Assembly: GCA_964639965.1 (NCBI GenBank)
Contig: CAZXGI010000006.1
Coordinates: 1,554-65,553, forward strand
DNA: 64,000 nucleotides
Direction of reading: 5' to 3'
Source of the DNA: an uncultured Rhodospirillaceae bacterium
GTDB taxonomy: Bacteria > Pseudomonadota > Alphaproteobacteria > Rhodospirillales > UBA2165
In this document: positions 1-64,000 of the stretch, piece after piece
Layout: every line of letters begins with the position of its first letter
Position numbering within the stretch: the first letter of the stretch is position 1
Notes under the pieces: generated by a model
The model's database searches: none
What the model saw: only the letters and a program-made list of their open reading frames with translations
What the model was told of the DNA's origin: nothing
Position numbers and translations under genes: made by a program

Positions 1-9
1 AGGCGTGAT

Positions 10-1251
10 ATGACCACACTATTACCAACACCAAAACGAAAAGATCCGGTTAAACGCACCCGCAAACCAAGCAAACCCCCAGGCGATCGTTCTAGGGAAG
101 CACAGGGGCTAGCTGCAATGGCGGCCTCAGGAAGATTTGCGCTCCAAGTCTGCCGAGAGTGTAAAAAAACACAATATCCGCCCCGTCAATTCTGTGGCGG
201 ATGTTTAAGTGACCAGATAGAATGGCAAGATGTTTCTAATGGAGGCAAACTACTTGCGGAGACGACATTGCAACACTCAAATGATGTGTTCTTCAGAGAT
301 CGACTTCCATGGCGTCTTGGCATTATAATCGCCGATGCCGGACCTTCTATAATTGTGCACTTGGCCGAAGACTGCGTTCAAGGACAACGCGTTCGTATGT
401 CACTAGCAATCGATCGCGCTGGAAATGCGGCTATTACGGCGAGACCAGAAAAACCAACACCACAGGAGGAAGATGACTTGCAATTACGTGAAATGGCTTT
501 TGACCCAAAAGACAGAAGGGTTTTAATTGTTGATGGAAAGACAGAGATGGGCCTTGAGCTTGCAAAAGCCTTCGAGAAAGCTGGCGCCAGAGATATATTT
601 GTCGGGCACTCTCAACCTTGGCGCGCTAGTGTTCATCTTGAAGCCATAAGAAAAATGGATAAAACAACCATTTATCCCCTTGACGTTACCGATTCCGATT
701 CTGTCGAAGAACTTGCCTCCATGATCGGTGACAAAGTTGAGATTATGATTAATAACAGTTATCACTTACGTATGGGAGGCGTACTCGATCGTTTTGATAT
801 TAATACCTCCCACGATGAAATGGAAATTCATTATCATGGCTTGATGCGATTAGCCGCCTATTTTGGGCCAGTGATGCGCTCACGAGGAGCAGATGGGCAT
901 CATGGTGCTACGGCATGGCTTAATATTTTATCGGCATATGCATGGGTTAATAACCCCCAAATGGGTACTTACTCTGCATCACAGGCAGCAGCGTTATCCC
1001 TTTCGCAATGTTTACGAGCTGAACTCGCAGATGGCGGAGTTCGTATAGTTAATACATTCATTGGTCCAATAGAGGATGAATGGTACCAATTAGCGCCACC
1101 ACCTAAACTCGTACCTTCAACAGTTGCCAGAAAAATAGTTGAGTCATTAAAACGTGGAATAGAAGATATCCCAATTGGCGCGGTAGCCGAAGAAATCATT
1201 GAACGACTGGCAGAAAATCCAAAAGAAATAGAACGAACGATAAAATTGTAA
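10..1251 (+). CDS. DUF35-type zinc-ribbon/OB-fold domain fused to a divergent SDR-like (Rossmann) domain
   Basis: 413-aa ORF. The N-terminus has a CREC-x10-CGGC zinc ribbon plus an OB-fold-like segment (DUF35, acyl-CoA-associated family). The C-terminal half has SDR-like VLIVDGKTEMGLELAKAF, INNSY and YSASQAA motifs, i.e. degenerate TGxxxGxG and YxxxK. Confidence 0.6.
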   Translation: MTTLLPTPKRKDPVKRTRKPSKPPGDRSREAQGLAAMAASGRFALQVCRECKKTQYPPRQFCGGCLSDQIEWQDVSNGGKLLAETTLQHSNDVFFRDRLPWRLGIIIADAGPSIIVHLAEDCVQGQRVRMSLAIDRAGNAAITARPEKPTPQEEDDLQLREMAFDPKDRRVLIVDGKTEMGLELAKAFEKAGARDIFVGHSQPWRASVHLEAIRKMDKTTIYPLDVTDSDSVEELASMIGDKVEIMINNSYHLRMGGVLDRFDINTSHDEMEIHYHGLMRLAAYFGPVMRSRGADGHHGATAWLNILSAYAWVNNPQMGTYSASQAAALSLSQCLRAELADGGVRIVNTFIGPIEDEWYQLAPPPKLVPSTVARKIVESLKRGIEDIPIGAVAEEIIERLAENPKEIERTIKL

Positions 1252-1279
1252 TTGTACTAAATTAGAATGGAACACTTAT

Positions 1280-2083
1280 ATGCCTAATAATAATCAAAGT
1301 GAACAAAGATTACTAACAAGCTTGTTGAACGGGATCACGGGAGGTAACATAAGTGTTGTAGATTTAACCATGACCCTTGACCGAAAAGTTCCTACCATCG
1401 TATTACCGCCGGAACTGGGCCAATCCTGGCCCTTTCGAATGGAAGAAATTTCTCGGTACGACGCCAGAGGGCCAGCCTCTTATTGGAATAATTTCTCCTG
1501 TGGTGAACATACTGGTACACATTTTGACGCCCCAATACATTGGATCTCGGGTAAGGATTTACCAAATAACGCAACTGATACAATCCCACCTGATATGTTT
1601 ATCGCACATGCTTGTGTTATCGATTGCTGCGCAGAAGCAAACGAAGATCCCGACTATCTTTTAACAGTCAAAGATGTCGAAATTTGGGAGGAAAAATATG
1701 GTACAATTCCGCCACGTTCTTGGTTGATTATGAGGACTGATTGGTCGCTTAAAAAGGACCCCGTCGAATATCTGAATTTAGATGATGAAGGATCGCATAC
1801 ACCGGGACCTCATCAGGATCTAATACCTTGGCTGATTGATGAACGCGATGTTGTTGGATTTGGATGCGAAGCGGTTGGCACAGATGCAGGGCAAGCCGCC
1901 CACTTTACTGTACCAATGCCTTGCCATCATCTGATGCATGGGAGAGGACGTTTTGGGCTCCCGGCGCTAACTAATCTAGATAAACTGCCACCGCATGGCT
2001 CAGTACTTATAACACCTCCTCTAAAGATACGCCAAGGTTCGGGAAGCCCTGTTAGGGTATTGGCACTGACGGAACAGACCTGA
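1280..2083 (+). CDS. Cyclase-family metal-dependent hydrolase (kynurenine formamidase-like)
   Basis: 267-aa ORF with the family signature HTGTHFDAPIHW (HxGTHxDxPxH). It lies 28 nt after the previous gene. Confidence 0.75.
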   Translation: MPNNNQSEQRLLTSLLNGITGGNISVVDLTMTLDRKVPTIVLPPELGQSWPFRMEEISRYDARGPASYWNNFSCGEHTGTHFDAPIHWISGKDLPNNATDTIPPDMFIAHACVIDCCAEANEDPDYLLTVKDVEIWEEKYGTIPPRSWLIMRTDWSLKKDPVEYLNLDDEGSHTPGPHQDLIPWLIDERDVVGFGCEAVGTDAGQAAHFTVPMPCHHLMHGRGRFGLPALTNLDKLPPHGSVLITPPLKIRQGSGSPVRVLALTEQT

Positions 2084-2090
2084 ATACCAA

Positions 2091-3635
2091 ATGACCGGCT
2101 CTAACAACATTTACCGACCATCGCAAACGGTCCAGAAAGCAAGTAAGACCAATATCGGCAAGCTCTTTGAAAGTAAAGCAAAGCTGATACCAGAAGCTAC
2201 TGCTATCATCGAATATGATAACAAAACCACCTACGGCGAATTGAATGCCAGAGCCAACCAATTAGCCAATGGTCTCATCGAGAAGGGATTAGAACATGGC
2301 GACCGAATTGCCATAATTTCCCGGAACAGCACCGCATATCTTGAATTAGAGTTAGCATGCGCAAAAACAGGTATTATTTTAGTCGGTATAAATTGGCGAC
2401 TTGCAAAAGAAGAGATAAGACATTGTCTCGACCTAACACAACCTAAATTAATTTTTGCTACCATTGAATTCCAAGAAGTATTGCCGAACAGTGAAAAGAT
2501 GGAAAACATATTATTTCACACTGAATATGAAAATCTAATTGGTAACTCGCCTAATAAAGAACCTGACTTCAACGTTGATGGCGAAGATGGACTGGTAATA
2601 ATTTTTACCAGTGGCACGACCGGGTTGCCAAAAGGTGCTTTGATAAGTCACCGCGCTCTTATTACTAGAGCTCTAATTTTTACCGCAGAGACCAGTGCTC
2701 CAAAAAATGATACCTTTATAGCCTGGTCGCCTCTATTTCACATGGGGTCAAATGATTTTAGCATAGCAACCCTAATACATGGCGGCCAAGTTGTAATTAT
2801 TGATGGTTACGATCCCAAAGAAATGATCAAAACGATAGAGACCTATTCAGTACACTATCTGACGGTTGTCCCGGGAATGATAGAGGATTTTATTAACCAA
2901 TTAAAATCTGCAAAAGCAAAACCAAAGCCAATTGGTTTAATTGGAGCTATGGCCGATCTGGTTCCCAAACCATTACTCAAAGAAATTACTAATCTTCTTG
3001 ACGCTCCTTATTGGAATACCTTTGGCTCAACTGAAACAGGCAATCCTCCGGCTTCTGCTAATTTGATTGCGATTGGCACCGCACCAGAAAATCTTCCAAA
3101 GCAACAGAATAATTTTTGCGAAATTCGTTTGGTTGATCCAGACGACAATGATGTTGAGGTCGGAAAACCTGGTGAGCTGGCAATTAGGGGGCCTAGTTTG
3201 TTTTCTGGGTATTGGGCAAATGAGAAAGCCAACGAGGAGTCATTCCGTAATGGCTGGTTTCATATGGGGGACGTATTCCGACGAACTCCAGAAGGTCTAT
3301 TAGAATTTGTTGACCGAGTGAAATACATGATCAAATCCGGTGGAGAAAACATTTATCCGGCAGAAATTGAGAAACATATTATGGCAGATGAAAGAGTTGT
3401 CGATGTTGCCGTAGTAAGGAAACCAGATGAACGTTGGGGGGAAGTGCCCGTAGCTTTCGTTGCTTGTAATACTGATGATATAAAGAATTCCGATATAATC
3501 GAACTATGCCGCAATCGTATTGCCAACTATAAACTGCCAAAAGAAGTTCATTTCATGAAAAGCGATAACATGCCTCGAACCCATTCTGGTAAAATTCAAC
3601 GCCATATCCTGGAGCAGAGACTGAGCGACTCGTAA
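2091..3635 (+). CDS. AMP-forming acyl-CoA synthetase/ligase
   Basis: 514 aa. AMP-binding signature FTSGTTGLPKG, plus GWFHMGD and the C-terminal SGKIQR. Confidence 0.85.
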   Translation: MTGSNNIYRPSQTVQKASKTNIGKLFESKAKLIPEATAIIEYDNKTTYGELNARANQLANGLIEKGLEHGDRIAIISRNSTAYLELELACAKTGIILVGINWRLAKEEIRHCLDLTQPKLIFATIEFQEVLPNSEKMENILFHTEYENLIGNSPNKEPDFNVDGEDGLVIIFTSGTTGLPKGALISHRALITRALIFTAETSAPKNDTFIAWSPLFHMGSNDFSIATLIHGGQVVIIDGYDPKEMIKTIETYSVHYLTVVPGMIEDFINQLKSAKAKPKPIGLIGAMADLVPKPLLKEITNLLDAPYWNTFGSTETGNPPASANLIAIGTAPENLPKQQNNFCEIRLVDPDDNDVEVGKPGELAIRGPSLFSGYWANEKANEESFRNGWFHMGDVFRRTPEGLLEFVDRVKYMIKSGGENIYPAEIEKHIMADERVVDVAVVRKPDERWGEVPVAFVACNTDDIKNSDIIELCRNRIANYKLPKEVHFMKSDNMPRTHSGKIQRHILEQRLSDS

Positions 3636-3659
3636 CCCTATTCTACACAGAATTACCTA

Positions 3660-5066
3660 TCACTTAGTTATAAATGGAAGCCAAGTTGCGATATTTGGAA
3701 ATATCACTATCATTGCAACGAGAAATATTGCACACATCATAAATGGAATTGCCGCCATGCATATTTCGCTAAAACGCGTACCTGGTGGACACACGCCCTG
3801 CATCACAAATAAAAGAAGTCCAAACGGAGGTGTAGTGAAGCTTATTTCCATAGCCAGCAACATTATCACCCCAAACCATATAACCTGGCGGTCAGGTCCC
3901 ATGCCAAAATCAAAACCAGCCATAATGGGAAAAAATATTGGCACGGTTAGCAACATCATGGCCAATTGATCCATAAACATGCCAAGGAGTAAAAGTATAC
4001 CAAACATAATTAATAACATTACAAACCCAGACACTTCAAAACCCGTAACCCACTGAATAAGTTTTACACTTGATCCGGAGGCCGCAAGGACATTTGAAAA
4101 TAAACTAGATCCGAATAAGATCATCAATGCAATAATAGTAACCCTCCCGGCGCCCCACATGGACTTCCACAAGGCAACCTGAAATGTTGGCCAAAATACC
4201 CTAACTTTGGCTTTATCTCCCTGTAGCAAAGGAATAATAAAGAGGTATATCAGGGAAAGAATAACTACACCAAGAGACCCATATGCTGCAGATTCTGAAG
4301 GCGTTGCTACACCAAACATAATGAGCAAAATTACCATAAAGATGACGGAAACCATAGGAACCACATCGGTCAAAAAAGTCTTTATTCGTTTAGACCATTG
4401 GATATATTTAATTTCGTAAACAGGCGCTACTGAAGGGTCCAGCGTGGCTCGTAAATAAATTAGAACAGCATACATACAGGCGAGTATTAATCCAGGAACA
4501 ACTCCCGCAATCAGAAGTTTACCAATATCAATTTCAGCTAAAGTTCCAAGCAATACAGCTAGAGCAGAAGGTGGTATTAGCATTGCCAAACCACCTGTTC
4601 CAAGAATCGGGCCTATAGACATGCTTTTTTTATATCCACGCTCAGTCATCTCTGGAACCATCAAGGTACCCAAGAGAGCTGTTGACCCCATAGATGATCC
4701 AGATAATGTTGCAAAAGCAGTACCTCCGGCAACTGTGACATAAGATAAACGCGCTGGAGCACGGCCCATCAAATTCTCGATAGCATTGAACATACGTTTA
4801 GCTAAACCTGTGTGAAAAAATAGTTCACCCATTAATAAAAACATAGGTATTGGAACAATCGCAAAAATTGTCATATTTCCAAACGCATTATCAGTCAGTT
4901 GACCAATACTCGCAGACAAATTTGCATCGAGACCTTCGAATCGACCGTAAATAAAAAATGCTGCTATTGAGTTAACTGCTATGAAAGCAATGCCAACCGG
5001 AACACCTACAAACATCAAAATTAGGATCGAGCCCAACAATAAGGAAAGTATCCAATACCATTCCAT
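3660..5066 (-). CDS. TRAP transporter large permease (DctM family)
   Basis: 468-aa polytopic membrane protein. It overlaps the upstream small-permease gene by 1 nt, and its hydrophobic pattern and length are typical of DctM. Confidence 0.85.
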   Translation of the reverse strand: MEWYWILSLLLGSILILMFVGVPVGIAFIAVNSIAAFFIYGRFEGLDANLSASIGQLTDNAFGNMTIFAIVPIPMFLLMGELFFHTGLAKRMFNAIENLMGRAPARLSYVTVAGGTAFATLSGSSMGSTALLGTLMVPEMTERGYKKSMSIGPILGTGGLAMLIPPSALAVLLGTLAEIDIGKLLIAGVVPGLILACMYAVLIYLRATLDPSVAPVYEIKYIQWSKRIKTFLTDVVPMVSVIFMVILLIMFGVATPSESAAYGSLGVVILSLIYLFIIPLLQGDKAKVRVFWPTFQVALWKSMWGAGRVTIIALMILFGSSLFSNVLAASGSSVKLIQWVTGFEVSGFVMLLIMFGILLLLGMFMDQLAMMLLTVPIFFPIMAGFDFGMGPDRQVIWFGVIMLLAMEISFTTPPFGLLLFVMQGVCPPGTRFSEICMAAIPFMMCAIFLVAMIVIFPNIATWLPFITK

Positions 5067-5632
5067 TAATTGGATTCCCGTAAATCGCGCTGAGTGTCTT
5101 CCAACTCTATGCGGTCGCTAGCCACTCCGGCCAATCCGGTATGCATAGGTTCAGAAAGAACTGTAAAACGAAAAAATTCAACGGCCATCATAAAAAAACC
5201 AATAGGAAATGGAATTGTACTTACCCAAAGAGGAATATCAAACTGAGCACGCAGTTCATCAAAAGCCATTGTATCTTCAAATCGTTCGACAAACAGCAGC
5301 CATGTATACCAAGCCCACAACAAGCAAACCAATCCTGATACAAAACAGATAAATCTCGATAGGCTTCTTCTATGACGCTCGCTAAGAGCAGCGGTCAGAA
5401 TTTCTATATATACATGGCCGCGATTTCGGACCAACCACGGCGAGCCCAAGAAAAGAATGAAAATAAATCCATACTCAATAAATGGGAAGGTATATTGGTT
5501 ATAAGCAAGACCAAAAAAACGGAAAGCGCTCGCATAAACTATTGCGATCATAATGAGTGCAACATAGACTGCCGCGACACCCATAAATACCGCTAATACC
5601 TTCCCCCAAAATACGTCAATATTTTTCAACAT
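5066..5632 (-). CDS. TRAP transporter small permease (DctQ family)
   Basis: 188-aa protein of about four TM helices, positioned between the DctP-like and DctM-like genes. Confidence 0.7.
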   Translation of the reverse strand: MLKNIDVFWGKVLAVFMGVAAVYVALIMIAIVYASAFRFFGLAYNQYTFPFIEYGFIFILFLGSPWLVRNRGHVYIEILTAALSERHRRSLSRFICFVSGLVCLLWAWYTWLLFVERFEDTMAFDELRAQFDIPLWVSTIPFPIGFFMMAVEFFRFTVLSEPMHTGLAGVASDRIELEDTQRDLRESN

Positions 5633-5683
5633 AAAAAATTGCTAAACCAACAATTTTCTAAATAGGTTTAAATTAGTATATTC

Positions 5684-6697
5684 TTATTGCCGGAATGCTG
5701 CACGAAGTTTGGCAACATGGCCCGAGGGTCGACCGGATTTCTTAAGTCGACCCATCATTCGCGCATATGCGGAGTCGACTGCTAACTTGACATATTTTTT
5801 GCCACTTGGGACCGAATGAAACTTCATGCCGCCTTTTTTAAGCGCAGCTATTTCCTCTTTATGCAATTTTTTTAGAATTCCAGCATTAATTACTTCGTAT
5901 TCTTTGACGGTCGACTGGATAATATCCTTAGCTTTTGCACTTAACCCATTCCACTTCTTTAAATTAACAATCCAGCCAATATCGGTTTGGTAGAAATCTG
6001 GAACAATAGCATGCCTCAAGAATTTATCCCACTTTAGTCCTCGTAAGCCATAGGTGGCCCAAGCGGCAGAATCAACAACGCCTTTTTCTAAGGCAGCATA
6101 AACCTGAGTGGCGGGAAGATTATGTGTAGATGCCTTAAGTGCTTTTAAGAAAGCTCCATAAATCGGATTATCACGCATTTTCACTCCAGTAAAATCGGGT
6201 AGTCCGTTTGGCCCAAATTTTGGAGGATTTTTTAGATAAATACGGAACTTATTCCCGTTAGTCGTCCATCCCAAATATTTAATCTTCATATGCTTCTGCT
6301 GTAGTTTGTCGAGTATATCCATGCCCCCAGCCTGACGTGCTTGAGCTGCTGTAGAACTCGCAGTTGAAACAGCTTCCAACTCTGGGATACCGCGCGCATA
6401 AAACGCTGCGGGTATGCAATTCAAGTCTACACGCCCTTTACTTACTGCGGGAGCTTGCTGAAACATTTTAATCGAGTTAAAAGGAAGAATTTCAATTTGA
6501 ACGACGCCTTTGCCTCTTTTGTTTATTTCTGTGGCTAAAGCTTTGCAGTTTTTTGTATATATCAGAAAATCTGGAAAGGGGTAAACGAGCGTTAATTTAG
6601 TTTCTGCGCGTGCAGTCAACGGCACATTAACTAAAGCTGCAAGAAAACCACTCAAAGCTAACGCAACTAGGCCAATCGAAGTTTTAAATTTTTTCAT
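5684..6697 (-). CDS. TRAP transporter periplasmic solute-binding protein (DctP family)
   Basis: The ORF runs 5684-6727. The likely start is the internal MKKFKTSIGLVALALSGFLAA signal peptide (ATG at 6697, GGAG about 10 nt upstream). It sits next to DctQ/DctM. Confidence 0.75.
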   Translation of the reverse strand: MKKFKTSIGLVALALSGFLAALVNVPLTARAETKLTLVYPFPDFLIYTKNCKALATEINKRGKGVVQIEILPFNSIKMFQQAPAVSKGRVDLNCIPAAFYARGIPELEAVSTASSTAAQARQAGGMDILDKLQQKHMKIKYLGWTTNGNKFRIYLKNPPKFGPNGLPDFTGVKMRDNPIYGAFLKALKASTHNLPATQVYAALEKGVVDSAAWATYGLRGLKWDKFLRHAIVPDFYQTDIGWIVNLKKWNGLSAKAKDIIQSTVKEYEVINAGILKKLHKEEIAALKKGGMKFHSVPSGKKYVKLAVDSAYARMMGRLKKSGRPSGHVAKLRAAFRQ

Positions 6698-6782
6698 GAT
6701 AATTTCACTCCACTGATTAAAGTTCACTCGACAGAATTTACGGCTAGGACACTATAGCATAGCCGTTATCTTGTAAATTATT

Positions 6783-6801
6783 CTAAACAAAATTTGTTTA
6801 G
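6783..6801. promoter_or_regulatory. Perfect 9-1-9 inverted repeat CTAAACAAA-A-TTTGTTTAG, candidate operator upstream of the TRAP binding-protein gene
   Basis: Read directly from the sequence. It lies in the 116-nt spacer between the isochorismatase-like gene and the dctP-like gene. A nearby second inverted repeat, ACGGCTA-N13-TAGCCGT, sits around 6742-6768. Confidence 0.35.
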
Positions 6802-6843
6802 TGGCAAAATAACTGTAATACGGATAAACTTTACCCGTAATTC

Positions 6844-7527
6844 TTATAACAACTTTTCACAAATTTCATCAGAACTCTGAACGTCTACAAACATACCATA
6901 AAGCGCCTTAAGAGCATTCTCATGATAATCAATTGTCATTGCCGCCAATCCATCCATAACCATAATGGTTCGATAATTAAGCATCATTGCATCTCGCGCA
7001 GTAGCTTCACAACAAACGTTTGTAGCAACACCAGAAATCAATAAAGTATCAATGTTATGGGAATTCAGTTCCTTAGCAATATTAGAAGAACCAGGAATAA
7101 ACGCGCTAAATCGAGATTTCTTAACATATAAATCACTTTGCTCTGTATTTAATTCTGGCCAAATTTCATAACCCTCGTGATCCTCTGCTAACTCAGTATT
7201 TCTGCGCTCCCAATTTTCCGGTGTATATAGTTCACGATAAACGCCCCAATTCTCAGTCGCTTCAGGAGCAGCCGTAGTTTGTATCCAAATAACGACCCCA
7301 CCTTTTTCCCGCAAATCACTTGCCATCCTATTTATTACAGGGACGATTTCAATGGCCATTGGGCAAGCAGCCAAAAAACCTGATTTCATAAAATAATTCT
7401 GCATATCGACAACAACTAATGCTGTTTTCTTTGCAACAAAACTTTCATTAATATAACTTCGCCCCAAACGACTTTGGGACTGATTACGAAACCAACTTTC
7501 CAAACTTTGATGCTCGATATTATCCAT
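6844..7527 (-). CDS. Isochorismatase-family cysteine hydrolase (amidase type)
   Basis: ALVVVDMQNYF (Asp), VKKSRFSAF (Lys) and GVATNVCCEATARDA (nucleophile Cys) form the D-K-C triad. The ORF extends to 7563, but ATG 7527 gives a TAA-AGGA-ATG junction with the upstream gene. Confidence 0.75.
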   Translation of the reverse strand: MDNIEHQSLESWFRNQSQSRLGRSYINESFVAKKTALVVVDMQNYFMKSGFLAACPMAIEIVPVINRMASDLREKGGVVIWIQTTAAPEATENWGVYRELYTPENWERRNTELAEDHEGYEIWPELNTEQSDLYVKKSRFSAFIPGSSNIAKELNSHNIDTLLISGVATNVCCEATARDAMMLNYRTIMVMDGLAAMTIDYHENALKALYGMFVDVQSSDEICEKLL

Positions 7528-7531
7528 TCCT

Positions 7532-8125
7532 TTAGCCTTCCAATGAATTGAGTATTTCCTCACAAGTCCTGATTTCAGCTACTGTTCTCAAACCCTCAAT
7601 AGAAAGATCATGGACTTTCATATCAAAAGCTGCACATCCGTCCGATAATACCGTATTATGATAACCATGTACATGAGCATCCCGAACAGTTGACGCGACA
7701 CCACCATTTGTAACAATACCTCCATATATCAAATGGTTTATTCCAGCTTTTTTTAACACCCAATCCATACGGCTCATATAAAAAGCTGAATACGCTATTT
7801 TTTCTACTAACAAATCTGTTGGAGATAGTTCATTAACAAGCCTATGACCAAAGCTACCAGGAAGAAAGTCTCCCTCAGCAAGAAATGGGCGCAATTTTAG
7901 CAAATGATCGGCGATAAAAGGTTGACCATTCTTACCTGGCACCAAAGTAAAATGTGTTGAAACTATCCAACCTCCAGCCATCCGAACTGCATCTGCAACA
8001 GGTTTTAATTTTTTGGGTAATACTTTAATATAATCTGACGTTGCCCCGCCCCTAGCATAAGCACCTTCCGGATGAATGAAATCGTTCTGCATATCAATAA
8101 GAACAAGCGCTATTGTTTTACTCAT
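7532..8125 (-). CDS. Isochorismatase-family hydrolase paralog lacking the nucleophilic Cys
   Basis: ALVLIDMQNDF and EKIAYSAF are present, but the Cys position reads GIVTNGGVASTVRDA (Gly). The start overlaps the hyuA stop (TAATG). Confidence 0.75.
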   Translation of the reverse strand: MSKTIALVLIDMQNDFIHPEGAYARGGATSDYIKVLPKKLKPVADAVRMAGGWIVSTHFTLVPGKNGQPFIADHLLKLRPFLAEGDFLPGSFGHRLVNELSPTDLLVEKIAYSAFYMSRMDWVLKKAGINHLIYGGIVTNGGVASTVRDAHVHGYHNTVLSDGCAAFDMKVHDLSIEGLRTVAEIRTCEEILNSLEG

Positions 8126-10203
8126 TATACTTTCTTTCGCGAAATTATTAAATTGCCAAATTGATCAACCCTACCCTCTAGGTCGGGATCGATAAATATT
8201 GTTGTATCAGGTTGCTCGAGCAAAGCAGGACCCGGCACCCTCTGATCTATGGGAAGATTTAAACGATTATAAACGTCTGTTTGCCACCAATCTCCCTCAA
8301 ACCAAACTTCACGGGAATTAGTTTTAGCCTCTTCAACTGTATAATCACCGGATGGACCCAAAATTGACAAATCAAACTTTGGTCGACGGCCTATCACCGT
8401 TACCTTAAGGTTGAGAACCCGTATTCCAATATTATGCAGCAACCGCCCATAAGTCCTTTTATAGGTTTCTTCAAAAGCTGTCCGAATAACGTCTGAATTC
8501 AAGTCACGTTTTATATCTTCTAGTTCGATGGGAAGTTTAACAGCGACAGTGTGGGTTTGTCCTAAATAAAGCATATCCAATTCGATTACGCTCTCTAAAC
8601 GGTCAAATAGCACCTCAGCTTCAGCCAAACGTTTTTGGCCATCCTCTGCTGTCTTTTTTATTTCAGATGCTAGTTTTTTTATATCGAGATTCTCAAATCC
8701 GGTATTAATTGTGTGAACCCTATCAAACCGCATATCAGCGATGACACAACCTAAAGCACTTGTTACGCCCGGATATCGGGGTACCAGAGCTTTTGATAAG
8801 CCAACATCTTTTATAAGCGCACCGGCATGCAGTGCTCCACCCCCGCCAAAGGGCATAGCAATAAATTTTTCAGGATCATGTCCGCGTTCCACGGAAACCA
8901 AACGGATGGCGCCTGCCATTTTTGAATTAGCAACTTTAATAATCGCTTCAGCAGCCTCCATGACCTGGATCTTTAATGGTTCAGCCACATGTATTTTTAT
9001 TGCACTTTTTGCCGCGTCAACGTCTAAGCGAGTCAACTTACCACCGATCGGTTTATCACCATTTATCCTCCCTAGGACAACGTTAGCATCTGTCACCGTT
9101 GGACGATCATTACCTTGCCCATAACAAACAGGCCCGGGATCAGATCCAGCACTTTCAGGCCCCACTTGTAACAAGCCACCACGATCAACAGAGGCTATTG
9201 AGCCACCGCCTGCACCAATTGTTGTGATTTCAATCATTGGAGTGCGGATTACTAATCCAAAGTCAACTGCCGTTTGAGCGGCAAGCGCACTCACGCCATC
9301 AGCAACAAGGGACACATCAAAACTTGTCCCTCCCATATCGCATGTTATAAGGTTTGGAAATCCGGAACTCTTCCCAATATAAGCCCCAGCAATAACTCCA
9401 GCTGCAGGGCCAGATAATGCGGTTCGCACCGGAAACGATCTGGCCATATTAACGGACATTACACCGCCATTAGATTGCACAATTAGGACTTCACCTGCAA
9501 ATCCGCCTTTCCGCAAGCCCCCTTCAAGCCGTTCGAGATAATCGCCAATCGGAGGCTGCAAATAAGCATTCAATGTTGCTGTCGAACATCGTTCAAATTC
9601 ACGAATTTCCGGAAGAATTCCCGACGAAGATGTGATATGGTCGTTCGGCCATATCTCCCTTAATATTTCAATCGCTAATTTTTCATTAGCATCGTTAGCG
9701 TAGCTATTCATAAAAAACACACAAACAGATTCAGCCCCTTGAGCTAATAATTTTGCTGTTGCTGACTTCAAGTCACTTGGTTCAAGTTTAGTAAAAAGTG
9801 TACCATCAGCCAAAACTCTTTCATCAACCTCCACCCGCAATTCACGCGACACAATTGGATCAAACATCCCCCAAAGACCCCATGTCTCTGGTCGATCACG
9901 TCTCCGCATCTCAATTACATCGCGGAATCCCCGCGTTGTTATAATCCCAGTCTTGGCTCCTTTGCGTTCGAGAAGTGAATTAGTGCCAACAGTGGTACCA
10001 TGAATTATTAAAGATATTTCTGAGAGCCTTTTTAGATGTTGTGCTATCCCCTCTTGGATCCCAATAGATTGATCATTTCGAGTTGAAGGCACCTTCGCAA
10101 CATCACACGAACCATCATCTTCATTAAGGAAAAACACATCCGTGAAAGTGCCACCGACATCAACCCCGACTACCGTTCTAGATTTTTTTTGTATTTCGGC
10201 CAT
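8125..10203 (-). CDS. hyuA: Hydantoinase/oxoprolinase A subunit (HyuA family, ATP-dependent)
   Basis: 692 aa. N-terminal VGVDVGGTFTDV (ASKHA fold) and DMGGTSFDV, with a length typical of HyuA, N-methylhydantoinase A or OplA. Confidence 0.85.
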   Translation of the reverse strand: MAEIQKKSRTVVGVDVGGTFTDVFFLNEDDGSCDVAKVPSTRNDQSIGIQEGIAQHLKRLSEISLIIHGTTVGTNSLLERKGAKTGIITTRGFRDVIEMRRRDRPETWGLWGMFDPIVSRELRVEVDERVLADGTLFTKLEPSDLKSATAKLLAQGAESVCVFFMNSYANDANEKLAIEILREIWPNDHITSSSGILPEIREFERCSTATLNAYLQPPIGDYLERLEGGLRKGGFAGEVLIVQSNGGVMSVNMARSFPVRTALSGPAAGVIAGAYIGKSSGFPNLITCDMGGTSFDVSLVADGVSALAAQTAVDFGLVIRTPMIEITTIGAGGGSIASVDRGGLLQVGPESAGSDPGPVCYGQGNDRPTVTDANVVLGRINGDKPIGGKLTRLDVDAAKSAIKIHVAEPLKIQVMEAAEAIIKVANSKMAGAIRLVSVERGHDPEKFIAMPFGGGGALHAGALIKDVGLSKALVPRYPGVTSALGCVIADMRFDRVHTINTGFENLDIKKLASEIKKTAEDGQKRLAEAEVLFDRLESVIELDMLYLGQTHTVAVKLPIELEDIKRDLNSDVIRTAFEETYKRTYGRLLHNIGIRVLNLKVTVIGRRPKFDLSILGPSGDYTVEEAKTNSREVWFEGDWWQTDVYNRLNLPIDQRVPGPALLEQPDTTIFIDPDLEGRVDQFGNLIISRKKV

Positions 10204-10205
10204 GT

Positions 10206-11942
10206 TTAGCTCGTTTCGCGTAATCTATTAGTTTCTTTTTGATCAAGAATACCGTCATCAGATACAGAACATTTATAGTTTTCATATGCTGATTTAGCCG
10301 TTACATAACCAAGCCGCACATCTTCGGCCACAAGCTTTGGATCTCGCTCACAAGCATCACCGTAACCTCCGCCACCCGGCGTCTCTAGGCGAATGCGCTG
10401 ACCCTTTTCTAATTGTAAGCCAACCATCTTAGAAACCATGGGCGGCGATTCTTCACTATCGCCACCGACTGGATAAATAAACTTATTTCGAGATCCACTC
10501 TCACCCCCTATAACGCCGGGCGGACCAAATTTACCTCGCTCACCAAACAAAAAAGCATCCGCTTTTTCTTCAAGTAATTCAATCTCATAAATTGCACCAC
10601 AACCACCACGACTCCTGCCTGGTCCACCGCTATCTGGTCGTAATGCCCACTGGGTAAAGCGAATTGGGTAGGCGGCTTCCAAAATTTCTAAAGGGGGGAT
10701 GGTAGCTGTTGAAATTGGTGCATTACCATGATTAAGGCCGTCACCGTTCGGATGTCCGCCGTGGCCACCCCCAAAAAACGAAAACAAAACCCAGCGGGCC
10801 CCATTCTTGCGATAACCTGCCATTGATAACGCATTGATTGTTCCATAGGCACATCCGTTGCTTATTTCTGGAGCAACCTTAGAAATCGCCTGAAACATCA
10901 CATCGATAACACGGAGGATTGTCTCGGTATAGCCACCGACAGGCTTCGGTCGGCTAACACTTAACAGACTATCATTTGGGATAACAAAATCAATCGGATC
11001 CAACACACCAGCATTCGCAGGTACCTCGCGAAAAATATGCTTAAGCGCAACATAACAAGACGCGACACATGTAGAACGCGAGATGTTTACTGGTCCGTCA
11101 CATGCAGTCGATGTCTTTGAAAAATCTAAAGTCATTCGATTATTGACAATCACGATATCAAGACCAATTTTTAATGATTCATCAATAATACCGTCATTAT
11201 CTAGCCAGTCTTCTGCCGAATAAGTACCATTTGGAAGATCACTAATGTAACTCTTCATCAACTTGGCGGCACTTTCATTCAATTCAACCAAAGCTGATGT
11301 AATTTTCTCTTCACCATATTCTTCAAGCAAATCCGTTAACCTCTGATCACCAAGATCAAGGGCGCTAACCTGCCCATTTAGATCCCCATAAAGACTTCCT
11401 GGTAGGCGCGAATTTGATTGTAAGATTGCAACAATATCCTCGTTGAGGATGCCAGAGCTATAAAGTAATACTGGCGGAATTAGCATACCTTCCTGATAAC
11501 ATTCCGTTGCTACTGGATTATAATTACCTGGTACATTTCCACCAACGTCATGCCAATGGCCAACAGACGCCAAAAAGCAAAAAACCTGTCCGCCATGAAA
11601 GAAAGGTCTTACAAGTTTAAAATCTGAAAGGTGGGTTCCACCTTCGTAAGGATCATTGAATACAAAAACATCACCAGGATTAAGGACAATTTTCTCCTGT
11701 TCGACTTTATCAATCACCATTTTTACCGCAAATGACATCGCACCAACAAAAACTGGTAAACCAGACTTGCCCTGAATTAAGGTCTCCCCCGTTTTAGCAT
11801 GGTATAGCCCATGGCTAGCATCGTGGGCCTCCGCTATTATCGGATTAAAGGCACTGCGGAAAAGTGTGGCATCCATTTCATCCGCAATCTGTTCCAACCT
11901 TCCTTTAAGAACGGCCAATATCACCGGATCCATTTTTTGCAT
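10206..11942 (-). CDS. hyuB: Hydantoinase B/oxoprolinase subunit (HyuB family)
   Basis: The ORF extends to 11975. MQKMDPVILAVLKGRLEQIADEM matches the usual HyuB N-terminus, and ATG 11942 gives a TGA-G-ATG junction with the upstream gene. It sits 2 nt before hyuA. Confidence 0.85.
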   Translation of the reverse strand: MQKMDPVILAVLKGRLEQIADEMDATLFRSAFNPIIAEAHDASHGLYHAKTGETLIQGKSGLPVFVGAMSFAVKMVIDKVEQEKIVLNPGDVFVFNDPYEGGTHLSDFKLVRPFFHGGQVFCFLASVGHWHDVGGNVPGNYNPVATECYQEGMLIPPVLLYSSGILNEDIVAILQSNSRLPGSLYGDLNGQVSALDLGDQRLTDLLEEYGEEKITSALVELNESAAKLMKSYISDLPNGTYSAEDWLDNDGIIDESLKIGLDIVIVNNRMTLDFSKTSTACDGPVNISRSTCVASCYVALKHIFREVPANAGVLDPIDFVIPNDSLLSVSRPKPVGGYTETILRVIDVMFQAISKVAPEISNGCAYGTINALSMAGYRKNGARWVLFSFFGGGHGGHPNGDGLNHGNAPISTATIPPLEILEAAYPIRFTQWALRPDSGGPGRSRGGCGAIYEIELLEEKADAFLFGERGKFGPPGVIGGESGSRNKFIYPVGGDSEESPPMVSKMVGLQLEKGQRIRLETPGGGGYGDACERDPKLVAEDVRLGYVTAKSAYENYKCSVSDDGILDQKETNRLRETS

Positions 11943-11943
11943 C

Positions 11944-12828
11944 TCAATCATCGCCATTAGTGTAACGATTGCCAACTTGGAGCATTTCTTTAGTTCCTAA
12001 AAGTTCGTTTAACTCATCGAAATCAAACATTTGGGCTTGATGCTGTATCGTTGAGCCATGCCTCAATAACGAATTGAAGTAATTCTCCGCAGCATAAGCA
12101 AGCGCTCGAACTAGGGCGCCGGGGAATATTACAATCGAAAATCCCTTCTCTTCTAGTTCTAAAGCTGGCGCCATCGGAGTTTTTCCACCTTCAACCATAT
12201 TTATTAGTAATGGAATTTTGTCACCAAACTGTTCAACAACACGCGCAATTTGTTCCGCACTTTGCATAGCTTCAATAAATAAGACATCTGCTCCTGCTTC
12301 AACATAACCAACAGCCCGATCAATTGCACGCTCATAGCCCTCAACGGCAATTGCATCCGTCCTTGCAATGATCATTGTATTTTCGTCTTTGCGAGCATCA
12401 AGTGCGGCTTTGACCTTACCATTCATCTCATCTGTAGTTATCAGCACTTTACCATCAAGATGCCCACAGCGTTTCGGTGAAGACTGATCTTCTAATTGTA
12501 TACCTGAAGCGCCGTTTCTTTCGAGAAGCGTAACAGTTCTTTGCACATTTAAAGCATTACCAAATCCCGTGTCGGCATCAACGATTAAAGGCAAATTGAC
12601 CCTTTCGCGGATTGTGCCGACTATTGTCGCGAGTTCATCCAAAGTGACTAAACCAATATCAGGCCGAGCAAGCTTCGTATACGCTATTGAAGCTCCAGAA
12701 AGATAGAGCGCTTCAAAACCTGCACGCTCACCCATCATGGCACCAAAGGCATCGTAAATTCCTGGCGTTAATAATATTCGATCCTGTTTTATTCGGTTTC
12801 TTAAAATTTTTTGTGGCGACATAGCCAT
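11944..12828 (-). CDS. Isocitrate lyase/PEP mutase family enzyme (methylisocitrate or 2,3-dimethylmalate lyase-like)
   Basis: 294 aa. Contains the family signature EDQSSPKRCGHLDGK (K-[KR]-C-G-H). Size is like PrpB or Dml. Confidence 0.8.
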   Translation of the reverse strand: MAMSPQKILRNRIKQDRILLTPGIYDAFGAMMGERAGFEALYLSGASIAYTKLARPDIGLVTLDELATIVGTIRERVNLPLIVDADTGFGNALNVQRTVTLLERNGASGIQLEDQSSPKRCGHLDGKVLITTDEMNGKVKAALDARKDENTMIIARTDAIAVEGYERAIDRAVGYVEAGADVLFIEAMQSAEQIARVVEQFGDKIPLLINMVEGGKTPMAPALELEEKGFSIVIFPGALVRALAYAAENYFNSLLRHGSTIQHQAQMFDFDELNELLGTKEMLQVGNRYTNGDD

Positions 12829-12837
12829 TCCTTTTTG

Positions 12838-13323
12838 TTAGGTCTGGTTCAAAGTTCTTTTAAGATGGGGCACAAGTCCACCTGCTTCGATTAAAGCTAA
12901 TAGATTTGCTGGCACCGCTTCACCAGCTAGATCTATACCTGTAGAAAGATTATGTATTTTGCCAGACTTGAGATTTAGCGTTATTTTATTTCCGGCATTA
13001 ATTGGTTCAATATCATTTAATTTAATGGCAGGCAGTCCAAGATTAAAGGCGTTACGATAAAAAATACCGCTAAACGACTCCGCGATCACAGCGGCTACAC
13101 CCAAAGTTTTCAGCACTTGAGCCGCTTGCTCACGACTAGAACCCATGCCAAAATTTTTCCCGGCGACTACAAAATCCCCCTCAACCACTGAACCCGCAAA
13201 TAAAGGGTCGACTGTTTCTAAGCAATGACTTGCGAGTTCGTCTAGTGGCAGCTTAATATAAACACCAGGTACCAATAAATCCGTATTAATTTCATCCCCA
13301 AATTTCCATACTTGGCCAGACAT
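12838..13323 (-). CDS. Aconitase-family dehydratase small subunit (short LeuD/HacB/DmdB type)
   Basis: 161 aa with GKNFGMGSSREQA (the GxGSSRE swivel-domain motif). The start overlaps the large-subunit stop (TAATG). Confidence 0.8.
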   Translation of the reverse strand: MSGQVWKFGDEINTDLLVPGVYIKLPLDELASHCLETVDPLFAGSVVEGDFVVAGKNFGMGSSREQAAQVLKTLGVAAVIAESFSGIFYRNAFNLGLPAIKLNDIEPINAGNKITLNLKSGKIHNLSTGIDLAGEAVPANLLALIEAGGLVPHLKRTLNQT

Positions 13324-14588
13324 TATAACAAAATATCTCTAGGATCTGAAATATATCCCTTGATAGCACTTGCTGATACTGTATAGGGAGAAGCTAAATA
13401 CACCTTAGAGCTACTAGCTCCCATTCTTCCTTGAAAGTTCCGGGCTGTTGAAGCTAAGCAAACTTCTTCTTCTGCTAAGACACCTATCCCATAACCTGCA
13501 CAAGCACCGCACCCTGGAGGCAGTAAACTTGCCCCGGCTTCCAATAACACTTCAATTATGCCCTGCTTCGTTGCTAAACTTAAAACATGTGAAGAAGCTG
13601 GAGCAATTGTGAGTCGTTTACCCTCAGCAATTTTATAACCTCTTAAAACAGACGCCGCCATTTCTAAATCGTTCAGTTTGGCACCAGTGCAAGCCCCAAT
13701 GTAAAATTGGTCAATTTTATCCTGACCAACCTCTCCAACTGGAACAGCGTTTGCCGGACTATGTGGTGGGGCAACTTGAGGTGCCAAACCTGCAGCATCA
13801 AATTCGTGAGTAACCTTATAATTTGCATCTGGATCACTTTTGTACTTTCTCCAATCCCCCGGTTCACCACCGACCGACCTAACGTAAGCTACAGTAATCT
13901 CATCTGGCTCGATAAGACCAGATTGTGCGCCAAGTTCGGCGCTCATATTACTCAAAGTCATACGCTCAAAAATATTTAGCTTCTCAATCGTGTCACCACA
14001 GTAGAGAATTGATTGATAATCACCACCATTCATTCCGAGTGTGGCGCACATCTTAAGCGCCATATCCTTAGCAGCAACGCCAATACCCATATTACCCGAC
14101 CACCTGATCCGGATAGTCTCAGGAATTTTTATCCAAGTTTGCCCTGTAACAAGAATACCAAGCATATCAGTGGCACCAACTCCAAACATGTAGCTGCCAA
14201 ATGCGCCTCCGGTAGGAGAATGACTGTCGCCACCCACGGCAAACATGCCTGGAGACAAATGACCGTTTTCTGGCACCACAATATGACAGATACCTTTTTG
14301 ATCATAAAAATTTTTAACGTTATATTCTGAGGCCCACTCTCTCGTTAACTTCAGAATGCTAGCACTTTCAGAATCGGTACAAGGCGCAAAATGATCAGAC
14401 ACCAAGACAACCTTCCCGGGATCCCAAACGCCTGCACCTAACTGCTCCATAGTCGACTTAATACGTCGAGGGCCACCGCTATCATGGATCATAGCTAAAT
14501 CAACGTTGCAGGTGACGACTTCACCAGGCTTAACAAACTTTTGATTAGCTGCTTTTGCTATAATTTTTTCTGCGATCGTTTGACCCAT
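13323..14588 (-). CDS. Aconitase-family dehydratase large subunit (short LeuC/HacA/DmdA type)
   Basis: 421 aa. MIHDSGGP and GGDSHSPTGGAFG are present, and the Fe-S cluster cysteines appear in YIGACTG and PGCGACAG. Confidence 0.8.
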   Translation of the reverse strand: MGQTIAEKIIAKAANQKFVKPGEVVTCNVDLAMIHDSGGPRRIKSTMEQLGAGVWDPGKVVLVSDHFAPCTDSESASILKLTREWASEYNVKNFYDQKGICHIVVPENGHLSPGMFAVGGDSHSPTGGAFGSYMFGVGATDMLGILVTGQTWIKIPETIRIRWSGNMGIGVAAKDMALKMCATLGMNGGDYQSILYCGDTIEKLNIFERMTLSNMSAELGAQSGLIEPDEITVAYVRSVGGEPGDWRKYKSDPDANYKVTHEFDAAGLAPQVAPPHSPANAVPVGEVGQDKIDQFYIGACTGAKLNDLEMAASVLRGYKIAEGKRLTIAPASSHVLSLATKQGIIEVLLEAGASLLPPGCGACAGYGIGVLAEEEVCLASTARNFQGRMGASSSKVYLASPYTVSASAIKGYISDPRDILL

Positions 14589-14721
14589 AATTTGCTCGTT
14601 AAATCACTTTATTCTTGATTTCTTATTACTTTAAACGTTGTGTTGATCTATTAATGTAACATTTGTATATTCGGATCAATAAATTAAACCAGAAATAAAT
14701 AATTCCAAGGGAGGAAGTGAT

Positions 14722-15729
14722 ATGAATAAAACAATCCTAGCAGCAGCGGCAAGCGTAATTATAATGCAATCTACTAGCGTATTTGCAACAGGTCCAATCA
14801 AAGTTGCATCATTTGTTTCCCCAAAAAGCATGGGGGTCACAAGAGTTATAAAACCTTGGATGGCCAATGTTAAGGCCGATGTTGGAGGTAAGGTTGAACT
14901 AAAGGGCTATTGGGGTGGATCACTCGGTAAAAGTCCGGTAAAGCAATATGAATTGGTAAAGAATGGTGTAGCCGATTTAGCGTGGATTTTGCCTGGTTAT
15001 ACCTCGGGACAATTTCCAGAAATGCAAATAGTTGAACTTCCATTTTTATTAAATACGGCTCTTGAGGCCTCTCTAGTTATTCAACGATTACATGACGCGG
15101 GCTTTAAAACAGGTCTAGGTCAAGTTAAATTGATAGGAGCTTGGGCCTCTGCACCAAATTTGTTATTCCTAAACAAACCTGTAAAGAAAATCTCTGATTT
15201 GAAAAATCTAAAAATTAGGAATGCTGGTTCCGTAGGGGGATATTGGCTGGGAAAAATCGGAGCTATCCCACAAACCATGAGCGCACCAAAAATGACCGTC
15301 GCTCTTAACCGGAAAACAATTGACGGAGGTCAACAAGGTTGGACAGGAATGAGGACTTTTAAAGCAATGCGCCTTGTTACACATGTCATGGATCTGCCTT
15401 TAGGTGCCATTCCCTTCTTCTTAGGAATGAACAAGAAGAAATGGGATGGACTTCCTAAAGATGTTCAAGCAGCATTCTTAAAACACGGCAGCGAAAAAAT
15501 CGCTCGGAATGGAGGCGCTGCTTATGGGGATGCCACCTTAAAGATTATAAAATCAAATCCACAGGCAAAAAAACTTACGATTGTCAAACCTAGTGGAGCA
15601 GAATTCAATAAAACGGTTAAAGACGCCAAAGCTTCTGTACACAAATGGTGGATAAATAAAACAAAAAATGGCCAAGCTGTTTACGATAAAGCCGTTAAGA
15701 TTATAGCGGACGTTCGAAAGAACGGATAA
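14722..15729 (+). CDS. TRAP transporter solute-binding protein (DctP family)
   Basis: 335 aa with an N-terminal signal peptide MNKTILAAAASVIIMQSTSVFA and a strong RBS GGGAGGAAG. DctQ and DctM genes follow. Confidence 0.75.
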   Translation: MNKTILAAAASVIIMQSTSVFATGPIKVASFVSPKSMGVTRVIKPWMANVKADVGGKVELKGYWGGSLGKSPVKQYELVKNGVADLAWILPGYTSGQFPEMQIVELPFLLNTALEASLVIQRLHDAGFKTGLGQVKLIGAWASAPNLLFLNKPVKKISDLKNLKIRNAGSVGGYWLGKIGAIPQTMSAPKMTVALNRKTIDGGQQGWTGMRTFKAMRLVTHVMDLPLGAIPFFLGMNKKKWDGLPKDVQAAFLKHGSEKIARNGGAAYGDATLKIIKSNPQAKKLTIVKPSGAEFNKTVKDAKASVHKWWINKTKNGQAVYDKAVKIIADVRKNG

Positions 15730-15750
15730 ACTATCATTTGGTAGAAAAAA

Positions 15751-16287
15751 TTGGATCAATTTGAAACAACAAGCAGGCGGCTTAGCGAATACCTAAAGCT
15801 GGTCGCCTGCGTTGGCTTTACTGGGCTTGTCGCAGTTGCCCTATTAACTATGGTTGATGGTTTAGGGCGGTGGCTGGCGCTCCCTCGCATTCCGGGGTTC
15901 AATGATTATGCTCAAATTTCTTATGCTATCGTAATCTCATCTTGTTTTCCCTCATTACTTCTCAGAGATCAAAATGTAACTATCCGTTTTCTCGGAAGAG
16001 CGTTTAAGGGTCGAACAAACTATTGGCTGGAAGTTTTTGGTAATTTGTTTACCCTATTCTTTTTCTCGATACTTGTTTGGCAATTCTATCTACTAACGAT
16101 TGACCTTCAGGTTAATAATAGAACGTCCCCGACTATAGAGTTCCCTATTGCACCTTGGTGGTGGATCATCTCATTTATAATGACGATTACCGTTCCGGTA
16201 CAGGTGATCGTTTTCGCGGATAGTGTCTACAGTGCCATTCGTAATCAACCCAGCCGCCTTCCCAAAGAAGAAACGGAGAGCGTTTAA
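15751..16287 (+). CDS. TRAP transporter small permease (DctQ family)
   Basis: 178-aa membrane protein with a TTG start, lying between the DctP and DctM genes. Confidence 0.65.
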   Translation: MDQFETTSRRLSEYLKLVACVGFTGLVAVALLTMVDGLGRWLALPRIPGFNDYAQISYAIVISSCFPSLLLRDQNVTIRFLGRAFKGRTNYWLEVFGNLFTLFFFSILVWQFYLLTIDLQVNNRTSPTIEFPIAPWWWIISFIMTITVPVQVIVFADSVYSAIRNQPSRLPKEETESV

Positions 16288-17591
16288 TGGATCCTATTGT
16301 CATAGGTGCCTTAGGTCTTGGTGCGATGTTTGTTCTTATCGCCCTCCATGTACCTATCGGTGTAGCTATGGGCATCACCGGAGTAGCTTCAGTAGGCTTT
16401 ATGATTGGCTGGGAACCAGCCCTTACGCTTCTCGGCACCGAGCCATCGGCAAAGATTGAAGATGAAGGGCTGGCTGTTGTCGCTCTTTTTCTGTTGATGG
16501 GCGCCTTTGCAACGGAAGCCGGTGTCTCGGCAGATATGTATAGGCTCGCTTATGCAATGGTTGGTCACTTTCGTGGGGGTCTAGCTATGTCAACAATTGG
16601 CGGATGTGCGGGTTTTGGAGCTATTTGCGGCTCCTCTATTGCCACCACAGCAACCATGGCAAAAATCGCATTGCCCGAAATGATAGATCGCAACTATAAG
16701 CGAACATTAGCGAGTGGATGTATCGCAGCAGGTGGCACCCTAGGAATGCTGGTCCCACCTTCCGTCGTAATGATTATTTATGGAATTCTAACTGAAGAAA
16801 GCATTATTGCATTATTTGCTGCAGCTATTTTTCCTGGGGCCATTGCAACCGTCCTTTACTGCATTACGATCAGTATTATTGTGCGACTAAAACCTGATTC
16901 AGGTCCAGCTGGTGAACGACTTCCATGGAAAGAAAAATTGTCTGTATTGATCGCCTCATGGCGTTTCTTGCTAATAGCGATCCTCGTTTCGGGCGGAATT
17001 TATACCGGAATTTTTACAATCACAGAAGCAGCATCAGTCGGTGCAAGTCTTGCTTTCATTTTTGCTATATTCAATGGCATGAGAATGGAGGGTTTTTTAA
17101 ATTGCCTTTCAACGACAGCAGCAAATACTGGAATGATTTTTGTTATCATTATGGGCGCATCAGTCTTTAGCTACTTCATCACATTATCTGGTTTACCTGA
17201 TGCATCAGTCCAGTTCATCAAAAGCTTAAACGCCTCAGATTTCATAGTTCTTTTCATGCTGATGGTATTATATCTCATTCTTGGTAGTATTTTCGATACT
17301 GTTGCAGCTATGGTGATTACGTTACCTTTCGTTTATCCAGTCATCATGGATATGGGTTACGATCCCATATGGTGGGGCGTTATTAACGTAATGATAATGG
17401 AGATCGGCATGATCACACCCCCCATTGGGATCAATGTATTTGTACTTAACGGCATGTCAAAAGATCTTAACCTAAAAACAATTTATGCGGGAATTTTTCC
17501 ATTCTTCATGACAGATATCGTACGCTTGGCTATATGTCTAATATTTCCAGCCACCGCGCTCTGGCTGCCAAAGGCTTGGGGATTAATGTAG
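16287..17591 (+). CDS. TRAP transporter large permease (DctM family)
   Basis: 434-aa polytopic membrane protein with a 1-nt overlap with the DctQ gene. Confidence 0.85.
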   Translation: MDPIVIGALGLGAMFVLIALHVPIGVAMGITGVASVGFMIGWEPALTLLGTEPSAKIEDEGLAVVALFLLMGAFATEAGVSADMYRLAYAMVGHFRGGLAMSTIGGCAGFGAICGSSIATTATMAKIALPEMIDRNYKRTLASGCIAAGGTLGMLVPPSVVMIIYGILTEESIIALFAAAIFPGAIATVLYCITISIIVRLKPDSGPAGERLPWKEKLSVLIASWRFLLIAILVSGGIYTGIFTITEAASVGASLAFIFAIFNGMRMEGFLNCLSTTAANTGMIFVIIMGASVFSYFITLSGLPDASVQFIKSLNASDFIVLFMLMVLYLILGSIFDTVAAMVITLPFVYPVIMDMGYDPIWWGVINVMIMEIGMITPPIGINVFVLNGMSKDLNLKTIYAGIFPFFMTDIVRLAICLIFPATALWLPKAWGLM

Positions 17592-17623
17592 AGAAAATCA
17601 TTGGTTGTGGGGTGTCTTTCTAG

Positions 17624-19333
17624 GTGACAAAAGAAAAAAAAACAGTATACAGCGTTGCCCAAGCCCTCCTCGCCTTACTCGCCGACCGCGGTGTTAAATA
17701 TATTTTTGCTAATGCTGGAACTGATTTTGCTCCATTAATCGAAGCTTTCGCAAAAGCTGAAACATTAAATTTACCCGTCCCAAAACCTATAGCCGTGCCC
17801 CATGAAAATGTCGCGATGGCGTTGGCCATGGGCTACACAATGATCACAGGTAATCCACAGGTGGTAATGGTGCATACAAATGTAGGAACGGCAAATGCGT
17901 TATGTCAAATCTTAAATACTAATAAACTAAACCTACCCGTAATTGTAACAGCCGGTAGAACACCATACACAGAGGAAAACGTTGAAGGCGGACGTAGTAT
18001 TGATATTCATTGGACCCAAGAAATGTTTGATCAAGCTGGAATGGTGCGAGAAACTGTGAAGTGGGATTATGAATTACGGGAAGCCGGACAACTACATGCA
18101 GTTGTTGATCGAGCTCTTAATATTTCCAAAGCTCTCCCAAGAGGTCCTGTCTATTTGACATTACCACGCGAGATTTTAGCAGCGGACATCGGTGATGTTA
18201 CCTTCGACCCTGCAACACAACACTCAAATGCGACGGTGCCGTATCCAGATTTAAATGCAATTGATCAACTGGCTGAATGCATTATGACAGCAAAAAACCC
18301 AATGATCATCACAAGCCAATTGGGAAATATTATAGAAGCCGTAAAACCTCTCTCTGACTTAGCGGAACGCTTTGCAATTCCAGTGACCCAGTATCGTCCG
18401 CGTACCCTGAACATCCCAACAGATCATCCAATGTCTATGGGTTTTGATCCATCATTCTTAATTGGTGAAGCCGACTTCATCATCGCTATTGAGTGTGAAG
18501 TTCCCTGGATACCTAATTTCAAAAAACCCCCACCCAATTGCAAGGTAGCACATATTGCATCCGACCCATTATACACTGCAGCCCCCCACCGGGGTTTTAG
18601 GGCAGATTTTACTATTACCGGCGCAGCAGATATCTCACTTCTTGCATTATCATTAGCAATGGAGTCACGATTGGCTAATTCTCGAGAAGGACTTGAAGCA
18701 AGGCGGAGTAAATTAAAGGAATTAAGAAAATCATTAGACGAGGAGTGGCAGAGCCAACTGAAACGTACTACGAATAACAGTCCAATTTCATCTGCCTGGC
18801 TAACCTATTGCTTAAGCAACGTAATTGATGTGACCAATGTTGTAATGCGGGAATCACCACTTGATCTTCGGTACCTTAAACGCAGCCAACCTGGGACATT
18901 ATTCGGCGGAGCCAGCGGGCTCGGTTGGGGCTTAGGTGGAGCTATTGGCGCTAAACTGGCAAATCCAGACAATTTGGTGATCGCGACTGAGGGTGACGGG
19001 GCCTATATGTTTGGTAATCCTGTCTCTGCCCATTATATTGCTGCTACGCATGATCTTCCATTTCTAACTGTCATTTTTAACAACGAACGCTGGGGCGCTG
19101 TTAAACGAGCCACACACGCTATGTACCCTGAAGGCTATGCCAAGGAAAGCAATTCTGCTCCTCTTACCAATTTACAGCCATCGCCCCATTTCGAAAAAGT
19201 AGTTCTTGCTTCTGATGGTTATGGCGAGAAGGTTACTGATCCAAATAAAGTATCTCGGGCTCTCGAACGTGCTTTAAAATCTGTAATCATTGAGAAACGA
19301 CAAGCTGTTTTAAATATTATTTGTGAAGAATAG
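17624..19333 (+). CDS. Thiamine-diphosphate-dependent enzyme (acetolactate synthase-like superfamily, function unknown)
   Basis: 569 aa with a GTG start. PHENVAMALAMGY carries the catalytic Glu region, and the TPP-binding motif is GDGAYMFGN...FNNERWG. It lies 32 nt after the TRAP permease. Confidence 0.75.
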   Translation: MTKEKKTVYSVAQALLALLADRGVKYIFANAGTDFAPLIEAFAKAETLNLPVPKPIAVPHENVAMALAMGYTMITGNPQVVMVHTNVGTANALCQILNTNKLNLPVIVTAGRTPYTEENVEGGRSIDIHWTQEMFDQAGMVRETVKWDYELREAGQLHAVVDRALNISKALPRGPVYLTLPREILAADIGDVTFDPATQHSNATVPYPDLNAIDQLAECIMTAKNPMIITSQLGNIIEAVKPLSDLAERFAIPVTQYRPRTLNIPTDHPMSMGFDPSFLIGEADFIIAIECEVPWIPNFKKPPPNCKVAHIASDPLYTAAPHRGFRADFTITGAADISLLALSLAMESRLANSREGLEARRSKLKELRKSLDEEWQSQLKRTTNNSPISSAWLTYCLSNVIDVTNVVMRESPLDLRYLKRSQPGTLFGGASGLGWGLGGAIGAKLANPDNLVIATEGDGAYMFGNPVSAHYIAATHDLPFLTVIFNNERWGAVKRATHAMYPEGYAKESNSAPLTNLQPSPHFEKVVLASDGYGEKVTDPNKVSRALERALKSVIIEKRQAVLNIICEE

Positions 19334-19447
19334 ATATTTGATTTGGCCCGTCCAATAATTAAGATTGAACCAAACGGTAGTTTTTTTCATCAACATACAA
19401 ATAATTTTTACGCTGATAATGAATATCTTGATGGAACCGTAGTCGAG

Positions 19448-20323
19448 CTAATTTATCAAATTATAAACTTTTTCAACATTATAACGTAATAGTTTTGCTA
19501 GTGGTTCTGACCTAAATCCTAGTTCCCCGATTTCATCCAAGGCTCTGTTAAAATCAATTACTGGAAAATCGGTACCAAATATAACCTTATCCTGACCATA
19601 CGAGTTTATATATTTAATAAATGATTTAGGCCAATATTTTGGTGCATGGGCATCGCAGCCAATATAAACGTTCGGGTGTTTCCAAGCCATCGCTATCATT
19701 TCATCATGCCAGGGAATACCAATATGAATACCAATTATTTTCAACTCAGGAAAATCACATGCAACCGAATCGATAGTTATAGGCTGACCAACGCTTCGCA
19801 TTGGGTTATTTGGAGAATAGATCAAAGATTGCCCAACTTGCATTTGAATTGGAACACCTAGCTCGACGCATTTTGCGTATATAGGATAATATTTTGCATG
19901 ATCTGGTGCTAACTCAAACCAGTGAGGGTAAACGTGTGCCCCAATGAAACCAAGCCGAATAATCGCATCCTCAAACACTTTGACACCGTCCATACCATCG
20001 AAGGGATCAATTCCTGCTATACCATAAAACCGATCAGGAAATTTTTTTACTGCGTCAACAACAAGTTGATACGGAATATCATAAGAACCTGCTAAACCCT
20101 TCCGTCCAATCTTTGGCGCAATCAAGAAGGCCTTTTCTATTCCGGCATTATCCATTCGATTTAACATTTCATCTAGTGTCAAACCCTTAAATGTTTGTGC
20201 ATCAACCCCAATTTTATCTAGATAAAAGTTCTCACGATCTTTAGGTCGATGTGCCATTGCTTCTTCTGTCTGTATATTCACAACAGCATCAATCGCCTTA
20301 ACAGGAAAAGAATTGGTGGACAT
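19448..20323 (-). CDS. Amidohydrolase_2 (ACMSD/TIM-barrel metallo-hydrolase or decarboxylase-like) family protein
   Basis: 291 aa. GAHVYPHW, IIGIHIGIPWHDE and the C-terminal FGTDFP are typical of the family. The N-terminal HxH appears replaced (IDAVVNI). Confidence 0.6.
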   Translation of the reverse strand: MSTNSFPVKAIDAVVNIQTEEAMAHRPKDRENFYLDKIGVDAQTFKGLTLDEMLNRMDNAGIEKAFLIAPKIGRKGLAGSYDIPYQLVVDAVKKFPDRFYGIAGIDPFDGMDGVKVFEDAIIRLGFIGAHVYPHWFELAPDHAKYYPIYAKCVELGVPIQMQVGQSLIYSPNNPMRSVGQPITIDSVACDFPELKIIGIHIGIPWHDEMIAMAWKHPNVYIGCDAHAPKYWPKSFIKYINSYGQDKVIFGTDFPVIDFNRALDEIGELGFRSEPLAKLLRYNVEKVYNLIN

Positions 20324-20444
20324 AACGGTATTCTATCTCAAATAATGATTCATCTGATATAAAAATGCCATTACTAATGACGTACCGCAAGAAATTCTGT
20401 AAATAGTATTCAAATATTTTAGTTTAATTTTTTCGGAAGAGATA

Positions 20445-21908
20445 TTGCTTTATAACAAAAATATAGCGCTAGCGCTTGAAGAAAATGCAAAACGACGTGG
20501 GTCACACCCGGCTATAATTGACGGACCACAGGTTCTTTCTTACCGTAATCTCGATATTACAGTAAAAAAAATTTCAGGGCATATAAAAGATCAGAATATC
20601 GAAGAGGGTAATATTATAGGCGTGTGCTTGCCAGACACCGCTGACCATCTAATGGTGCTTTATGCTATAGCACGTCTAGGAGCAATAATTCTGCCAATTG
20701 ATTGGCGTTGGACAGAAACTGAAAGAATAAATATTGCAACATTTTTTAAAGTTTCTCTAATTATTGGGATACCTGAGAAAAAAACGAGTGGTTTCAAGAA
20801 TCTTTCAATCGACGATAAGTGGCATGCATCCGTTGAAAACAGAACTTCTGATACACCTTGTGCAACAGGGGGAACACGCCCGGTAGTTTTATCACTTTCT
20901 TCGGGCTCAACTGGAAGACCTAAAGGGCCCATGTTAACGCATTCCCAATTCACGGCGCGTTTTGTAATGCAGTGGGTTACATTAGGATTTAACCAGCACG
21001 ATCGATATCTAAGCGCTACACCTATCTATTTTGGGGGAGGACGTAGTTTTACAATGGGTTGTTTATATAGCGGTTCGACTGTAATTCTATTTCCCCCGCC
21101 ATACGAACCCGAAGAGTTAGTCACCGCTGCAACAAATTATCAGGCGACCACCCTATTACTCGTTCCGACCTTATTACGCCGATTACTCAAGCTACCGAAG
21201 AGAAAACGCCCCTTGCTTGCAGGTCTAAACCGCCTGCTATCAACCGGCGCTGTGCTTCATCCGGATGAACGTAAAGCAGTGATGCAAAATCTAAACCCTA
21301 ATTTTATTAATTACTATGGCTCTACCGAAGGTGGGGGCACATCAGTACTTTTGCCACATCACACAGCATCTACGTCGGTTGGCGAAGCCATCTACCAAAC
21401 AGAAATCGAGATAGTCGATGATTGCGACCAGAAATTATCCACAAATCAATTAGGACATATCCGTTACCGAAGCCCGGGAGTTTCTAGAAATTTTTTTAAT
21501 GATCCAGAAGCCAGTGCAGCCTGTTTCAGGAAGGGCTGGTTTTATCCGGGTGATATTGGCAGCATAGATGAAAATGGGTTTTTGTATTTAAAGGGACGGG
21601 CAAAAGATATAATTATAAAATCTGGTATTAATATATATCCAGCCGAAATTGAACAGGTGTTTCTTAGCCATCCGACCATTGATGACGTGGTTGCTGTTCC
21701 TTGGTCGAATTCCGAATACGGCGAGGATATTGCCGTATTCGCCGTCACAAATAAACATATAGAAGAAAAAGCATTGCTTCTCTATTGCCGGGAAAAGCTC
21801 GCATCATACAAGGTGCCAAAAGGTGTATTTTTTATTAAAGAAATACCAAAAACCGCTCTTGGCAAGGTTATTAAATCTAAACTGATCAAAAAACTATCGA
21901 AAACTTAA
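20445..21908 (+). CDS. AMP-forming acyl-CoA synthetase/ligase
   Basis: 487 aa with a TTG start preceded by GGAAGAG. Contains SSGSTGRPKG, GWFYPGD and a C-terminal LGKV. Confidence 0.8.
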   Translation: MLYNKNIALALEENAKRRGSHPAIIDGPQVLSYRNLDITVKKISGHIKDQNIEEGNIIGVCLPDTADHLMVLYAIARLGAIILPIDWRWTETERINIATFFKVSLIIGIPEKKTSGFKNLSIDDKWHASVENRTSDTPCATGGTRPVVLSLSSGSTGRPKGPMLTHSQFTARFVMQWVTLGFNQHDRYLSATPIYFGGGRSFTMGCLYSGSTVILFPPPYEPEELVTAATNYQATTLLLVPTLLRRLLKLPKRKRPLLAGLNRLLSTGAVLHPDERKAVMQNLNPNFINYYGSTEGGGTSVLLPHHTASTSVGEAIYQTEIEIVDDCDQKLSTNQLGHIRYRSPGVSRNFFNDPEASAACFRKGWFYPGDIGSIDENGFLYLKGRAKDIIIKSGINIYPAEIEQVFLSHPTIDDVVAVPWSNSEYGEDIAVFAVTNKHIEEKALLLYCREKLASYKVPKGVFFIKEIPKTALGKVIKSKLIKKLSKT

Positions 21909-21910
21909 TC

Positions 21911-23128
21911 TTATTCAATGCTAGAAGCTTTTCGTAAACCTTCATACATAGAGGATTTCATCAAAAACGCCTTACATTTTATCGGATCATCCGATATTTT
22001 CTGTAGTTCATCTAAAGACATTTGCCGCCTTTGGTGATTTTTCTCCGTCATACGTTTACGATTTTCATCGGCTTGTTTAATAATCTGTTGCTCAGCAATT
22101 GGTTTCCGCTGTCGCGAATAAAGATCAAGGAGTTCAAAATAATTGTCTCTACTCTCATTCAACCAAATTTTATTTAATTTTTCTGTCAAGTTATGTGCGT
22201 CGTGTAAACCACCATTCATACCCATACCACCAGAGGGTGAATTGACATGCGCAGCATCTCCTGCCAAAGCAATTCGACCGTGGTCATATTTGTTGACTAT
22301 GCGTTGGTGAACCCTATAAACACGTTTATCATAAATTTCAAATGGACCTTCAATCGGACATATATCGTGCAATTGTTTTTGGATATTTTTATCGTCTAAG
22401 GCTTCCTCTTGTGACATATTCTCAGGAAAGTAAAGGCTGGCACGCCATTGATCTGGTAACTGCAAGAGACTGAAATTACCTTTTTCCTCCCAACAGTAGC
22501 TAACACTCGACAAACCATCAATATACTCATGAAATGGGAAAGGTGTTGTGACCAATACAGTTTTTTCAGGATACGTAGACCCTTCAAAGGCTAAACCCAA
22601 ATGTTCCCTTATCGAACTATTACCGCCATCCGCTGCGATCAAAAATTGACCGCAAATTGTTTCGGAGCCTTTACCTGATTCAACGTTAATAATGATACCA
22701 TTATCATTCTGGCTTAAGGATACAAATTCCGTTCCATAACGAATATCTGCTAAAGGATTAGCTCGAAGTTGCCTGTCCATAATCTTGCAAATCTTACTTT
22801 GCTCAAATTGGACCCTATAGGGGTAGTCTGTCTCATCAGAAATATTATTCAGGTCAAAAACCACTTTATCTCCAGTTAAATGATTGCGAATTTGCCATTG
22901 ACGCACCTTAATCCCCGTCTCAAGTATCTCTTCCGTTATGCCATATGGGGCCATCATTTCCAACGAAGGGGGGTGGATTGTCGAAGCGCGAATATCACTA
23001 CTAACCTTCTTAGATTTATCAATGAGTGTTATAGGAATTCCAAAGCCAACCAAACGGATCGCAGCAAACAAACCTACAGGTCCACCTCCAACTATCAAAA
23101 TACGTTTGTCTTTAGCTGGCGTTACCAT
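21911..23128 (-). CDS. FAD-dependent aromatic-ring monooxygenase (class A flavoprotein hydroxylase)
   Basis: 405 aa. ILIVGGGPVGLFAA (GxGxxG), LIAADGGNSSIR (DG motif) and LAGDAAHVNSPSGGMGMN (GD motif). Confidence 0.8.
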   Translation of the reverse strand: MVTPAKDKRILIVGGGPVGLFAAIRLVGFGIPITLIDKSKKVSSDIRASTIHPPSLEMMAPYGITEEILETGIKVRQWQIRNHLTGDKVVFDLNNISDETDYPYRVQFEQSKICKIMDRQLRANPLADIRYGTEFVSLSQNDNGIIINVESGKGSETICGQFLIAADGGNSSIREHLGLAFEGSTYPEKTVLVTTPFPFHEYIDGLSSVSYCWEEKGNFSLLQLPDQWRASLYFPENMSQEEALDDKNIQKQLHDICPIEGPFEIYDKRVYRVHQRIVNKYDHGRIALAGDAAHVNSPSGGMGMNGGLHDAHNLTEKLNKIWLNESRDNYFELLDLYSRQRKPIAEQQIIKQADENRKRMTEKNHQRRQMSLDELQKISDDPIKCKAFLMKSSMYEGLRKASSIE

Positions 23129-23223
23129 ATAAAGTTACCTTATCCATCTATTAGTATTATAGTTTTCCTATATTATAATGTCATAAATTTTAGATAATTA
23201 AAACTTACTGGAATAAACAAAAA

Positions 23224-23994
23224 ATGACCGAACTAGAGTACGCGAAACGAGGCCTCGTTGGTGTCCTCACTCCTCAAGCAAATACCACCGTTGAGCCAGA
23301 GTTTACAATCTTATGGCCCAACGGTGTAGCAATGCTGAACGCGCGTATGACGAGTCGCAAAAAAACCATTGAAGAGCGACTTGTCGACTATACCGATCAA
23401 ATAGAAGATACACTCGAACAATTCGCAAACGCGCCAATTCAAGTAGCTGCTTTTGGGTGCACTGGCGCCTCATATTTGATTGGCCAAGACAAAGAAGCTG
23501 AAATCTGTGATCGTATTCAAAAAAATAAAGGGTTCCCATTCGTTACAGCTGCAAGGGCCGTCACAGACTCATTGAATTCATTAAACGCAAAAAACATTGG
23601 GTTAGTTTCTCCGTACCCAGCCGAATTAACGGAAATTAGTGTTAATTATTGGCAAAATGCTGGTTTCATCGTTAGAGAAGTTGCCAGCGCATTTAACGAA
23701 ACCAGTGAATTCCACCCAATCTACAGTCTACAAGCAGAAACCAGTATGGAGGCTCTTCAATCCTTAAAACGCAAAAATATTGATGTTATTGTCATGCTAG
23801 GAACTGGTATGCCGACACTCCAACCGATTTTGGACTGCGCAAATTGGGACGGTGCGCCGGTGACTTCCTGTATGTTGAGCCTTGCCTGGCGAACTGTCTT
23901 ATATCTAGAAGGTCAAGCTCCCACAGAACAGAGCATGTTAGCATGGAGCAAGGGTAATTCATGGCACAAACGCATGCATAGCCACATCGATTAA
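23224..23994 (+). CDS. Asp/Glu/hydantoin racemase superfamily protein (maleate isomerase or arylmalonate decarboxylase-like)
   Basis: 256 aa. TPQANTTVEPEF and AAFGCTGASY resemble maleate isomerase. The second catalytic Cys position reads MLGTGMPTL (Gly). Confidence 0.65.
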   Translation: MTELEYAKRGLVGVLTPQANTTVEPEFTILWPNGVAMLNARMTSRKKTIEERLVDYTDQIEDTLEQFANAPIQVAAFGCTGASYLIGQDKEAEICDRIQKNKGFPFVTAARAVTDSLNSLNAKNIGLVSPYPAELTEISVNYWQNAGFIVREVASAFNETSEFHPIYSLQAETSMEALQSLKRKNIDVIVMLGTGMPTLQPILDCANWDGAPVTSCMLSLAWRTVLYLEGQAPTEQSMLAWSKGNSWHKRMHSHID

Positions 23995-24003
23995 AATCAA
24001 ATT

Positions 24004-24996
24004 ATGCCAGATCGTAAACAAATAAAAAGACCTCCTGAAACCGCAGATGATTTTAAGGCACTTTTCCCAAATATTTCTGGCAACAAAGTAAATGGCCTGA
24101 ATGAAGAGGAAATTAGACGCCCATCACCGTTTTTTTGGCATCCCCACGAAAAACATGCCTTTGGCGAATTGCAATCCGAAGTCATAGGTATTCAACGGCG
24201 ATCAAGTGCAATTGTTGAACACTACAGCAGCGAAGCACCCCGCGGACCAGAAATAGAGAAGCGGGCGGAGACTATGATTCAAAAATCAGCGGAGGAATGG
24301 AAGAAAACCATTAAAGAATTTACCCTAAATCACGAAGGTGATGATATTCGAATTACTGAGATGGATCCAATGTATACCTTTGAAGGTTATCAAATCAATG
24401 AACCATGGGTCATAATAATAGCAGTCAAAATGAACCACGAAGAACTCAATAAAGTACCTCCAAGCCTCGCGAGGCCTGACTCTTCTGTCGAAGTTGCGCG
24501 GCAATATAATCGTGCTGCAAGAGTTTGCCGTGAATTAACCAATTTTATATTAAGCCAGGGTTTTTCAGCAAAGCCGTGGGCTGGACCATTTGCCTCAGCT
24601 TTAAGTATGATGCCAGCGGCAATCGATTCGGGCATGGGTACCCTCGGCAAACATGGCTCGCTCATACACGGCGAATTTGGCTCTTCATTTCGACTTTCTG
24701 CCGTAACCACCGATATCCCTCTAATTGCGGACAAAGTCAGAGATATCGGTGCCGAGGATTTCTGCACTAATTGTCAAATATGCGTGAAAGCGTGCCCACC
24801 GAGCGCTATTTTCCCCGAAAAACAAATGGTTCGCGGAATAAAAAAATGGTTCGTCGATTTTGACAAATGCATTCCTACCTTTGGCGAAGCATTAGGATGT
24901 GCGATTTGTATAGCAAAATGTCCATGGTCAACCCCAGGACGCGCGCCCAAACTCTCTGAAAAGATGCTAAAACGCCGAGCAAAATTACAGAACTAA
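24004..24996 (+). CDS. RdhA/QueG-superfamily corrinoid-type iron-sulfur protein (reductive dehalogenase-like, cytoplasmic)
   Basis: 330 aa. WKKTIKEFTLNHEGDDIRI and GMGTLGKHGSLIHGEFGSSFRLSAVTTDIPL form an RdhA/QueG-type core. Cluster motifs are CTNCQICVKACPPSAI and C-x9-CAICIAKCPW. There is no twin-arginine signal. It lies 9 nt after the previous gene. Confidence 0.6.
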   Translation: MPDRKQIKRPPETADDFKALFPNISGNKVNGLNEEEIRRPSPFFWHPHEKHAFGELQSEVIGIQRRSSAIVEHYSSEAPRGPEIEKRAETMIQKSAEEWKKTIKEFTLNHEGDDIRITEMDPMYTFEGYQINEPWVIIIAVKMNHEELNKVPPSLARPDSSVEVARQYNRAARVCRELTNFILSQGFSAKPWAGPFASALSMMPAAIDSGMGTLGKHGSLIHGEFGSSFRLSAVTTDIPLIADKVRDIGAEDFCTNCQICVKACPPSAIFPEKQMVRGIKKWFVDFDKCIPTFGEALGCAICIAKCPWSTPGRAPKLSEKMLKRRAKLQN

Positions 24997-25051
24997 ATCA
25001 AAAAGATAGAATTTTCTATTTAAACGTAAATTCGAAGTTTCATTCGATAGA

Positions 25052-26095
<1,044 letters not shown>

Positions 26096-26120
26096 TTAAA
26101 CGAATTAATCTATAATTTTC

Positions 26121-26645
26121 TCAAATTGTTTCTGAGTCGCGCGAAATGGCAACTACACCTGAACGCGATACATCTACTAGACCAAGCGGCTTCATTAAAT
26201 TAACAAAAGCATCCATTTTTTCCGTACTCTGAACAACCTCAAATACACAAAATTCTGGCGTACTATCTAAAACTTTTGCTTGGAAATCGTCTGCTACCTC
26301 CAAACATTGAGCTCGCATTTTATCACCTCCGGCCACTTTTATCAAAGCGAGTTCTCGTTCAACAGAAGGTCCATCAACAGTCAAATCTGCAACCGCTCGT
26401 ACCGGCACTAAACGCTCAAGCTGAGTGCGAATTTGCTCCAACACCATTTCGGTACCCGAGCTTACAATAGTTATCTTCGAAAGGCGTTCTTCTTTATTAA
26501 CCTCAGCAACAGTCAAACTTTCGATGTTATATCCTCGACCAGATAATAGGCCAATTACACGTGCTAAAACTCCGGCCTCATTTTCAACAAGAACTGAGAA
26601 CGTGTGATCTTGTTCAACTCTGTTTAAATCATCAGTCAATTTCAC
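26121..26645 (-). CDS. ilvH: Acetolactate synthase small (regulatory) subunit
   Basis: 174 aa with an ACT-domain start HTFSVLVENEAGVLARVIGLLSGRGYNIESL. It is adjacent to ilvI. Confidence 0.9.
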   Translation of the reverse strand: MKLTDDLNRVEQDHTFSVLVENEAGVLARVIGLLSGRGYNIESLTVAEVNKEERLSKITIVSSGTEMVLEQIRTQLERLVPVRAVADLTVDGPSVERELALIKVAGGDKMRAQCLEVADDFQAKVLDSTPEFCVFEVVQSTEKMDAFVNLMKPLGLVDVSRSGVVAISRDSETI

Positions 26646-26663
26646 CTACCCAAGTCCAAACTC

Positions 26664-28418
26664 TTAAGCCATTGCCTTATCTTTAACAATCTTAGTTTTG
26701 TTATTAGGAGCAAGTACAATTTCATTGTGCGCAGCACCAGATGGTATCATAGGAAAAACATTTTCATCGCGATCCGTATGCATCAACAAAAATACGGGGC
26801 CATCAATCTCAAGCATTTCCGCAATTGACCCATTAACGTCATTAGCTTCTTTACATTCTAATGCATTGAAACCCATAGCTTGAGCTAATTTGATGTAATC
26901 AGGGCCATTACTCAGATCACATTCAGATTCATTATTCTCATGAAATAACTCCTGCCATTGCCGAATCATGCCCAGCACCTGATTATATAAACAGAGTATT
27001 TTTACAGGAAGACCTTCTTTTGCAATAGTTGCCATTTCCTGGATATTCATCATCATTGACCCTTCCGAGGTCACACACACCACTGCAGCATCAGGATGGG
27101 CAACTTGCACACCCATACCCGCGGGAATACCATATCCCATAGTGCCAAGACCTCCAGAAGTCATCCAGCGATTCGGTTCAGAGAACTGAATATACTGTGC
27201 AGCCCACATTTGGTGCTGACCGACGTCGGTTGTGACAAAGTAATTCGTTTGATTCAACGATTCACTCAATTGGCTCAAGGCATATTGAGGCTTTATTGAT
27301 GATTTAAAATCTTGCTCGAAACCAAGCGAATCAATAGAACGCCATTCATCAATTCTATCCCACCAACTTTCTAAAGCATTCTGATTAAGCTTAGGCTGTT
27401 TCTCATCCCATATAGTTATGAAATCAAATAATACGTTCTTTACATCACCTACAATTGGGATATCAGCTAAAATATTCTTATTAATAGACGAAGGATCGAT
27501 ATCAACATGTATTTTTTTGCTATTAGGTGAAAACAGTGCCGTATTTCCAGTCACCCGATCGTCGAAGCGAGCTCCAATGTTAAACATAACATCACAACCA
27601 TGCATTGCTAGGTTAGCCTCGTAGGTACCATGCATGCCTGGCATACCAATGAACTTGTCATCAGTTGTTGGGTAAGCCCCTAATGCCATTAATGTTGTTG
27701 TACATGGATAACCAGTTATTTCGACAAGTTTCTGCAATAAACGCGATGCCTCCGGACCCGAATTTATCACTCCACCACCAGCATAAATGATAGGACGCTC
27801 TGCATTTACCATTAATTCAACAGCGGCCTCAATTTGTTTCGGGTCACCACTAATTTGAGGGTTGTAATTACGAGGCTCAATCCCTTCAGGACCAAAATAA
27901 GACCCCCTGCCCATAATTATATCCTTTGGGATATCAATTAAAACAGGGCCAGGTCGACCATTTGCTGCAATATAAAATGCTTCATGAATAATTCTCGCAA
28001 GTTCATCCGTTGATTTTACCAAGTAATTATGTTTAGTAGCTGGACGTGTGATTCCGGTGGTATCAGCTTCCTGGAAAGCATCATTTCCAATCAAATGACT
28101 AACAACTTGACCAGTTAAAACAACGAGTGGAATGCTATCCATCAATGCATCTACCAGACCAGTAACCGTATTTGTTGCGCCAGGACCCGAAGTTGCCATA
28201 GCAACACCGGTTTTTCCCGTTGAACGGGCATAACCCTCAGCTGCGTGCACTGCTCCTTGCTCGTGACCCACGAGGATGTGCCGCAACCTATTTTGCTTAT
28301 AAATATCATTATAAAGTGGCAAGGTCACACCACCGGGATAGCCGAACACTACTTCAACATCTTGGTCAGCTAATGCTTTGAGAATAATCTCACCACCTGT
28401 GTATTGGTCACCCGACAT
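26664..28418 (-). CDS. ilvI: Acetolactate synthase large subunit
   Basis: 584 aa. [18 protein letters not shown] and the TPP motif [15 protein letters not shown] are present, and it sits upstream of ilvH-ilvC. Confidence 0.9.
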
Positions 28419-28575
28419 TTTCTTTACTCCAAAGCCAATTTAAACGGCTAATTTACGATTATTTATAAATTATATGAAATCAAACACCGATAACCCTTTC
28501 ACTGACAAAATCAAAAGTGTTATTCTGGCGCAATCCGCGCCGGAAATTATACCTAATCGTATCTAGGGTCAATAC

Positions 28576-29520
28576 CTATCTGATAATTTTTGAAAAGATT
28601 TCAGGTATTAAACTTTTCGAATATTGCGTTTTTAGCCTATAATCTTGAACTATTTGATTACGAAACCAAGTCATTTGGCGTTTAGCGTAGCGTCTAGTCG
28701 ATTGTTTCGCCGCATTAACTGCTTCGTCTATGGTCATTTTATTGTCCAAGAATGCTGTGAACTCCCTAACCCCTAACGCTTTCATGGCTGGCCGCATTGG
28801 ATCTAGGTTAATATCCATAAGGGAACGCACTTCACCCAAAACACCATTCTCCAGCATTAAATCAATACGTTTTTCGCAGCTATTATATAGAGCATCCCTT
28901 GGTGGCTCGAATATTATTGACTGGTAATGTGCAACAAACGGCTCAATCGTTGGTTTTTGATCATGCCAATCGCTTAACGAGCGATCGGTGGCAACATATA
29001 CCGCATAAGCTCGTGTTACTCGCTGGCTATCTGATCTATTAAGACGCTCAGCCGATACTGGGTCAAAATTTCTTAATTCTCGGTGAAATGCTTCAATACC
29101 AATTTTTTTACGTCGTTTGGTCACCTCTTCTATGATTTCCTTAGAAATGCTCGGTATCTCAGTTAAGCCTTCCATCAATGCTTTTATATAGAGTCCAGTA
29201 CCACCGGTAATAATTGGAAGATTTCCCGATTGCCAACATTTCTTAATTTCTGTTATAGCCAAATCACGCCAAATACCTGCGGAAAATACGTCTTTCACAG
29301 AAATTATGCCGTAGAGTTTATGGGATATAATACCTTCATCGATAAGCGACGGGCGGGCGGTTATAATCTGAAGTTCGCTATAAACCTGCATCGAGTCGCA
29401 ATTAATAATAACACCATTATATTTTTTAGCGACCTCAAGAGCAAAATCCGACTTTCCACTGGCTGTTGGTCCAGCAACAATCAAAATTGAATTAGGCAAA
29501 CTAAGATTAACTTTCTCCAT
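28576..29520 (-). CDS. miaA: tRNA dimethylallyltransferase
   Basis: 314 aa with the P-loop AGPTASGKS and MiaA-like conservation throughout. Confidence 0.9.
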   Translation of the reverse strand: MEKVNLSLPNSILIVAGPTASGKSDFALEVAKKYNGVIINCDSMQVYSELQIITARPSLIDEGIISHKLYGIISVKDVFSAGIWRDLAITEIKKCWQSGNLPIITGGTGLYIKALMEGLTEIPSISKEIIEEVTKRRKKIGIEAFHRELRNFDPVSAERLNRSDSQRVTRAYAVYVATDRSLSDWHDQKPTIEPFVAHYQSIIFEPPRDALYNSCEKRIDLMLENGVLGEVRSLMDINLDPMRPAMKALGVREFTAFLDNKMTIDEAVNAAKQSTRRYAKRQMTWFRNQIVQDYRLKTQYSKSLIPEIFSKIIR

Positions 29521-29568
29521 GGTTACTCTAATTTCAGCAAAATGAACTAATGCGCACTAAGAATTAAG

Positions 29569-30579
29569 CTAAGGTTTTTCTACTTCTTCGCGATACAAAT
29601 TAAGTTTCTCCATAATTTGACGATCCGATATAATGATAAAAATAGCTTCTTCACTAGAGGCTAAATGAGTTGTCCATGCCCAATGGGGTATCGTAAATAT
29701 ATCTTTGGATTCCCACTGATGGGTAACATCGCCAATTTTACTTTTACCAGTGCCTTGGATGACAATACACACCGCATTTGCAGTAGAACGCATTTTTGCC
29801 GTTTTCATATTTCTGGCCAAAGAAAGTATTTTTGCATCATGGGTAGGCAAAATGTCCGTTCCATCAACCGGATTAGTATACTTGACTGAACGGCTGCCAT
29901 CATCTGTTTTAGGCGCATTCTTTATTGCAACAAGAGTATCTTCAAAGGAATAGCGTAAACGGGGGGAATGATTTACATGTTGAAGATGAGTAACAGGTGT
30001 AAGACCACCGCTCAAATAAGAATCATCAGATATCATTGCCATATTATCGGGAAAATGATCCTCCGATCTCATTTCCATATCACCAAAAACAGCATCTAAT
30101 GAACCGACCAATGGTATATCAAGAACATCTATCCAGATAGCCCGTTCAGCACTATCGTTTTTATGGCAATGCCATGTCCAATTAGGTGTAATGATTAAGT
30201 CACCATCAAACATTTCACAACGTTTACCATCAACAAACGTGCCTCCACCAGATCCTTCTATAATTACACGAGTAGCGGCAGGTGTATGGCGGTGAGGAGA
30301 AGTTTCCTCACCCGGATTTACACATTGATAAGCTGCTATGATATTAGTGGTTGTTGCCATTTTACCATCGAGATTAGGATTCTTAAGCATAAGCACCCGA
30401 TGGTCTGCATGGTTCCCACGGACAAGTTCGGCCGATTTCTCAATAAGTGGCAGTATTTCGTTCCATTTCCAAATTACGGAAGGCTCAGAATGCGAGGGCT
30501 CATTTGTAACTATTTTATCATAGACCTCCCATAATGGAGCTAAATCATGTGACCGAATCTCCCGGAGAAATTCATCCAT
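29569..30579 (-). CDS. Gentisate 1,2-dioxygenase-like bicupin ring-cleavage dioxygenase
   Basis: 336 aa. The N-terminal LAPLWEVY...EPS...WKW pattern and the metal motif GEETSPHRHTPAATRVIIEGSGG are typical of gentisate/salicylate dioxygenases. Confidence 0.7.
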   Translation of the reverse strand: MDEFLREIRSHDLAPLWEVYDKIVTNEPSHSEPSVIWKWNEILPLIEKSAELVRGNHADHRVLMLKNPNLDGKMATTTNIIAAYQCVNPGEETSPHRHTPAATRVIIEGSGGGTFVDGKRCEMFDGDLIITPNWTWHCHKNDSAERAIWIDVLDIPLVGSLDAVFGDMEMRSEDHFPDNMAMISDDSYLSGGLTPVTHLQHVNHSPRLRYSFEDTLVAIKNAPKTDDGSRSVKYTNPVDGTDILPTHDAKILSLARNMKTAKMRSTANAVCIVIQGTGKSKIGDVTHQWESKDIFTIPHWAWTTHLASSEEAIFIIISDRQIMEKLNLYREEVEKP

Positions 30580-30580
30580 A

Positions 30581-31651
30581 TTAGATTTCCTTATAATGGT
30601 TTTTGAAATAAGGTATCACTTCTGAGCCAAAAAGTCTCATGGACGCCTCTGCCGCGTTAAGCTCTAATCCGAAAGGGTTTACTTGAAGTGAAAATTCATC
30701 ACAACCACCACAGGCTTTATCAAAATTCTCCAACTGCTTGATTATCTCCGACGGGGTACCAACAAACGCTGCCCCGCTTTCAATTTGGCTTTCCAAAGTT
30801 TGAGCTGCTATTTTTTCTCTATATATACCATAATTTTTGTAATCTTTTAGAGATGGGCCGTGAGTATATTCGGTCATTGCGTCGACAATCTGAGCAAAAT
30901 GTCCTTCAATATGGGGCTTTGCAATTCGCCGCGCTTCTTTACCGTCTTCATGGCAAAACATAAAAACAGCCATCATCATCTTTGGCTGGCCTGGGTTACC
31001 GGATTTCATCCATGCATCTCTATAAGTTTTGAGAAGTGAAATGGGATCAGAACCGACACCTGGAATTGCCATGATCCAGTGCCCCATCTTACCGGCACGT
31101 TCAAAAGATGCCGGCGTACCAACTGCGGCTACATAGAAATTTGGCCGCGGTAGCTGTGTCGGCCGCGGCATCGTGGTAACATTTTCAAAACTATGATATT
31201 TACCTTTAGACGTAACATTTTCACCTTCCATGAGTAACTGAACTTGCTCAATGCCTTCCTCAAAACGCTCAACACTTTCATCCATATCGACCTCAAAATG
31301 TCGAAACTCTTGGGGCAAAAAAGCCCGGGCAAATCCCACGTCCAAACGGCCATCCGAAAAAGCGTCGAGCATACATAAATCACTAGCAAGTTTCAGAGGC
31401 GAGTTAAATGCCGGCAAAACAGCTCCTGTTATCATTCTAGCTGTCTTAGTATGCTGACATGCAGCTGTCAGAAAAATAATTGGATTTGAGCTATATCCGC
31501 CCCAATGATGAAAGTAATGCTCAACGGTTCTAACGTGAGAATACCCATATTCATCGCAGAGCCCGACTAGATGCATAGCTTCATTATAATATTGCACCGG
31601 AGACTTTTGATCTTCCCGTTGATCTGGAAAAAATTGAATGCCAAACCGCAC
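30581..31651 (-). CDS. Luciferase-like (LLM class) flavin-dependent oxidoreductase
   Basis: The ORF reaches 31687 (TTG), but GTG at 31651 is preceded by GAGGAG-N6 and gives the typical LLM start MRFGIQFFP. It lies 1 nt upstream of the cupin gene. Confidence 0.7.
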   Translation of the reverse strand: MRFGIQFFPDQREDQKSPVQYYNEAMHLVGLCDEYGYSHVRTVEHYFHHWGGYSSNPIIFLTAACQHTKTARMITGAVLPAFNSPLKLASDLCMLDAFSDGRLDVGFARAFLPQEFRHFEVDMDESVERFEEGIEQVQLLMEGENVTSKGKYHSFENVTTMPRPTQLPRPNFYVAAVGTPASFERAGKMGHWIMAIPGVGSDPISLLKTYRDAWMKSGNPGQPKMMMAVFMFCHEDGKEARRIAKPHIEGHFAQIVDAMTEYTHGPSLKDYKNYGIYREKIAAQTLESQIESGAAFVGTPSEIIKQLENFDKACGGCDEFSLQVNPFGLELNAAEASMRLFGSEVIPYFKNHYKEI

Positions 31652-31798
31652 CGCTAACTCCTCTATTATTAGAAGTTCAGGGTACAACCAATATATTTGA
31701 GAATAAAGAATTAATGTGAAATATATCGTTCTGGTTTTTTGGCTACAAATCTGCTATCGTTACTTCATATTTCATCAACAAAAATTAGATTAAGGTTC

Positions 31799-33070
31799 TT
31801 ATTCCAGAACTAAAGACACCATACCATCCGCTAACTTCGGTTCAAACCAAGTGCTTTTTGGCGGCATAACTCCCCCCGCATCGGCAACCGAAATTAGATC
31901 CTGTACACTTGTAGGAAAAAGTGCAAATGCTACAGAACACTCACCACTATCTACACGTCTCTCCAACTCTTCTAAACCTCTAATGCCCCCAATAAAATCA
32001 ATGCGTGGATCAGTTCGCGGATCACCGATACCCAAAATTGGGCTCAACAGTTGTTTTGTTAAAATACTGATATCGAGTCTATCCACTGGCATTGTATTAT
32101 CAGATAAAGAAAATTTTATATGAAGTGAATACCAAGAACCAGAAAGGTACATGCTAAAGCTATTTGGTAAATGAGGTTTTGCAGCCTCATCAAGCTTTGC
32201 CAAACTAAAAGCCTCACCAATCTTACTTAAAAAATCTGATTCTGAAAGCCCATTAAGATCTTTCACCACACGATTATATTCAAATATCCTTACTTCGGTC
32301 TCAGGAAAGCTAACCACTAAGAATGAATTATTTGGTTCGTTCTCTGTCAAATCACTTCTGGCTTTCATTCGATCATAAAAAACACGTGAGGCTGCTGCTG
32401 AACGATGATGACCATCGGCAATATATAAAACACCTAATTCATCGAAACCCTTGGTAATTTTTTTAATATCATTTGAATCGGTAACCACCCATAACGTGTG
32501 TTCCACATTACCATTACCAATCACATGATAATCTGCAGCATAGGCAACGTTCTTACTAATTACTTCCTTCAGAAAATCGTTCGATTTGTGTATTGTAAAA
32601 ACAGGTCCTGTTTGAGCATTAATGGCGTCTATTTGACGCACTCGATCATTTTCCTTATCAGGCCGAGTATGCTCATGGCGGCGGATACGATTAGTATTAT
32701 AAGCTTCGATAGATGCTGCACCAACAATTCCCGTCTGATTATGGTCCCCCATTTTTAGACGGTATATATAATAACAGTCTTCTTCGTCACGCCTTAAGAT
32801 GCCATCTTCAATCATCTGATTAAAATTTTCCTGGGCTTTCTGGTATACCGCATCTGAATAAATTTCTGTCCCTAGTGGCAGATCGATCTCTGGCTTCGAA
32901 ATATGCAAAAAACTCCAAGGCTTATCTTTTGCCAATGAGATTGCCTCACCAGTATCTAATACATCATAGGGAGGTGCCACCACTTCGGCAGCTAGATCTG
33001 GAACAGGACGAAGCGCAGCGAATGGTTTCACTAAGTAGTTTTTTTGAGAATCACTCATAATAAAATCCAA
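31799..33070 (-). CDS. DUF1015 family protein (conserved, function unknown)
   Basis: 423 aa. The VKPFAALRP start and ADGHHRSAAA motif are characteristic of DUF1015. Confidence 0.7.
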   Translation of the reverse strand: MDFIMSDSQKNYLVKPFAALRPVPDLAAEVVAPPYDVLDTGEAISLAKDKPWSFLHISKPEIDLPLGTEIYSDAVYQKAQENFNQMIEDGILRRDEEDCYYIYRLKMGDHNQTGIVGAASIEAYNTNRIRRHEHTRPDKENDRVRQIDAINAQTGPVFTIHKSNDFLKEVISKNVAYAADYHVIGNGNVEHTLWVVTDSNDIKKITKGFDELGVLYIADGHHRSAAASRVFYDRMKARSDLTENEPNNSFLVVSFPETEVRIFEYNRVVKDLNGLSESDFLSKIGEAFSLAKLDEAAKPHLPNSFSMYLSGSWYSLHIKFSLSDNTMPVDRLDISILTKQLLSPILGIGDPRTDPRIDFIGGIRGLEELERRVDSGECSVAFALFPTSVQDLISVADAGGVMPPKSTWFEPKLADGMVSLVLE

Positions 33071-33128
33071 TAACCTAAAGCTATTTTAGATGCTAACATT
33101 ATTTAATAAGCATAACACCTAATCAATC

Positions 33129-33159
33129 AAAAAAGCCTGAGGATCTGCAATCGTCAGGC
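33129..33159 (-). terminator. Rho-independent terminator downstream of the degP-like gene
   Basis: On the minus strand, a GCCTGA-N13-TCAGGC hairpin (33159-33135) is followed directly by TTTTTT (33134-33129). It lies about 97 nt after the protease stop and before the DUF1015 start. Confidence 0.6.
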
Positions 33160-33255
33160 CCCTGTTATTCCGGGAAATTTTTCAGACACTTATGGCTAGT
33201 TAGCTCAGAAAAATGAATGAAAGAAAAATTACTGCATTTAATTTTAAAAAATAAT

Positions 33256-34719
33256 TTATTTCTTAGAAAGCCGAAGAGCAACAAAACGCAAGCCGGACTG
33301 CCCTTCAATTAGCATTAGAATTGATTTCCGGTTCAATGCTCTGGACTTTTTAATTTGAGTCTTAACATCTTCAGGCGTTCCAACTTTTTTCTGACTCACT
33401 TCGAGAATAATATCTCCTGATTTTAAACCTTTCTCGGCAGCAACCCCTTCTTTATCAATCGAAACAATTACCACGCCTTTAGATTTCTTGCTAAGATTAA
33501 AGCGCTTACGAAGTTCATCTGATACAGAACTTACCGTCAAACCAATATCTTCAATAATTACCTTTTCTTGGCTTCCACTTCTTAAATTTGGCGTTAACGC
33601 TTTTTCGGCAACCTGCTCCTCATCCATTTCTCCTACGCTCACCTGTGCTATAATTTTTTTTCGGTCACGCCAAACTTCAACTTCAACTTTCTTGTTTATC
33701 TCGGTCTCTGCAACTATTTTTGGCAGACTACGCATCGTTTTAACTAAGTTATTATTAAATCTTAATATAACATCACCAACTTTGATCCCTCCCTTTGCGG
33801 CTGGACTATTCGGGGTCACACTTGCAATTAAAGCACCTACAGCTTCTTCAAGGCCCAAACTTTCAGCAATTTCATCTGTCACATTCTGAATACGCACACC
33901 TAACCAACCGCGTTTAGTTTTACCATATTTAACTAGCTGACGAATAACGCTATTCGCGATACCAGTAGGTATCGCAAACCCTATACCTATACTGCCACCA
34001 GAAGGGGAAAATATAGCGGTGTTTATACCGATTACCTCTCCTGACATATTAAATAATGGTCCACCGGAGTTGCCTCTATTAATCGAGGCATCAGTTTGGA
34101 TAAAATCATCGTAGGGACCTGAATTAATGTTCCGTCCTCGCGCTGATACAATACCGGCAGTTACGGTACCCCCAAGGCCAAAAGGATTGCCAATGGCTAC
34201 AACCCAATCACCAACGCGGATTTTATCCGAGTTACCAAGTTTAACAAATGGCAGCACTTTATTTGGCTTTACCCGTAAGACCGCTATGTCGGTTTTAATA
34301 TCGCGACCAACAACCTCAGCCTTTAAAGTCTTATTATCATGTAAAATAACGGTGATCTCATCTGCGCCCTGTATAACGTGATTATTCGTAACCACGATCC
34401 CTTTACCATCTATTATGAAGCCAGAACCCAAAGATGTTGATTTCCGGTGCTGCTTAGGATTATTCCGATCGAAAAATTCACGAAAAAAATCCTCAAAAGG
34501 CGAACCTGGGGGAAATTGAGGAAGCTCAGGCTTCTTACCAGCTCTTTGTTTTGCAACTGCTGTCGTTGAAATATTAACTACCGCAGGAAGTAATTTTTCC
34601 GCCAGATTAGCAAAACTCTCTGGCGCTGATCGAGCGTTAGAAGAAGATGAAAAAATCATAGATACCAAAAATACTAAAACTATTCTTGGGTATAACAAAT
34701 TGATTATAGATATGTTCAC
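33256..34719 (-). CDS. degP: Periplasmic serine endoprotease, DegP/DegQ/HtrA family
   Basis: 487 aa with a signal peptide, the trypsin-like triad including GNSGGPL, and two PDZ-like C-terminal repeats. Confidence 0.9.
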   Translation of the reverse strand: MNISIINLLYPRIVLVFLVSMIFSSSSNARSAPESFANLAEKLLPAVVNISTTAVAKQRAGKKPELPQFPPGSPFEDFFREFFDRNNPKQHRKSTSLGSGFIIDGKGIVVTNNHVIQGADEITVILHDNKTLKAEVVGRDIKTDIAVLRVKPNKVLPFVKLGNSDKIRVGDWVVAIGNPFGLGGTVTAGIVSARGRNINSGPYDDFIQTDASINRGNSGGPLFNMSGEVIGINTAIFSPSGGSIGIGFAIPTGIANSVIRQLVKYGKTKRGWLGVRIQNVTDEIAESLGLEEAVGALIASVTPNSPAAKGGIKVGDVILRFNNNLVKTMRSLPKIVAETEINKKVEVEVWRDRKKIIAQVSVGEMDEEQVAEKALTPNLRSGSQEKVIIEDIGLTVSSVSDELRKRFNLSKKSKGVVIVSIDKEGVAAEKGLKSGDIILEVSQKKVGTPEDVKTQIKKSRALNRKSILMLIEGQSGLRFVALRLSKK

Positions 34720-34846
34720 TCTTTATTCTCCAAATACCGAATTAAAAATTCCTGCGTAATTCTTGCCTTACTATAACGTTACTTTAAACCACAATCAAAA
34801 AGACCAAAAAAATAATGTTCGGGGCCTACTCAGCTCAAGTTTTATT

Positions 34847-35032
34847 TTAAATACGAACAAGCCAAATACATGTCACTCCTGCGATCACCGCAACCATACC
34901 AGCACGACGCAGTATAATATCTGGTTGATCAAGAACCTGAGTCATGAATTTCTTCATGGCTTTGGGGAAAATCGCGTATAAAGCACCTTCCAAGGCGACC
35001 GCTAGTGCTATCGCTGTTATAATATCTGCCAT
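34847..35032 (-). CDS. DUF2065 small membrane protein
   Basis: 61 aa, two TM helices (ALEGALYAIFP). It occupies the conserved position between hflC and degP. Confidence 0.65.
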   Translation of the reverse strand: MADIITAIALAVALEGALYAIFPKAMKKFMTQVLDQPDIILRRAGMVAVIAGVTCIWLVRI

Positions 35033-35050
35033 TCGATTCTAAATTTTTCT

Positions 35051-35929
35051 CTATTTCTTGGGTTTGATCCCATTCGTCTTACCAAAAAATTTAAAAAATT
35101 CAGAATCAGGTGACAAAACCATTGTCGTACCCTCACCAAAAGCCTTACTGTATGCTTCCATGGAACGATAAAATTCGAAGAAATCCTTATCTTTACCGTA
35201 TGCATCATTCAAAATTGAGGTCTGCGCTCCCTCTCCAATACCTCGTTGAATCTGAGCGTTCTTTTGTGCTTCAGCCAATATTACGGTTCTTTTACGATCA
35301 GCCTCTGCTTGTGTTTTTGCCTTTAGCTCAGCACCCTGGGCACGAAGTTTTGCTGCTTCAGCAATCCGCTGCGAACGCATTCGGTTGTATACGGATTGAG
35401 AGGTCGTCTCAGGCAAATCGGTTCTTCCAATTCGTACATCAATTACCTCAATACCAAACTGTGGAGCCTGTTTTTTTAATTGTTCAGTAATTAAACCCAT
35501 CACATCATCGCGTTTGTTTGACAACATATCACCAAGTAAAACTTTTCCCACTTCCGATCTAACCGCAGCATTCAATCTACCACCGAAAATTTGCCGAAAA
35601 TTCGCGTCTGTTTGTGCCGTTTTGAGAAATTCAAGCGGATTGGTTATCCTATACCTGACAAATGAATCCACGTTAATTCGTTTTTGATCATTCAAGATAA
35701 TCTCCTGGGCAGGTGGGTCAAGATCAAGAATCCGTCGATCGTAATATCTTACGTTCTGGACAAATGGTAACTTAACCTTCAACCCTGGCTCCAATTCAGC
35801 GCGGACTGGGTTACCAAACTGGAGAATTAGAGCTTGTTGCGTTTGATGAACAGTAAACAATGAAGCGGACACCAAGATACCGCCAACAATCACAACAAAA
35901 CCTATTATGGCAAGCACTAGTTTATTCAT
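35051..35929 (-). CDS. hflC: Protease modulator HflC (SPFH/band-7)
   Basis: 292 aa with an N-terminal TM helix plus an SPFH domain. Its start overlaps the hflK stop. Confidence 0.9.
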   Translation of the reverse strand: MNKLVLAIIGFVVIVGGILVSASLFTVHQTQQALILQFGNPVRAELEPGLKVKLPFVQNVRYYDRRILDLDPPAQEIILNDQKRINVDSFVRYRITNPLEFLKTAQTDANFRQIFGGRLNAAVRSEVGKVLLGDMLSNKRDDVMGLITEQLKKQAPQFGIEVIDVRIGRTDLPETTSQSVYNRMRSQRIAEAAKLRAQGAELKAKTQAEADRKRTVILAEAQKNAQIQRGIGEGAQTSILNDAYGKDKDFFEFYRSMEAYSKAFGEGTTMVLSPDSEFFKFFGKTNGIKPKK

Positions 35930-37038
35930 CAGTTTTCTCCCCCACTACGTTTTTTTATCTCTGGAAGCGGAAGATAGGGCACCACGCCGGTCCCTCCCTG
36001 TCCCTTATCAATAATTACCTTCTCTGAATCCTGAAGCACTTGCTGCATCCGCTCTAAATATAATCTTGATCGAGTGACTTTCCGGCCACCTTTATAGGCT
36101 TCGTAAACGGATAAAAACCGTTTAGCTTCACCTTCAGCCTCACGTACAAGCTTTTCCTTATATGCTGTTGCTTCCTGTATCATTCTCTCAGCTTCACCTT
36201 TAGCCTTGGGGATAATATCGTTTGCGTAGGCTTGCGCTTCATTTTGTTGTCGTTCCCTATCCTGCTTGGCACGTTGTACATCGTTGAATGCGTCAATGAC
36301 TTGTGTTGGAGGTTCAACCTTCTGCATTTTTACCGAATCGATAAAAACACCCGCACCATAGCTATCAAGAATTTTCTGCAAAACCTCATGGGTTTTACTT
36401 TCAACTTGCTGGCGTTGTTTAGCCAAAGCATCTTCCAATGTATTTTGGCCTACGATCTCGCGTATAGCACTTTCTGATGCCAACTTGACTGTCTCTTCTG
36501 GATTCCGAATGTTAAACAAAAACTCAGCGGCATTCTTAATTCTCCACTGGACCTGATAATCAATATCGATGATATTCTGGTCTCCAGTAAGCATCAGGCT
36601 TTCCTCTGGAACATCACGAACATTAGTCGCACGAGCTCCTCCTGAACCAACTTGACGGAAACCAACGCTTGTAATATTCGTGTTTGTTACATCAGGCGTA
36701 AAAACCTGACCGATCGGCGCAGGGAACCAATAGTTTAAACCGGGCGTGGTCATTTGAACAAATCGACCAAATAAAAGCTCAACTCCTTGTTCACTTGGTT
36801 GCACCCTGTAGAAACCAGTACCTAGCCAAACGATTATAGCAGCCAAAATTAGTAGTATGATCCGTTTTGGTCCCCCACTACCGCCAGGCAGAAATTTCTT
36901 AAATTTATCCTGGCTGCGCCTTAACATCTCTTCTATGTCAGGTGGCTGCTGCCCGGATTGGCCTCCTCCACCCCAAGGGCCTTGTCCGCCACCACCTGAT
37001 CCACCCCAGGGGCCTCCACGTTGGATATCCCATACCAT
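35929..37038 (-). CDS. hflK: Protease modulator HflK (SPFH/band-7)
   Basis: The Gly-rich N-terminus GGPWGGSGGGGQGPWGGGG is typical of HflK. I prefer ATG 37038 (MVWDIQ, preceded by GAGGAAAA) over the ORF-track start at 37074. Confidence 0.9.
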   Translation of the reverse strand: MVWDIQRGGPWGGSGGGGQGPWGGGGQSGQQPPDIEEMLRRSQDKFKKFLPGGSGGPKRIILLILAAIIVWLGTGFYRVQPSEQGVELLFGRFVQMTTPGLNYWFPAPIGQVFTPDVTNTNITSVGFRQVGSGGARATNVRDVPEESLMLTGDQNIIDIDYQVQWRIKNAAEFLFNIRNPEETVKLASESAIREIVGQNTLEDALAKQRQQVESKTHEVLQKILDSYGAGVFIDSVKMQKVEPPTQVIDAFNDVQRAKQDRERQQNEAQAYANDIIPKAKGEAERMIQEATAYKEKLVREAEGEAKRFLSVYEAYKGGRKVTRSRLYLERMQQVLQDSEKVIIDKGQGGTGVVPYLPLPEIKKRSGGEN

Positions 37039-37220
37039 TATTTTTTCCTCATCTATTAGAACACAGAAAATCACTGCATTAATTAAAGTTTATCTATTTG
37101 CAAAATACTGTTCTGCCTTATATGACAGGTTTAGCACCCTTGCAACGATGCCTCAATCTTGTATTGCCTAGTGGCCAATTTTTTTATTCAATATGCAATT
37201 GAAAACATGGAGCCTTAAAT

Positions 37221-38324
37221 ATGTCGAATGTTACCGCTGAGCAAGTCCTAGAAGCTCTAAAAACAGTAAAATATCCTGATCAGAACAAAAATATTGTAGA
37301 ATTAGATATGGTTTCAGGGCTTCAATTAAAAAATGGGCACGTAGCATTTGGGATTGAGGTTGATGCTGAAAGAGGTTCTCAGCTTGAACCTCTCAGAAAA
37401 GCGGCGGAGCAAGTAGTTCATGATCTTCCCGGAGTACTAACAGTAACCGCTGTATTAACGGCAGAGCGGCAGGCCTCTTCTGCAGTAAAACAATCTCCAG
37501 AAAATCAGTCATCAAATACTCAACCCAGTGCTCAACCAGCTGCATTCCAAAAACTGGATATCCTTGGTATCGATTCTGTTATCGCGATCGCCTCAGGTAA
37601 AGGTGGCGTCGGAAAATCAACAACAGCTGTCAATTTAGCACTTGCAATGGCTGCAAAAGGTAAAACAGTGGGGCTACTTGATGCTGATATTTATGGTCCA
37701 TCCATTCCGCTGATGTTGGGGATCACGGAGAAGCCTTCCCAAACAGAAAGCGGTTTGATTGCACCGCTGGAAAATCACGGACTTAAATGTATGTCGATCG
37801 GTTTTCTAATCGATGAAACCACTGCAATGATATGGCGGGGGCCAATGGCTACAGGTGCGCTAGAGCAGTTAATCAAAGATGTTGCGTGGGGGCAATTAGA
37901 TTGTCTCGTAATTGACCTCCCCCCAGGTACTGGTGATATTCATCTAACGATGGCTCAACGAATACCAATATCTGGGGCTATAATTGTATCAACGCCTCAA
38001 GACGTCGCCCTGGCTGATGCCCGGAAAGGAATGAATATGTTTGAAAAGGTTGATATTCCAGTTTTTGGTTTAATTGAAAATATGAGCTATTTTAATTGCC
38101 CCAAATGCGGTGAACGGACGGAAATTTTTAGCCATGGTGGAGCCCGCAAAGAATCTCAAAAGCTAGGAGTCGACTTCTTAGGCGAAATTCCACTGGATGT
38201 TTCCATTCGCGAAACTTCTGACAAAGGACAACCTATTGTTGTGTCCGAACCGTCTTCCATGCATTCAACCAGCTATCTAGAAATTGGCGATAAAATTTGG
38301 GCAAAAATCGATAAATTAAAATAG
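37221..38324 (+). CDS. mrp: Fe-S cluster carrier ATPase, Mrp/ApbC/NBP35 family
   Basis: 367 aa. N-terminal DUF59-like domain, deviant Walker A ASGKGGVGKST, and a CPKCG motif. Confidence 0.9.
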   Translation: MSNVTAEQVLEALKTVKYPDQNKNIVELDMVSGLQLKNGHVAFGIEVDAERGSQLEPLRKAAEQVVHDLPGVLTVTAVLTAERQASSAVKQSPENQSSNTQPSAQPAAFQKLDILGIDSVIAIASGKGGVGKSTTAVNLALAMAAKGKTVGLLDADIYGPSIPLMLGITEKPSQTESGLIAPLENHGLKCMSIGFLIDETTAMIWRGPMATGALEQLIKDVAWGQLDCLVIDLPPGTGDIHLTMAQRIPISGAIIVSTPQDVALADARKGMNMFEKVDIPVFGLIENMSYFNCPKCGERTEIFSHGGARKESQKLGVDFLGEIPLDVSIRETSDKGQPIVVSEPSSMHSTSYLEIGDKIWAKIDKLK

Positions 38325-38432
38325 ATTCTTCAATGCATAATCTTTGCAAATAGTTCCTCTTATCAATCTAAAACGTTATCCCTACCTTATCAATTTTGAA
38401 AGAAATCTGGTCAAATTGAGATAAATATTGTG

Positions 38433-39446
38433 CTACTTTAATAGATATGTGAGGGACGTCTCGACTTCTAACCAATCAACGAGTTCATTCTCGGGCAGGA
38501 TAATTTCCAAACGCGAATCTCGGCGGTAGGCAATAGGTGAAAAAGTTATTTCATTTTTGACACGATCAATCAAAAACCAACTCTTGTCTGTCCTAAAAAC
38601 ACCCTTAAGCCGCTCAATATTGAGGATACTTTTAGGTCCTGGGGGACCAAGGAAATCAATCAAAGCCCCATAATTAAATATATCTTCGTAGGAAAAAATC
38701 CACCCACAACCTTTGTAACCAGCTCCATTATTTTCCACACGAATGGGAATACCAGGTTCAGGATTGTTAATCTTAGTTAAGACTGCTTTCTTCTCATGGA
38801 CGTGTAAATTTGGGAAAAGTGGTAATCTTTCAGTGTACGACCTCATATTCAATAGCTCGGTATCGATATTCCCCATTACTGTTTCGGCAACAGCCAGTTT
38901 TGGTGGAAACAAAGCCGCAGCCCACGCGTAATAGCGATCGATGTCACCTTTATTTGCAAGATCCGTTTTACTTGCAACTAGGACATCAGCCAAATGAACT
39001 TGATCACGAAACACCTCAACCTCTTGGATACGTTGATCACCAATAAAGCGCGGATCAACGAAACAAATTACGGCGCCAACATCGACAATATCCTTAAGGT
39101 CTGCATTTCTGAGTTCATCCAAAATACCAGCGGGATGCCCAATTCCAGTCGGTTCAATTAATAAACGGTCAGGCTTCCTCCTTCTCAATATCTCCGCTAT
39201 AGCAACTTTCATAGGCATATTCACCGCGCAACACATGCATCCACCGGGAATTTCACGTATGATTATTTTTTCTTCATTAACCGTGTTAAATGCTGTCTGA
39301 TCAATAGCCACCTCACCAAATTCATTCACCAAAATTGCCCAGCTTTCATTTTTTGGCTTGCGCGATAATAAAGAACGAATGGCAGTTGTTTTCCCAACAC
39401 CAAAAAACCCAGTAAACAATGTAGTTGGGATTTTAAGTTTAGTCAT
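38433..39446 (-). CDS. COG0523 (CobW/HypB/UreG-type G3E) GTPase paralog, metallochaperone-like
   Basis: 337 aa. P-loop GFFGVGKTT, the CxCC metal motif GGCMCC, and a CobW_C-like C-terminus. It lacks the His-rich stretch of the cobW at 58815. Confidence 0.8.
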   Translation of the reverse strand: MTKLKIPTTLFTGFFGVGKTTAIRSLLSRKPKNESWAILVNEFGEVAIDQTAFNTVNEEKIIIREIPGGCMCCAVNMPMKVAIAEILRRRKPDRLLIEPTGIGHPAGILDELRNADLKDIVDVGAVICFVDPRFIGDQRIQEVEVFRDQVHLADVLVASKTDLANKGDIDRYYAWAAALFPPKLAVAETVMGNIDTELLNMRSYTERLPLFPNLHVHEKKAVLTKINNPEPGIPIRVENNGAGYKGCGWIFSYEDIFNYGALIDFLGPPGPKSILNIERLKGVFRTDKSWFLIDRVKNEITFSPIAYRRDSRLEIILPENELVDWLEVETSLTYLLK

Positions 39447-39461
39447 AATAAAATCGCCATT

Positions 39462-40295
39462 CTATATTTCATACTTCATAAGTCTAAGCGATAACTCACT
39501 TGCCATGTAACGAGCAACTGCCTCTTCGCTACATTTCTCTTCCCACCATAAATGAGTTTTATTTGAAATCTCTTGTAATTTTTCCTCATCGGCCAAAAGA
39601 CTGTCTGCGATGGGTTTAAGCTTACTCCAATCATCAAGCTCGACAACTGGCCATCCTATGTTAAACCAAGTCGGCGATTGCCGGGGCGCAACAACCACAC
39701 ACCCCGCACGCATCGCCTCATAAATGCGGTGAGTATCATAACTTTTCCCGCTAGGACAAAGTGCCAATTTAGTCTGCGCCATATTATGGGCGTATACATT
39801 ATATTGAATCTCGGCAAATTGTTTTATTATTATATTTTTGTTATTGGGTTCTAATAAAAAATCTTTTTCCATAGAAGAAAAAAAATCTTCCCTGTTATCT
39901 GCCTGCCCCATAAAAAAAAGATCAATAGAACGATCCACCATCGGCTGAATTTCCAGACTTGATATATTCTTGTTACAACCCAGTGGCAGATTGTAAACAC
40001 TATGAGGGAAAGGAGCGAATGGTACATAATTTCTAAATACTGCAAAGGCTTTATTTAAATAATCTGGTATTTTATGATCTTTATCGTTTACTTGATAGAC
40101 AACAACGGGCAGATCCGTAGCAATATCCAGCTTTTTAGACTGAGGAGTAATAAAAAAAACAAAACGTTCTGCGATCCGCAAAGGAACAAGGTAATTTTCA
40201 AGCCGATTGAGAACGACCACGATATGTTCCCATTCTGCGCAGTTCTCAGGGAGATCCCAAACAACGTCTAGGTTATTAAATCTTGGATAGGACAT
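39462..40295 (-). CDS. Hypothetical protein with an exostosin (GT47)-like C-terminal motif
   Basis: 277 aa. LALCPSGKSYDTHRIYEAMRAGCVVV resembles the exostosin-family signature (CLxPxG...R..EA...GC.PV). Otherwise I do not recognise it. It lies 15 nt upstream of the COG0523 gene. Confidence 0.4.
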   Translation of the reverse strand: MSYPRFNNLDVVWDLPENCAEWEHIVVVLNRLENYLVPLRIAERFVFFITPQSKKLDIATDLPVVVYQVNDKDHKIPDYLNKAFAVFRNYVPFAPFPHSVYNLPLGCNKNISSLEIQPMVDRSIDLFFMGQADNREDFFSSMEKDFLLEPNNKNIIIKQFAEIQYNVYAHNMAQTKLALCPSGKSYDTHRIYEAMRAGCVVVAPRQSPTWFNIGWPVVELDDWSKLKPIADSLLADEEKLQEISNKTHLWWEEKCSEEAVARYMASELSLRLMKYEI

Positions 40296-40378
40296 TCTAA
40301 TTCCTCAAATAATAGAATAACATAAATCAGAAAAAAAGTCTGCTATCCGACCAAGAAAAGACTTGTTATAAAATATAT

Positions 40379-41395
40379 ATGTCAAAACCTTTCAATAAAT
40401 TAAATAAACCTCTCCATGGGGGCGATCTAACTGCCGCAACAAAAACGTTCGGCATACCAGAAGACCAATGGATTGACCTTTCAACCGGTATTAATAGTGA
40501 ATCCTATCCAAATATACATTTGGACAAGAAAGTGATCAGAACTCTTCCCACAATCGATGATATGACAATTCTCTTAAACGGAGCCAGAAAATTTTATCGA
40601 GCGAATAAGGATTGCGAAATCATTGCCGGACCTGGCACTCAATCAATCCTGCAAATCCTGCCACTCCTCTTTCCTAGCCAAAAAGTTGCTATTTTATCAC
40701 CCACTTATAGTGAACATCAATATACTTGGGAACAAGCCGGCAATAAAGTTATGTGCATCAACACACTAAACTCGATTCCCCGAGACGTTATTGCGGTAGT
40801 GGTTAACCCAAATAATCCGGATGGCAAAAAATATCAGGTCGAAGATATTTTAAAACTTTCGGAAAAATTGATTTTGCTGATTGTAGACGAAGCATTTTGT
40901 GATAACTCACCAGATTTGAGTACCATCCCTCATTTAGCTGGTCACAACATCCTTGTCTTACGCTCATTAGGAAAGTTCTTCGGGCTAGCAGGGTTACGTC
41001 TTGGTTTTGCAATTGGTATGTCTTCAATTACTCAAAGCCTCTCTGCCCGCCTTGGACCGTGGGCGGTTTCGGGACCAGCAATTGAAATCGGCTCCCGAGC
41101 TCTATTAGACAGTTCTTGGATTTCAAAAATGCGCAAGACATTAAAAGCTCAAAGCTCTCGTCTAAATCGCATATTAGCCGAAAATAAACTTTCTGTTATT
41201 GGCAACACAGATTTATTTACTCTCATATCAACCGAACGAGCTTTTGAACTTTATAGCGCTCTTGCTAAAGAGGGCATTTTAGTTAGGCGTTTTGAAGAGC
41301 ACCCAAATTGGATAAGAATAGGCTTGCCTGGAACAGAAATTGAATGGCAGAAACTCGAATGTGTTTTAAATGCGACGCTTAAACACTATCAATAA
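40379..41395 (+). CDS. cobD: L-threonine-O-3-phosphate decarboxylase (CobD of Salmonella, CobC of P. denitrificans naming)
   Basis: 338 aa. N-terminal HGGDL plus DLSTGIN, and a PLP-lysine region SLGKFFGLAGLRLG (class I/II aminotransferase fold). Confidence 0.8.
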   Translation: MSKPFNKLNKPLHGGDLTAATKTFGIPEDQWIDLSTGINSESYPNIHLDKKVIRTLPTIDDMTILLNGARKFYRANKDCEIIAGPGTQSILQILPLLFPSQKVAILSPTYSEHQYTWEQAGNKVMCINTLNSIPRDVIAVVVNPNNPDGKKYQVEDILKLSEKLILLIVDEAFCDNSPDLSTIPHLAGHNILVLRSLGKFFGLAGLRLGFAIGMSSITQSLSARLGPWAVSGPAIEIGSRALLDSSWISKMRKTLKAQSSRLNRILAENKLSVIGNTDLFTLISTERAFELYSALAKEGILVRRFEEHPNWIRIGLPGTEIEWQKLECVLNATLKHYQ

Positions 41396-42698
41396 TATGA
41401 GAGAATGAACCCATTACAGAACCACGCTTTGATCCCATCTCTGGTAATTTCTCTCCCCGAGAATTACGCATATAGAATAAATTTTTAACTCTGTCATTCT
41501 CAACTATGTTGCAATAATGAAATTCATGACCTTTAAAACTAGAGCCTGCTTTCCCCAGACTTCCCTCATCAATGAGTGATAGTTGACGGTAACCCAAATT
41601 CAATTTCGGTTTAGAAAATGATGTTTTAATTGGCAGAAGATCAAGCATTTCATGCGATTTTCCATTTCTGTCTATTAATGATTCGCCCAAAACCATAAAC
41701 CCGCCGCATTCGCCATAAATCACTGCTTCATTAGCTGCTGCTATTTTCATTTTTTCCTTAAACTCTTGATTTGCAGAAATTTCAGAAGCATAAAGTTCGG
41801 GGTATCCACCAGGCAAATAAATACTGTCCGCATGCGAGTGGGGGGCCTCCCCAGCCACAGGTGAGAAAAAAGTTACGGTAACGCCTCGGGAACGCCAAGC
41901 ATCCAAAACATAATCGTAACAAAAAGAAAATGCATTATCACAAGCAACAGCAATATGCTGCCCTAAGATCGGAACAGGTAAATAATTTTTAAGCGTTGCT
42001 GTGCTTTTCGAACTTCTAGCAAGCTTATAAAGCAAGTCTAGATCAATGTGATTTCTGACTAATTCTGAGGCCCTATTGAGCCACTCGTCAAGGTCAAAAA
42101 TTTCACGTGCCTGAATTAGACCTAAATGCCTGTTTGGCAGCGTTAATGTATCATGCTGCGGAATACAGCCTATACAAGTTAGTTTAGTATGTGAAAGAGC
42201 TTCTTTCAAAATACGTTCATGATTATCACTTCCTACCCGATTAAAAATGACACCAGAAATTTCAATGTCAGCGCGATAATTTAGAAAACCTTCAACTAAA
42301 GCTGCAACCGAAGAACCTTGACCCTTAGCGTCAACAACCAAAACAACGGGCCAGCCCAGCCATTTAGCTGCGTCTGCTGTACTTCCAAGGTTCATTGATT
42401 TTCCCGAGGGCGCTCCATCAAACAATCCCATAACACCTTCGGCAATAACAAAATCATTCTTTCCCTCTGCCGATACACGTTGGTGTGCAAGTGTTTCGTC
42501 GCGCATACCCCACAAATCAATATTCCGGCACAACTCGCCAGAAGCAGAAAAATGATAGGCAGCGTCGATATAATCTGGGCCAATTTTAATCGAACTGACT
42601 TTTATACCCGCATTCCTTATCGCACGTAACAAGCCCAAGGTGATAACGGTTTTACCATTACCCGAAGCTGGAGCTGCTATAACTATACCAGAAGCCAT
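41379..42698 (-). CDS. cobB: Cobyrinate/hydrogenobyrinate a,c-diamide synthase
   Basis: MASGIVIAAPASGNGKT P-loop start (ATG 42698, AGAGGA RBS, 4 nt after the cobA stop). The ORF track extends to 42761. The C-terminal amidotransferase region has YGECGGFM. Confidence 0.85.
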   Translation of the reverse strand: MASGIVIAAPASGNGKTVITLGLLRAIRNAGIKVSSIKIGPDYIDAAYHFSASGELCRNIDLWGMRDETLAHQRVSAEGKNDFVIAEGVMGLFDGAPSGKSMNLGSTADAAKWLGWPVVLVVDAKGQGSSVAALVEGFLNYRADIEISGVIFNRVGSDNHERILKEALSHTKLTCIGCIPQHDTLTLPNRHLGLIQAREIFDLDEWLNRASELVRNHIDLDLLYKLARSSKSTATLKNYLPVPILGQHIAVACDNAFSFCYDYVLDAWRSRGVTVTFFSPVAGEAPHSHADSIYLPGGYPELYASEISANQEFKEKMKIAAANEAVIYGECGGFMVLGESLIDRNGKSHEMLDLLPIKTSFSKPKLNLGYRQLSLIDEGSLGKAGSSFKGHEFHYCNIVENDRVKNLFYMRNSRGEKLPEMGSKRGSVMGSFSHIIDSV

Positions 42699-42702
42699 TG
42701 AT

Positions 42703-43512
42703 TTATCCTCTAGCGACCCAATCCAACTGTTCTCGAAAATTAACGATGTCTCCGACCACAATTAACGCTGGCGGAATTAAATCAGAAGCCGCTACATCTG
42801 CAGCACAGCTCTGCAAAGTAGAAATTAGAACCTGCTGCCCAGGCTTGGTCGCCTTGCAAATGATTGCCACAGGTTCTGTCGGGGGGCGACCAGCTTCTCT
42901 TAATTGATCAGCAATTCTGCCAATATGCGCCATTCCCATGAAAAAAATCAGGGCGGGCGAGCCGTCGGCCAAGGCTTTCCAATTAATATCATCCGGTACC
43001 TCCCCACTGGCATTATGTCCTGTAATAAAGGTCACCGCTGAGTTCGTGCCTCTAGTGGTCATAGGAATACCTGCGTAAGCAAGCCCACCAATACCTGCAG
43101 TAATCCCAGGTACTATTCGAAAGAATATGTTCTCTTTTGCCAAACGTAGACACTCCTCAGCTCCTCGCCCGAATACAAATGGATCACCACCTTTTAGCCT
43201 TAATACGCGTTTATTTTTTTTAGCAAGTATTACAAGACGGTCAGATATGTCTTTCTGCTTAGGTGACGGTTTCCCACCACGTTTTCCAGCATATTCCAGC
43301 GCAGCATTTTCTCCTGCAAACCTTAAAATATCCTCACCGACAAGAGCATCGTATACGATAACATCTGCATTCTGGATACCATGTAAGGCCAACAGTGAGA
43401 GTAACCCAGGGTCTCCTGGTCCAGCACCAACGACCCAAACAGTCCCCGGATCAAAGTTGGGCATTCTTATTGTTTTATTTTCCATAAATTTAAATTTAGC
43501 AGACTGGAGCAT
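42703..43512 (-). CDS. cobA: Uroporphyrinogen-III C-methyltransferase (SUMT)
   Basis: VWVVGAGPGDPGLL and LKGGDPFVFGRG. The true start may be an internal Met (MENK or MPNF). Confidence 0.85.
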   Translation of the reverse strand: MLQSAKFKFMENKTIRMPNFDPGTVWVVGAGPGDPGLLSLLALHGIQNADVIVYDALVGEDILRFAGENAALEYAGKRGGKPSPKQKDISDRLVILAKKNKRVLRLKGGDPFVFGRGAEECLRLAKENIFFRIVPGITAGIGGLAYAGIPMTTRGTNSAVTFITGHNASGEVPDDINWKALADGSPALIFFMGMAHIGRIADQLREAGRPPTEPVAIICKATKPGQQVLISTLQSCAADVAASDLIPPALIVVGDIVNFREQLDWVARG

Positions 43513-43539
43513 GATTGAAAAAGAATATAAGCTATTTTA

Positions 43540-44652
43540 ATGCAAAATAATATTTCTATAGAAACAGAGGATAGCGCCCGAGAACTGCGGAGAGGTTGGA
43601 CGACAGGTGCTTGCGCGACCGCGGCAGCAAAAGCCAGTTATATTGGGCTATTAACCGGCCAGATACCAAGTAAAGTTACGATAACACTCCCAGGTGGACA
43701 AAAACCTGATTTTTTAGTCAAAGAATCACATATTTCCAAATTAACTGTTATGGCTGCCATTGAAAAAGATGCAGGGGATGATCCTGATGTTACACACGGC
43801 TCAGTAATTCGCGTGTCTATTCGCCAATCAGAGAAATTAACCTTTAAAGCTGGCCTTGGTGTTGGAAAAGTTACTAAACCTGGCCTACCAATTAAGGTCG
43901 GGGAACCCGCAATTAATCCTGGACCTCGTAAAATGATAGAGCAAAACTTACAAGTCGTAGCAGATAAATATGGCGGCGATTTAAAAATTCAAATAGAGAT
44001 CTCAATCGATAATGGTCGAAAATTAGCACAAAAAACTTGGAACCCACGTCTTGGTATTGTTGGAGGCCTATCAATACTGGGTACTACAGGAGTAGTTATT
44101 CCATATTCTTGTGCGGCGTGGATAGCTTCAATCCATCAAGGCATTGATGTTGCACGTGCAACAGGGATCAAGCATGTTGCCGCTTGCACAGGAAAAACTT
44201 CCGAAGAAGCTGTAACCACTTTATATAAATTTGAACCATCATCAATATTGGATATGGGAGATTTTGTTGGTGGCACTGTTAAATATCTCCGAACTAATCC
44301 TATTTCAAAAGTTACCATCGCAAGTGGTTTTGGGAAAGCATCAAAACTCGCGGCCGGTCATATGGACTTACATTCAAACCGCTCCCAATTAAACCCAAAT
44401 TTCATTGCCTCATTAGCAGCTAAGACCGGTATTAACAAATACATCTGTGATCAGATTGCTAGATCCGAAAGTGCAGGCAATATAATAGAAATAATTGAAA
44501 AATATAACCTTAAACTTGGAGATGAAATAGCCAAAACCGCTCAGGCCGTCGTCAATGAGGAAATCGATAACAATATCAATATTGAGATTCTAGTCTATGA
44601 TAGAAAAGGAACCCAGATCGGCCACGCTCCCTTTAAAACGGTTAAGAAATGA
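43540..44652 (+). CDS. cbiD: Cobalt-precorrin-5B (C1)-methyltransferase CbiD
   Basis: 370 aa. LRRGWTTGACATAAAKAS is the CbiD N-terminal signature. Confidence 0.85.
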   Translation: MQNNISIETEDSARELRRGWTTGACATAAAKASYIGLLTGQIPSKVTITLPGGQKPDFLVKESHISKLTVMAAIEKDAGDDPDVTHGSVIRVSIRQSEKLTFKAGLGVGKVTKPGLPIKVGEPAINPGPRKMIEQNLQVVADKYGGDLKIQIEISIDNGRKLAQKTWNPRLGIVGGLSILGTTGVVIPYSCAAWIASIHQGIDVARATGIKHVAACTGKTSEEAVTTLYKFEPSSILDMGDFVGGTVKYLRTNPISKVTIASGFGKASKLAAGHMDLHSNRSQLNPNFIASLAAKTGINKYICDQIARSESAGNIIEIIEKYNLKLGDEIAKTAQAVVNEEIDNNINIEILVYDRKGTQIGHAPFKTVKK

Positions 44653-45383
44653 GACGACTTTTAATATTAGGAGGTACAGGTGAAGCCTCCAATCTCGCAA
44701 CTAAAACAAAAGAAATACCCAATCTTACAACGATTTATTCGTTAGCCGGTCGAACTAATACACCTAATATCCCTTTATGTGAGATCCGAACTGGTGGTTT
44801 CGGGGGTTTAAACGGCTTAGTTCAATATCTGCAAGCCGCAAAGATTGATTTTGTAATAGATGCAACTCACCCTTTTGCAAATAAAATTGCCGCAAATGTG
44901 GCAAAAGCTTGCACCAGCATCAATATCCCAAGAATTAAATTCTGCCGACCAGCTTGGGAACCAAAAAAAATACCTTGGATTTCTGTTCCCTCTTATTCGG
45001 AAACTGCAAATAAACTTAACTTAATGGGTCAACGTATTTTTCTCTCAATCGGAACAAGTAACCTTAATGCGTTTTCTTTTCTATCGAAAAAGTGGTTCCT
45101 AATCCGTGCCATTGAGAAACCAATTCGGCCAATCCCTCTTACAAACCACAATATTATCTTAGCCCGTGGACCGTTTAATGAAATCCACGAACACAACTTA
45201 TTTGTCAAATTCGGTATTGAGGTCCTCGTTAGTAAAAATAGTGGCGGCATTCCCGCTGCCAAACTTAAAGTTGCACACAAGCTCGGAATACCAATCATAA
45301 TGATCGAACAACCATCGCCGCCTAAAGGAAGTGTTATGCACTCAATACAAGAGACATTAGACTGGCTAAACAATCAATCATAA
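44649..45383 (+). CDS. cobK: Precorrin-6A / cobalt-precorrin-6A reductase
   Basis: 244 aa with an RLLILGGTGEA start. It overlaps cbiD by 4 nt. Confidence 0.85.
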   Translation: MRRLLILGGTGEASNLATKTKEIPNLTTIYSLAGRTNTPNIPLCEIRTGGFGGLNGLVQYLQAAKIDFVIDATHPFANKIAANVAKACTSINIPRIKFCRPAWEPKKIPWISVPSYSETANKLNLMGQRIFLSIGTSNLNAFSFLSKKWFLIRAIEKPIRPIPLTNHNIILARGPFNEIHEHNLFVKFGIEVLVSKNSGGIPAAKLKVAHKLGIPIIMIEQPSPPKGSVMHSIQETLDWLNNQS

Positions 45384-45431
45384 CTTACATTTTAAACACA
45401 AAATACTGAACAAACTTTTTCAACACACCAC

Positions 45432-46187
45432 TCATCTTGGACGTAACAAGTGTTTATGGTCTTTTGCATACAAACGACTGTCGACAAAATTATCAGTATT
45501 AAAGACTTTGCCAACCATGACCAACGCTGTTCTTGTAATTTTCTCCGCGCGCACTTTTGCGTGTATGTTGGTTAGTGTGCCCGGTATTATTTTTTGGTCC
45601 GGCCACGTGACCCTATAAATGATGTAGACAGGGCAATTTTCCCCATAGTGGGGAATTAGGTCCTGAACAACTTTTTTTAAGTTTCGTACGGAAAGGTGTA
45701 TCGCAAGTGTTGCCGTTGATTTTGCTAAGGAAGCCAGTTCTTCCCCGCTTGGCATATTAGAGGCTTTTCCCGCAGTCCTCGTGATTATCACGGTTTGAGA
45801 AACTTCCGGAAGGGTAAGTTCTTGATTTAATGCTGCTGCAGCTGCAGTAAAAGCAGGAACTCCAGGTGTAACATCATAATCAATACCAAGCGAATCAAGC
45901 TTACGCATTTGTTCTGCTATAGCACCATATATTGATGGATCGCCTGAATGTACCCGAGCAACATCTAATCCATTCTGATCAGCCTGTTTAATCTTTTCAA
46001 TGATCTGATCTAGATGGAGTGGCGCCGTGTCAATAATTTCAGCGTCACTAGGAGCCTCTGCCACTACTTGCTCTGGAACAAGGGAGCCGGCATAAAGACA
46101 AACCTGACTTGCTTTGATGTGATTGAGTCCTCGAACTGTAATAAGGTCAGGGGCTCCGGGGCCAGCACCAATAAAGTGAACCGTCAT
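45432..46187 (-). CDS. cobM: Precorrin-4 C11-methyltransferase
   Basis: 251 aa. VHFIGAGPGAPDLITVRG and HSGDPSIYGA. Confidence 0.9.
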   Translation of the reverse strand: MTVHFIGAGPGAPDLITVRGLNHIKASQVCLYAGSLVPEQVVAEAPSDAEIIDTAPLHLDQIIEKIKQADQNGLDVARVHSGDPSIYGAIAEQMRKLDSLGIDYDVTPGVPAFTAAAAALNQELTLPEVSQTVIITRTAGKASNMPSGEELASLAKSTATLAIHLSVRNLKKVVQDLIPHYGENCPVYIIYRVTWPDQKIIPGTLTNIHAKVRAEKITRTALVMVGKVFNTDNFVDSRLYAKDHKHLLRPR

Positions 46188-48019
46188 TCAAAATTTTCCT
46201 TTTTTTCACAGTAACCACGTGGAGTATATACGTGAGATTTATTATTTAGCGTCAGTAACCGCGTCTGAGAACTACCAATCAGCAAAACTGTAAGCATATC
46301 GACCTCTTTAGCTTTTAACTCACTTAATGTAATTACATCAATCTTTTCTTCTCCACGACCAAGGTTTTTTGCCACTACAACAGGGGTTTCTGGCGAACGA
46401 TAATTTAATAAAATCTTTCTGGCTAAACCTAGTTGTTCTTGTCGTTTCATTGAGACCGGATTAAATAAAGCGATGACAAAATCACCTTCAGCAGCAGCTC
46501 CTAGACGTTTTTCAATTACTTCCCAAGGGGTCAAAAGGTCTGAAAGTGAAATGGAGCAAAAATCGTGGCCTAGTGGGGCGCCTATCTTTGCTGCCGCTGC
46601 CTGCAAAGCCGATATACCAGGAACAACATGTACCTCAATTCGTTGCCACTCCGGTTTTATATTTCCTTTAATACCATACTCGATTGATTCAAAAACCAAA
46701 CTCGCCATCGCGTAAATTCCAGCATCGCCACTGGAAACTAGCGCAACTTCTTTACCCTCAGCCGCTAAATTAAGTGCTTTTTCAACTCTGGCACGCTCCT
46801 CACCTAGAGGATAATCATAACGATTTTTACCTTTGATTAAAGAACCCAATAAATCTAAATAAAGCTTATAACCAACAATCTCAGTTGCCCTAGAAATTTC
46901 GTTGGTTGCTTCTGGGGCCCGCCAATAATTTGAACCTGGACCAATCCCAATCACAACCAAACGTCCACAACCTCTTCCGACTTTTTCAGGGTTGATAATA
47001 CTTGGAGAAAGGGCAACCGCGCAGGTTATACCTCCGTGTTTTTGCTTAGTAACAATCAGCTCAGAATCGGAGCCTGCGGCAGCCAAAGCCGAAGCCTCAC
47101 TTATACTATGACTACCAACCACAGAAAAAACATAATCAGATGGATCCGACACTCGGGATGTTTCTTTTTCTAAAGTTTCTGCGTTAAACAAACGCAACGG
47201 CAACCCCCATAATTTTGCTACGTTACGGATAGCTTCTTCATCTTCCTTGATGTCAATGGTAGCAATACAGGCTATCGCAAATTCACTAAGATTATTTGTC
47301 TTCAAAACTAAAGACAGGAAGGTAGTAAGTTCTTTTGAATTGACACCCCTCTCACAGCCAATTCCCAGTGAAAGTACACCCGGTGCCAAGATTAAATCTT
47401 TGGTTTTTTCTGGAAAATCAGAATAGGTAACCCTAATTTTCTTAGCAGCACTCTCAGATACCGAGAAATTAAATGCTGAAAGCCAACTCACGTCAACGTT
47501 ATTCAGGTTTTCGAAATTAATAGATACAGATTCATTATTTAATAAAGCAGCCATGATCGATTTCGCAGCGCCTCGGTTAGCTACTCGCCATCCTATAGGC
47601 GGGTTGGCGAGTGCTATTCCATACCGTGTGTCCCCAGCAGTTGAAATCCCAGGCTTAACTTTTAAAACTTTAGAAAATATTTCAGCGAGTTCATTTGCTC
47701 CAAAATGTCCACCCAGCAATGGTATAATAGATTTACCGTCCTCAGATACAACCAAGACTGGTGGCTCATGAGTTTTATCGGCCACTAAAGGCCCCAGTGC
47801 TCGAATGACTATGCCTGCAGAAAAAAAAGCGATAATCGGCCGATCTTCTGAAAATAACATGCGCAGGTGGTCAATAGTTTTCTCAAATGGAAAATCAACT
47901 CCAGAAACTCTTGATTTCAACCCATGCACCTCAGCCGCGTGAACATGAGGAACCAATTTACGGGCCAATTTAATGCCAGTTTTATTTAAAACGACGAAAG
48001 CCGGGAACTTAACTTTCAT
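46184..48019 (-). CDS. cobJ: CbiG - precorrin-3B C17-methyltransferase (CobJ/CbiH) fusion protein
   Basis: 611 aa. Residues up to about 340 carry CbiG motifs (AGIVIRALGPLVADKTHEPPVLVVSEDGKSIIPLLGGHFGANELA, then LGIGCERG). The C-terminal 260 aa form a tetrapyrrole methylase (LVVIGIGPGS, SSGDAGIYAMAS). Confidence 0.8.
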   Translation of the reverse strand: MKVKFPAFVVLNKTGIKLARKLVPHVHAAEVHGLKSRVSGVDFPFEKTIDHLRMLFSEDRPIIAFFSAGIVIRALGPLVADKTHEPPVLVVSEDGKSIIPLLGGHFGANELAEIFSKVLKVKPGISTAGDTRYGIALANPPIGWRVANRGAAKSIMAALLNNESVSINFENLNNVDVSWLSAFNFSVSESAAKKIRVTYSDFPEKTKDLILAPGVLSLGIGCERGVNSKELTTFLSLVLKTNNLSEFAIACIATIDIKEDEEAIRNVAKLWGLPLRLFNAETLEKETSRVSDPSDYVFSVVGSHSISEASALAAAGSDSELIVTKQKHGGITCAVALSPSIINPEKVGRGCGRLVVIGIGPGSNYWRAPEATNEISRATEIVGYKLYLDLLGSLIKGKNRYDYPLGEERARVEKALNLAAEGKEVALVSSGDAGIYAMASLVFESIEYGIKGNIKPEWQRIEVHVVPGISALQAAAAKIGAPLGHDFCSISLSDLLTPWEVIEKRLGAAAEGDFVIALFNPVSMKRQEQLGLARKILLNYRSPETPVVVAKNLGRGEEKIDVITLSELKAKEVDMLTVLLIGSSQTRLLTLNNKSHVYTPRGYCEKKENFE

Positions 48020-48729
48020 AATTCTAATATTTCTCCACTCAACCGTACAATTATCATTGAAAAATAAGGGGCTGTATTTTCATCCATCTCACTCAACCGT
48101 CTAATACGCTGATTACCCATAGTCGCGCGTTCTATATAATGAGCATTATCAATGACACCAATTTTTCTTAAAATCTGTTTTATTTTTCCTAAGTGGCGAC
48201 CAACCTTGATGATGGCCGCAGTATTAGCTATCAGCAAACGCTCTTCAATAATCTTTTCATCCAAAGGACCCGGTATTACAGAAATTATGTCATTCCGAGC
48301 GGCCAGAGGCAAAGCTAATGCAGATGAACAGGCTGCCAATGATGTGACGCCTGGTACGACACTTACAAGATGTTTTTTCGAGAGCCGATTAAACAGATAC
48401 ATAAACGATCCATAAAAAAAAGGATCTCCTTCACATAATATAGCGACAGTCTTTCCAGCATTCACCGCTTCATCAATCTCTATAGTGGCGGAATCATACA
48501 CTTCTTGAGCCGGATATCGATCACTGAGCATTGGGATTGAAATTATGATTTCTTCTTGATTTGAAGTTAAGTGCGCCTGAGCAATCGACCGCACTAAACT
48601 CTCATCTCCATCCAGGGCTGGATAGGCAATGACATCCACATCTTGTAGGATTTTTAAAGCTTTGACAGTAATTAAATCAGGATCTCCAGGTCCTATGCCA
48701 AGCCCCCAAATTTTTGGATCATTATTCAT
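48016..48729 (-). CDS. cobI: Precorrin-2 C20-methyltransferase
   Basis: 237 aa. GLGIGPGDPDLITVKA and CEGDPFFYGS. Confidence 0.9.
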   Translation of the reverse strand: MNNDPKIWGLGIGPGDPDLITVKALKILQDVDVIAYPALDGDESLVRSIAQAHLTSNQEEIIISIPMLSDRYPAQEVYDSATIEIDEAVNAGKTVAILCEGDPFFYGSFMYLFNRLSKKHLVSVVPGVTSLAACSSALALPLAARNDIISVIPGPLDEKIIEERLLIANTAAIIKVGRHLGKIKQILRKIGVIDNAHYIERATMGNQRIRRLSEMDENTAPYFSMIIVRLSGEILEL

Positions 48730-49922
48730 ATTTTGGTTATTTTTAACTGTGTTACGGGTTTAAGTGCAGACCAACTAGTATAATTCCCCAAAGCTTGAGC
48801 TCGCGAGATTTCTATTTTATTTAAATCACCACCAAGTTTGGCTCGTGCAGCGACCAAACGGCTTTCGCCTTCAAACGTTGTTGCATTTGCAACCAAACGA
48901 CCGCCAGGTCGTAGATTTTGCCAGCAATATTCTAGCAATCCATTTGTGGTAAGGCCTCCACCTATAAAAACAGCATCTGGAGAAGGTAAGCCAATAATCT
49001 CTGTCAACGCTTCACCAAACACCACCTTTAATTCGGGTACCCCTAAAGCTAAGGCATTTCTGTTGATCATTCCAAGCCGGTCAATATTACGTTCAACTGC
49101 AATTACTCTTGAATTTTGTGTTCCACGCAACCATTCAATACCGATGGATCCACAACCTGCACCAATATCCCACAGCATCTGTCCCGGCATAGGAACCAAA
49201 GACGAAACCGTGATTGCTCTAACTTCACGCTTTGTTAATTGGCCATCATGCTCAAAAACATCATCGGGTAGGCCAGGGACGCGTGCTTTAGGTATTATTC
49301 CCTCATCGGCTAAACATTCAATTGCTATAGTATTAAAATCAGGTATCACCTCGTGATCCCAATCAGCCGCCGTACCTTCAAATCGCTGCTCATCACCTCC
49401 TCCCATTTGAGAAAAAACAGTGAGCGAACTTCCACCAAATCCTGTGTCTTTTAAGACCCCAGCAATCTGATCCGGCGTATTACCGTCGTTAGCCAAGACA
49501 ACAAGTTTATTTCCCGGCATCAAAAAAGCCTTCACTCGATCCAGATCCCGGCCATGTACGGTTAAACAATCAATTTCGTTTAATGGCCAAGCCAATCGAG
49601 CAGCAACAAGCGAAAAAGCCGAAGATGAAGGAATAATTTTTATGGCATCTGGCCCATAACGACGACCGAGAGCGGCGCCAATACCAAACCACATAGGGTC
49701 ACCCGTGGCAATTATAGTTACTTTTTTTTCTTTAAGCTGGTCAAGTTCTGCAAAACTATCCTCTAGCGGTGATTTCCATATCAACCCCTTTTTACCAACC
49801 AGTGCAAGATGACGCTCTCCGCCGAATAAAAACTCTGCATCATCAATAAATTCTCTTGCTAAAGTTCCAAGACCCGAAAGCCCGTCTTCACCAATACCAA
49901 TGATTGTAAGCCAAGCCGTCAT
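48726..49922 (-). CDS. cobL: Precorrin-6Y C5,15-methyltransferase (decarboxylating), CbiE+CbiT fusion
   Basis: 398 aa. N-terminal tetrapyrrole methylase (IIGIGEDG, ATGDPMWFG) plus a C-terminal SAM-MTase (DIGAGCGSIGIEW). Confidence 0.9.
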   Translation of the reverse strand: MTAWLTIIGIGEDGLSGLGTLAREFIDDAEFLFGGERHLALVGKKGLIWKSPLEDSFAELDQLKEKKVTIIATGDPMWFGIGAALGRRYGPDAIKIIPSSSAFSLVAARLAWPLNEIDCLTVHGRDLDRVKAFLMPGNKLVVLANDGNTPDQIAGVLKDTGFGGSSLTVFSQMGGGDEQRFEGTAADWDHEVIPDFNTIAIECLADEGIIPKARVPGLPDDVFEHDGQLTKREVRAITVSSLVPMPGQMLWDIGAGCGSIGIEWLRGTQNSRVIAVERNIDRLGMINRNALALGVPELKVVFGEALTEIIGLPSPDAVFIGGGLTTNGLLEYCWQNLRPGGRLVANATTFEGESRLVAARAKLGGDLNKIEISRAQALGNYTSWSALKPVTQLKITKI

Positions 49923-50548
49923 TCGTTAGCCCCAAGTAGAACCGCATTGATCGCTGCAGCAGCCAACGCTGAACCACCAAACCTACCGGTAAGTGTCATA
50001 TAGGGAATACCTAAATCTTTTTCAATCAAATAAGTTTTGGATTCAGCAGCCCCAACAAAACCAACAGGAAACCCAAATATTACCGCCGGTCTCGGGCAGC
50101 TAGAATCATCAAGCATGTCAACCAGATGAAACAAAGCTGTCGGCGCGTTGCCAATAGACACTACCGCATCACCAAGGTATGGCCGCCACAATTCAACAGC
50201 AGCGGCCGAGCGAGTGGTAGCCAGTGACTTTGCAAGTTTCGGTACGCTATCATCGTTAAGAAAACACTTGATTCGCGAACCTTCAGGAAGACGCTCTTTC
50301 ATGATACCTGAAACCACCATATTAGCGTCAACTATAATCGGTGCAGATTTTGCTATATTAGAACTTGCATTTCCAGCTACATCGCCATCCCATGCGATAT
50401 TTTCAATAATTTCAGGAGTTGCTGTCGCGTGAACGAGGCGAATAACAATTTGATGGAGGCTTTCGGGGAATCTAGATAAGTCGACTTCTTTCAAAATGGC
50501 TTCAAAAGAGGTTTGATAAATTTTTTTTGGATCACGCAAATATCTCAT
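49919..50548 (-). CDS. cobH: Precorrin-8X methylmutase
   Basis: 209 aa. The YLRDPKKIY start and IGNAPTALFHL motif match this family. Confidence 0.9.
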   Translation of the reverse strand: MRYLRDPKKIYQTSFEAILKEVDLSRFPESLHQIVIRLVHATATPEIIENIAWDGDVAGNASSNIAKSAPIIVDANMVVSGIMKERLPEGSRIKCFLNDDSVPKLAKSLATTRSAAAVELWRPYLGDAVVSIGNAPTALFHLVDMLDDSSCPRPAVIFGFPVGFVGAAESKTYLIEKDLGIPYMTLTGRFGGSALAAAAINAVLLGANE

Positions 50549-50645
50549 GCATAACCACCTAAATATTTAATAATTCTGTAGGGCTTTTGAAAATAAACCA
50601 ACTCAACACTAAAAGGCAATGATGAAAGCTCACGATTTGGGCTCA

Positions 50646-51752
50646 TCACTCAATTTTGTTGCGCTGAGTTACTAATTTTTTTCTATGCTCGCGCTCATCA
50701 TCTATAACCTCCTGGGGAAACTGGCTCATAAAACAACAACAAACACCTTGATCTATCATTGTTCTCGGCCCATTTGGATGCGAAATGTGTTTATATTTTG
50801 GATGCGAATGTCCGTGTGAATGCTCATGGGTATTTTCGTGGTCATGTATGTGACTATGTGCCACAGGAGACTCATCATCCTCCGGATCCATAATAGATTG
50901 ATATTCTGCGTGGTGATGATGAATTTCGACTTCGCCACGAGACAAACGAGCTTTAAATGAAGCCATTAAATCATGACGTTCATCAACAATCCCTTTTTTT
51001 GCCTCTTCAATCCGGCTTACAAATGTGTCTATCACATTTGTCTGATCAGAAAGATATTTCGCTTTAAAAAATTGAATATTTGGAGCACTCAACGCAACAC
51101 GGTCAACATAATTTTGTATTCTATCAATCAGGCGACCAGAAAAGAGGAAGTAAGGTGCCACGACTATTTTCTTATAATCTAATTTGATAGCCATTTTCAA
51201 TCCTCGGCCAACGGAAGGAAAAGTAACACCCGAATATACCGTCTCCGACCAACCAAACCCCATATTTTCCGCCACTATTCGCGTCAATCTAGCTGCTTCC
51301 GCGTTTGCATATGTATCCGAAGTACCTCTTCCGACAACAACCAACATAGTATCATATAAATCGCCATCATGGACGTGATCAATACCTAAACTCTCCATAA
51401 TCCGAGCTTCAAACGCGGTGATCATTTTAGGATCTAACGCCAATTCTCGACCATATTTAATTTCCACACTAGGGTATTTTTTTTGGTATGAAATCAAAAC
51501 GGATGGTATATCATTCTTTGCATGCGTGGCCGCAAATAGCATTCCAGGTACAGCTATAATTTGCTCAACACCGGCTTCCCTAAGGATATCTAACCCCATG
51601 TGAATATTGGGAGACGAATATTCTAAGAAACCATATTCCACCGGAATATTAGGAAAACGTTTTCTTACAGCTGTAGCCAAAGAGCCAAATTCCTGCTCTG
51701 CACTCTTTGAACGACTGCCATGCCCGCAAATAATAATTCCAAGTTTTGACAT
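50646..51752 (-). CDS. cbiX: Long-form CbiX-type sirohydrochlorin chelatase with a His-rich/Cys-containing C-terminal tail
   Basis: 368 aa. There are two CbiX half-domains (GIIICGHGSRS and LVVVGRGTSD). The tail reads HHHHAEY...HSHIHDHENTHEHSHGHSHPKYKHISH...GVCCCF. Confidence 0.8.
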   Translation of the reverse strand: MSKLGIIICGHGSRSKSAEQEFGSLATAVRKRFPNIPVEYGFLEYSSPNIHMGLDILREAGVEQIIAVPGMLFAATHAKNDIPSVLISYQKKYPSVEIKYGRELALDPKMITAFEARIMESLGIDHVHDGDLYDTMLVVVGRGTSDTYANAEAARLTRIVAENMGFGWSETVYSGVTFPSVGRGLKMAIKLDYKKIVVAPYFLFSGRLIDRIQNYVDRVALSAPNIQFFKAKYLSDQTNVIDTFVSRIEEAKKGIVDERHDLMASFKARLSRGEVEIHHHHAEYQSIMDPEDDESPVAHSHIHDHENTHEHSHGHSHPKYKHISHPNGPRTMIDQGVCCCFMSQFPQEVIDDEREHRKKLVTQRNKIE

Positions 51753-51974
51753 GTAAACCTATATTACATAAACCTTTTCACAACTTATCCAATTAAACCC
51801 AGCATAAATGGGTATTTTCACTCATCGCTATCCTGTATTATCAACTTAAGAAAGGCAATCAAGGTACACCATAATAAAGGATCAGTCACTGCAGCTAAAG
51901 ATATTTTCTCATATCCAAATCAGAAAAATAACTACCCAATTGACGGTATAAAGTGGCCCTGCTAGGAATAATCG

Positions 51975-52964
51975 ATGTTTGAATTAACAATACTCCCAAC
52001 CTTATTATTTGCATTCACAATTGACGCTATTATTGGCGATCCAAAGATTTTATACCAATTCTTTCCCCACCCCACCCAAATGATGGGCTGGGTGATTAAT
52101 CAACTAGACAACCGACTAAACGATGAATTTGACGAGGTTAGATCTCAGCGGATAAAAGGCATTTCCGCTGTAATTATAATTTTGCTATTAGCTTGTGGTA
52201 TTGGCCTGGGACTAGTGTTTCTATTATCATTCGTTCCTTATGGTTGGGTATTGGAAGCTCTTCTGCTTTCCACGATGATAGCTAGCAGAAGCCTATATCA
52301 ACATGTACTTGCGGTCGCCGATGCCTTAAAAAAAGAAGACATTGATACTGCCCGATCTGCCGCAGGAATGATTGTTAGCCGCAATACAATAAATCTTGAT
52401 CGCCATGGCACTGCTCGCGCGGCCATTGAATCATTGTCTGAGAACTTTTCCGATGGTGTCGTTGCACCTATATTTTGGGCCACCTTATTTGGACTACCGG
52501 GTGCGCTAGCATACAAGATGCTTAATACCGCCGACAGCATGATTGGATATAATAATGATCGTTATCTCCATTTTGGTTGGGCTACGGCTCGACTAGATGA
52601 CTTAGCAAATTTTATTCCCGCACGCCTTTCGGCACTTTTACTATGTATTGCAGCGTTCATGTGGGGCGGGAATGAGGTCAAGCGGTCATGGGCAACGATC
52701 AAACACGATTCTCGTAAACAACATTCAATCAATGCCGGTTACCCCGAAGCCGCTATGGCTGGGGCACTCAACTTAAGATTATCTGGCCCCAAAGAGTACA
52801 ACGATCAAGAAATTATTAGTGATTGGATTGGAATTAGTAATGATGGGAGCTCTCCTGACGCAACGGAAGACGACATTGGCAAAGGTCTATTGCTTTACGT
52901 CAATGCTTGCCTATTGTTAACCGCTATAATTGTTTTTCTAACCGTGCTGATTGCCCAGAGCTAA
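51975..52964 (+). CDS. cbiB: Adenosylcobinamide-phosphate synthase (CbiB, CobD of P. denitrificans naming)
   Basis: 329-aa membrane protein. GDPKILYQFFPHPTQMMG and DSMIGYNN motifs are typical of CbiB. Confidence 0.85.
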   Translation: MFELTILPTLLFAFTIDAIIGDPKILYQFFPHPTQMMGWVINQLDNRLNDEFDEVRSQRIKGISAVIIILLLACGIGLGLVFLLSFVPYGWVLEALLLSTMIASRSLYQHVLAVADALKKEDIDTARSAAGMIVSRNTINLDRHGTARAAIESLSENFSDGVVAPIFWATLFGLPGALAYKMLNTADSMIGYNNDRYLHFGWATARLDDLANFIPARLSALLLCIAAFMWGGNEVKRSWATIKHDSRKQHSINAGYPEAAMAGALNLRLSGPKEYNDQEIISDWIGISNDGSSPDATEDDIGKGLLLYVNACLLLTAIIVFLTVLIAQS

Positions 52965-52987
52965 ATCAATTACGAAATTATCCTACT

Positions 52988-54445
52988 CTAACGGGCAAAG
53001 GCCAATAATTTATCAATCTCTAATTTTTCCTCAAAAACTAGAGAAATCCTATCGAGAGCCTCTTCAACTTGCAGATCATGAGCAATGCCAGTTGCCTTCC
53101 TACTTTTGATACTTGAGAGCATTGAGTGACGGAATGCATCATTAGAAAATAGACCATGAACATAGCAGCCTACAACCTTACCATCAGGCGAAACAGCTCC
53201 AGCGTTTCTGTCACCCACCTTACCAAAAGGTCTTTCACAATCTGGGCCTACGGTATGACCTATATGCATCTCATAACCGTGGAACTCTCCAAAACCAAGA
53301 CATGAATCAACTGAAACTTCTTTTAACGTTTTGTCTCCTCCCATCTCTGTTTGAACATTCAAAAGTCCTAGGCCTTCAATTGAAGTAATATCACCTTCTA
53401 ATTTCCCCGGGTCATTTATCCGATTTCCCAGCATTTGATAGCCAGCACAAATACCGTAAATACTGCCACCTCTTCGAAGGTGGGATTTAATATCTATGTC
53501 CCAACCTTGATTTCTTAAATCCACTAAATCTGCAATCGAAGTTTTAGAACCAGGCAAAATGATCAAATCCGATTTTTCAGGGAAAACCTCTCCACGATTA
53601 ATAAATTGCAAATCAACATCAGGCTCGGCAATAAGTGGATCAAAATCATCATAGTTGGAAATATGAGCTAATTTTGGAACAATAATTCTTATCTGACCCT
53701 TGATTTCATCACGTACATTATTTTCCAAAGAATAGGCATCTTCCTGAGGTAACCTTCTAGCCTCATTCAAGAAAGGAATTACACCAAAACACGATAAACC
53801 AGTTTTTTTCCCGATTATCTCTATACCACTTTTAAATAAACTTACGTCACCTCGGAATTTATTTATTATATAACCAGTAATTAACCTACGTTCTTCTTTT
53901 GGCAGCAATTCCCACGTTCCAACAACACTTGCAATTACGCCACCTCTATCAATATCTGCCACCAGAACTACTGGCGTTTGAGTAGCTAGAGCAAAACCCA
54001 TATTAGCAATATCGTTATCTCGCAAATTAATTTCTGCAGCACTTCCTGCACCTTCAATCAAAAGAATATCGGATTCTTTGTTAAGACGGCTCGCAGCTTC
54101 CGTCACAACATCCAATAATTCAATTTTTTTTTGCTGAAATTCTTTCGCAGGATAATTTCCTTCAACTTTACCCATAACTACCAACTGCGCTCCAACATCT
54201 GATTGTGGTTTAAGCAGTATAGGGTTCATATCAATGTGAGGTAATACCTTACAGGCTTTTGCTTGCAAGGCCTGTGCCCGCCCAATCTCTCCTCCGCCTG
54301 GTACGACGGCTGCATTATTCGACATATTCTGAGGCTTGAATGGTTTCACAGTCAACCCACGGTTAACTAGGGCACGACACAAGCCTGCCACAACGACTGA
54401 TTTGCCCACATCGGATCCAGTACCTTGAAACATAAGGGAAGACAT
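52988..54445 (-). CDS. cobQ: Cobyric acid synthase
   Basis: 485 aa with an MFQGTGSDVGKSVVVAGLCRAL start and a C-terminal GATase (GICAGYQMLG). Confidence 0.9.
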   Translation of the reverse strand: MSSLMFQGTGSDVGKSVVVAGLCRALVNRGLTVKPFKPQNMSNNAAVVPGGGEIGRAQALQAKACKVLPHIDMNPILLKPQSDVGAQLVVMGKVEGNYPAKEFQQKKIELLDVVTEAASRLNKESDILLIEGAGSAAEINLRDNDIANMGFALATQTPVVLVADIDRGGVIASVVGTWELLPKEERRLITGYIINKFRGDVSLFKSGIEIIGKKTGLSCFGVIPFLNEARRLPQEDAYSLENNVRDEIKGQIRIIVPKLAHISNYDDFDPLIAEPDVDLQFINRGEVFPEKSDLIILPGSKTSIADLVDLRNQGWDIDIKSHLRRGGSIYGICAGYQMLGNRINDPGKLEGDITSIEGLGLLNVQTEMGGDKTLKEVSVDSCLGFGEFHGYEMHIGHTVGPDCERPFGKVGDRNAGAVSPDGKVVGCYVHGLFSNDAFRHSMLSSIKSRKATGIAHDLQVEEALDRISLVFEEKLEIDKLLAFAR

Positions 54446-54448
54446 AAA

Positions 54449-55069
54449 TTAAAACTCTATTCCAGCCTGCGCTTTATAACCATCACGAAAATGGTGTTTT
54501 ATTTCAGACATCTCAGTCACCAAGTCAGCGATTTCAATTAATTCCGACTTAGCATTGCGTCCAGTACAAATGATATGTTTCCCATTCGGCTTATTCCTCA
54601 AATATTTGATCACTTCTTCAATGTCGATATAATCGTTCCGCAATACAATGTTAATCTCATCCAGAAGCACCAAAAAAACTTCAGGGTCTTCAATCATTTG
54701 TTTTGCGCGAGCCCAGGCTGCAGTTGCTGCTTTAACGTCTCGAGACCGATCTTGTGTTTCCCAGGTAAAGCCTTCGCCCATTGCAGTAATATTTACGAGC
54801 TCAGGGAAAGCCTCTAGAACAACACGCTCTCCTGTTTCCCACTTGCCTTTAACAAACTGTACAATACCAACTTTTTTCCCATGGCCAATACAACGGATCA
54901 CAATTCCCATAGCGGCAGTCGTTTTGCCTTTACCTTTTCCTGTATGGACGACCAATAAACCACCTTCTTTAGTTTTAGTTGCCAACAATTTATCTTTTGC
55001 CAGTTTATGTTTACGGCGTTTTTCGTTAGCTCGTTTGTTTATTTCTTCTTCCGATAATTCAACTTTCAT
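54449..55069 (-). CDS. cobO: Cob(I)yrinic acid a,c-diamide adenosyltransferase
   Basis: 206 aa. GLLVVHTGKGKGKTTAAMG is the CobO/BtuR signature. Confidence 0.9.
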   Translation of the reverse strand: MKVELSEEEINKRANEKRRKHKLAKDKLLATKTKEGGLLVVHTGKGKGKTTAAMGIVIRCIGHGKKVGIVQFVKGKWETGERVVLEAFPELVNITAMGEGFTWETQDRSRDVKAATAAWARAKQMIEDPEVFLVLLDEINIVLRNDYIDIEEVIKYLRNKPNGKHIICTGRNAKSELIEIADLVTEMSEIKHHFRDGYKAQAGIEF

Positions 55070-58000
55070 ATACGTTCCCCTGAATCATTTCTCTTTAATT
55101 GGGCTATAAGCTCTCCCACCCTATTTGATCGCGGGTGCCATACCCCTCTTTCTATTGCTTCTTCAAAACGTTCAACAATCTCAAGCAAAGCTGGAGTATT
55201 ATGCTCTTCTATAAATCTACGTACGTCCTGATTCAATATATAAGCATCAAAAAGCTGATCAAAATGATGATGTCCAACGACTTGGGATGTTACGGCAAAA
55301 GAAAATAGATAATCAACAGTTGCTGCCATCTCGAAAGCTCCCTTATAACCATGCCTCATAACGCCTTCAATCCACTTTGGATTAGCTGCTCTTGCTCGAA
55401 CTACACGACCAATTTCTTCTTCGAGAGTCCTAATTTTTGGAATATCTGGTCTTGAATGGTCGTTATGATATATGGTTGGCTGTTGACCAGAAAGCTCGCG
55501 GACAGCTGCCGTTATACCCCCCTCGAATTGATAGTAATCATCACTATCTAGAATATCGTGTTCACGATTATCTTGATTATGAACAACGACTTCCACACCT
55601 TTGAGCCGAGCCTCGAACAAATCTTCCTCAGCTGTTCCTTCAGCACCGTTACCGTAGACATAGCTACCCCAAGCAACATAAACGCGCTTAAGATCTTCAT
55701 CACTTTCCCAACAACGTTCATCGATTAAGGTTTGTAGACCTGCACCATACGCTCCTGGTTTAGAGCCAAATATACGAAAACTTGCGCGCCGTAGTGCATC
55801 ATCTACACCTGAACCGGCTGCAATCAATAATGCTGAATCTTTTTTTGTTTGGGCGGCTAAGGGGTTATCATATTCTGATTCGTCTTGGGTGGCGACCGCG
55901 CGTATGGCCGAATCTAATAAGTCGACCTGTGCCGGGAATGCATCACGAAAGAACCCCGAAATTCTAAATGTAATATCTACACGCGGCCGTCCTAGAACCG
56001 TCAAGGGCATTACTTCAAACCCTGTAATACGATTAGCTTGCTTATCCCAAACTGGCTGGACACCTATCAGAGCTAATGCTTGAGCGATATCATCACCACC
56101 AGTGCGCATATTAGCAGTACCCCAAGCGCTAATAGCCATACGCCGCGGATATTCGCCATTCTCCTGAAAGTGGCGCTCAATCAATAACGAAGCGGATTTC
56201 CAACCAAGCTTCCATGCCGACGGTGTAGGAATAGCTCGAACGTCAACAGAAAAGAAATTCTTACCTGTTGGCAAAACATCTAAACGTCCTCGAGTTGGCG
56301 CCCCGCTACTTCCCGGTTCCACAAAACAACCTGCCAACCCTCTAATCAACCCAGATAATTCTTTTTCACCACAATTAGAAACAATTGGATCCAGCGTTTG
56401 TTGAATGAATTTAACTACTGCATTTGTCTTGCTCCAGTACCGTTTTGGATTAACGTCCCCGATTAGAATATCTTTTGCCAACATTTCGAGACGTTCTACA
56501 GTATCACCATTGCTACGCCATACGTCACCATAGCATTCTAGTTCTTTCGGTTTAGTTCCTAACCAGACGTCACCCATTTCACAATCAAGTGGATCAAAAT
56601 TATTAAACTTTAAATCTTCAGATAGAGCACGAATAAGCGATTCCGCCGAACCTCTGCCATCTCCACGCGGCAACCTAGTGAGTGCAATAATAAGATCAGT
56701 CTTTTGAGCGCCAACTGGCGATTCTCCAAAAATATGAAGGCCATCTCTAATCTGCATTTCCTTTAGCTCGCAGAGATAGTTATCTATCTTCGCCAATGCC
56801 ACATCTTCAACATCCGAGTGTTTAATCCCAATATCTTTATCAAGACCGATATCTCGACTGAGAATAAGAATTTCTTCAGCTAGCATTTTGAGCCTCCGCG
56901 GATCCATACCCGTAGCTTGATAATACTCATCAATTAACTGCTCCAAGTCTTGCAAAGGTCCATAGCTTTCCGCGCGAGTTAGAGGAGGAGTTAAATGATC
57001 AACAATGATTGCACCTGACCTCCGCTTCGCCTGCGTACCTTCACCTGGATCATTGACAATAAAAGGATAAAGATGGGGTAATGGCCCCAAAGCTATTTCT
57101 GGGTAGCAGGTTTGATCCAACACTATAGCCTTTCCTGGCAACCATTCGAGGTTCCCATGCTTACCAAAATGAACTATCGCATGAACTTTCATTTTATCAC
57201 GCAACCAAGCATAAAAAGCCAGATAACCATGTGGTGGTACTAAATCAGGATCGTGATAGGATGATGTAGGGTCAATATTATAACCACGCGCCGGCTGAAC
57301 AGCTAAAATAACGTTACCAAAAATATGTGTGGGCAAGATAAAGTTACCTTCTGAATAAAAAGGATCAGTCTGAGGTTCACCCCAACGTTCCATTATTTCG
57401 TTCTTTATTAGTTGTGGTAACCGTTTAAAAAATTTTTGGTAATCAACTATAGAGAACAACTCGCCACCGGTTCGCTTATCCGAAGCATTTGTTGGCCCTC
57501 CTAGAAATCTATCCATTATCTCTCTGCTTGTTAATGGCACATTTTCGCCAAGTAAATAGCCTTCCTTCATCAGGCGTTTAAGAGTGACTGCAATGCTAGC
57601 TGAAGTATCGAGGCCTACACCATTGCCCAGCCGACCATCTTTATTTGGATAATTCGCCACAACTATAGCTAAACGCTTGTCGGCTGCTTTGGCTGAGCGC
57701 AAGCGTGCCCATGAAGCAGCTAGCGCCACAACAAAATCTACGCGTGATTTTACCGCCTCATGTTTTATAACGGCAACCTCCGTTAATTCGTCAAATTCTT
57801 TCTGATTTTTAAACGAGATTGCTCGTGTAATAAGACGCCCATCGACCTCTGGGAGGGCAACGTTCATCGCAAGATCTTTTGGTGACAGACCGCGAGCGCC
57901 TTCCTGCCAGTCATCAAACGTTCCCCCCGATAATATAACTTGAAAAACAGGGCAATCAGCCTCTGAAAAGGGGGTTTTTAAAGTGTTACCCCCTGGCGAC

Positions 58001-58806
58001 GATACAGCAAAACCTGTGCAATTTAAAATAACAGCGGGGTAAGTTCTTTCGATAAACCCTTTAACTATCTCAGCAGAAATAGGATCTTTCAAACTTCCAA
58101 CAAATATGGGAAGAGGATTGATATTTTTGGTCTGAAGACATTCGATTAATAAATTAATGGGGTCAAGATCAGAAGTTTGTAGCAACGAACGATAGAAAAT
58201 GACTGCAACCACCGGCGAACCGTTGACCCATTTTTCACTAATCTGCTCTAAATTTGGATTAGTAAATGATGGCCAATAAATACCGGAAGGCAATAAAGAT
58301 ACTGGTTCACGCCAATCCATTTCTCTGCCAATTAACCAACTTGAATAATATAACAGGTTAAGAATATTATCCGGCCCGCTCTGAACACAATATTGCCAAA
58401 TACGATGACAGACCTCAGGCTCTAATGTGGATTGATCTGTTAATTCGGGATCGGGAGTGGCATCTCCCGGTACAACAACAAATTTGATGCCATTTTCAAT
58501 ACAAGCTATCTTAATTTGCTCAATTCCATAGGGCCAATAACCAAGACCCCCAAGCAATCGAACAATTACCAATTTAGCCCCGACGATTGTATTTTCTATA
58601 TATAAATCTACCGACATGTTATGCCCGAGCTGCATTAAATTAGCTAGCCTGAGGGTTGGAAAATCGTGGCTTCGGTGTTCCTCTGCTAATATTGCCAAGT
58701 CACTAGCGGCTGATGACAAAAATACTATATCCCCAGGCGACTGACCAAGGTCTACTGCTTGACCACCATCATTGATTTCTCCCGGCTGGGTGACGAGCAG
58801 ATGCAT
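55066..58806 (-). CDS. cobN: Cobaltochelatase large subunit CobN
   Basis: 1246 aa, with CobN/Mg-chelatase H family length and conservation. It is flanked by cobW and cobO with 8-nt and 4-nt junctions. Confidence 0.9.
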   Translation of the reverse strand: MHLLVTQPGEINDGGQAVDLGQSPGDIVFLSSAASDLAILAEEHRSHDFPTLRLANLMQLGHNMSVDLYIENTIVGAKLVIVRLLGGLGYWPYGIEQIKIACIENGIKFVVVPGDATPDPELTDQSTLEPEVCHRIWQYCVQSGPDNILNLLYYSSWLIGREMDWREPVSLLPSGIYWPSFTNPNLEQISEKWVNGSPVVAVIFYRSLLQTSDLDPINLLIECLQTKNINPLPIFVGSLKDPISAEIVKGFIERTYPAVILNCTGFAVSSPGGNTLKTPFSEADCPVFQVILSGGTFDDWQEGARGLSPKDLAMNVALPEVDGRLITRAISFKNQKEFDELTEVAVIKHEAVKSRVDFVVALAASWARLRSAKAADKRLAIVVANYPNKDGRLGNGVGLDTSASIAVTLKRLMKEGYLLGENVPLTSREIMDRFLGGPTNASDKRTGGELFSIVDYQKFFKRLPQLIKNEIMERWGEPQTDPFYSEGNFILPTHIFGNVILAVQPARGYNIDPTSSYHDPDLVPPHGYLAFYAWLRDKMKVHAIVHFGKHGNLEWLPGKAIVLDQTCYPEIALGPLPHLYPFIVNDPGEGTQAKRRSGAIIVDHLTPPLTRAESYGPLQDLEQLIDEYYQATGMDPRRLKMLAEEILILSRDIGLDKDIGIKHSDVEDVALAKIDNYLCELKEMQIRDGLHIFGESPVGAQKTDLIIALTRLPRGDGRGSAESLIRALSEDLKFNNFDPLDCEMGDVWLGTKPKELECYGDVWRSNGDTVERLEMLAKDILIGDVNPKRYWSKTNAVVKFIQQTLDPIVSNCGEKELSGLIRGLAGCFVEPGSSGAPTRGRLDVLPTGKNFFSVDVRAIPTPSAWKLGWKSASLLIERHFQENGEYPRRMAISAWGTANMRTGGDDIAQALALIGVQPVWDKQANRITGFEVMPLTVLGRPRVDITFRISGFFRDAFPAQVDLLDSAIRAVATQDESEYDNPLAAQTKKDSALLIAAGSGVDDALRRASFRIFGSKPGAYGAGLQTLIDERCWESDEDLKRVYVAWGSYVYGNGAEGTAEEDLFEARLKGVEVVVHNQDNREHDILDSDDYYQFEGGITAAVRELSGQQPTIYHNDHSRPDIPKIRTLEEEIGRVVRARAANPKWIEGVMRHGYKGAFEMAATVDYLFSFAVTSQVVGHHHFDQLFDAYILNQDVRRFIEEHNTPALLEIVERFEEAIERGVWHPRSNRVGELIAQLKRNDSGERI

Positions 58807-58814
58807 ACTACCTC

Positions 58815-59849
58815 TTAGTTTTTAAGTATTGTTTCAACGATAGTGAAGTCAGAACCCTTTAATCCTATAACAACTAGTTGACTTCTTCGGCTTTCACTTG
58901 AGTTCCACGGTCTATCATAATACCAATCGACACGATCACCAACGCCCTGGATTACCAAACGGGCTTCCTTACCATTAACTTCAGCAACCCCTTTGATCCT
59001 CAGAACCCCCTCTTGATCAAGAGCCAATTTAACGCGATCAACAGTTTCAATGGGTAAACCTACTGGTGGAATAGTTACGGTAATTGTATCAAAATCATCA
59101 TGCTCGTGATCTTCTTCCTCATCGTGAAAGGAAGGCCGTGAATCAACATCATTTTCAACGGCCGCCCCTACACCCAATATTATTTGTGGATCTAGTTTAC
59201 CATTAACCACAGGGATAGCTTCTACAGGAGTTCGCGAGGTTTTATTTATTAGCGTTAGAACATCTTTTAAATTTTTTTCTTTGAGCATATCAGTTTTGCT
59301 GACGATGACCATATCTGCGCATGCTAACTGATCGTTGAACACTTCTTCTAATGGGTTCTCATGGTCTAACGATGGATCAGACTCTCGTTGTCTTCTAATT
59401 AAATCAGGGTCATTCGCAAATAATCCTGAGTATACAGCTGGACCATCAACAACAGTAATCACGCCATCGACCGTCGTCCGTGAGCGAATCTCAGGCCACT
59501 GAAAAGCCTTAATCAGGGGCTTGGGTAAGGCTAACCCCGAAGTCTCTATAACAATTTGATCTGGACGTTCTTTCCGATTTAACAACATTTCAAGGGTTGG
59601 TAAAAAATCATCGGCAACAGTACAACAGATACAACCGTTAGTCAGCTCCAAAACATCATCTTCGGAACAACTCTCATTATCACAACCTTTGAGGACATCA
59701 CCATCTATGCCAAGATCACCAAACTCATTAATGATTAGCGCAAGCTTCTTGTCGCTTGTATTCTCCAACATATGGCGGATCAAACTGGTTTTTCCCGCCC
59801 CTAAAAAGCCAGTTATTACAGTAACAGGTATCTTAGTCTTTAATATCAT
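58815..59849 (-). CDS. cobW: Cobalamin biosynthesis GTPase/cobalt chaperone CobW
   Basis: 344 aa. GFLGAGKTSL, NGCICCTV and an acidic/His-rich insert HDEEEDHEHDDFD. It sits directly upstream of cobN. Confidence 0.9.
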   Translation of the reverse strand: MILKTKIPVTVITGFLGAGKTSLIRHMLENTSDKKLALIINEFGDLGIDGDVLKGCDNESCSEDDVLELTNGCICCTVADDFLPTLEMLLNRKERPDQIVIETSGLALPKPLIKAFQWPEIRSRTTVDGVITVVDGPAVYSGLFANDPDLIRRQRESDPSLDHENPLEEVFNDQLACADMVIVSKTDMLKEKNLKDVLTLINKTSRTPVEAIPVVNGKLDPQIILGVGAAVENDVDSRPSFHDEEEDHEHDDFDTITVTIPPVGLPIETVDRVKLALDQEGVLRIKGVAEVNGKEARLVIQGVGDRVDWYYDRPWNSSESRRSQLVVIGLKGSDFTIVETILKN

Positions 59850-59858
59850 AATTATTAC

Positions 59859-60413
59859 CTATTTTAGTATTTGTGGAATCCCCGCCGTCACGAGAATAAC
59901 GCTATCAGAAACATCCGCAATTTTCTGATTCATTTTTCCTGCCCAATCTGCAAACTGCCGGGCTAAAGCATTTTCTGGTGTGATTCCGTGGCCAACCTCA
60001 TTCGACACCAAAACAACGGGGAAATCTATAACCCCAACCAAAGCACACAGATCATCTATTTCTGCCTCAACATTCTTATTAAGGAACATTATATTCGTTA
60101 ACCACAACGTCAAACAATCAACTAAAACAGGCTTCGGAAGACCTTTGAACGATAACAGTGTATGAACTAGTAATACGGGTTCCTCAACGGTTTGCCATAA
60201 GTCGCCGCGCCGTTCTTGATGAACTAAAATTCTAGAAGCCATTTCACTATCATGGGCTTCAGCCGTAGCAATATAAATACCCCCACCGATTTCTTCGATA
60301 AGCCGCTCAGCGAAGAGACTTTTACCCGAACGTTGTCCACCAAGAACTAACGTAAACCCTGACTGCTTTAAGTTTAAAGGCTCATTCATACCATCAGTAC
60401 CCATCAAAACCAA
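59859..60413 (-). CDS. cobU: Adenosylcobinamide kinase / adenosylcobinamide-phosphate guanylyltransferase
   Basis: 184-aa ORF with the P-loop LVLGGQRSGKSLFAE. The real start may be MNEPL (ATG 60389). Confidence 0.85.
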   Translation of the reverse strand: MVLMGTDGMNEPLNLKQSGFTLVLGGQRSGKSLFAERLIEEIGGGIYIATAEAHDSEMASRILVHQERRGDLWQTVEEPVLLVHTLLSFKGLPKPVLVDCLTLWLTNIMFLNKNVEAEIDDLCALVGVIDFPVVLVSNEVGHGITPENALARQFADWAGKMNQKIADVSDSVILVTAGIPQILK

Positions 60414-60606
60414 AATACCGCCTAAATATTTTTTTCATATGAATCCTAAATACTAACCCAATATTATAACAAAACTGCCAAGGACTTCAGCCTAAAATCA
60501 ATATATCAAAATAATCCAAGTTCAAATTATTCGGCTAAACCAACCTTATTATGATGTTGGAAAACCGACATGGCTAGCATTTAGGTATCTGAATATAAAA
60601 AATACA

Positions 60607-61188
60607 TTAGCGGTTTATACCGTGAACACACCAGGCTCTCAAATCACCTTCGGGAATATTCTCAATCTGGGTAATTGACAAATTATCCAATTGAAAAGTT
60701 AGAGCTGATTTAGCGAATAAATTCAGAGCCACCGTCAAAGCAGCACGAATTGTGCCAGCATGTGCGACCGCTATTATATCTCGGCCTTCATACTCTATCG
60801 AGAGTTCTTCAATGGTACGCGAAACACGATCCACCATTTGCACAAAACTTTCACCTCCAGGTGGTGCCTCAGTGGCAAAATTCATCCAGAATTTCCTAGT
60901 TTGGTTATCTCTAAGGTCTTGCCAACTTCTGCCATTCCAATCACCAAAATCTTGTTCCATCAATCCCTTTACTATACGACAATCGACGCCTCCAAGTGCC
61001 GCTGCTGTCTGGGTGGTCCTAGGTAAACCGCTCGTCAACCAGACCGCGTCTTTTGGCAGCATTGCCATCCGAGCCTTGATTACTTTTCGATCTTTAAGAT
61101 CAGCATCAACGTCATCTTGACCATGAATAATTCCGGGCAGTCCCGCAGATGGTGCATGCCGTACCCACCACCAGTGCGTTGAATTCAT
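60607..61188 (-). CDS. cobC: Histidine-phosphatase family protein, probable alpha-ribazole-5-phosphate phosphatase
   Basis: 193 aa. WWVRHAPS (RH motif) and VAHAGTIRA (second His). It overlaps cobS by 1 nt. Confidence 0.7.
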   Translation of the reverse strand: MNSTHWWWVRHAPSAGLPGIIHGQDDVDADLKDRKVIKARMAMLPKDAVWLTSGLPRTTQTAAALGGVDCRIVKGLMEQDFGDWNGRSWQDLRDNQTRKFWMNFATEAPPGGESFVQMVDRVSRTIEELSIEYEGRDIIAVAHAGTIRAALTVALNLFAKSALTFQLDNLSITQIENIPEGDLRAWCVHGINR

Positions 61189-62078
61189 TACATACCTGCC
61201 ATAATAATTGTTAATAATAATGAAATTTCTGTTATCTGCTGAGCGGCCCCTAAAACATCACCGGTTTGTCCTCCTATACGGGTAGCTACAAAATAAATGA
61301 AAAATCCAGCCACTAGCAACGAAACACCGAAAGCAAGAACAGTAAGTCTAAAACCCAGACAAAACAGCACCAAGCCTATGCCTATTAACAAAGCTGTAAT
61401 TGCACGATCAAAACTCGGCTTACCAGCGCCAGCGCTCAAACCATCTTCACGTGCAACGGGGACAAAATACATAATTACTGGCAGAGCCGCGCGCGAACCG
61501 GCTGCCACCGCAATCAACGTTGTAAATATATAACTAAACCCTAGTTCTGCAATTTCTGTATATGCTGTCCAACGCAAACCAAAGCTAAAAAGCAAAGCCA
61601 TTACACCATAGCTTCCTATTTGACTATCCCTCATAATTTTTAGTTTCTGATCTCGCGTTATCCCCCCCCCAAGACCATCAAAAGTATCTGCTAATCCATC
61701 CTCGTGGAGTGCGCCGGTTAAAAGAGTGATAGTGAGCAAAGCAAATAGCGCCAATAGGACCGGCGAGAAGCCAAACCAACCAGCAATCCACAAAACTACG
61801 GATGCTAACAAACCAATAAATGCTCCAACAATAGGAAAAAATCTCGAAGCTTCAGAAATCGAAAATTCGTTAGGAGAAATACCTAAATAGAATGGGATCC
61901 GCGTTAACACACAGAAACAAATCTTTAAGTCAGAAAACCAACCTTGTTTGTTTACGTTAGATTTTAATCTTTCTAACAAACCGAGAGTATTCTTTGATTC
62001 TTTATCAAGAACTGTCTCTTTTAATTTATTCTCATCAATATTCTCCGGCTTCCTAATATTTTCTTCTTTCTTGTCCAA
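61188..62078 (-). CDS. cobS: Adenosylcobinamide-GDP ribazoletransferase (cobalamin synthase)
   Basis: 296-aa membrane protein with VLTRIPF and HEDGLADTFDG motifs. It carries an unusual Lys/Glu-rich extension of about 45 aa at the N-terminus. Confidence 0.85.
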   Translation of the reverse strand: MDKKEENIRKPENIDENKLKETVLDKESKNTLGLLERLKSNVNKQGWFSDLKICFCVLTRIPFYLGISPNEFSISEASRFFPIVGAFIGLLASVVLWIAGWFGFSPVLLALFALLTITLLTGALHEDGLADTFDGLGGGITRDQKLKIMRDSQIGSYGVMALLFSFGLRWTAYTEIAELGFSYIFTTLIAVAAGSRAALPVIMYFVPVAREDGLSAGAGKPSFDRAITALLIGIGLVLFCLGFRLTVLAFGVSLLVAGFFIYFVATRIGGQTGDVLGAAQQITEISLLLTIIMAGM

Positions 62079-62188
62079 AATAAGTCCTTTAAAAAATTGC
62101 TTTCGAAGATGCCAACGAAGTTATATGACACGATATAATTCTAGTTTATCATACTCAAACAATTTTCTACGTACGATGGGAGTACGCA

Positions 62189-63211
62189 ATGAAAAAAAAA
62201 CCGGTGACAACACTAAATTCGGTCAGAGAATTAATTCACAACTTTTGGGGGCCGGATGAAGAAGCTATGGCTGCTGCTCGAGCAAGAGAGCCTAAGCTTA
62301 CCAAACCAAAAGGCTCCCTAGGTCGATTAGAGGAAATTTCTGAGTGGCTAGCCGGATGGCAAGGTAAACACCCAGCACAAATCAACTTGCCAAGGGTCAT
62401 TATATTTGCTGGCTCGCACGGTATAACATCACAAAATGTCTCTGCTTTCCCAACAGAAGTAAATCGACAAATGATCGCTAATTTTCAAGGCGGAGGCGCT
62501 GCTATAAACCAACTTTGCAAAGTGTTCGATGTTGAATTAAAAATAATGGAAACAGCCCTTGAAATTCCAACCCGTGATTTCTCTCGCGAGCCTGCAATGG
62601 ATGACAGTGATTGTGCTGAAGCCATAGCTTTTGGTATGTCTGGACCAGATATAGGAATAGATGTTTTGTGTATCGGGGAAATGGGTATAGGCAATACAAC
62701 AGCATCAGCGGCAATTTGCCATGCACTATATGGTGGTAAAGCTAGTGACTGGGCGGGACCCGGCACCGGTGTGACCGGCAAAGAACTTGAGAACAAGATA
62801 AGAATCGTAAAAGAAAGTGTCATACTACACAAAGCTGTCCTAACAGATAGCCTCGAAATATTGCGTTGCTTCGGAGGCCGTGAAATGGCCGCGATTTGCG
62901 GCGCAATTATAACTGCGCGCCTATCAAGAATTCCTGTTTTGTTAGATGGCTACGTTGTTTGTTCTGCGGCTGCTGTTTTACATTCCATAGATTCTAATGC
63001 ATTAGACCACTGTTTGGTTGCACATGTCTCTGCAGAACCGGGTCACAAACATCTACTTGAAGAAATCAATAAAATACCACTATTTGATTTAGGTATGAGG
63101 CTTGGTGAAGGATCCGGAGCTGCTTTAGCCATAGGAATATTAAGAAGTGCAGTCGCCTGTCATAGTGGTATGGCAACCTTCGAGGAAGCCGCCGTAAATA
63201 ATAAAATTTAA
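62189..63211 (+). CDS. cobT: Nicotinate-nucleotide--dimethylbenzimidazole phosphoribosyltransferase
   Basis: 340 aa. GSLGRLEE, IGEMGIGNTT and LGEGSGAA motifs. Confidence 0.9.
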   Translation: MKKKPVTTLNSVRELIHNFWGPDEEAMAAARAREPKLTKPKGSLGRLEEISEWLAGWQGKHPAQINLPRVIIFAGSHGITSQNVSAFPTEVNRQMIANFQGGGAAINQLCKVFDVELKIMETALEIPTRDFSREPAMDDSDCAEAIAFGMSGPDIGIDVLCIGEMGIGNTTASAAICHALYGGKASDWAGPGTGVTGKELENKIRIVKESVILHKAVLTDSLEILRCFGGREMAAICGAIITARLSRIPVLLDGYVVCSAAAVLHSIDSNALDHCLVAHVSAEPGHKHLLEEINKIPLFDLGMRLGEGSGAALAIGILRSAVACHSGMATFEEAAVNNKI

Positions 63212-63223
63212 TTTGTCTATCGG

Positions 63224-64000
63224 TTAATTTTCTTGGGTCCTTGAATAGCTTCCAAAATTCTCAATTAAGAATTTATCAAATAAGCAGGCTGCAACAATGC
63301 CCATAACTACCCACATAACAGCTGAAGAAAATAAAGAAATCACAGCAAAATGTGCTGCCAACTCAGGGGGCGAAGCGCCAATCGCTCCTGCTTCTGGAAC
63401 AGGCGCACCTAATGCGTGGGGGGCTATCAATAATAAAAGACCAACTGCCCGCCAAACATTTGAACTACAAAAAACTAGAACTGACAAGCCGGCAACACTT
63501 AATACTGCTATTCCAAGCCACCAAATTTGACGAGCCAGCAAATCACCCGCAACTGAACCGGGCAATTCAGGAGGCAGCCCTAATGCTGGCAAAAATGAAA
63601 AACAAGCAAAACCTGCTAGACCCCAGAGCATACCATTAAGAAAGGTGATTGAACCTCCATAAAAAATAAAACCGGATACCAACAAAAAAGAAAAAGCTAT
63701 AGCCGTAAGAATATTTGCAGCCAAAGTATACAAAGAACGCTCAATACCCTCTTGAGGGGACCAAACAAGATCACTATGCGAATGCGCCCCTTGGAAATTA
63801 TTGACTGCATTTATTGACGCCGAACCAGCATGCGCTGTTTTAACATTGGGATGCACGTGTGCTGTACCTTCAGCATGGATATGGAAATTTTTTTCGTGAA
63901 GATGTGGAACGTTTCCTCCGGCATGGTTATGAGTTAACCCCGTTTGATGAACATGCCTGACAATAACCGAAGGTGAATTTGCAAGTTTTTCATAGTTCTC
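63224..64000 (-). CDS. cbtA: Predicted cobalt transporter subunit CbtA (5' end outside the window)
   Basis: Multi-TM protein with His-rich segments. The reading frame stays open upstream of the ORF-track GTG (63856) to the window edge (..HVHQTGLTHNHAGGNVPHLHEKNFHIHAEGTAHV..), so the gene is truncated by the window. Confidence 0.65.
   Translation of the reverse strand, partial: ENYEKLANSPSVIVRHVHQTGLTHNHAGGNVPHLHEKNFHIHAEGTAHVHPNVKTAHAGSASINAVNNFQGAHSHSDLVWSPQEGIERSLYTLAANILTAIAFSFLLVSGFIFYGGSITFLNGMLWGLAGFACFSFLPALGLPPELPGSVAGDLLARQIWWLGIAVLSVAGLSVLVFCSSNVWRAVGLLLLIAPHALGAPVPEAGAIGASPPELAAHFAVISLFSSAVMWVVMGIVAACLFDKFLIENFGSYSRTQEN

Follow-up and report, generated by a model that had tools for sequence, protein, structure and literature searches.

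The hydratase, lyase, ring-opening and isochorismatase-fold genes on the minus strand of the window (the whole stretch of DNA that was analysed, 64,000 nt) form a real and conserved cluster, and the pathway to which they belong has not been described previously. The conserved unit consists of six genes rather than the seven present here. It may encode the catabolism of a small carboxylated N-heterocycle, likeliest a carboxyalkyl cyclic imide or lactam of the maleimide or succinimide type, a reading that is held with moderate confidence. An earlier sequence-only reading had known of no described pathway uniting these modules, and a literature search turned up no paper describing this gene combination.

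Gene arrangement and conservation

The seven genes, from LeuC-like to iso2, are as follows.

13323..14588, minus strand: LeuC-like, large subunit of an archaeal-type LeuC/HacA/DmdA-like [4Fe-4S] hydro-lyase, 421 aa (PF00330, 295 bits)
12838..13323, minus strand: LeuD-like, small subunit of the LeuD/DmdB family, 161 aa (TIGR02087, 173 bits)
11944..12828, minus strand: C-C lyase of the ICL/PEP-mutase (ICL/PEPM) superfamily, 2-methylisocitrate lyase paralogue, 294 aa (PF13714 and PF00463)
10206..11957, minus strand: HyuB-type subunit, 583 aa (PF02538, 534 bits)
8125..10203, minus strand: HyuA-type ATP-binding subunit, 692 aa (PF05378, PF01968, PF19278)
7532..8125, minus strand: iso1, isochorismatase-fold protein without catalytic Cys, 197 aa (PF00857)
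6844..7527, minus strand: iso2, canonical isochorismatase-family cysteine hydrolase, 227 aa (PF00857)

They lie head-to-tail, and the open reading frames, strands and all six junctions given by the sequence-only reading (TAATG, 9 nt, TGA-G-ATG, TAA-AC-ATG, TAATG and TAA-AGGA-ATG in the above order) agree with the sequence; the gaps of 0–9 nt support a single tightly coupled gene unit. The start of the LeuD-like gene overlaps the LeuC-like stop (TAATG) and iso1 is translationally coupled to hyuA in the same manner. The start codons of HyuB and iso2 are the ATGs that follow TGA-G and TAA-AGGA, respectively; for HyuB the ORF listing gives a TTG at 11975, which is upstream of its ATG. Public gene calls for the source metagenome contigs comprise the same seven genes, with HyuB at 583 aa and iso2 at 227 aa, and Pfam and NCBIfam profile matches confirmed every family assignment.

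Relatives of iso1 are present in at least 592 species-representative genomes. Linkage was counted in 67 related loci, each extending 4.2 kb or more upstream of iso1: HyuA adjoins iso1 in 63 of them, HyuB was found in 63, the ICL-type lyase in 59 and orthologues of the LeuC-like protein (54–81% identity) within the same cluster in 37. HyuB–HyuA–iso1 together with an ICL-like lyase and a hydratase occurs in Rhodospirillales, Rhodobacterales, Hyphomicrobiales and some Gammaproteobacteria; the carriers are hundreds of species, alphaproteobacterial for the most part. Gene order is kept in cultured Nisaea, Denitrobaculum, Stappia, Roseibium, Nitratireductor, Azospirillum and Sulfitobacter, and the linkage persists on plasmids and chromids across orders. 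An arrangement shared by dozens of genera far exceeds what chance would produce. The signature and most conserved gene of the cluster is iso1. The proposed seven-gene linkage thus stands for the six-gene unit, which recurs widely, but not for iso2, which among the related loci was found only in the closest relatives (L007–L010 and L012) and whose more distant relatives lie in unrelated gene contexts.

The sequence-only reading had itself raised the possibility of ordinary leucine or methylcitrate-cycle enzymes beside a plain 5-oxoprolinase, in a linkage not conserved elsewhere. The gene families are all common, and PGAP names some orthologues 'leuC/leuD'. However, all equivalog scores of LeuCD, lyase and HyuAB fall below the cut-offs, the junctions are tight, and no prpC, leuA or leuB lies near the operon. 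The probability of a fortuitous juxtaposition with a 5-oxoprolinase or hydantoinase operon is therefore close to nil; it is effectively refuted by synteny across orders, plasmids and chromids.

Two further genes in the window are possibly associated (Pfam assignments).

21911-23128, minus strand: FAD_binding_3 monooxygenase
23224-23994, plus strand: maleate-isomerase-like protein of the Asp/Glu-racemase family

The best solved relatives of the latter are maleate cis-trans isomerases (6.5e-11), and L010 and L019 carry both genes immediately upstream of leuC. In L057, L061, L066 and L088, Amdase-like genes directly follow iso1 or are its neighbours. PuuE-like genes of the polysaccharide-deacetylase family are added in a few related loci, and a tautomerase–SnoaL fusion heads the hyuB operon in the Sulfitobacter cluster.

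Proposed ring opening and nitrogen removal

The ASKHA ATP motifs of HyuA, as defined in PMC8453981, are intact (DVGGTFTD at 15, DMGGT at 289, GSDPGP at 353). The best NCBIfam models for HyuA and HyuB are CapA and CapB, with 538 bits against caprolactamase alpha and 286 bits against caprolactamase beta (cut-off 1000 in both cases). The best solved relatives of HyuB are N-methylhydantoinase (7HK5, 5e-72) and caprolactamase (6YRA_B, 6e-67), compared with 5e-30 for acetophenone carboxylase and 1e-16 for acetone carboxylase, so that by sequence HyuAB is much closer to the hydrolases than to the carboxylases. HyuB would be the subunit responsible for metal-dependent hydrolysis in an ATP-dependent cyclic amidohydrolase; its candidate metal ligands (AHD 44–46, GGTHLSD 106–112, GHWHD 133–137) lie roughly at the positions of the tetrad Asp41/His99/Asp102/His124 (PMC8453981), with only GGTHLSD aligned, and that to 7HK5 rather than to CapB. 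It is very unlikely that HyuAB is instead an ATP-dependent enzyme of the acetone/acetophenone-carboxylase type that would convert a keto compound to a di- or tricarboxylate for LeuCD and the lyase, with no N ring involved. The superfamily is the same, caprolactamase is itself bicarbonate-dependent (PMC8453981) and the reaction would supply a polycarboxylate straight to the lower pathway, but HyuB has 583 aa against 684–776 aa for carboxylase subunits, the structural matches given above and the NCBIfam scores lean to the hydrolases and lactamase models, respectively, a gamma subunit is absent, and one or two amidohydrolase-fold genes are attached in every case.

CapAB, the P. putida lactamase/OplBA and 5-oxoprolinase share with HyuAB the subunit architecture, the ATP motifs and similarly placed candidate metal residues, although the scores here are about half (alpha) and less than a third (beta) of the equivalog cut-offs. 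Caprolactam degradation has aminotransferase and dehydrogenase genes as partners, whereas here the partners of HyuAB are the hydratase, the lyase and iso1. To our knowledge, the cyclic imidases characterised so far work without ATP, and an ATP-dependent enzyme would therefore favour a lactam or hydantoin over an imide; a simple lactam is disfavoured in turn, its opening yielding an amine beyond the reach of a hydrolase.

In iso1 Asp11 and Lys109 are kept, and Gly142 occupies the catalytic Cys position (aligned to RutB Cys166 and the TrtA Cys); the motif GIVTNGGV, with TNGGV carrying Gly for Cys, is found in 82 of 85 family members. This rules iso1 out as a cysteine hydrolase. Its AlphaFold2 model (pLDDT 83.5) has TrtA, RutB and BiuH as the nearest folds (TM about 0.7), and by sequence it gave no match to NicF at 1e-5. 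Since every characterised amidase of the isochorismatase fold known to us depends on the Cys nucleophile, the fold as characterised offers no mechanism for deamidation by iso1, which may instead have no catalytic role beside a partner protein or may catalyse a different reaction. The Asp–Lys–Cys triad is present only in iso2 (D41, K136/137 and C172, motif TNVCC), which matches N-carbamoylsarcosine amidase weakly and appears to be a true Cys hydrolase, added as a lineage-specific seventh gene. Of the two Cys-type hydrolases proposed earlier, only iso2 is thus retained. The maleamate branch of aerobic nicotinate degradation, with NicF as amidase and NicE as maleate isomerase, is comparable in that isochorismatase-fold and maleate-isomerase-like genes are neighbours in several related loci and a maleate-isomerase-like gene lies near the operon in the lineage of the window, but NicF has the Asp–Lys–Cys triad that iso1 lacks, and the NicC/NicX/NicD set is absent here.

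The known N-methylhydantoin pathway consists of HyuAB followed by an isochorismatase-family carbamoylase. A similar hydantoin or ureide route is conceivable here, in which HyuAB would open a 5-substituted hydantoin or a dihydropyrimidine to an N-carbamoyl acid, the isochorismatase-family proteins would decarbamoylate it, and the FAD, LeuCD and ICL enzymes would degrade an amino-dicarboxylate. That precedent counts for the route. So do the match of HyuB to N-methylhydantoinase, which is its best solved relative, the nearest structures of iso1, all of them ureide hydrolases (TrtA, BiuH and RutB), the weak match of iso2 to N-carbamoylsarcosine amidase and the PuuE-like genes. We nevertheless consider it unlikely. 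Decarbamoylation would give an amino acid, which would first need deamination before a LeuCD hydratase or ICL-type lyase could act, and the cluster has neither a conserved aminotransferase nor a conserved ammonia-lyase; iso1 lacks the Cys required by all known carbamoyl and ureide hydrolases of the fold; and the FAD protein of related loci resembles L-aspartate oxidase far less than it does flavocytochrome c and TcuA. The creatinine pathway likewise places an isochorismatase-fold protein after an ATP-dependent HyuA/HyuB opener, but there it is the Cys-type N-carbamoylsarcosine amidase and sarcosine oxidase follows, whereas this operon continues with an Fe–S hydratase and a C–C lyase; HyuAB is also distant from characterised N-methylhydantoinase-type enzymes, every equivalog cut-off being missed.

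The true isochorismatases PhzD and EntB have Asp and Lys without Cys, as does iso1 with Asp11, Lys109 and Gly at the Cys site. This speaks for a route, improbable on the whole, in which HyuAB would open an unsaturated lactam of the pyrrolinone- or tetrahydro-oxopyridine-carboxylate type to an enamine, and the Asp/Lys pair of iso1 would hydrolyse the enamine by isochorismatase-like acid catalysis, as on vinyl ethers, releasing ammonia and an oxo-acid for the FAD, hydratase and lyase steps. The Sulfitobacter tautomerase–SnoaL fusion would suit such a route, but the tautomerase is confined to one lineage. IaaCE is part of anaerobic indoleacetate degradation. As a hydantoinase-like hydrolase of Aromatoleum aromaticum it is among the HyuAB homologues in PMC8453981, and that paper gives ATP dependence as the rule for thermodynamically stable lactams; both points favour the enamide-lactam substrate. 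Against it, iso1 groups with amide and ureide hydrolases rather than with EntB and PhzD by sequence and fold, and there is no clear path from the oxo-acid to a succinate-type dehydrogenase and an aconitase-type hydratase.

Proposed hydration and cleavage, and the FAD enzyme

The LeuC-like protein passes subfamily models alone (NF001614, 528 bits), is under the equivalog cut-offs (LEU2, 407 versus 611; leuC, 224 versus 560; HacA, 426 versus 550) and retains the Fe–S ligands Cys300, Cys360 and Cys363. The LeuD-like protein passes TIGR02087 ('LeuD/DmdB family') and has a GSSRE motif at residue 61. Its loop YIKL (22–25) corresponds in the alignment to YLRT in the small subunit of M. jannaschii homoaconitase (2PKP) and to YLVY in isopropylmalate isomerase (3VBA). 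Of 37 cluster orthologues, 34 have K or R at loop position 3. PMC7308503, citing Jeyakanthan 2010, describes this as the substrate-recognition loop, in which the homoaconitase Arg reads a distal carboxylate.

Against the prpB model TIGR02317 the lyase scores 300 bits (cut-off 354). Its best solved relatives are 2-methylisocitrate lyases (E about 1e-57), followed by petal death protein and 2,3-dimethylmalate lyase. The loop KRCGH (119–123) is invariant and the Mg and catalytic acids are kept. Relative to E. coli PrpB there are invariant pocket changes (T212V, F214G, A216K/R, L237G/S238G, R126L), while the Phe/Pro residues that we take to form the methyl pocket for pyruvate in PrpB structures are retained. 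From the LeuD loop and the lyase pocket together, a tricarboxylate seems likelier than the simple alkyl-substituted maleate proposed earlier, by analogy with other enzymes and, in part, with their structures.

The hydratase differs between related loci, which carry LeuCD of the archaeal or the bacterial type or else a PrpD-like dehydratase, three enzymes that are not orthologous. All of them work on citrate-, aconitate- or alkylmalate-type acids, and their interchangeability suggests that the lower pathway is similar to the methylcitrate cycle and handles an aconitate-like tricarboxylate. The close PrpB paralogy of the lyase, the PrpD-family hydratase of some genomes and the predicted products, pyruvate and a dicarboxylate, are in line with that cycle. 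The sub-cut-off score and the pocket changes are not, and the cycle is fed by propionyl-CoA, whereas this pathway would be fed by a ring-opening module without methylcitrate synthase. DmdAB and Dml of Eubacterium barkeri nicotinate fermentation likewise combine an archaeal-type short LeuCD with an ICL/PEPM-family lyase acting on a substituted maleate derived from an N-heterocycle, a likeness at the level of protein families; the molybdenum hydroxylase, enamidase and B12 mutase of the nicotinate genes have no counterpart in this cluster, and the substrate of DmdAB is dimethylmaleate, as opposed to the tricarboxylate suggested by the Lys/Arg loop.

In most genomes a TcuA/fumarate-reductase-like FAD enzyme occupies the position of iso2; it immediately follows iso1 in 42 of 74 loci. 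This FAD_binding_2 protein of roughly 465 aa scores 145 bits for TcuA and 218 bits for flavocytochrome c, all under the family cut-offs. Its place beside an aconitase-family hydratase recalls tricarballylate utilisation, in which TcuA yields cis-aconitate; by contrast, TcuB and TcuC are absent from the related clusters with the FAD protein, and the 64,000-nt window contains no TcuA-like FAD dehydrogenase.

Proposed pathway, transport and control regions

In the preferred reading, the substrate would enter through the TRAP system here and, in other genomes, through an ABC system of the Liv type. Phosphorylation of the ring amide by HyuA at the expense of ATP would be followed by hydrolytic ring opening by HyuB, and iso1 would release the remaining N as ammonia by chemistry without a Cys nucleophile, helped or supplemented in this lineage by the canonical amidase iso2. 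The product would be an aconitate-like substituted maleate, which in most genomes the TcuA-like dehydrogenase would form from a saturated succinate-type analogue; the lack of such an enzyme in the window implies a substrate that is already unsaturated. Hydration by the LeuCD-type Fe–S hydratase and cleavage by the PrpB-like lyase would then give pyruvate and a dicarboxylic acid. The lower half would thus have its parallels in the methylcitrate cycle or in nicotinate fermentation with its dimethylmaleate branch, and the upper half in N-methylhydantoinase or lactamase systems. The order proposed by the sequence-only reading (ring opening, N removal, hydration of a substituted maleate and retro-aldol cleavage to pyruvate) fits the new evidence and seems the best model. 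Tetrapyrrole-derived maleimides such as hematinic acid would fit as substrate, speculatively.

The adjoining transport and control regions are as follows.

5684-6727, minus strand: TRAP transporter DctP (PF03480)
5066-5632, minus strand: TRAP transporter DctQ (PF04290)
3660-5066, minus strand: TRAP transporter DctM (PF06808)
6783..6801, iso2–dctP spacer: perfect 9-1-9 palindrome CTAAACAAA-T-TTTGTTTAG, candidate operator
14589..14721: AT-rich divergent intergenic region between the leuC-like gene and a second TRAP operon (14722-17591, plus strand)

The TRAP genes (3660-6727) follow the operon after a 116-nt spacer (6728-6843), as claimed, and probably serve uptake of the carboxylated substrate. 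DctP/Q/M hold the same position in L010 and L012; in L011 and L013 a DctP1-like TRAP is encoded downstream on the other strand, L021, L027 and L037 have DctP-like genes flanking the cluster, and a Liv-type ABC system takes the transporter role in other related loci. A constant enzyme core with a variable transporter (TRAP or ABC) and a frequent GntR regulator among the related loci is typical of a catabolic operon. No regulator gene adjoins the operon in the window, and no Rfam elements were found in the intergenic region 14589-14721. The palindrome at 6783-6801 is unique within the window and overlaps a promoter-like TTGCCA-16-TAGAAT (6807-6780, minus strand).

Operon layout and enzyme families

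Seven genes lie head to tail on the minus strand between 6844 and 14588, where the two isochorismatase-fold proteins are called iso1 and iso2, and a TRAP transporter lies beyond iso2 after a 116 nt spacer.

13323–14588, minus strand, LeuC-like subunit of an Fe–S hydratase
12838–13323, minus strand, LeuD-like subunit of the same hydratase
11944–12828, minus strand, ICL/PEPM-family lyase, a PrpB paralogue
10206–11957, minus strand, HyuB
8125–10203, minus strand, HyuA
7532–8125, minus strand, iso1
6844–7527, minus strand, iso2
3660–6727, TRAP transporter DctP/Q/M

The junctions were read as TAATG (leuC/leuD), 9 nt (leuD/lyase), TGA-G-ATG (lyase/hyuB), TAA-AC-ATG (hyuB/hyuA), TAATG (hyuA/iso1) and TAA-AGGA-ATG (iso1/iso2); this layout is that described in the sequence-only reading, and the junctions make cotranscription of all seven genes likely. 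Translation of hyuB (11957) and iso2 (7527) probably begins at the ATG directly behind the preceding stop in each case, and the 583-residue HyuB and 227-residue iso2 are the same products as in gene calls on identical public contigs (marine metagenome).

Every family assignment made in that reading was confirmed with Pfam and NCBIfam. The operon proteins passed superfamily or subfamily models only and reached no NCBIfam equivalog cut-off, and they are not housekeeping enzymes of the ordinary leucine or methylcitrate type; catalytic residues are nevertheless present in LeuC, LeuD, the lyase and HyuA.

The LeuC-like and LeuD-like proteins match PF00330 and PF00694, respectively, are encoded by genes that overlap at TAATG, and have the features of an aconitase-superfamily heterodimeric hydro-lyase (LeuCD/HacAB/DmdAB), with the Fe–S ligand cysteines Cys300, Cys360 and Cys363 all present in the former and GSSRE at residue 61 of the latter.

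Scores of the hydratase subunits against equivalog models (protein; model; score; cut-off)
LeuC-like; LEU2 TIGR02083; 407 bits; 611
LeuC-like; bacterial leuC TIGR00170; 224 bits; 560
LeuD-like; leuD TIGR02084; 136 bits; 246

Assignment as a leucine-pathway 3-isopropylmalate dehydratase was rejected on these scores and on a recognition loop that reads YIKL, not the hydrophobic YLVY type. This loop of the small subunit sets substrate preference (PMC7308503, citing Jeyakanthan et al., 2010). In alignments, YIKL falls opposite YLRT in the small subunit of homoaconitase (2PKP) and opposite YLVY in the isopropylmalate/citramalate isomerase (3VBA); of 37 cluster orthologues, 34 have Lys or Arg at the third loop position. 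A basic residue here would, by analogy, read a distal carboxylate, so that a tricarboxylate is suggested as the substrate.

The lyase matches PF13714 with 157 bits, carries a KRCGH loop at 119–123 and conserves the motifs DADTG, EDQ and F-x-EA; the TIM-barrel domain, the K(K/R)CGH motif and the Asp/Glu Mg2+ ligands of ICL/PEP-mutase C–C lyases are thereby all found. It scored 300 bits with the PrpB model TIGR02317 (cut-off 354) and 261 bits with NF008455 (cut-off 353), and prpC and acnD are absent from the window and from the related loci. When 48 sequences of the family were compared with E. coli PrpB (published PrpB numbering is used here), residues for catalysis and metal binding proved to be kept, as did the Phe186 and Pro236 positions; the changes T212V, F214G, L237G/S238G(A), G47A/G48S and R126L are invariant, and Lys or Arg is gained at position 216. 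A PrpB equivalog was rejected on the scores below the cut-offs, the lack of methylcitrate-cycle context and the invariant pocket substitutions. In PrpB structures, Phe186 and Pro236 line the pocket that receives the methyl group of pyruvate; no paper on the roles of the PrpB pocket residues was found in the literature search. By analogy with PrpB, the pattern is compatible with an enzyme releasing pyruvate and an acid that is larger than succinate or bound otherwise.

HyuA contains Hydant_A_N, Hydantoinase_A and Hydant_A_C domains (166, 308 and 56 bits) and HyuB a Hydantoinase_B domain (534 bits), all above the Pfam cut-offs, and their genes lie side by side, 2 nt apart. Using the definitions of the ASKHA ATP motifs and of the Asp/His/Asp/His metal site in PMC8453981, all three ATP motifs were located in HyuA (DVGGTFTD at 15, DMGGT at 289 and GSDPGP at 353) and candidate metal-site segments in HyuB (AHD 44–46, THLSD 108–112 and HWHD 134–137), of which GHWHD is aligned with GQLID, without His, in 7HK5. 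The caprolactamase equivalogs (cut-off 1000 bits) were reached neither by HyuA (alpha, 538 bits) nor by HyuB (beta, 286 bits); the best solved relatives of HyuB are N-methylhydantoinase (5e-72) and caprolactamase (6e-67). That HyuAB acts as a carboxylase is poorly supported: the matches of HyuB to acetophenone carboxylase (5e-30) and acetone carboxylase (1e-16) are far weaker than those to the hydrolases, its 583 residues compare with 684–776 in the acetone/acetophenone carboxylase subunits, and no gene for a gamma-like small subunit is found among the genes of the window. Membership of these carboxylases was rejected on length, similarity and the missing small subunit.

The sequence-only reading had set both isochorismatase-fold proteins beside Cys-type enzymes, which proved correct for iso2, where the triad Asp41, Lys136/137 and Cys172 (TNVCC) is present and aligned, and incorrect for iso1. 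Alignment of iso1 to RutB (wild type TNVCV, Cys166) and TrtA gave the motif TNGGV, with Asp11 and Lys109 kept and Gly142 at the nucleophile position; the Asp–Lys–Cys triad of the RutB, BiuH, TrtA, CSHase, NicF and PncA type is not found in iso1, and 82 of the 85 family members carry GIVTNGGV. An AlphaFold2 model of iso1 (pLDDT 83.5) has TrtA, RutB and BiuH as its nearest folds (TM ∼0.7). Given the absent Cys and the proximity to amide and ureide hydrolases, iso1 is predicted to descend from the amidohydrolase branch and to have given up covalent catalysis. True isochorismatases are Asp/Lys general-acid hydrolases, and iso1 shares the residue pattern (Asp and Lys kept, Cys replaced) of the EntB/PhzD type; its similarity to EntB and VibB is weak (3e-6 to 6e-6) compared with that to RutB and TrtA (∼1e-14), and its gene context is catabolic. 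Possible roles are those of an Asp/Lys general-acid hydrolase, an amidase of another mechanism or a non-catalytic partner of HyuAB. It is the missing Cys that most weakens the case for a deamidation step. If iso1 were an enamine hydrolase in an enamide-lactam route, this would account for the Cys-less Asp/Lys pattern and for the ATP dependence; such a route leaves the link to the lower pathway unexplained and is considered unlikely.

The scores of iso2 are far from the equivalog cut-offs of RutB (65 versus 378 bits) and BiuH (53 versus 370 bits). The surroundings of iso2 were discarded as a functional clue; relatives at 52–63% identity sit in unrelated neighbourhoods.

Conservation of the cluster

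As the most distinctive protein of the cluster, iso1 (63–100% identity among the best 120 database clusters) was used as the probe, and a scan of one genome per species confirmed at least 592 relatives. The best 80 loci of these at least 592 were fetched, and counts were made by tblastn with the window proteins and by ORF clustering; numbers with the prefix L denote such related loci in other genomes. The 80 belong mostly to Alphaproteobacteria (Rhodospirillales, Rhodobacterales and Hyphomicrobiales) with a few Gammaproteobacteria, and among them the closest relatives of the window are uncultured Rhodospirillales (L010, 68–89% protein identity). Cultured carriers include Denitrobaculum, Hwanghaeella, Stappia, Roseibium, Nitratireductor and Bradyrhizobium; the chromosome of Nisaea acidiphila has the gene order of the window, and in Azospirillum and Sulfitobacter the cluster resides on large plasmids or chromids.

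Sequence upstream of iso1 extends for 4.2 kb or more in 67 loci; in this set HyuA adjoins iso1 in 63, HyuB is likewise present in 63, the ICL-like lyase occurs in 59, and 37 have a LeuC of the archaeal type. The linkage thus recurs elsewhere, and chance juxtaposition of the genes is poorly supported. Of the seven-gene unit proposed previously, the linkage held and the number did not: the conserved core comprises six genes and the seventh is variable. Among the related loci iso2 occurs only in the nearest relatives of the window (L007–L010 and L012) and is outside the conserved unit. Import systems vary by locus, being of the TRAP or the Liv-type ABC kind, and regulators of the GntR/HutC type are frequent; fixed enzymes combined with exchangeable transporters are characteristic of catabolic operons that serve an imported solute.

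A FAD_binding_2 protein of ∼465 residues, whose relatives are soluble fumarate reductases/flavocytochrome c and the tricarballylate dehydrogenase TcuA, directly follows iso1 in 42 of the 74 loci with enough downstream sequence; neither this dehydrogenase nor the GntR regulator was found in the window by tblastn. Within the same Rhodospirillales clade the FAD protein is present in L011, and neither this protein nor iso2 is seen in L013 and L019. This patchy distribution makes the FAD step look like an optional entry branch. An apparent iso1–FAD fusion in L034 (a 724-residue ORF) was dismissed as artefactual, since high-GC DNA gives rise to long ORFs out of frame.

The hydratase slot has three non-orthologous occupants: archaeal-type LeuCD, as in the window; bacterial-type LeuCD, in Azospirillum, Sulfitobacter, L025, L033 and L082; and an MmgE/PrpD-family protein, placed exactly before the lyase in L038, L045, L050 and L081. 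All three kinds hydrate or dehydrate citrate-, aconitate- or alkylmalate-type acids, and their interchange is strong contextual evidence for an intermediate of this class. Maleate-type chemistry is also pointed to by the recurrence of the following gene, homologues of which flank the cluster in L010 and L019 and, in L057, L061, L066 and L088, either follow iso1 directly or are its neighbours.

23224–23994, maleate-isomerase-like protein; best solved relatives, maleate cis–trans isomerases

Proposed pathway and candidate substrates

A hydantoin/ureide route, as in creatinine degradation, would account for HyuAB and the isochorismatase-fold proteins; it leaves the hydratase, the lyase and the missing Cys of iso1 unexplained, and we give it a low probability. 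The preferred model, a pathway for a carboxylated cyclic imide or lactam, retains the outline of the sequence-only reading, corrected in that the intermediate is probably of the tricarboxylate type and that an optional FAD-dependent entry step is added. The substrate would be imported by the TRAP or ABC system, and HyuAB would open the ring amide by ATP-dependent phosphorylation and hydrolysis, a mechanism modelled on the caprolactamase/oxoprolinase proposal in PMC8453981. Removal of nitrogen would then fall to iso1, joined in this lineage by iso2; where needed, FAD-dependent desaturation would convert a succinate-type into a maleate-type acid, LeuCD or its substitutes would hydrate it, and the PrpB-like lyase would yield pyruvate and a dicarboxylate. 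Since a dicarboxylate can arise after two hydrolytic steps only from a cyclic imide, a maleimide- or succinimide-type substrate is favoured. ATP dependence is unusual for imides; N-methylhydantoinase is reported to hydrolyse succinimide and glutarimide with ATP (Ogawa et al., 1995).

On a speculative view, hematinic acid (methyl/carboxyethyl-maleimide) and its dihydro analogues fit every clue. Hematinic acid forms by oxidation of chlorophyll, haem and bilirubin and is found in leaves (PMC7318184) and, according to literature cited in that paper, in lake sediments. Ring opening and removal of nitrogen would give 2-methyl-cis-homoaconitate, the homoaconitase-like LeuCD would hydrate it and the PrpB-like lyase would split the hydrated product into pyruvate and glutarate; the dihydro (succinimide) analogues would be used where the FAD dehydrogenase is present, and the Cys-less, universally conserved iso1 would perform a new kind of deamidation or an enamine hydrolysis. 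Such a substrate would explain the Lys/Arg of the LeuD loop, a lyase pocket that keeps its methyl site while the acid site is enlarged and newly basic, the fact that the FAD enzyme is optional, the presence of transporters of the carboxylate type and the wide spread in marine and soil Alphaproteobacteria. That the cluster is in fact a so far undescribed bacterial route mineralizing monopyrrolic oxidation products of chlorophyll, haem and bilins, namely hematinic acid and its dihydro analogues, is nonetheless rated as quite improbable.

The sequence-only reading had stated that no described pathway is known to unite these modules, and a full-text literature search on the module combinations likewise returned no paper describing the cluster; all of its parts come from known families, and their combination is conserved, widespread and, as far as found, undescribed. 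If the model holds, the operon encodes a catabolic pathway of very wide distribution, with relatives in 592 or more species-representative genomes, carried by abundant marine Rhodospirillales and Rhodobacterales and by soil- or plant-associated Azospirillum and Bradyrhizobium, which handles a class of small N-heterocyclic carboxylates. Six protein subfamilies would thereby gain a function in place of generic or wrong annotations ('leuC/leuD', 'cysteine hydrolase', 'hydantoinase/oxoprolinase family'), and the role of an isochorismatase-fold protein without a nucleophile would be revealed; if the substrate is a tetrapyrrole-derived maleimide, the pathway would supply a missing step in how carbon and nitrogen from chlorophyll and haem breakdown products are cycled. 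With several cultured carriers, the question is open to direct experiment.

Transport, regulation and neighbouring genes

The genes for DctP, DctQ and DctM are adjacent (PF03480, PF04290 and PF06808), as in a complete TRAP system. The nearest solved binding protein, 4MNC at 3e-31, is too distant for transfer of a ligand, and the same is true of the nearest solved relatives of the Liv-type binding proteins. No regulator gene adjoins the operon and no GntR homologue is present in the window; an Rfam scan of 1–26000 (E up to 0.1) gave no riboswitch or RNA leader, and terminator and promoter counts in the window are not above those of shuffled controls. The only element to stand out is a perfect 9-1-9 (19 bp) palindrome, CTAAACAAATTTTGTTTAG, at 6783–6801 in the iso2–dctP spacer, which overlaps a promoter-like site upstream of dctP and is unique within the window. 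The palindrome is a candidate operator, and with the promoter-like site it suggests that the TRAP genes may have their own regulated promoter.

Further genes in the window were noted as follows.

10–3635, plus strand, downstream of the TRAP genes: DUF35 (ChsH2 zinc-ribbon/OB)–SDR fusion, putative cyclase (PF04199) and AMP-binding ligase
14722–19333, plus strand: second DctPQM TRAP system, divergent from the operon, then a ThDP enzyme (NF006203, 671 bits, cut-off 456)
24004–24996, plus strand: 330-residue 4Fe–4S dicluster protein (reductive-dehalogenase subfamily TIGR02486, 99 bits, cut-off 160)
38433–59849: large cobalamin cluster (CobW, CobB/CbiA-type amidotransferases, CbiD, CbiG–methylase fusion, CbiX, CobD, CobQ and CobN), ∼24 kb from the operon

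The cobalamin cluster indicates that the organism makes a corrin tetrapyrrole; its presence beside a putative maleimide pathway is probably a coincidence. The dicluster-protein gene adjoins the maleate-isomerase-like gene, an arrangement kept in L010 at 80% identity. NF006203, which the ThDP enzyme passes, is an uncharacterized equivalog; compared with L010, the 14722–19333 block together with an Amidohydro_2 gene and an AMP-binding ligase gene looks like an insertion between a monooxygenase gene and leuC.

In a few genomes, including L066 (Roseomonas) and L057, iso1 orthologues (59–61% identity) occur without HyuAB. The candidate neighbours, assigned by eye, are an ORF at 10655–12958 of L066 with an N-terminus of the xanthine-dehydrogenase-family molybdenum-subunit type and an Amidohydro_3-type gene in L057; both contexts also hold a maleate-isomerase-like gene. 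These arrangements hint that iso1 may be shared by N-heterocycle hydroxylation pathways. On a plasmid of Sulfitobacter pontiacus (L091, 7672–8238) a tautomerase–SnoaL fusion heads a hyuB–hyuA–iso1–ICL–FAD operon and has no counterpart in the other 80 loci. Polysaccharide-deacetylase-family genes, a family that includes the metal-independent allantoinase PuuE, lie near HyuBA–iso1–FAD–PrpD-like versions of the cluster in L034, L036, L043, L050 and L063. The trio at 10–3635 is conserved in place in L012, and its ligase also occurs in L010; these genes may act on the acid product in the form of its CoA ester.

Follow-up and report, generated by a model that had tools for sequence, protein, structure and literature searches.

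The reductive dehalogenases (RdhAs) and the tRNA epoxyqueuosine reductase QueG are the closest described relatives of the protein that is the subject of this study. The catabolic RdhAs are large enzymes, of about 700–1070 aa. In QueG of S. thermophilus the sequence D100-Y101-H102 and the catalytic D130 are strictly conserved (PMC4646009). Smaller cytosolic relatives have been described too. The 'simplified cytosolic' RdhA-like proteins of cold seeps have a mean length of about 395 aa and belong mostly to Desulfobacterota and Chloroflexota (PMC12219181), and Ros_A3X954 of Roseobacter sp. MED193, an aerobic marine alphaproteobacterium, is a proven 2,6-dibromophenol debrominase (PMC13101508).

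We have analyzed a 64-kb stretch of bacterial DNA, which we call the window, that encodes a protein of about 330 aa, in contrast to the catabolic RdhAs. Sequence and modelled structure place this soluble, cytoplasmic, single-domain protein among the class-III cobalamin enzymes, clearly on the RdhA branch. None of the four RdhA architectures described so far accommodates it.

RESULTS

The gene and its product

The RdhA-like gene lies at 24004..24996 on the plus strand. It begins with an ATG and encodes 330 aa, and it is assigned as a putative minimal RdhA-like B12/2x[4Fe-4S] protein from the ORF list of the window, HMM scores, matches in the PDB, and an AF2 model searched with Foldseek. The ORF, peptides and two cluster motifs quoted in the first-pass annotation were all confirmed when codons and residues were checked. 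The protein has 1704 homologues at E ≤ 1e-3, of which the best 120 are 56–100% identical to it and are 320–351 aa long, save for one fragment of 240 aa. The number of homologues and the near-uniform length of the best 120 show that this is a real gene.

The N-terminus reads MPDRKQIKRPPE... and has no RR-x-F-L-K leader; an RR pair occurs at aa 37–38, where no hydrophobic stretch comes after it. The highest 19-residue Kyte-Doolittle mean is only 1.23, and thus no transmembrane segment is predicted. There is no RdhB-like small hydrophobic ORF between 22.9 and 26.2 kb of the window. The earlier proposals of a cytoplasmic protein with neither TAT leader nor RdhB anchor, far shorter than the known RdhAs, are therefore upheld. 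So is the absence of a QueG tail, the C-terminus coming 24 aa past Cys306. Pfam recognizes only ferredoxin domains in the protein and its family.

Conserved regions and motifs

The N-terminal region, aa 1–125 (24004..24378, plus strand), is specific to the family, as judged by alignment, Pfam and the AF2 model. It has no Pfam match and is confidently folded in the model. Within it lies the motif SGNxVNG...SPFFWHP (aa 25–47; 24076-24144, plus strand), drawn from invariant columns of the alignment, of which the FFWH element is confined to the subfamily of the window protein when the clade is compared. Where these 125 aa lie, the known RdhAs have a TAT leader, an N-terminal lid or a vestigial domain.

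The predicted corrinoid-binding core follows at aa 126–245 (24379..24738, plus strand), placed by HMM alignments to 4ras, 4uqu and 8q4h and by a MAFFT alignment that included E. coli QueG. It contains Tyr168 (24505-24507, plus strand), equivalent to PceA Tyr246 and NpRdhA Tyr426, and Arg230 (24691-24693, plus strand), equivalent to PceA Arg305 and NpRdhA Lys488. Both are invariant in an alignment of 28 family members, and are retained in nearly all the clade representatives checked. The invariant catalytic Tyr/Arg pair adds to the case for an RdhA-type member of the B12/Fe-S superfamily, which the first-pass annotation had made. The core also includes a QueG-like LGKHGS motif, within LGKHGSLI (aa 214–221; 24643-24666, plus strand, codons checked). 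Alignment and clade comparison show that GKH(G/S) is common to the family and QueG, but not to the RdhAs, and the chemistry may therefore differ.

The first [4Fe-4S] motif, CTNCQICVKACP, has the form CxxCxxCxxxCP (aa 254–265; 24763..24798), and the second is C289-x9-C299-x2-C302-x3-C306-P-W (aa 289–308; 24868..24927); both are on the plus strand and were placed by alignment and codons. All eight cluster cysteines are invariant in the 28-member alignment. The C-x9-C spacing of the second motif compares with x10 in PceA and x12 in NpRdhA, as opposed to x27 in E. coli QueG, in keeping with the earlier view that it is RdhA-like rather than QueG-like. Beyond the ferredoxin domain there is just a single 17-residue helix. 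This is basic and conserved (aa 313–329; 24940..24990, plus strand, from alignment, AF2 model and codons), with K320, R324 and R325 invariant, and might serve for the docking of a redox partner or of CoA phosphates.

Relationship to RdhA and QueG

The window protein scores 98.7 bits with the RdhA model TIGR02486 (cutoff 160.35) and 51.4 bits with the QueG model TIGR00276 (cutoff 200), reaching neither cutoff, and with PF13486 neither this protein nor any of the 28 family members has a match at E ≤ 1. Among the curated HMMs suggested at first pass, the RdhA model thus scores well above that for QueG, both under cutoff. The family profile scores 108 bits against NpRdhA, 100 against PceA and 41 against QueG, and the HMM matches of the window protein in the PDB include NpRdhA and PceA. 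Both domains of NpRdhA align to one and the same region of the window protein, the vestigial B12-free duplicate scoring only 11 bits.

The AF2 model has a pLDDT of 94 and a pTM of 0.91. Foldseek matches it to PceA, DhPceA and NpRdhA with E-values of 1e-16 to 1e-14, a probability of 1.00, and TMq of 0.59–0.70, compared with E about 1e-7 and TMq of 0.41–0.47 for QueG. CblC is a weak match (E about 2e-3). The corrinoid-binding α/β core fold is present in the protein as modelled. HMM, profile, alignment and structure scores thus agree with the initial assignment of an RdhA-type protein that is not an orthologue of QueG. A rough NJ tree places the family in a clade of its own, as sister to the canonical RdhAs.

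The score below the TIGR02486 cutoff, the absence of a PF13486 match, and the lack of counterparts of PceA Asn272 and NpRdhA Arg552 count against the reading as a B12-dependent dehalogenase.

A large clade of small proteins

The clade of proteins of 290–370 aa extends over at least 586 species genomes and at least 340 clusters at 50% identity (E < 1e-30). The protein had been remarked upon as shorter than typical RdhAs; this is so, and small size proves to be the norm of the whole large clade. The hosts are aerobic heterotrophs of soil and sea. Carriers are found in Rhodospirillaceae, Woeseiaceae, Halieaceae, Acidobacteriaceae (including the cultured Tunturiibacter psychrotolerans, strain X4BP1), Actinomycetota and Entotheonella. 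The gene is present in the complete genomes NZ_CP132941.1, OZ244980.1 and OZ243926.1. The distribution is patchy, the catabolic context is variable, and there are tandem paralogues. Database labels call the members only '4Fe-4S dicluster protein' or, wrongly, QueG. We found no characterized enzyme within the clade, and no description in the literature of a third family that is QueG-like or RdhA-like.

Among 72,556 plasmids there are no family members, only distant canonical RdhAs, BhbA included; the two plasmid RdhA matches that were checked are self-sufficient enzymes of about 1070 aa. One relative, P0171, is 33% identical to the window protein over 326 aa and is fused to FAD_binding_6, NAD_binding_1 and 2Fe-2S ferredoxin domains, an arrangement like that of phthalate-dioxygenase reductase. 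The self-sufficient catabolic RdhAs carry the same kind of reductase module (PMC10463259).

Genomic context

A gene of the Asp/Glu-racemase superfamily (23224..23994, plus strand), with a weak arylmalonate-decarboxylase or EutA-like match, stops 9 nt upstream of the RdhA-like start, and the two are probably co-transcribed. Divergent from this pair is a class-A FAD aromatic monooxygenase (PF01494, MhpA/PRK08132-like; 21911..23128, minus strand), and 2.1 kb upstream of the RdhA-like gene on the same strand is an acyl/aryl-CoA ligase (20445..21908, plus strand). A promoter-like site is found on the minus strand at 23184-23156, in a setting where promoter and terminator counts around the gene do not exceed those of shuffled sequence. 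Downstream, ilvC is convergent at a distance of 56 nt. The gene had been described as embedded in a catabolic cluster; this holds for one flank, which is of catabolic type, but the other is a biosynthetic ilvC-ilvN-ilvB operon. No dedicated reductase or ferredoxin gene adjoins the RdhA-like gene in the window, and there is no halogen-related gene near it.

All ORFs lying up to 10 kb on either side of 80 homologues were grouped into clusters, and the Pfam domains of 118 putative operon partners were tallied. Across these 80 loci there is no conserved RdhB, ferredoxin, reductase, regulator or transporter. The only recurrent neighbours are CoA ligases and flavin hydroxylases, each at a minority of loci. 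CoA ligases are the commonest upstream neighbour of the family, lying within 1.5 kb at 9 of 76 loci, in each case upstream and in the same orientation; the rest of the same 76 loci, roughly 17 kb each, contains six. A class-A flavin hydroxylase occurs within 3 kb at 11 of the 76, and 57 have neither within that distance. A close same-strand partner is absent in 23 of 77 homologues. Enoyl-CoA hydratase, acyl-CoA dehydrogenase, SDR and salicylyl-CoA hydroxylase-type enzymes are also found as neighbours.

Pairing of the racemase-like and RdhA-like genes is retained at loci L001 and L002 only, and the FAD monooxygenase and racemase-like neighbours are both kept in the two closest genomes only, one of which lacks the TRAP-ThDP-amidohydrolase-CoA-ligase block. 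In a lineage of syntenic orthologues represented by P0042 (70% identical to the window protein) a PaaK-family ligase stops 2 nt upstream of the RdhA-like gene, and the divergent gene passes the NCBIfam equivalog cutoff for a bifunctional salicylyl-CoA 5-hydroxylase/oxidoreductase. The suggestion that the protein acts on the substrate of its cluster is thus supported in part, in that ligases and hydroxylases recur as kinds in several lineages, but the exact neighbours are poorly kept.

That most loci have neither ligase nor hydroxylase within 3 kb, that some have no close same-strand partner, and that the gene of the window has no reductase beside it and no halogen gene nearby, counts against a dehalogenase reading.

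Cobalamin genes of the window

Scanning the ORFs of the window reveals CobN, CobW, five corrin methylases, CbiD, CbiC and CbiJ, together with CobQ/CobB, CobD, CobU, CobS, CobT and CobO. Cobalamin-biosynthesis genes are therefore present, as had been noted at first pass. Their proximity does not extend to a functional link; none of the 80 homologues has a cob gene within 10 kb, nor do homologues of any of the window's cob-region proteins occur within that distance of the 80 loci. Neither a cobalamin riboswitch nor any other Rfam family is found in the window.

DISCUSSION

Taken as a whole, the data are best explained by a minimal B12/Fe-S reductase of the RdhA branch that serves aerobic catabolism and is neither QueG nor a respiratory enzyme, and we think this reading fairly likely to be right. 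On this reading the enzyme would draw its electrons from NAD(P)H in the cytoplasm, and is probably a catabolic dehalogenase whose substrate is an aromatic acid or the corresponding CoA ester. A mechanism may be proposed from homology. Electrons from NAD(P)H would reach the outer [4Fe-4S] cluster by way of a separate ferredoxin or a partner of the phthalate-dioxygenase-reductase type, and would pass from there to the inner cluster and on to a base-off corrinoid, reducing it to Co(I). Co(I) would then attack the leaving group of the substrate, most likely a halogen on the aromatic acid or its CoA thioester, and the remaining carbon would be protonated by Tyr168, itself activated by Arg230. The neighbouring racemase-like gene, flavin hydroxylase and CoA ligase suggest that the protein removes a substituent whose presence would prevent aerobic hydroxylation of the ring.

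How secure is the assignment to the RdhA branch? Several source databases would make the protein an orthologue or analogue of QueG, a tRNA epoxyqueuosine reductase. Some JGI records apply the name 'epoxyqueuosine reductase' to homologues, the protein and E. coli QueG are 26% identical over 201 aa and have the GKH motif in common, and a check for a separate queG found no other QueG-like gene within the 64-kb window. We nevertheless consider this highly improbable. The TIGR00276 score is about a quarter of its cutoff, the D-Y-H motif is replaced by Q167-Y168-N169, and at the position of the catalytic Asp is an invariant G194-P195-F/Y-A-S stretch containing no acidic residue. The HEAT-repeat domain on the tRNA side is missing, and the second cluster motif has x9 rather than the x27 of the E. 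coli enzyme. The patchy spread, variable catabolic context and tandem paralogues of the clade are moreover unlike a housekeeping tRNA enzyme. There is a small chance that the protein binds no corrinoid at all, the fold serving only as scaffold or binding flavin like the nitroreductase and iodotyrosine-deiodinase folds, so that it would be an electron carrier or some other reductase; in a variant of this idea it would be a CblC-like B12-processing enzyme with B12 as its substrate. Recognition of ferredoxin domains alone by Pfam, the weak structural match to CblC, and the lack of cob or btu genes near the 80 homologues are consistent with that, and no sequence signature for corrinoid binding exists to look for. 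Against it, the Tyr/Arg pair that lies over the corrin in RdhAs is invariant, the whole of the core aligns with the B12-binding cores of RdhAs rather than with the vestigial domain of NpRdhA, and the host has cobalamin-biosynthesis genes.

The nature of the leaving group is a separate matter. The family may be a third branch of the class-III B12 enzymes, using the same cofactors and fold for a reductive elimination or reduction that does not involve halide; the candidate leaving groups are epoxide, hydroxyl, amino or ether, carried by an acyl-CoA, aromatic or alicyclic, of aerobic hybrid pathways. Its position as a clade of its own beside the canonical RdhAs in the rough NJ tree, the GKH and P-F motifs common with QueG, the absence of PceA Asn272, the unique invariant N-terminal motif, and the wide occurrence among aerobic heterotrophs of soil and sea, next to catabolic genes of generic kinds, all point in this direction, and QueG provides the precedent that the superfamily reaches beyond halides (PMC4646009). 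Yet the Tyr-Arg pair, an RdhA-specific active-site signature absent from QueG, is invariant here, every characterized protein with that pair is a dehalogenase, and no conserved neighbour points to a specific alternative substrate. We therefore regard a third branch as possible but doubtful.

A further proposal is that the clade constitutes a fifth class-III B12 architecture, acting on CoA-activated aromatic acids in aerobic bacteria, which we offer tentatively and think unlikely. One possibility for its function is the NADPH-dependent reductive ortho-dehalogenation of 2,4-dichlorobenzoyl-CoA in aerobic coryneforms, and another is non-halide reductive elimination. The former activity was reportedly described by Romanov and Hausinger in 1996, and our search of the literature found no gene for a 2,4-dichlorobenzoyl-CoA dehalogenase. 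If either holds, the aerobic breakdown of aromatic compounds by soil Acidobacteriota and by marine Alpha- and Gammaproteobacteria would commonly include a reductive B12-dependent step that has been overlooked.

Returning to the minimal reductase of the RdhA branch, the idea of a cytosolic catabolic RdhA is already known, and the family is therefore an extension that brings no new principle. It has consequences for gene surveys. Since none of the 28 family members matches PF13486, surveys based on that model probably miss the family; the same applies to pipelines reliant on PF13486 or TIGR02486, as the clade lies under both cutoffs in at least several hundred aerobic species. If its members prove to be active B12 reductases, oxic soils and seawater would have a greater potential for natural organohalide turnover than gene counts now indicate, and the B12 demand of aerobic catabolism would be underestimated as well. 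At about 330 aa, the protein would also be the smallest RdhA-type scaffold. A small, soluble, single-domain protein is attractive for mechanistic and bioremediation work, given that respiratory RdhAs are hard to express.

The closest parallels are with the catabolic enzymes NpRdhA, BhbA and JtRdhA. Like the window protein these are cytoplasmic, with no TAT leader or RdhB, and have a catalytic pair of Tyr and a basic residue, two [4Fe-4S] clusters, aerobic hosts and adjoining genes of aromatic-acid catabolism. NpRdhA has the same core fold, with the highest query-normalized TM-score to the AF2 model (0.66–0.70), and is the best sequence match of the family profile at 108 bits, while the plasmid copy of BhbA is 31% identical to the window protein over aa 160–312. 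The PDR-like reductase fusion of P0171 provides a further connection. The vestigial duplicated cobalamin-binding domain that defines the NpRdhA/BhbA group (PMC10463259) contrasts with the single core of the window protein, which also lacks the C-terminal phthalate-dioxygenase-reductase-like domain of the self-sufficient enzymes and an equivalent of NpRdhA Arg552. Conversely, the catabolic RdhAs do not have the conserved N-terminal 125 aa of the family.

In PceA of Sulfurospirillum multivorans and in DhPceA (RDH complex, 8q4h) one cobalamin core is followed by two [4Fe-4S] clusters, just as in the window protein. The equivalents of Tyr246 and Arg305 and the short spacing of cysteines in the second motif are common to all, and these proteins give the lowest Foldseek E-values to the AF2 model (about 1e-16). 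A respiratory RdhA has however a TAT signal, and an RdhB anchor or else N-terminal transmembrane helices, where the window protein has none of these and is 100–170 aa shorter. The position of PceA Asn272 is an invariant Gly-Pro in the family, which unlike the respiratory RdhAs is found in aerobic hosts and outside a respiratory gene context. QueG resembles the window protein in being cytoplasmic, of comparable overall size, with the same architecture of the cofactor chain, a conserved active-site Tyr, and the G-K-H-(G/S) and P-F motifs. It differs in its D-Y-H sequence, catalytic Asp and HEAT-repeat C-terminal domain, none of which is present in the window protein, and in the absence of the RdhA-specific Arg that the window protein possesses (PMC4646009).

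We compared the cold-seep RdhA-like proteins, Ros_A3X954, and the Ng and Silver enzymes with the window protein by their published features. The cold-seep proteins (PMC12219181) and Ros_A3X954 (PMC13101508) are cytosolic as it is, and likewise lack a TAT leader, a vestigial domain and a fused reductase. Ros_A3X954 differs from the window protein in having a recognizable PF13486 domain and in the positions of its motifs, at 283-294 and 337-345.

The protein and its affiliation

The RdhA-like protein is encoded by an open reading frame of 330 amino acids at 24004–24996 (+). Inspection of the sequence confirms this and the motifs quoted in the first-pass annotation: a first cluster motif CTNCQICVKACP at residues 254–265, a second C289-x9-C299-x2-C302-x3-C306-P-W, and LGKHGSLI at residues 214–221. 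The gene is genuine and conserved. Of the 1704 homologues in the database at E ≤ 1e-3, the best 120 are 56–100% identical and 320–351 amino acids in length, save for one 240-amino acid fragment. Judged by its sequence the protein is cytoplasmic. The lack of a twin-arginine leader and of an RdhB neighbour, remarked on at first reading, is borne out; no membrane segment is predicted (the most hydrophobic 19-residue stretch scores 1.23), and the window has no RdhB-like small hydrophobic ORF between positions 22.9 and 26.2 kb. The short C-terminus is likewise real, ending 24 residues past the last cluster cysteine without the QueG tail.

Does the protein belong with the reductive dehalogenases or with epoxyqueuosine reductase? 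Pfam identifies ferredoxin-type domains only, and the HMM comparisons proposed at the outset all fall below cutoff. Both curated RdhA models are failed: PF13486 gives no match even at E ≤ 1 in any of 28 family members, and TIGR02486 scores 98.7 bits against a cutoff of 160.35. The QueG model TIGR00276 gives 51.4 bits against a cutoff of 200. Searching solved structures with the single sequence returns NpRdhA (8.5e-20), PceA (3.4e-19) and DhPceA of the RDH complex (1e-18), with QueG at only 3e-6, and a profile of the 28 members widens the gap, with RdhAs at 108, 100 and 100 bits and QueGs at 41 and 32. An AlphaFold2 model calculated from the alignment of these members (pLDDT 94.0, pTM 0.91) leads to the same place. 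The top Foldseek matches are exclusively RdhAs (E 1e-16 to 1e-14, query-normalised TM 0.59–0.70), followed by QueGs (E ∼1e-7, TM 0.41–0.47) and then CblC/MMACHC (E ∼2e-3).

The active site points in the same direction. Tyr168 and Arg230 align with Tyr246 and Arg305 of PceA and with Tyr426 and Lys488 of NpRdhA; both are invariant in the family and retained in nearly all clade representatives checked. The tyrosine is common to QueG and RdhA, while an equivalent of Arg305 is missing from QueG, whose hallmarks are a strict D-Y-H motif, Asp130 and a C-terminal HEAT-repeat domain (PMC4646009). In the RdhA-like protein Q-Y-N replaces D-Y-H, the Asp130/Asn272 position is part of an invariant stretch, Gly194-Pro195, and the HEAT domain is absent. 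Since Arg230 matches Arg305 and the QueG hallmarks are lacking, the protein is not QueG and lies on the RdhA side. The core had been described as RdhA/QueG-like; scores, fold and catalytic pair place it in the RdhA branch, but the G-K-H-(G/S) and P-F motifs are shared with QueG and not with RdhAs. The 125-residue N-terminal region carries an invariant SGNxVNG...SPFFWHP and has no Pfam match. We conclude that the protein is probably a reductase of the class-III B12/Fe-S type, belonging to the RdhA branch.

Distribution of the family

When 1.84 billion 50%-identity cluster representatives were searched with a profile, 340 clusters matched at E < 1e-30, with 1731 at E < 1e-10 and 5983 at E < 1e-3. 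Scanning a single genome for each species turned up a relative in at least 586 genomes. Carriers among the matches listed include Rhodospirillaceae, other Alphaproteobacteria, Burkholderiaceae, Woeseiaceae, Halieaceae and Lysobacterales, as well as Acidobacteriaceae (Tunturiibacter psychrotolerans X4BP1 is a cultured example), Actinomycetota and Entotheonella. Source annotations read '4Fe-4S dicluster domain-containing protein', 'ferredoxin' or 'epoxyqueuosine reductase'. The suggested phylogeny, a rough distance-based neighbour-joining tree of the core that is indicative only, being rooted on E. coli QueG as single outgroup, groups the short 'GKHG' proteins (290–370 amino acids) into a single clade whose sister is formed by the canonical RdhAs (PceA, DhPceA, NpRdhA and relatives of 400–490 amino acids). 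No family member was found among 72,556 plasmids; the plasmid matches are canonical RdhAs only, including that of the BhbA plasmid of Comamonas sp. 7D-2.

Genomic context

In the window an Asp/Glu-racemase-superfamily gene (23224–23994, +) precedes the RdhA-like gene with a 9-nt spacer. A class-A FAD aromatic monooxygenase (21911–23128) is divergent from this pair, and farther upstream lie an acyl-CoA ligase (20445–21908), an amidohydrolase_2 protein, a ThDP enzyme and a TRAP transporter. Downstream, ilvC-ilvN-ilvB is convergent. The ilv side is retained in four genomes, and the monooxygenase, racemase-like and RdhA-like trio in the two closest only (L001 and L002). L002, 80% identical, is without the 7.3-kb TRAP-to-CoA-ligase block (14722–21908: TRAP transporter, ThDP enzyme (PRK08327), amidohydrolase_2 and CoA ligase), and thus the 'catabolic cluster' of the window is a mosaic; there an aconitase-like large subunit directly abuts the FAD monooxygenase.

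Two neighbours deserve mention in their own right. The racemase-superfamily protein has only weak matches, to arylmalonate decarboxylase (46 bits) and EutA, with cysteine at the first catalytic position only (FGCTGAS) and Gly-Thr-Gly at the second; arylmalonate decarboxylase has the reverse arrangement. At 11944–14588 (−) a PrpB/methylisocitrate-lyase-like gene, below its equivalog cutoff, adjoins a homoaconitase/isopropylmalate-isomerase-like pair of large and small subunits. These genes flank the transporter block, and may constitute an unusual organic-acid pathway.

Across 80 homologue loci there is no conserved neighbour, and 23 of 77 copies are without a close same-strand partner. The putative operon partners are of mixed catabolic character, comprising AMP-binding ligases, MFS and TonB-type transporters, SDRs, GMC/FAD oxidoreductases and hydrolases. 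Yet CoA ligases and flavin hydroxylases recur with a clear bias of distance and orientation. At 9 of 76 loci a CoA ligase is found within 1.5 kb, always upstream on the same strand, against only 6 in the remaining ∼17 kb per locus. Class-A flavin hydroxylases are found within 3 kb at 11 of 76 loci, and one or other of the two enzymes within 3 kb at 19 of 76. In the lineage of P0042, a 70%-identical homologue found on 24 contigs with ilvC-ilvN-ilvB-miaA synteny as in the window, the gene for a PaaK-family aryl-CoA ligase stops 2 nt short of the RdhA-like gene. Divergent from this pair is a 774-amino acid protein scoring 1111 bits against the NCBIfam equivalog cutoff of 1078 for bifunctional salicylyl-CoA 5-hydroxylase/oxidoreductase. 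Other loci have a PaaI-type thioesterase, ThDP enzymes or a 3-hydroxybenzoate/salicylate-monooxygenase-like gene. Taken together, the combination of CoA ligase, flavin hydroxylase and RdhA-like protein is a recurring theme in a minority of loci. The proposal that the protein acts on the substrate of this cluster gains from that recurrence, but the restriction of the trio to two genomes and the absence of a conserved neighbour weigh against it.

Other loci present features of their own. In L084 (16173–16835, +; also L085–L087) an ORF of the deiodinase family, its motif FGSYT-TGA-PPF containing an in-frame TGA, is found ∼7 kb away from the RdhA-like orthologue; the protein, called as two genes, probably contains selenocysteine. 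It has no counterpart in the window. At ∼8–11 kb of L033 (uncultured Thiotrichales) two family paralogues lie one gene apart, adjoining a TonB-dependent receptor and zinc-type alcohol dehydrogenases. In Acidobacteriaceae (L058, L060, L064, L068, L072 and L080) a ∼1100-amino acid CarboxypepD_reg/outer-membrane beta-barrel transporter and an MFS permease repeatedly flank the gene, which suggests uptake of an external substrate.

A cobalamin pathway had been noted nearby, and its genes are indeed present in the window (CobN, CobW, five corrin methylases, CbiD, CbiC, CbiJ, CobQ/B, CobD, CobU, CobS, CobT and CobO). However, none of the 80 homologues has a cob gene within 10 kb, and so those of the window show a host able to supply B12, not a functional link. 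Rfam finds nothing at gathering score across 1–64000, and no cobalamin riboswitch despite the biosynthetic genes.

Electron supply and proposed mechanism

No reductase or ferredoxin gene adjoins the RdhA-like gene in the window. In P0171, a relative of 764 amino acids, the same short core, together with some of the N-terminal region (33% identity over 326 amino acids), is fused to FAD_binding_6, NAD_binding_1 and 2Fe-2S ferredoxin domains. This module is of the same type as the phthalate-dioxygenase-reductase module that makes BhbA and JtRdhA self-sufficient (PMC10463259). By the Rosetta-stone argument, the unfused proteins most likely draw NAD(P)H-derived electrons from a comparable but separate reductase or ferredoxin. 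Some clade members (P0171, P0151, P0166 and P0177) have a ∼100-amino acid N-terminal extension; P0171 has one predicted hydrophobic segment in addition to its C-terminal PDR-like module.

With the fold and cluster motifs, catalytic pair, cytoplasmic location, context statistics and fused relative as the ground, a mechanism can be proposed. A base-off corrinoid would lie under Tyr168, and electrons would pass from NAD(P)H through the reductase or ferredoxin to the distal [4Fe-4S] cluster, on to the proximal one, and so to cobalt. Co(I) would attack the leaving group, most likely halogen, of an aromatic acid or its CoA ester, the product would be protonated by Tyr168 with Arg230, and the cleaned ring could then become the substrate of the flavin hydroxylase.

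Dehalogenation is our leading candidate for the function, held tentatively; the combined statement, an RdhA-branch class-III B12/Fe-S reductase with predicted dehalogenase activity, we consider rather likely. Non-halide chemistry would employ the same cofactors, and the mixed catabolic neighbours could accommodate it; against it, the RdhA-type catalytic pair is that of known dehalogenases, and we regard this alternative as unlikely. A corrinoid-free or B12-processing protein, for which the distant CblC/MMACHC match might speak, is improbable given the invariant Tyr/Arg pair and the alignment of the core with those of B12-binding RdhAs, and QueG, notwithstanding the shared motifs, is very improbable indeed. 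A wider and doubtful idea is that the protein is a reductive dehalogenase dependent on aryl-CoA, or catalyses another kind of reductive elimination, and that such a step is widespread in the aerobic catabolism of aromatics.

Comparison with known reductive dehalogenases

Catabolic RdhAs of the cytosol are familiar, and short examples have recently proved active, the 2,6-dibromophenol debrominase Ros_A3X954 (PMC13101508) among them; proteins of this kind are therefore not in themselves new. Of the categories described, the closest is the 'simplified cytosolic type' from a cold-seep survey, with a mean of 395 amino acids and found mainly in Desulfobacterota and Chloroflexota (PMC12219181). Four RdhA architectures have been described. 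One is respiratory (TAT with RdhB), one is transmembrane, and two are catabolic, differing in whether a reductase is fused to them but alike in having a vestigial duplicate cobalamin-binding domain (PMC10463259). In contrast to these, the RdhA-like protein has no TAT signal, RdhB, transmembrane part, vestigial domain or fused reductase. What is new is a large clade in aerobic taxa that standard RdhA models miss, a mixture of QueG and RdhA features around the active site, and the smallest architecture so far, dispensing with the vestigial domain and having an N-terminal module of its own.
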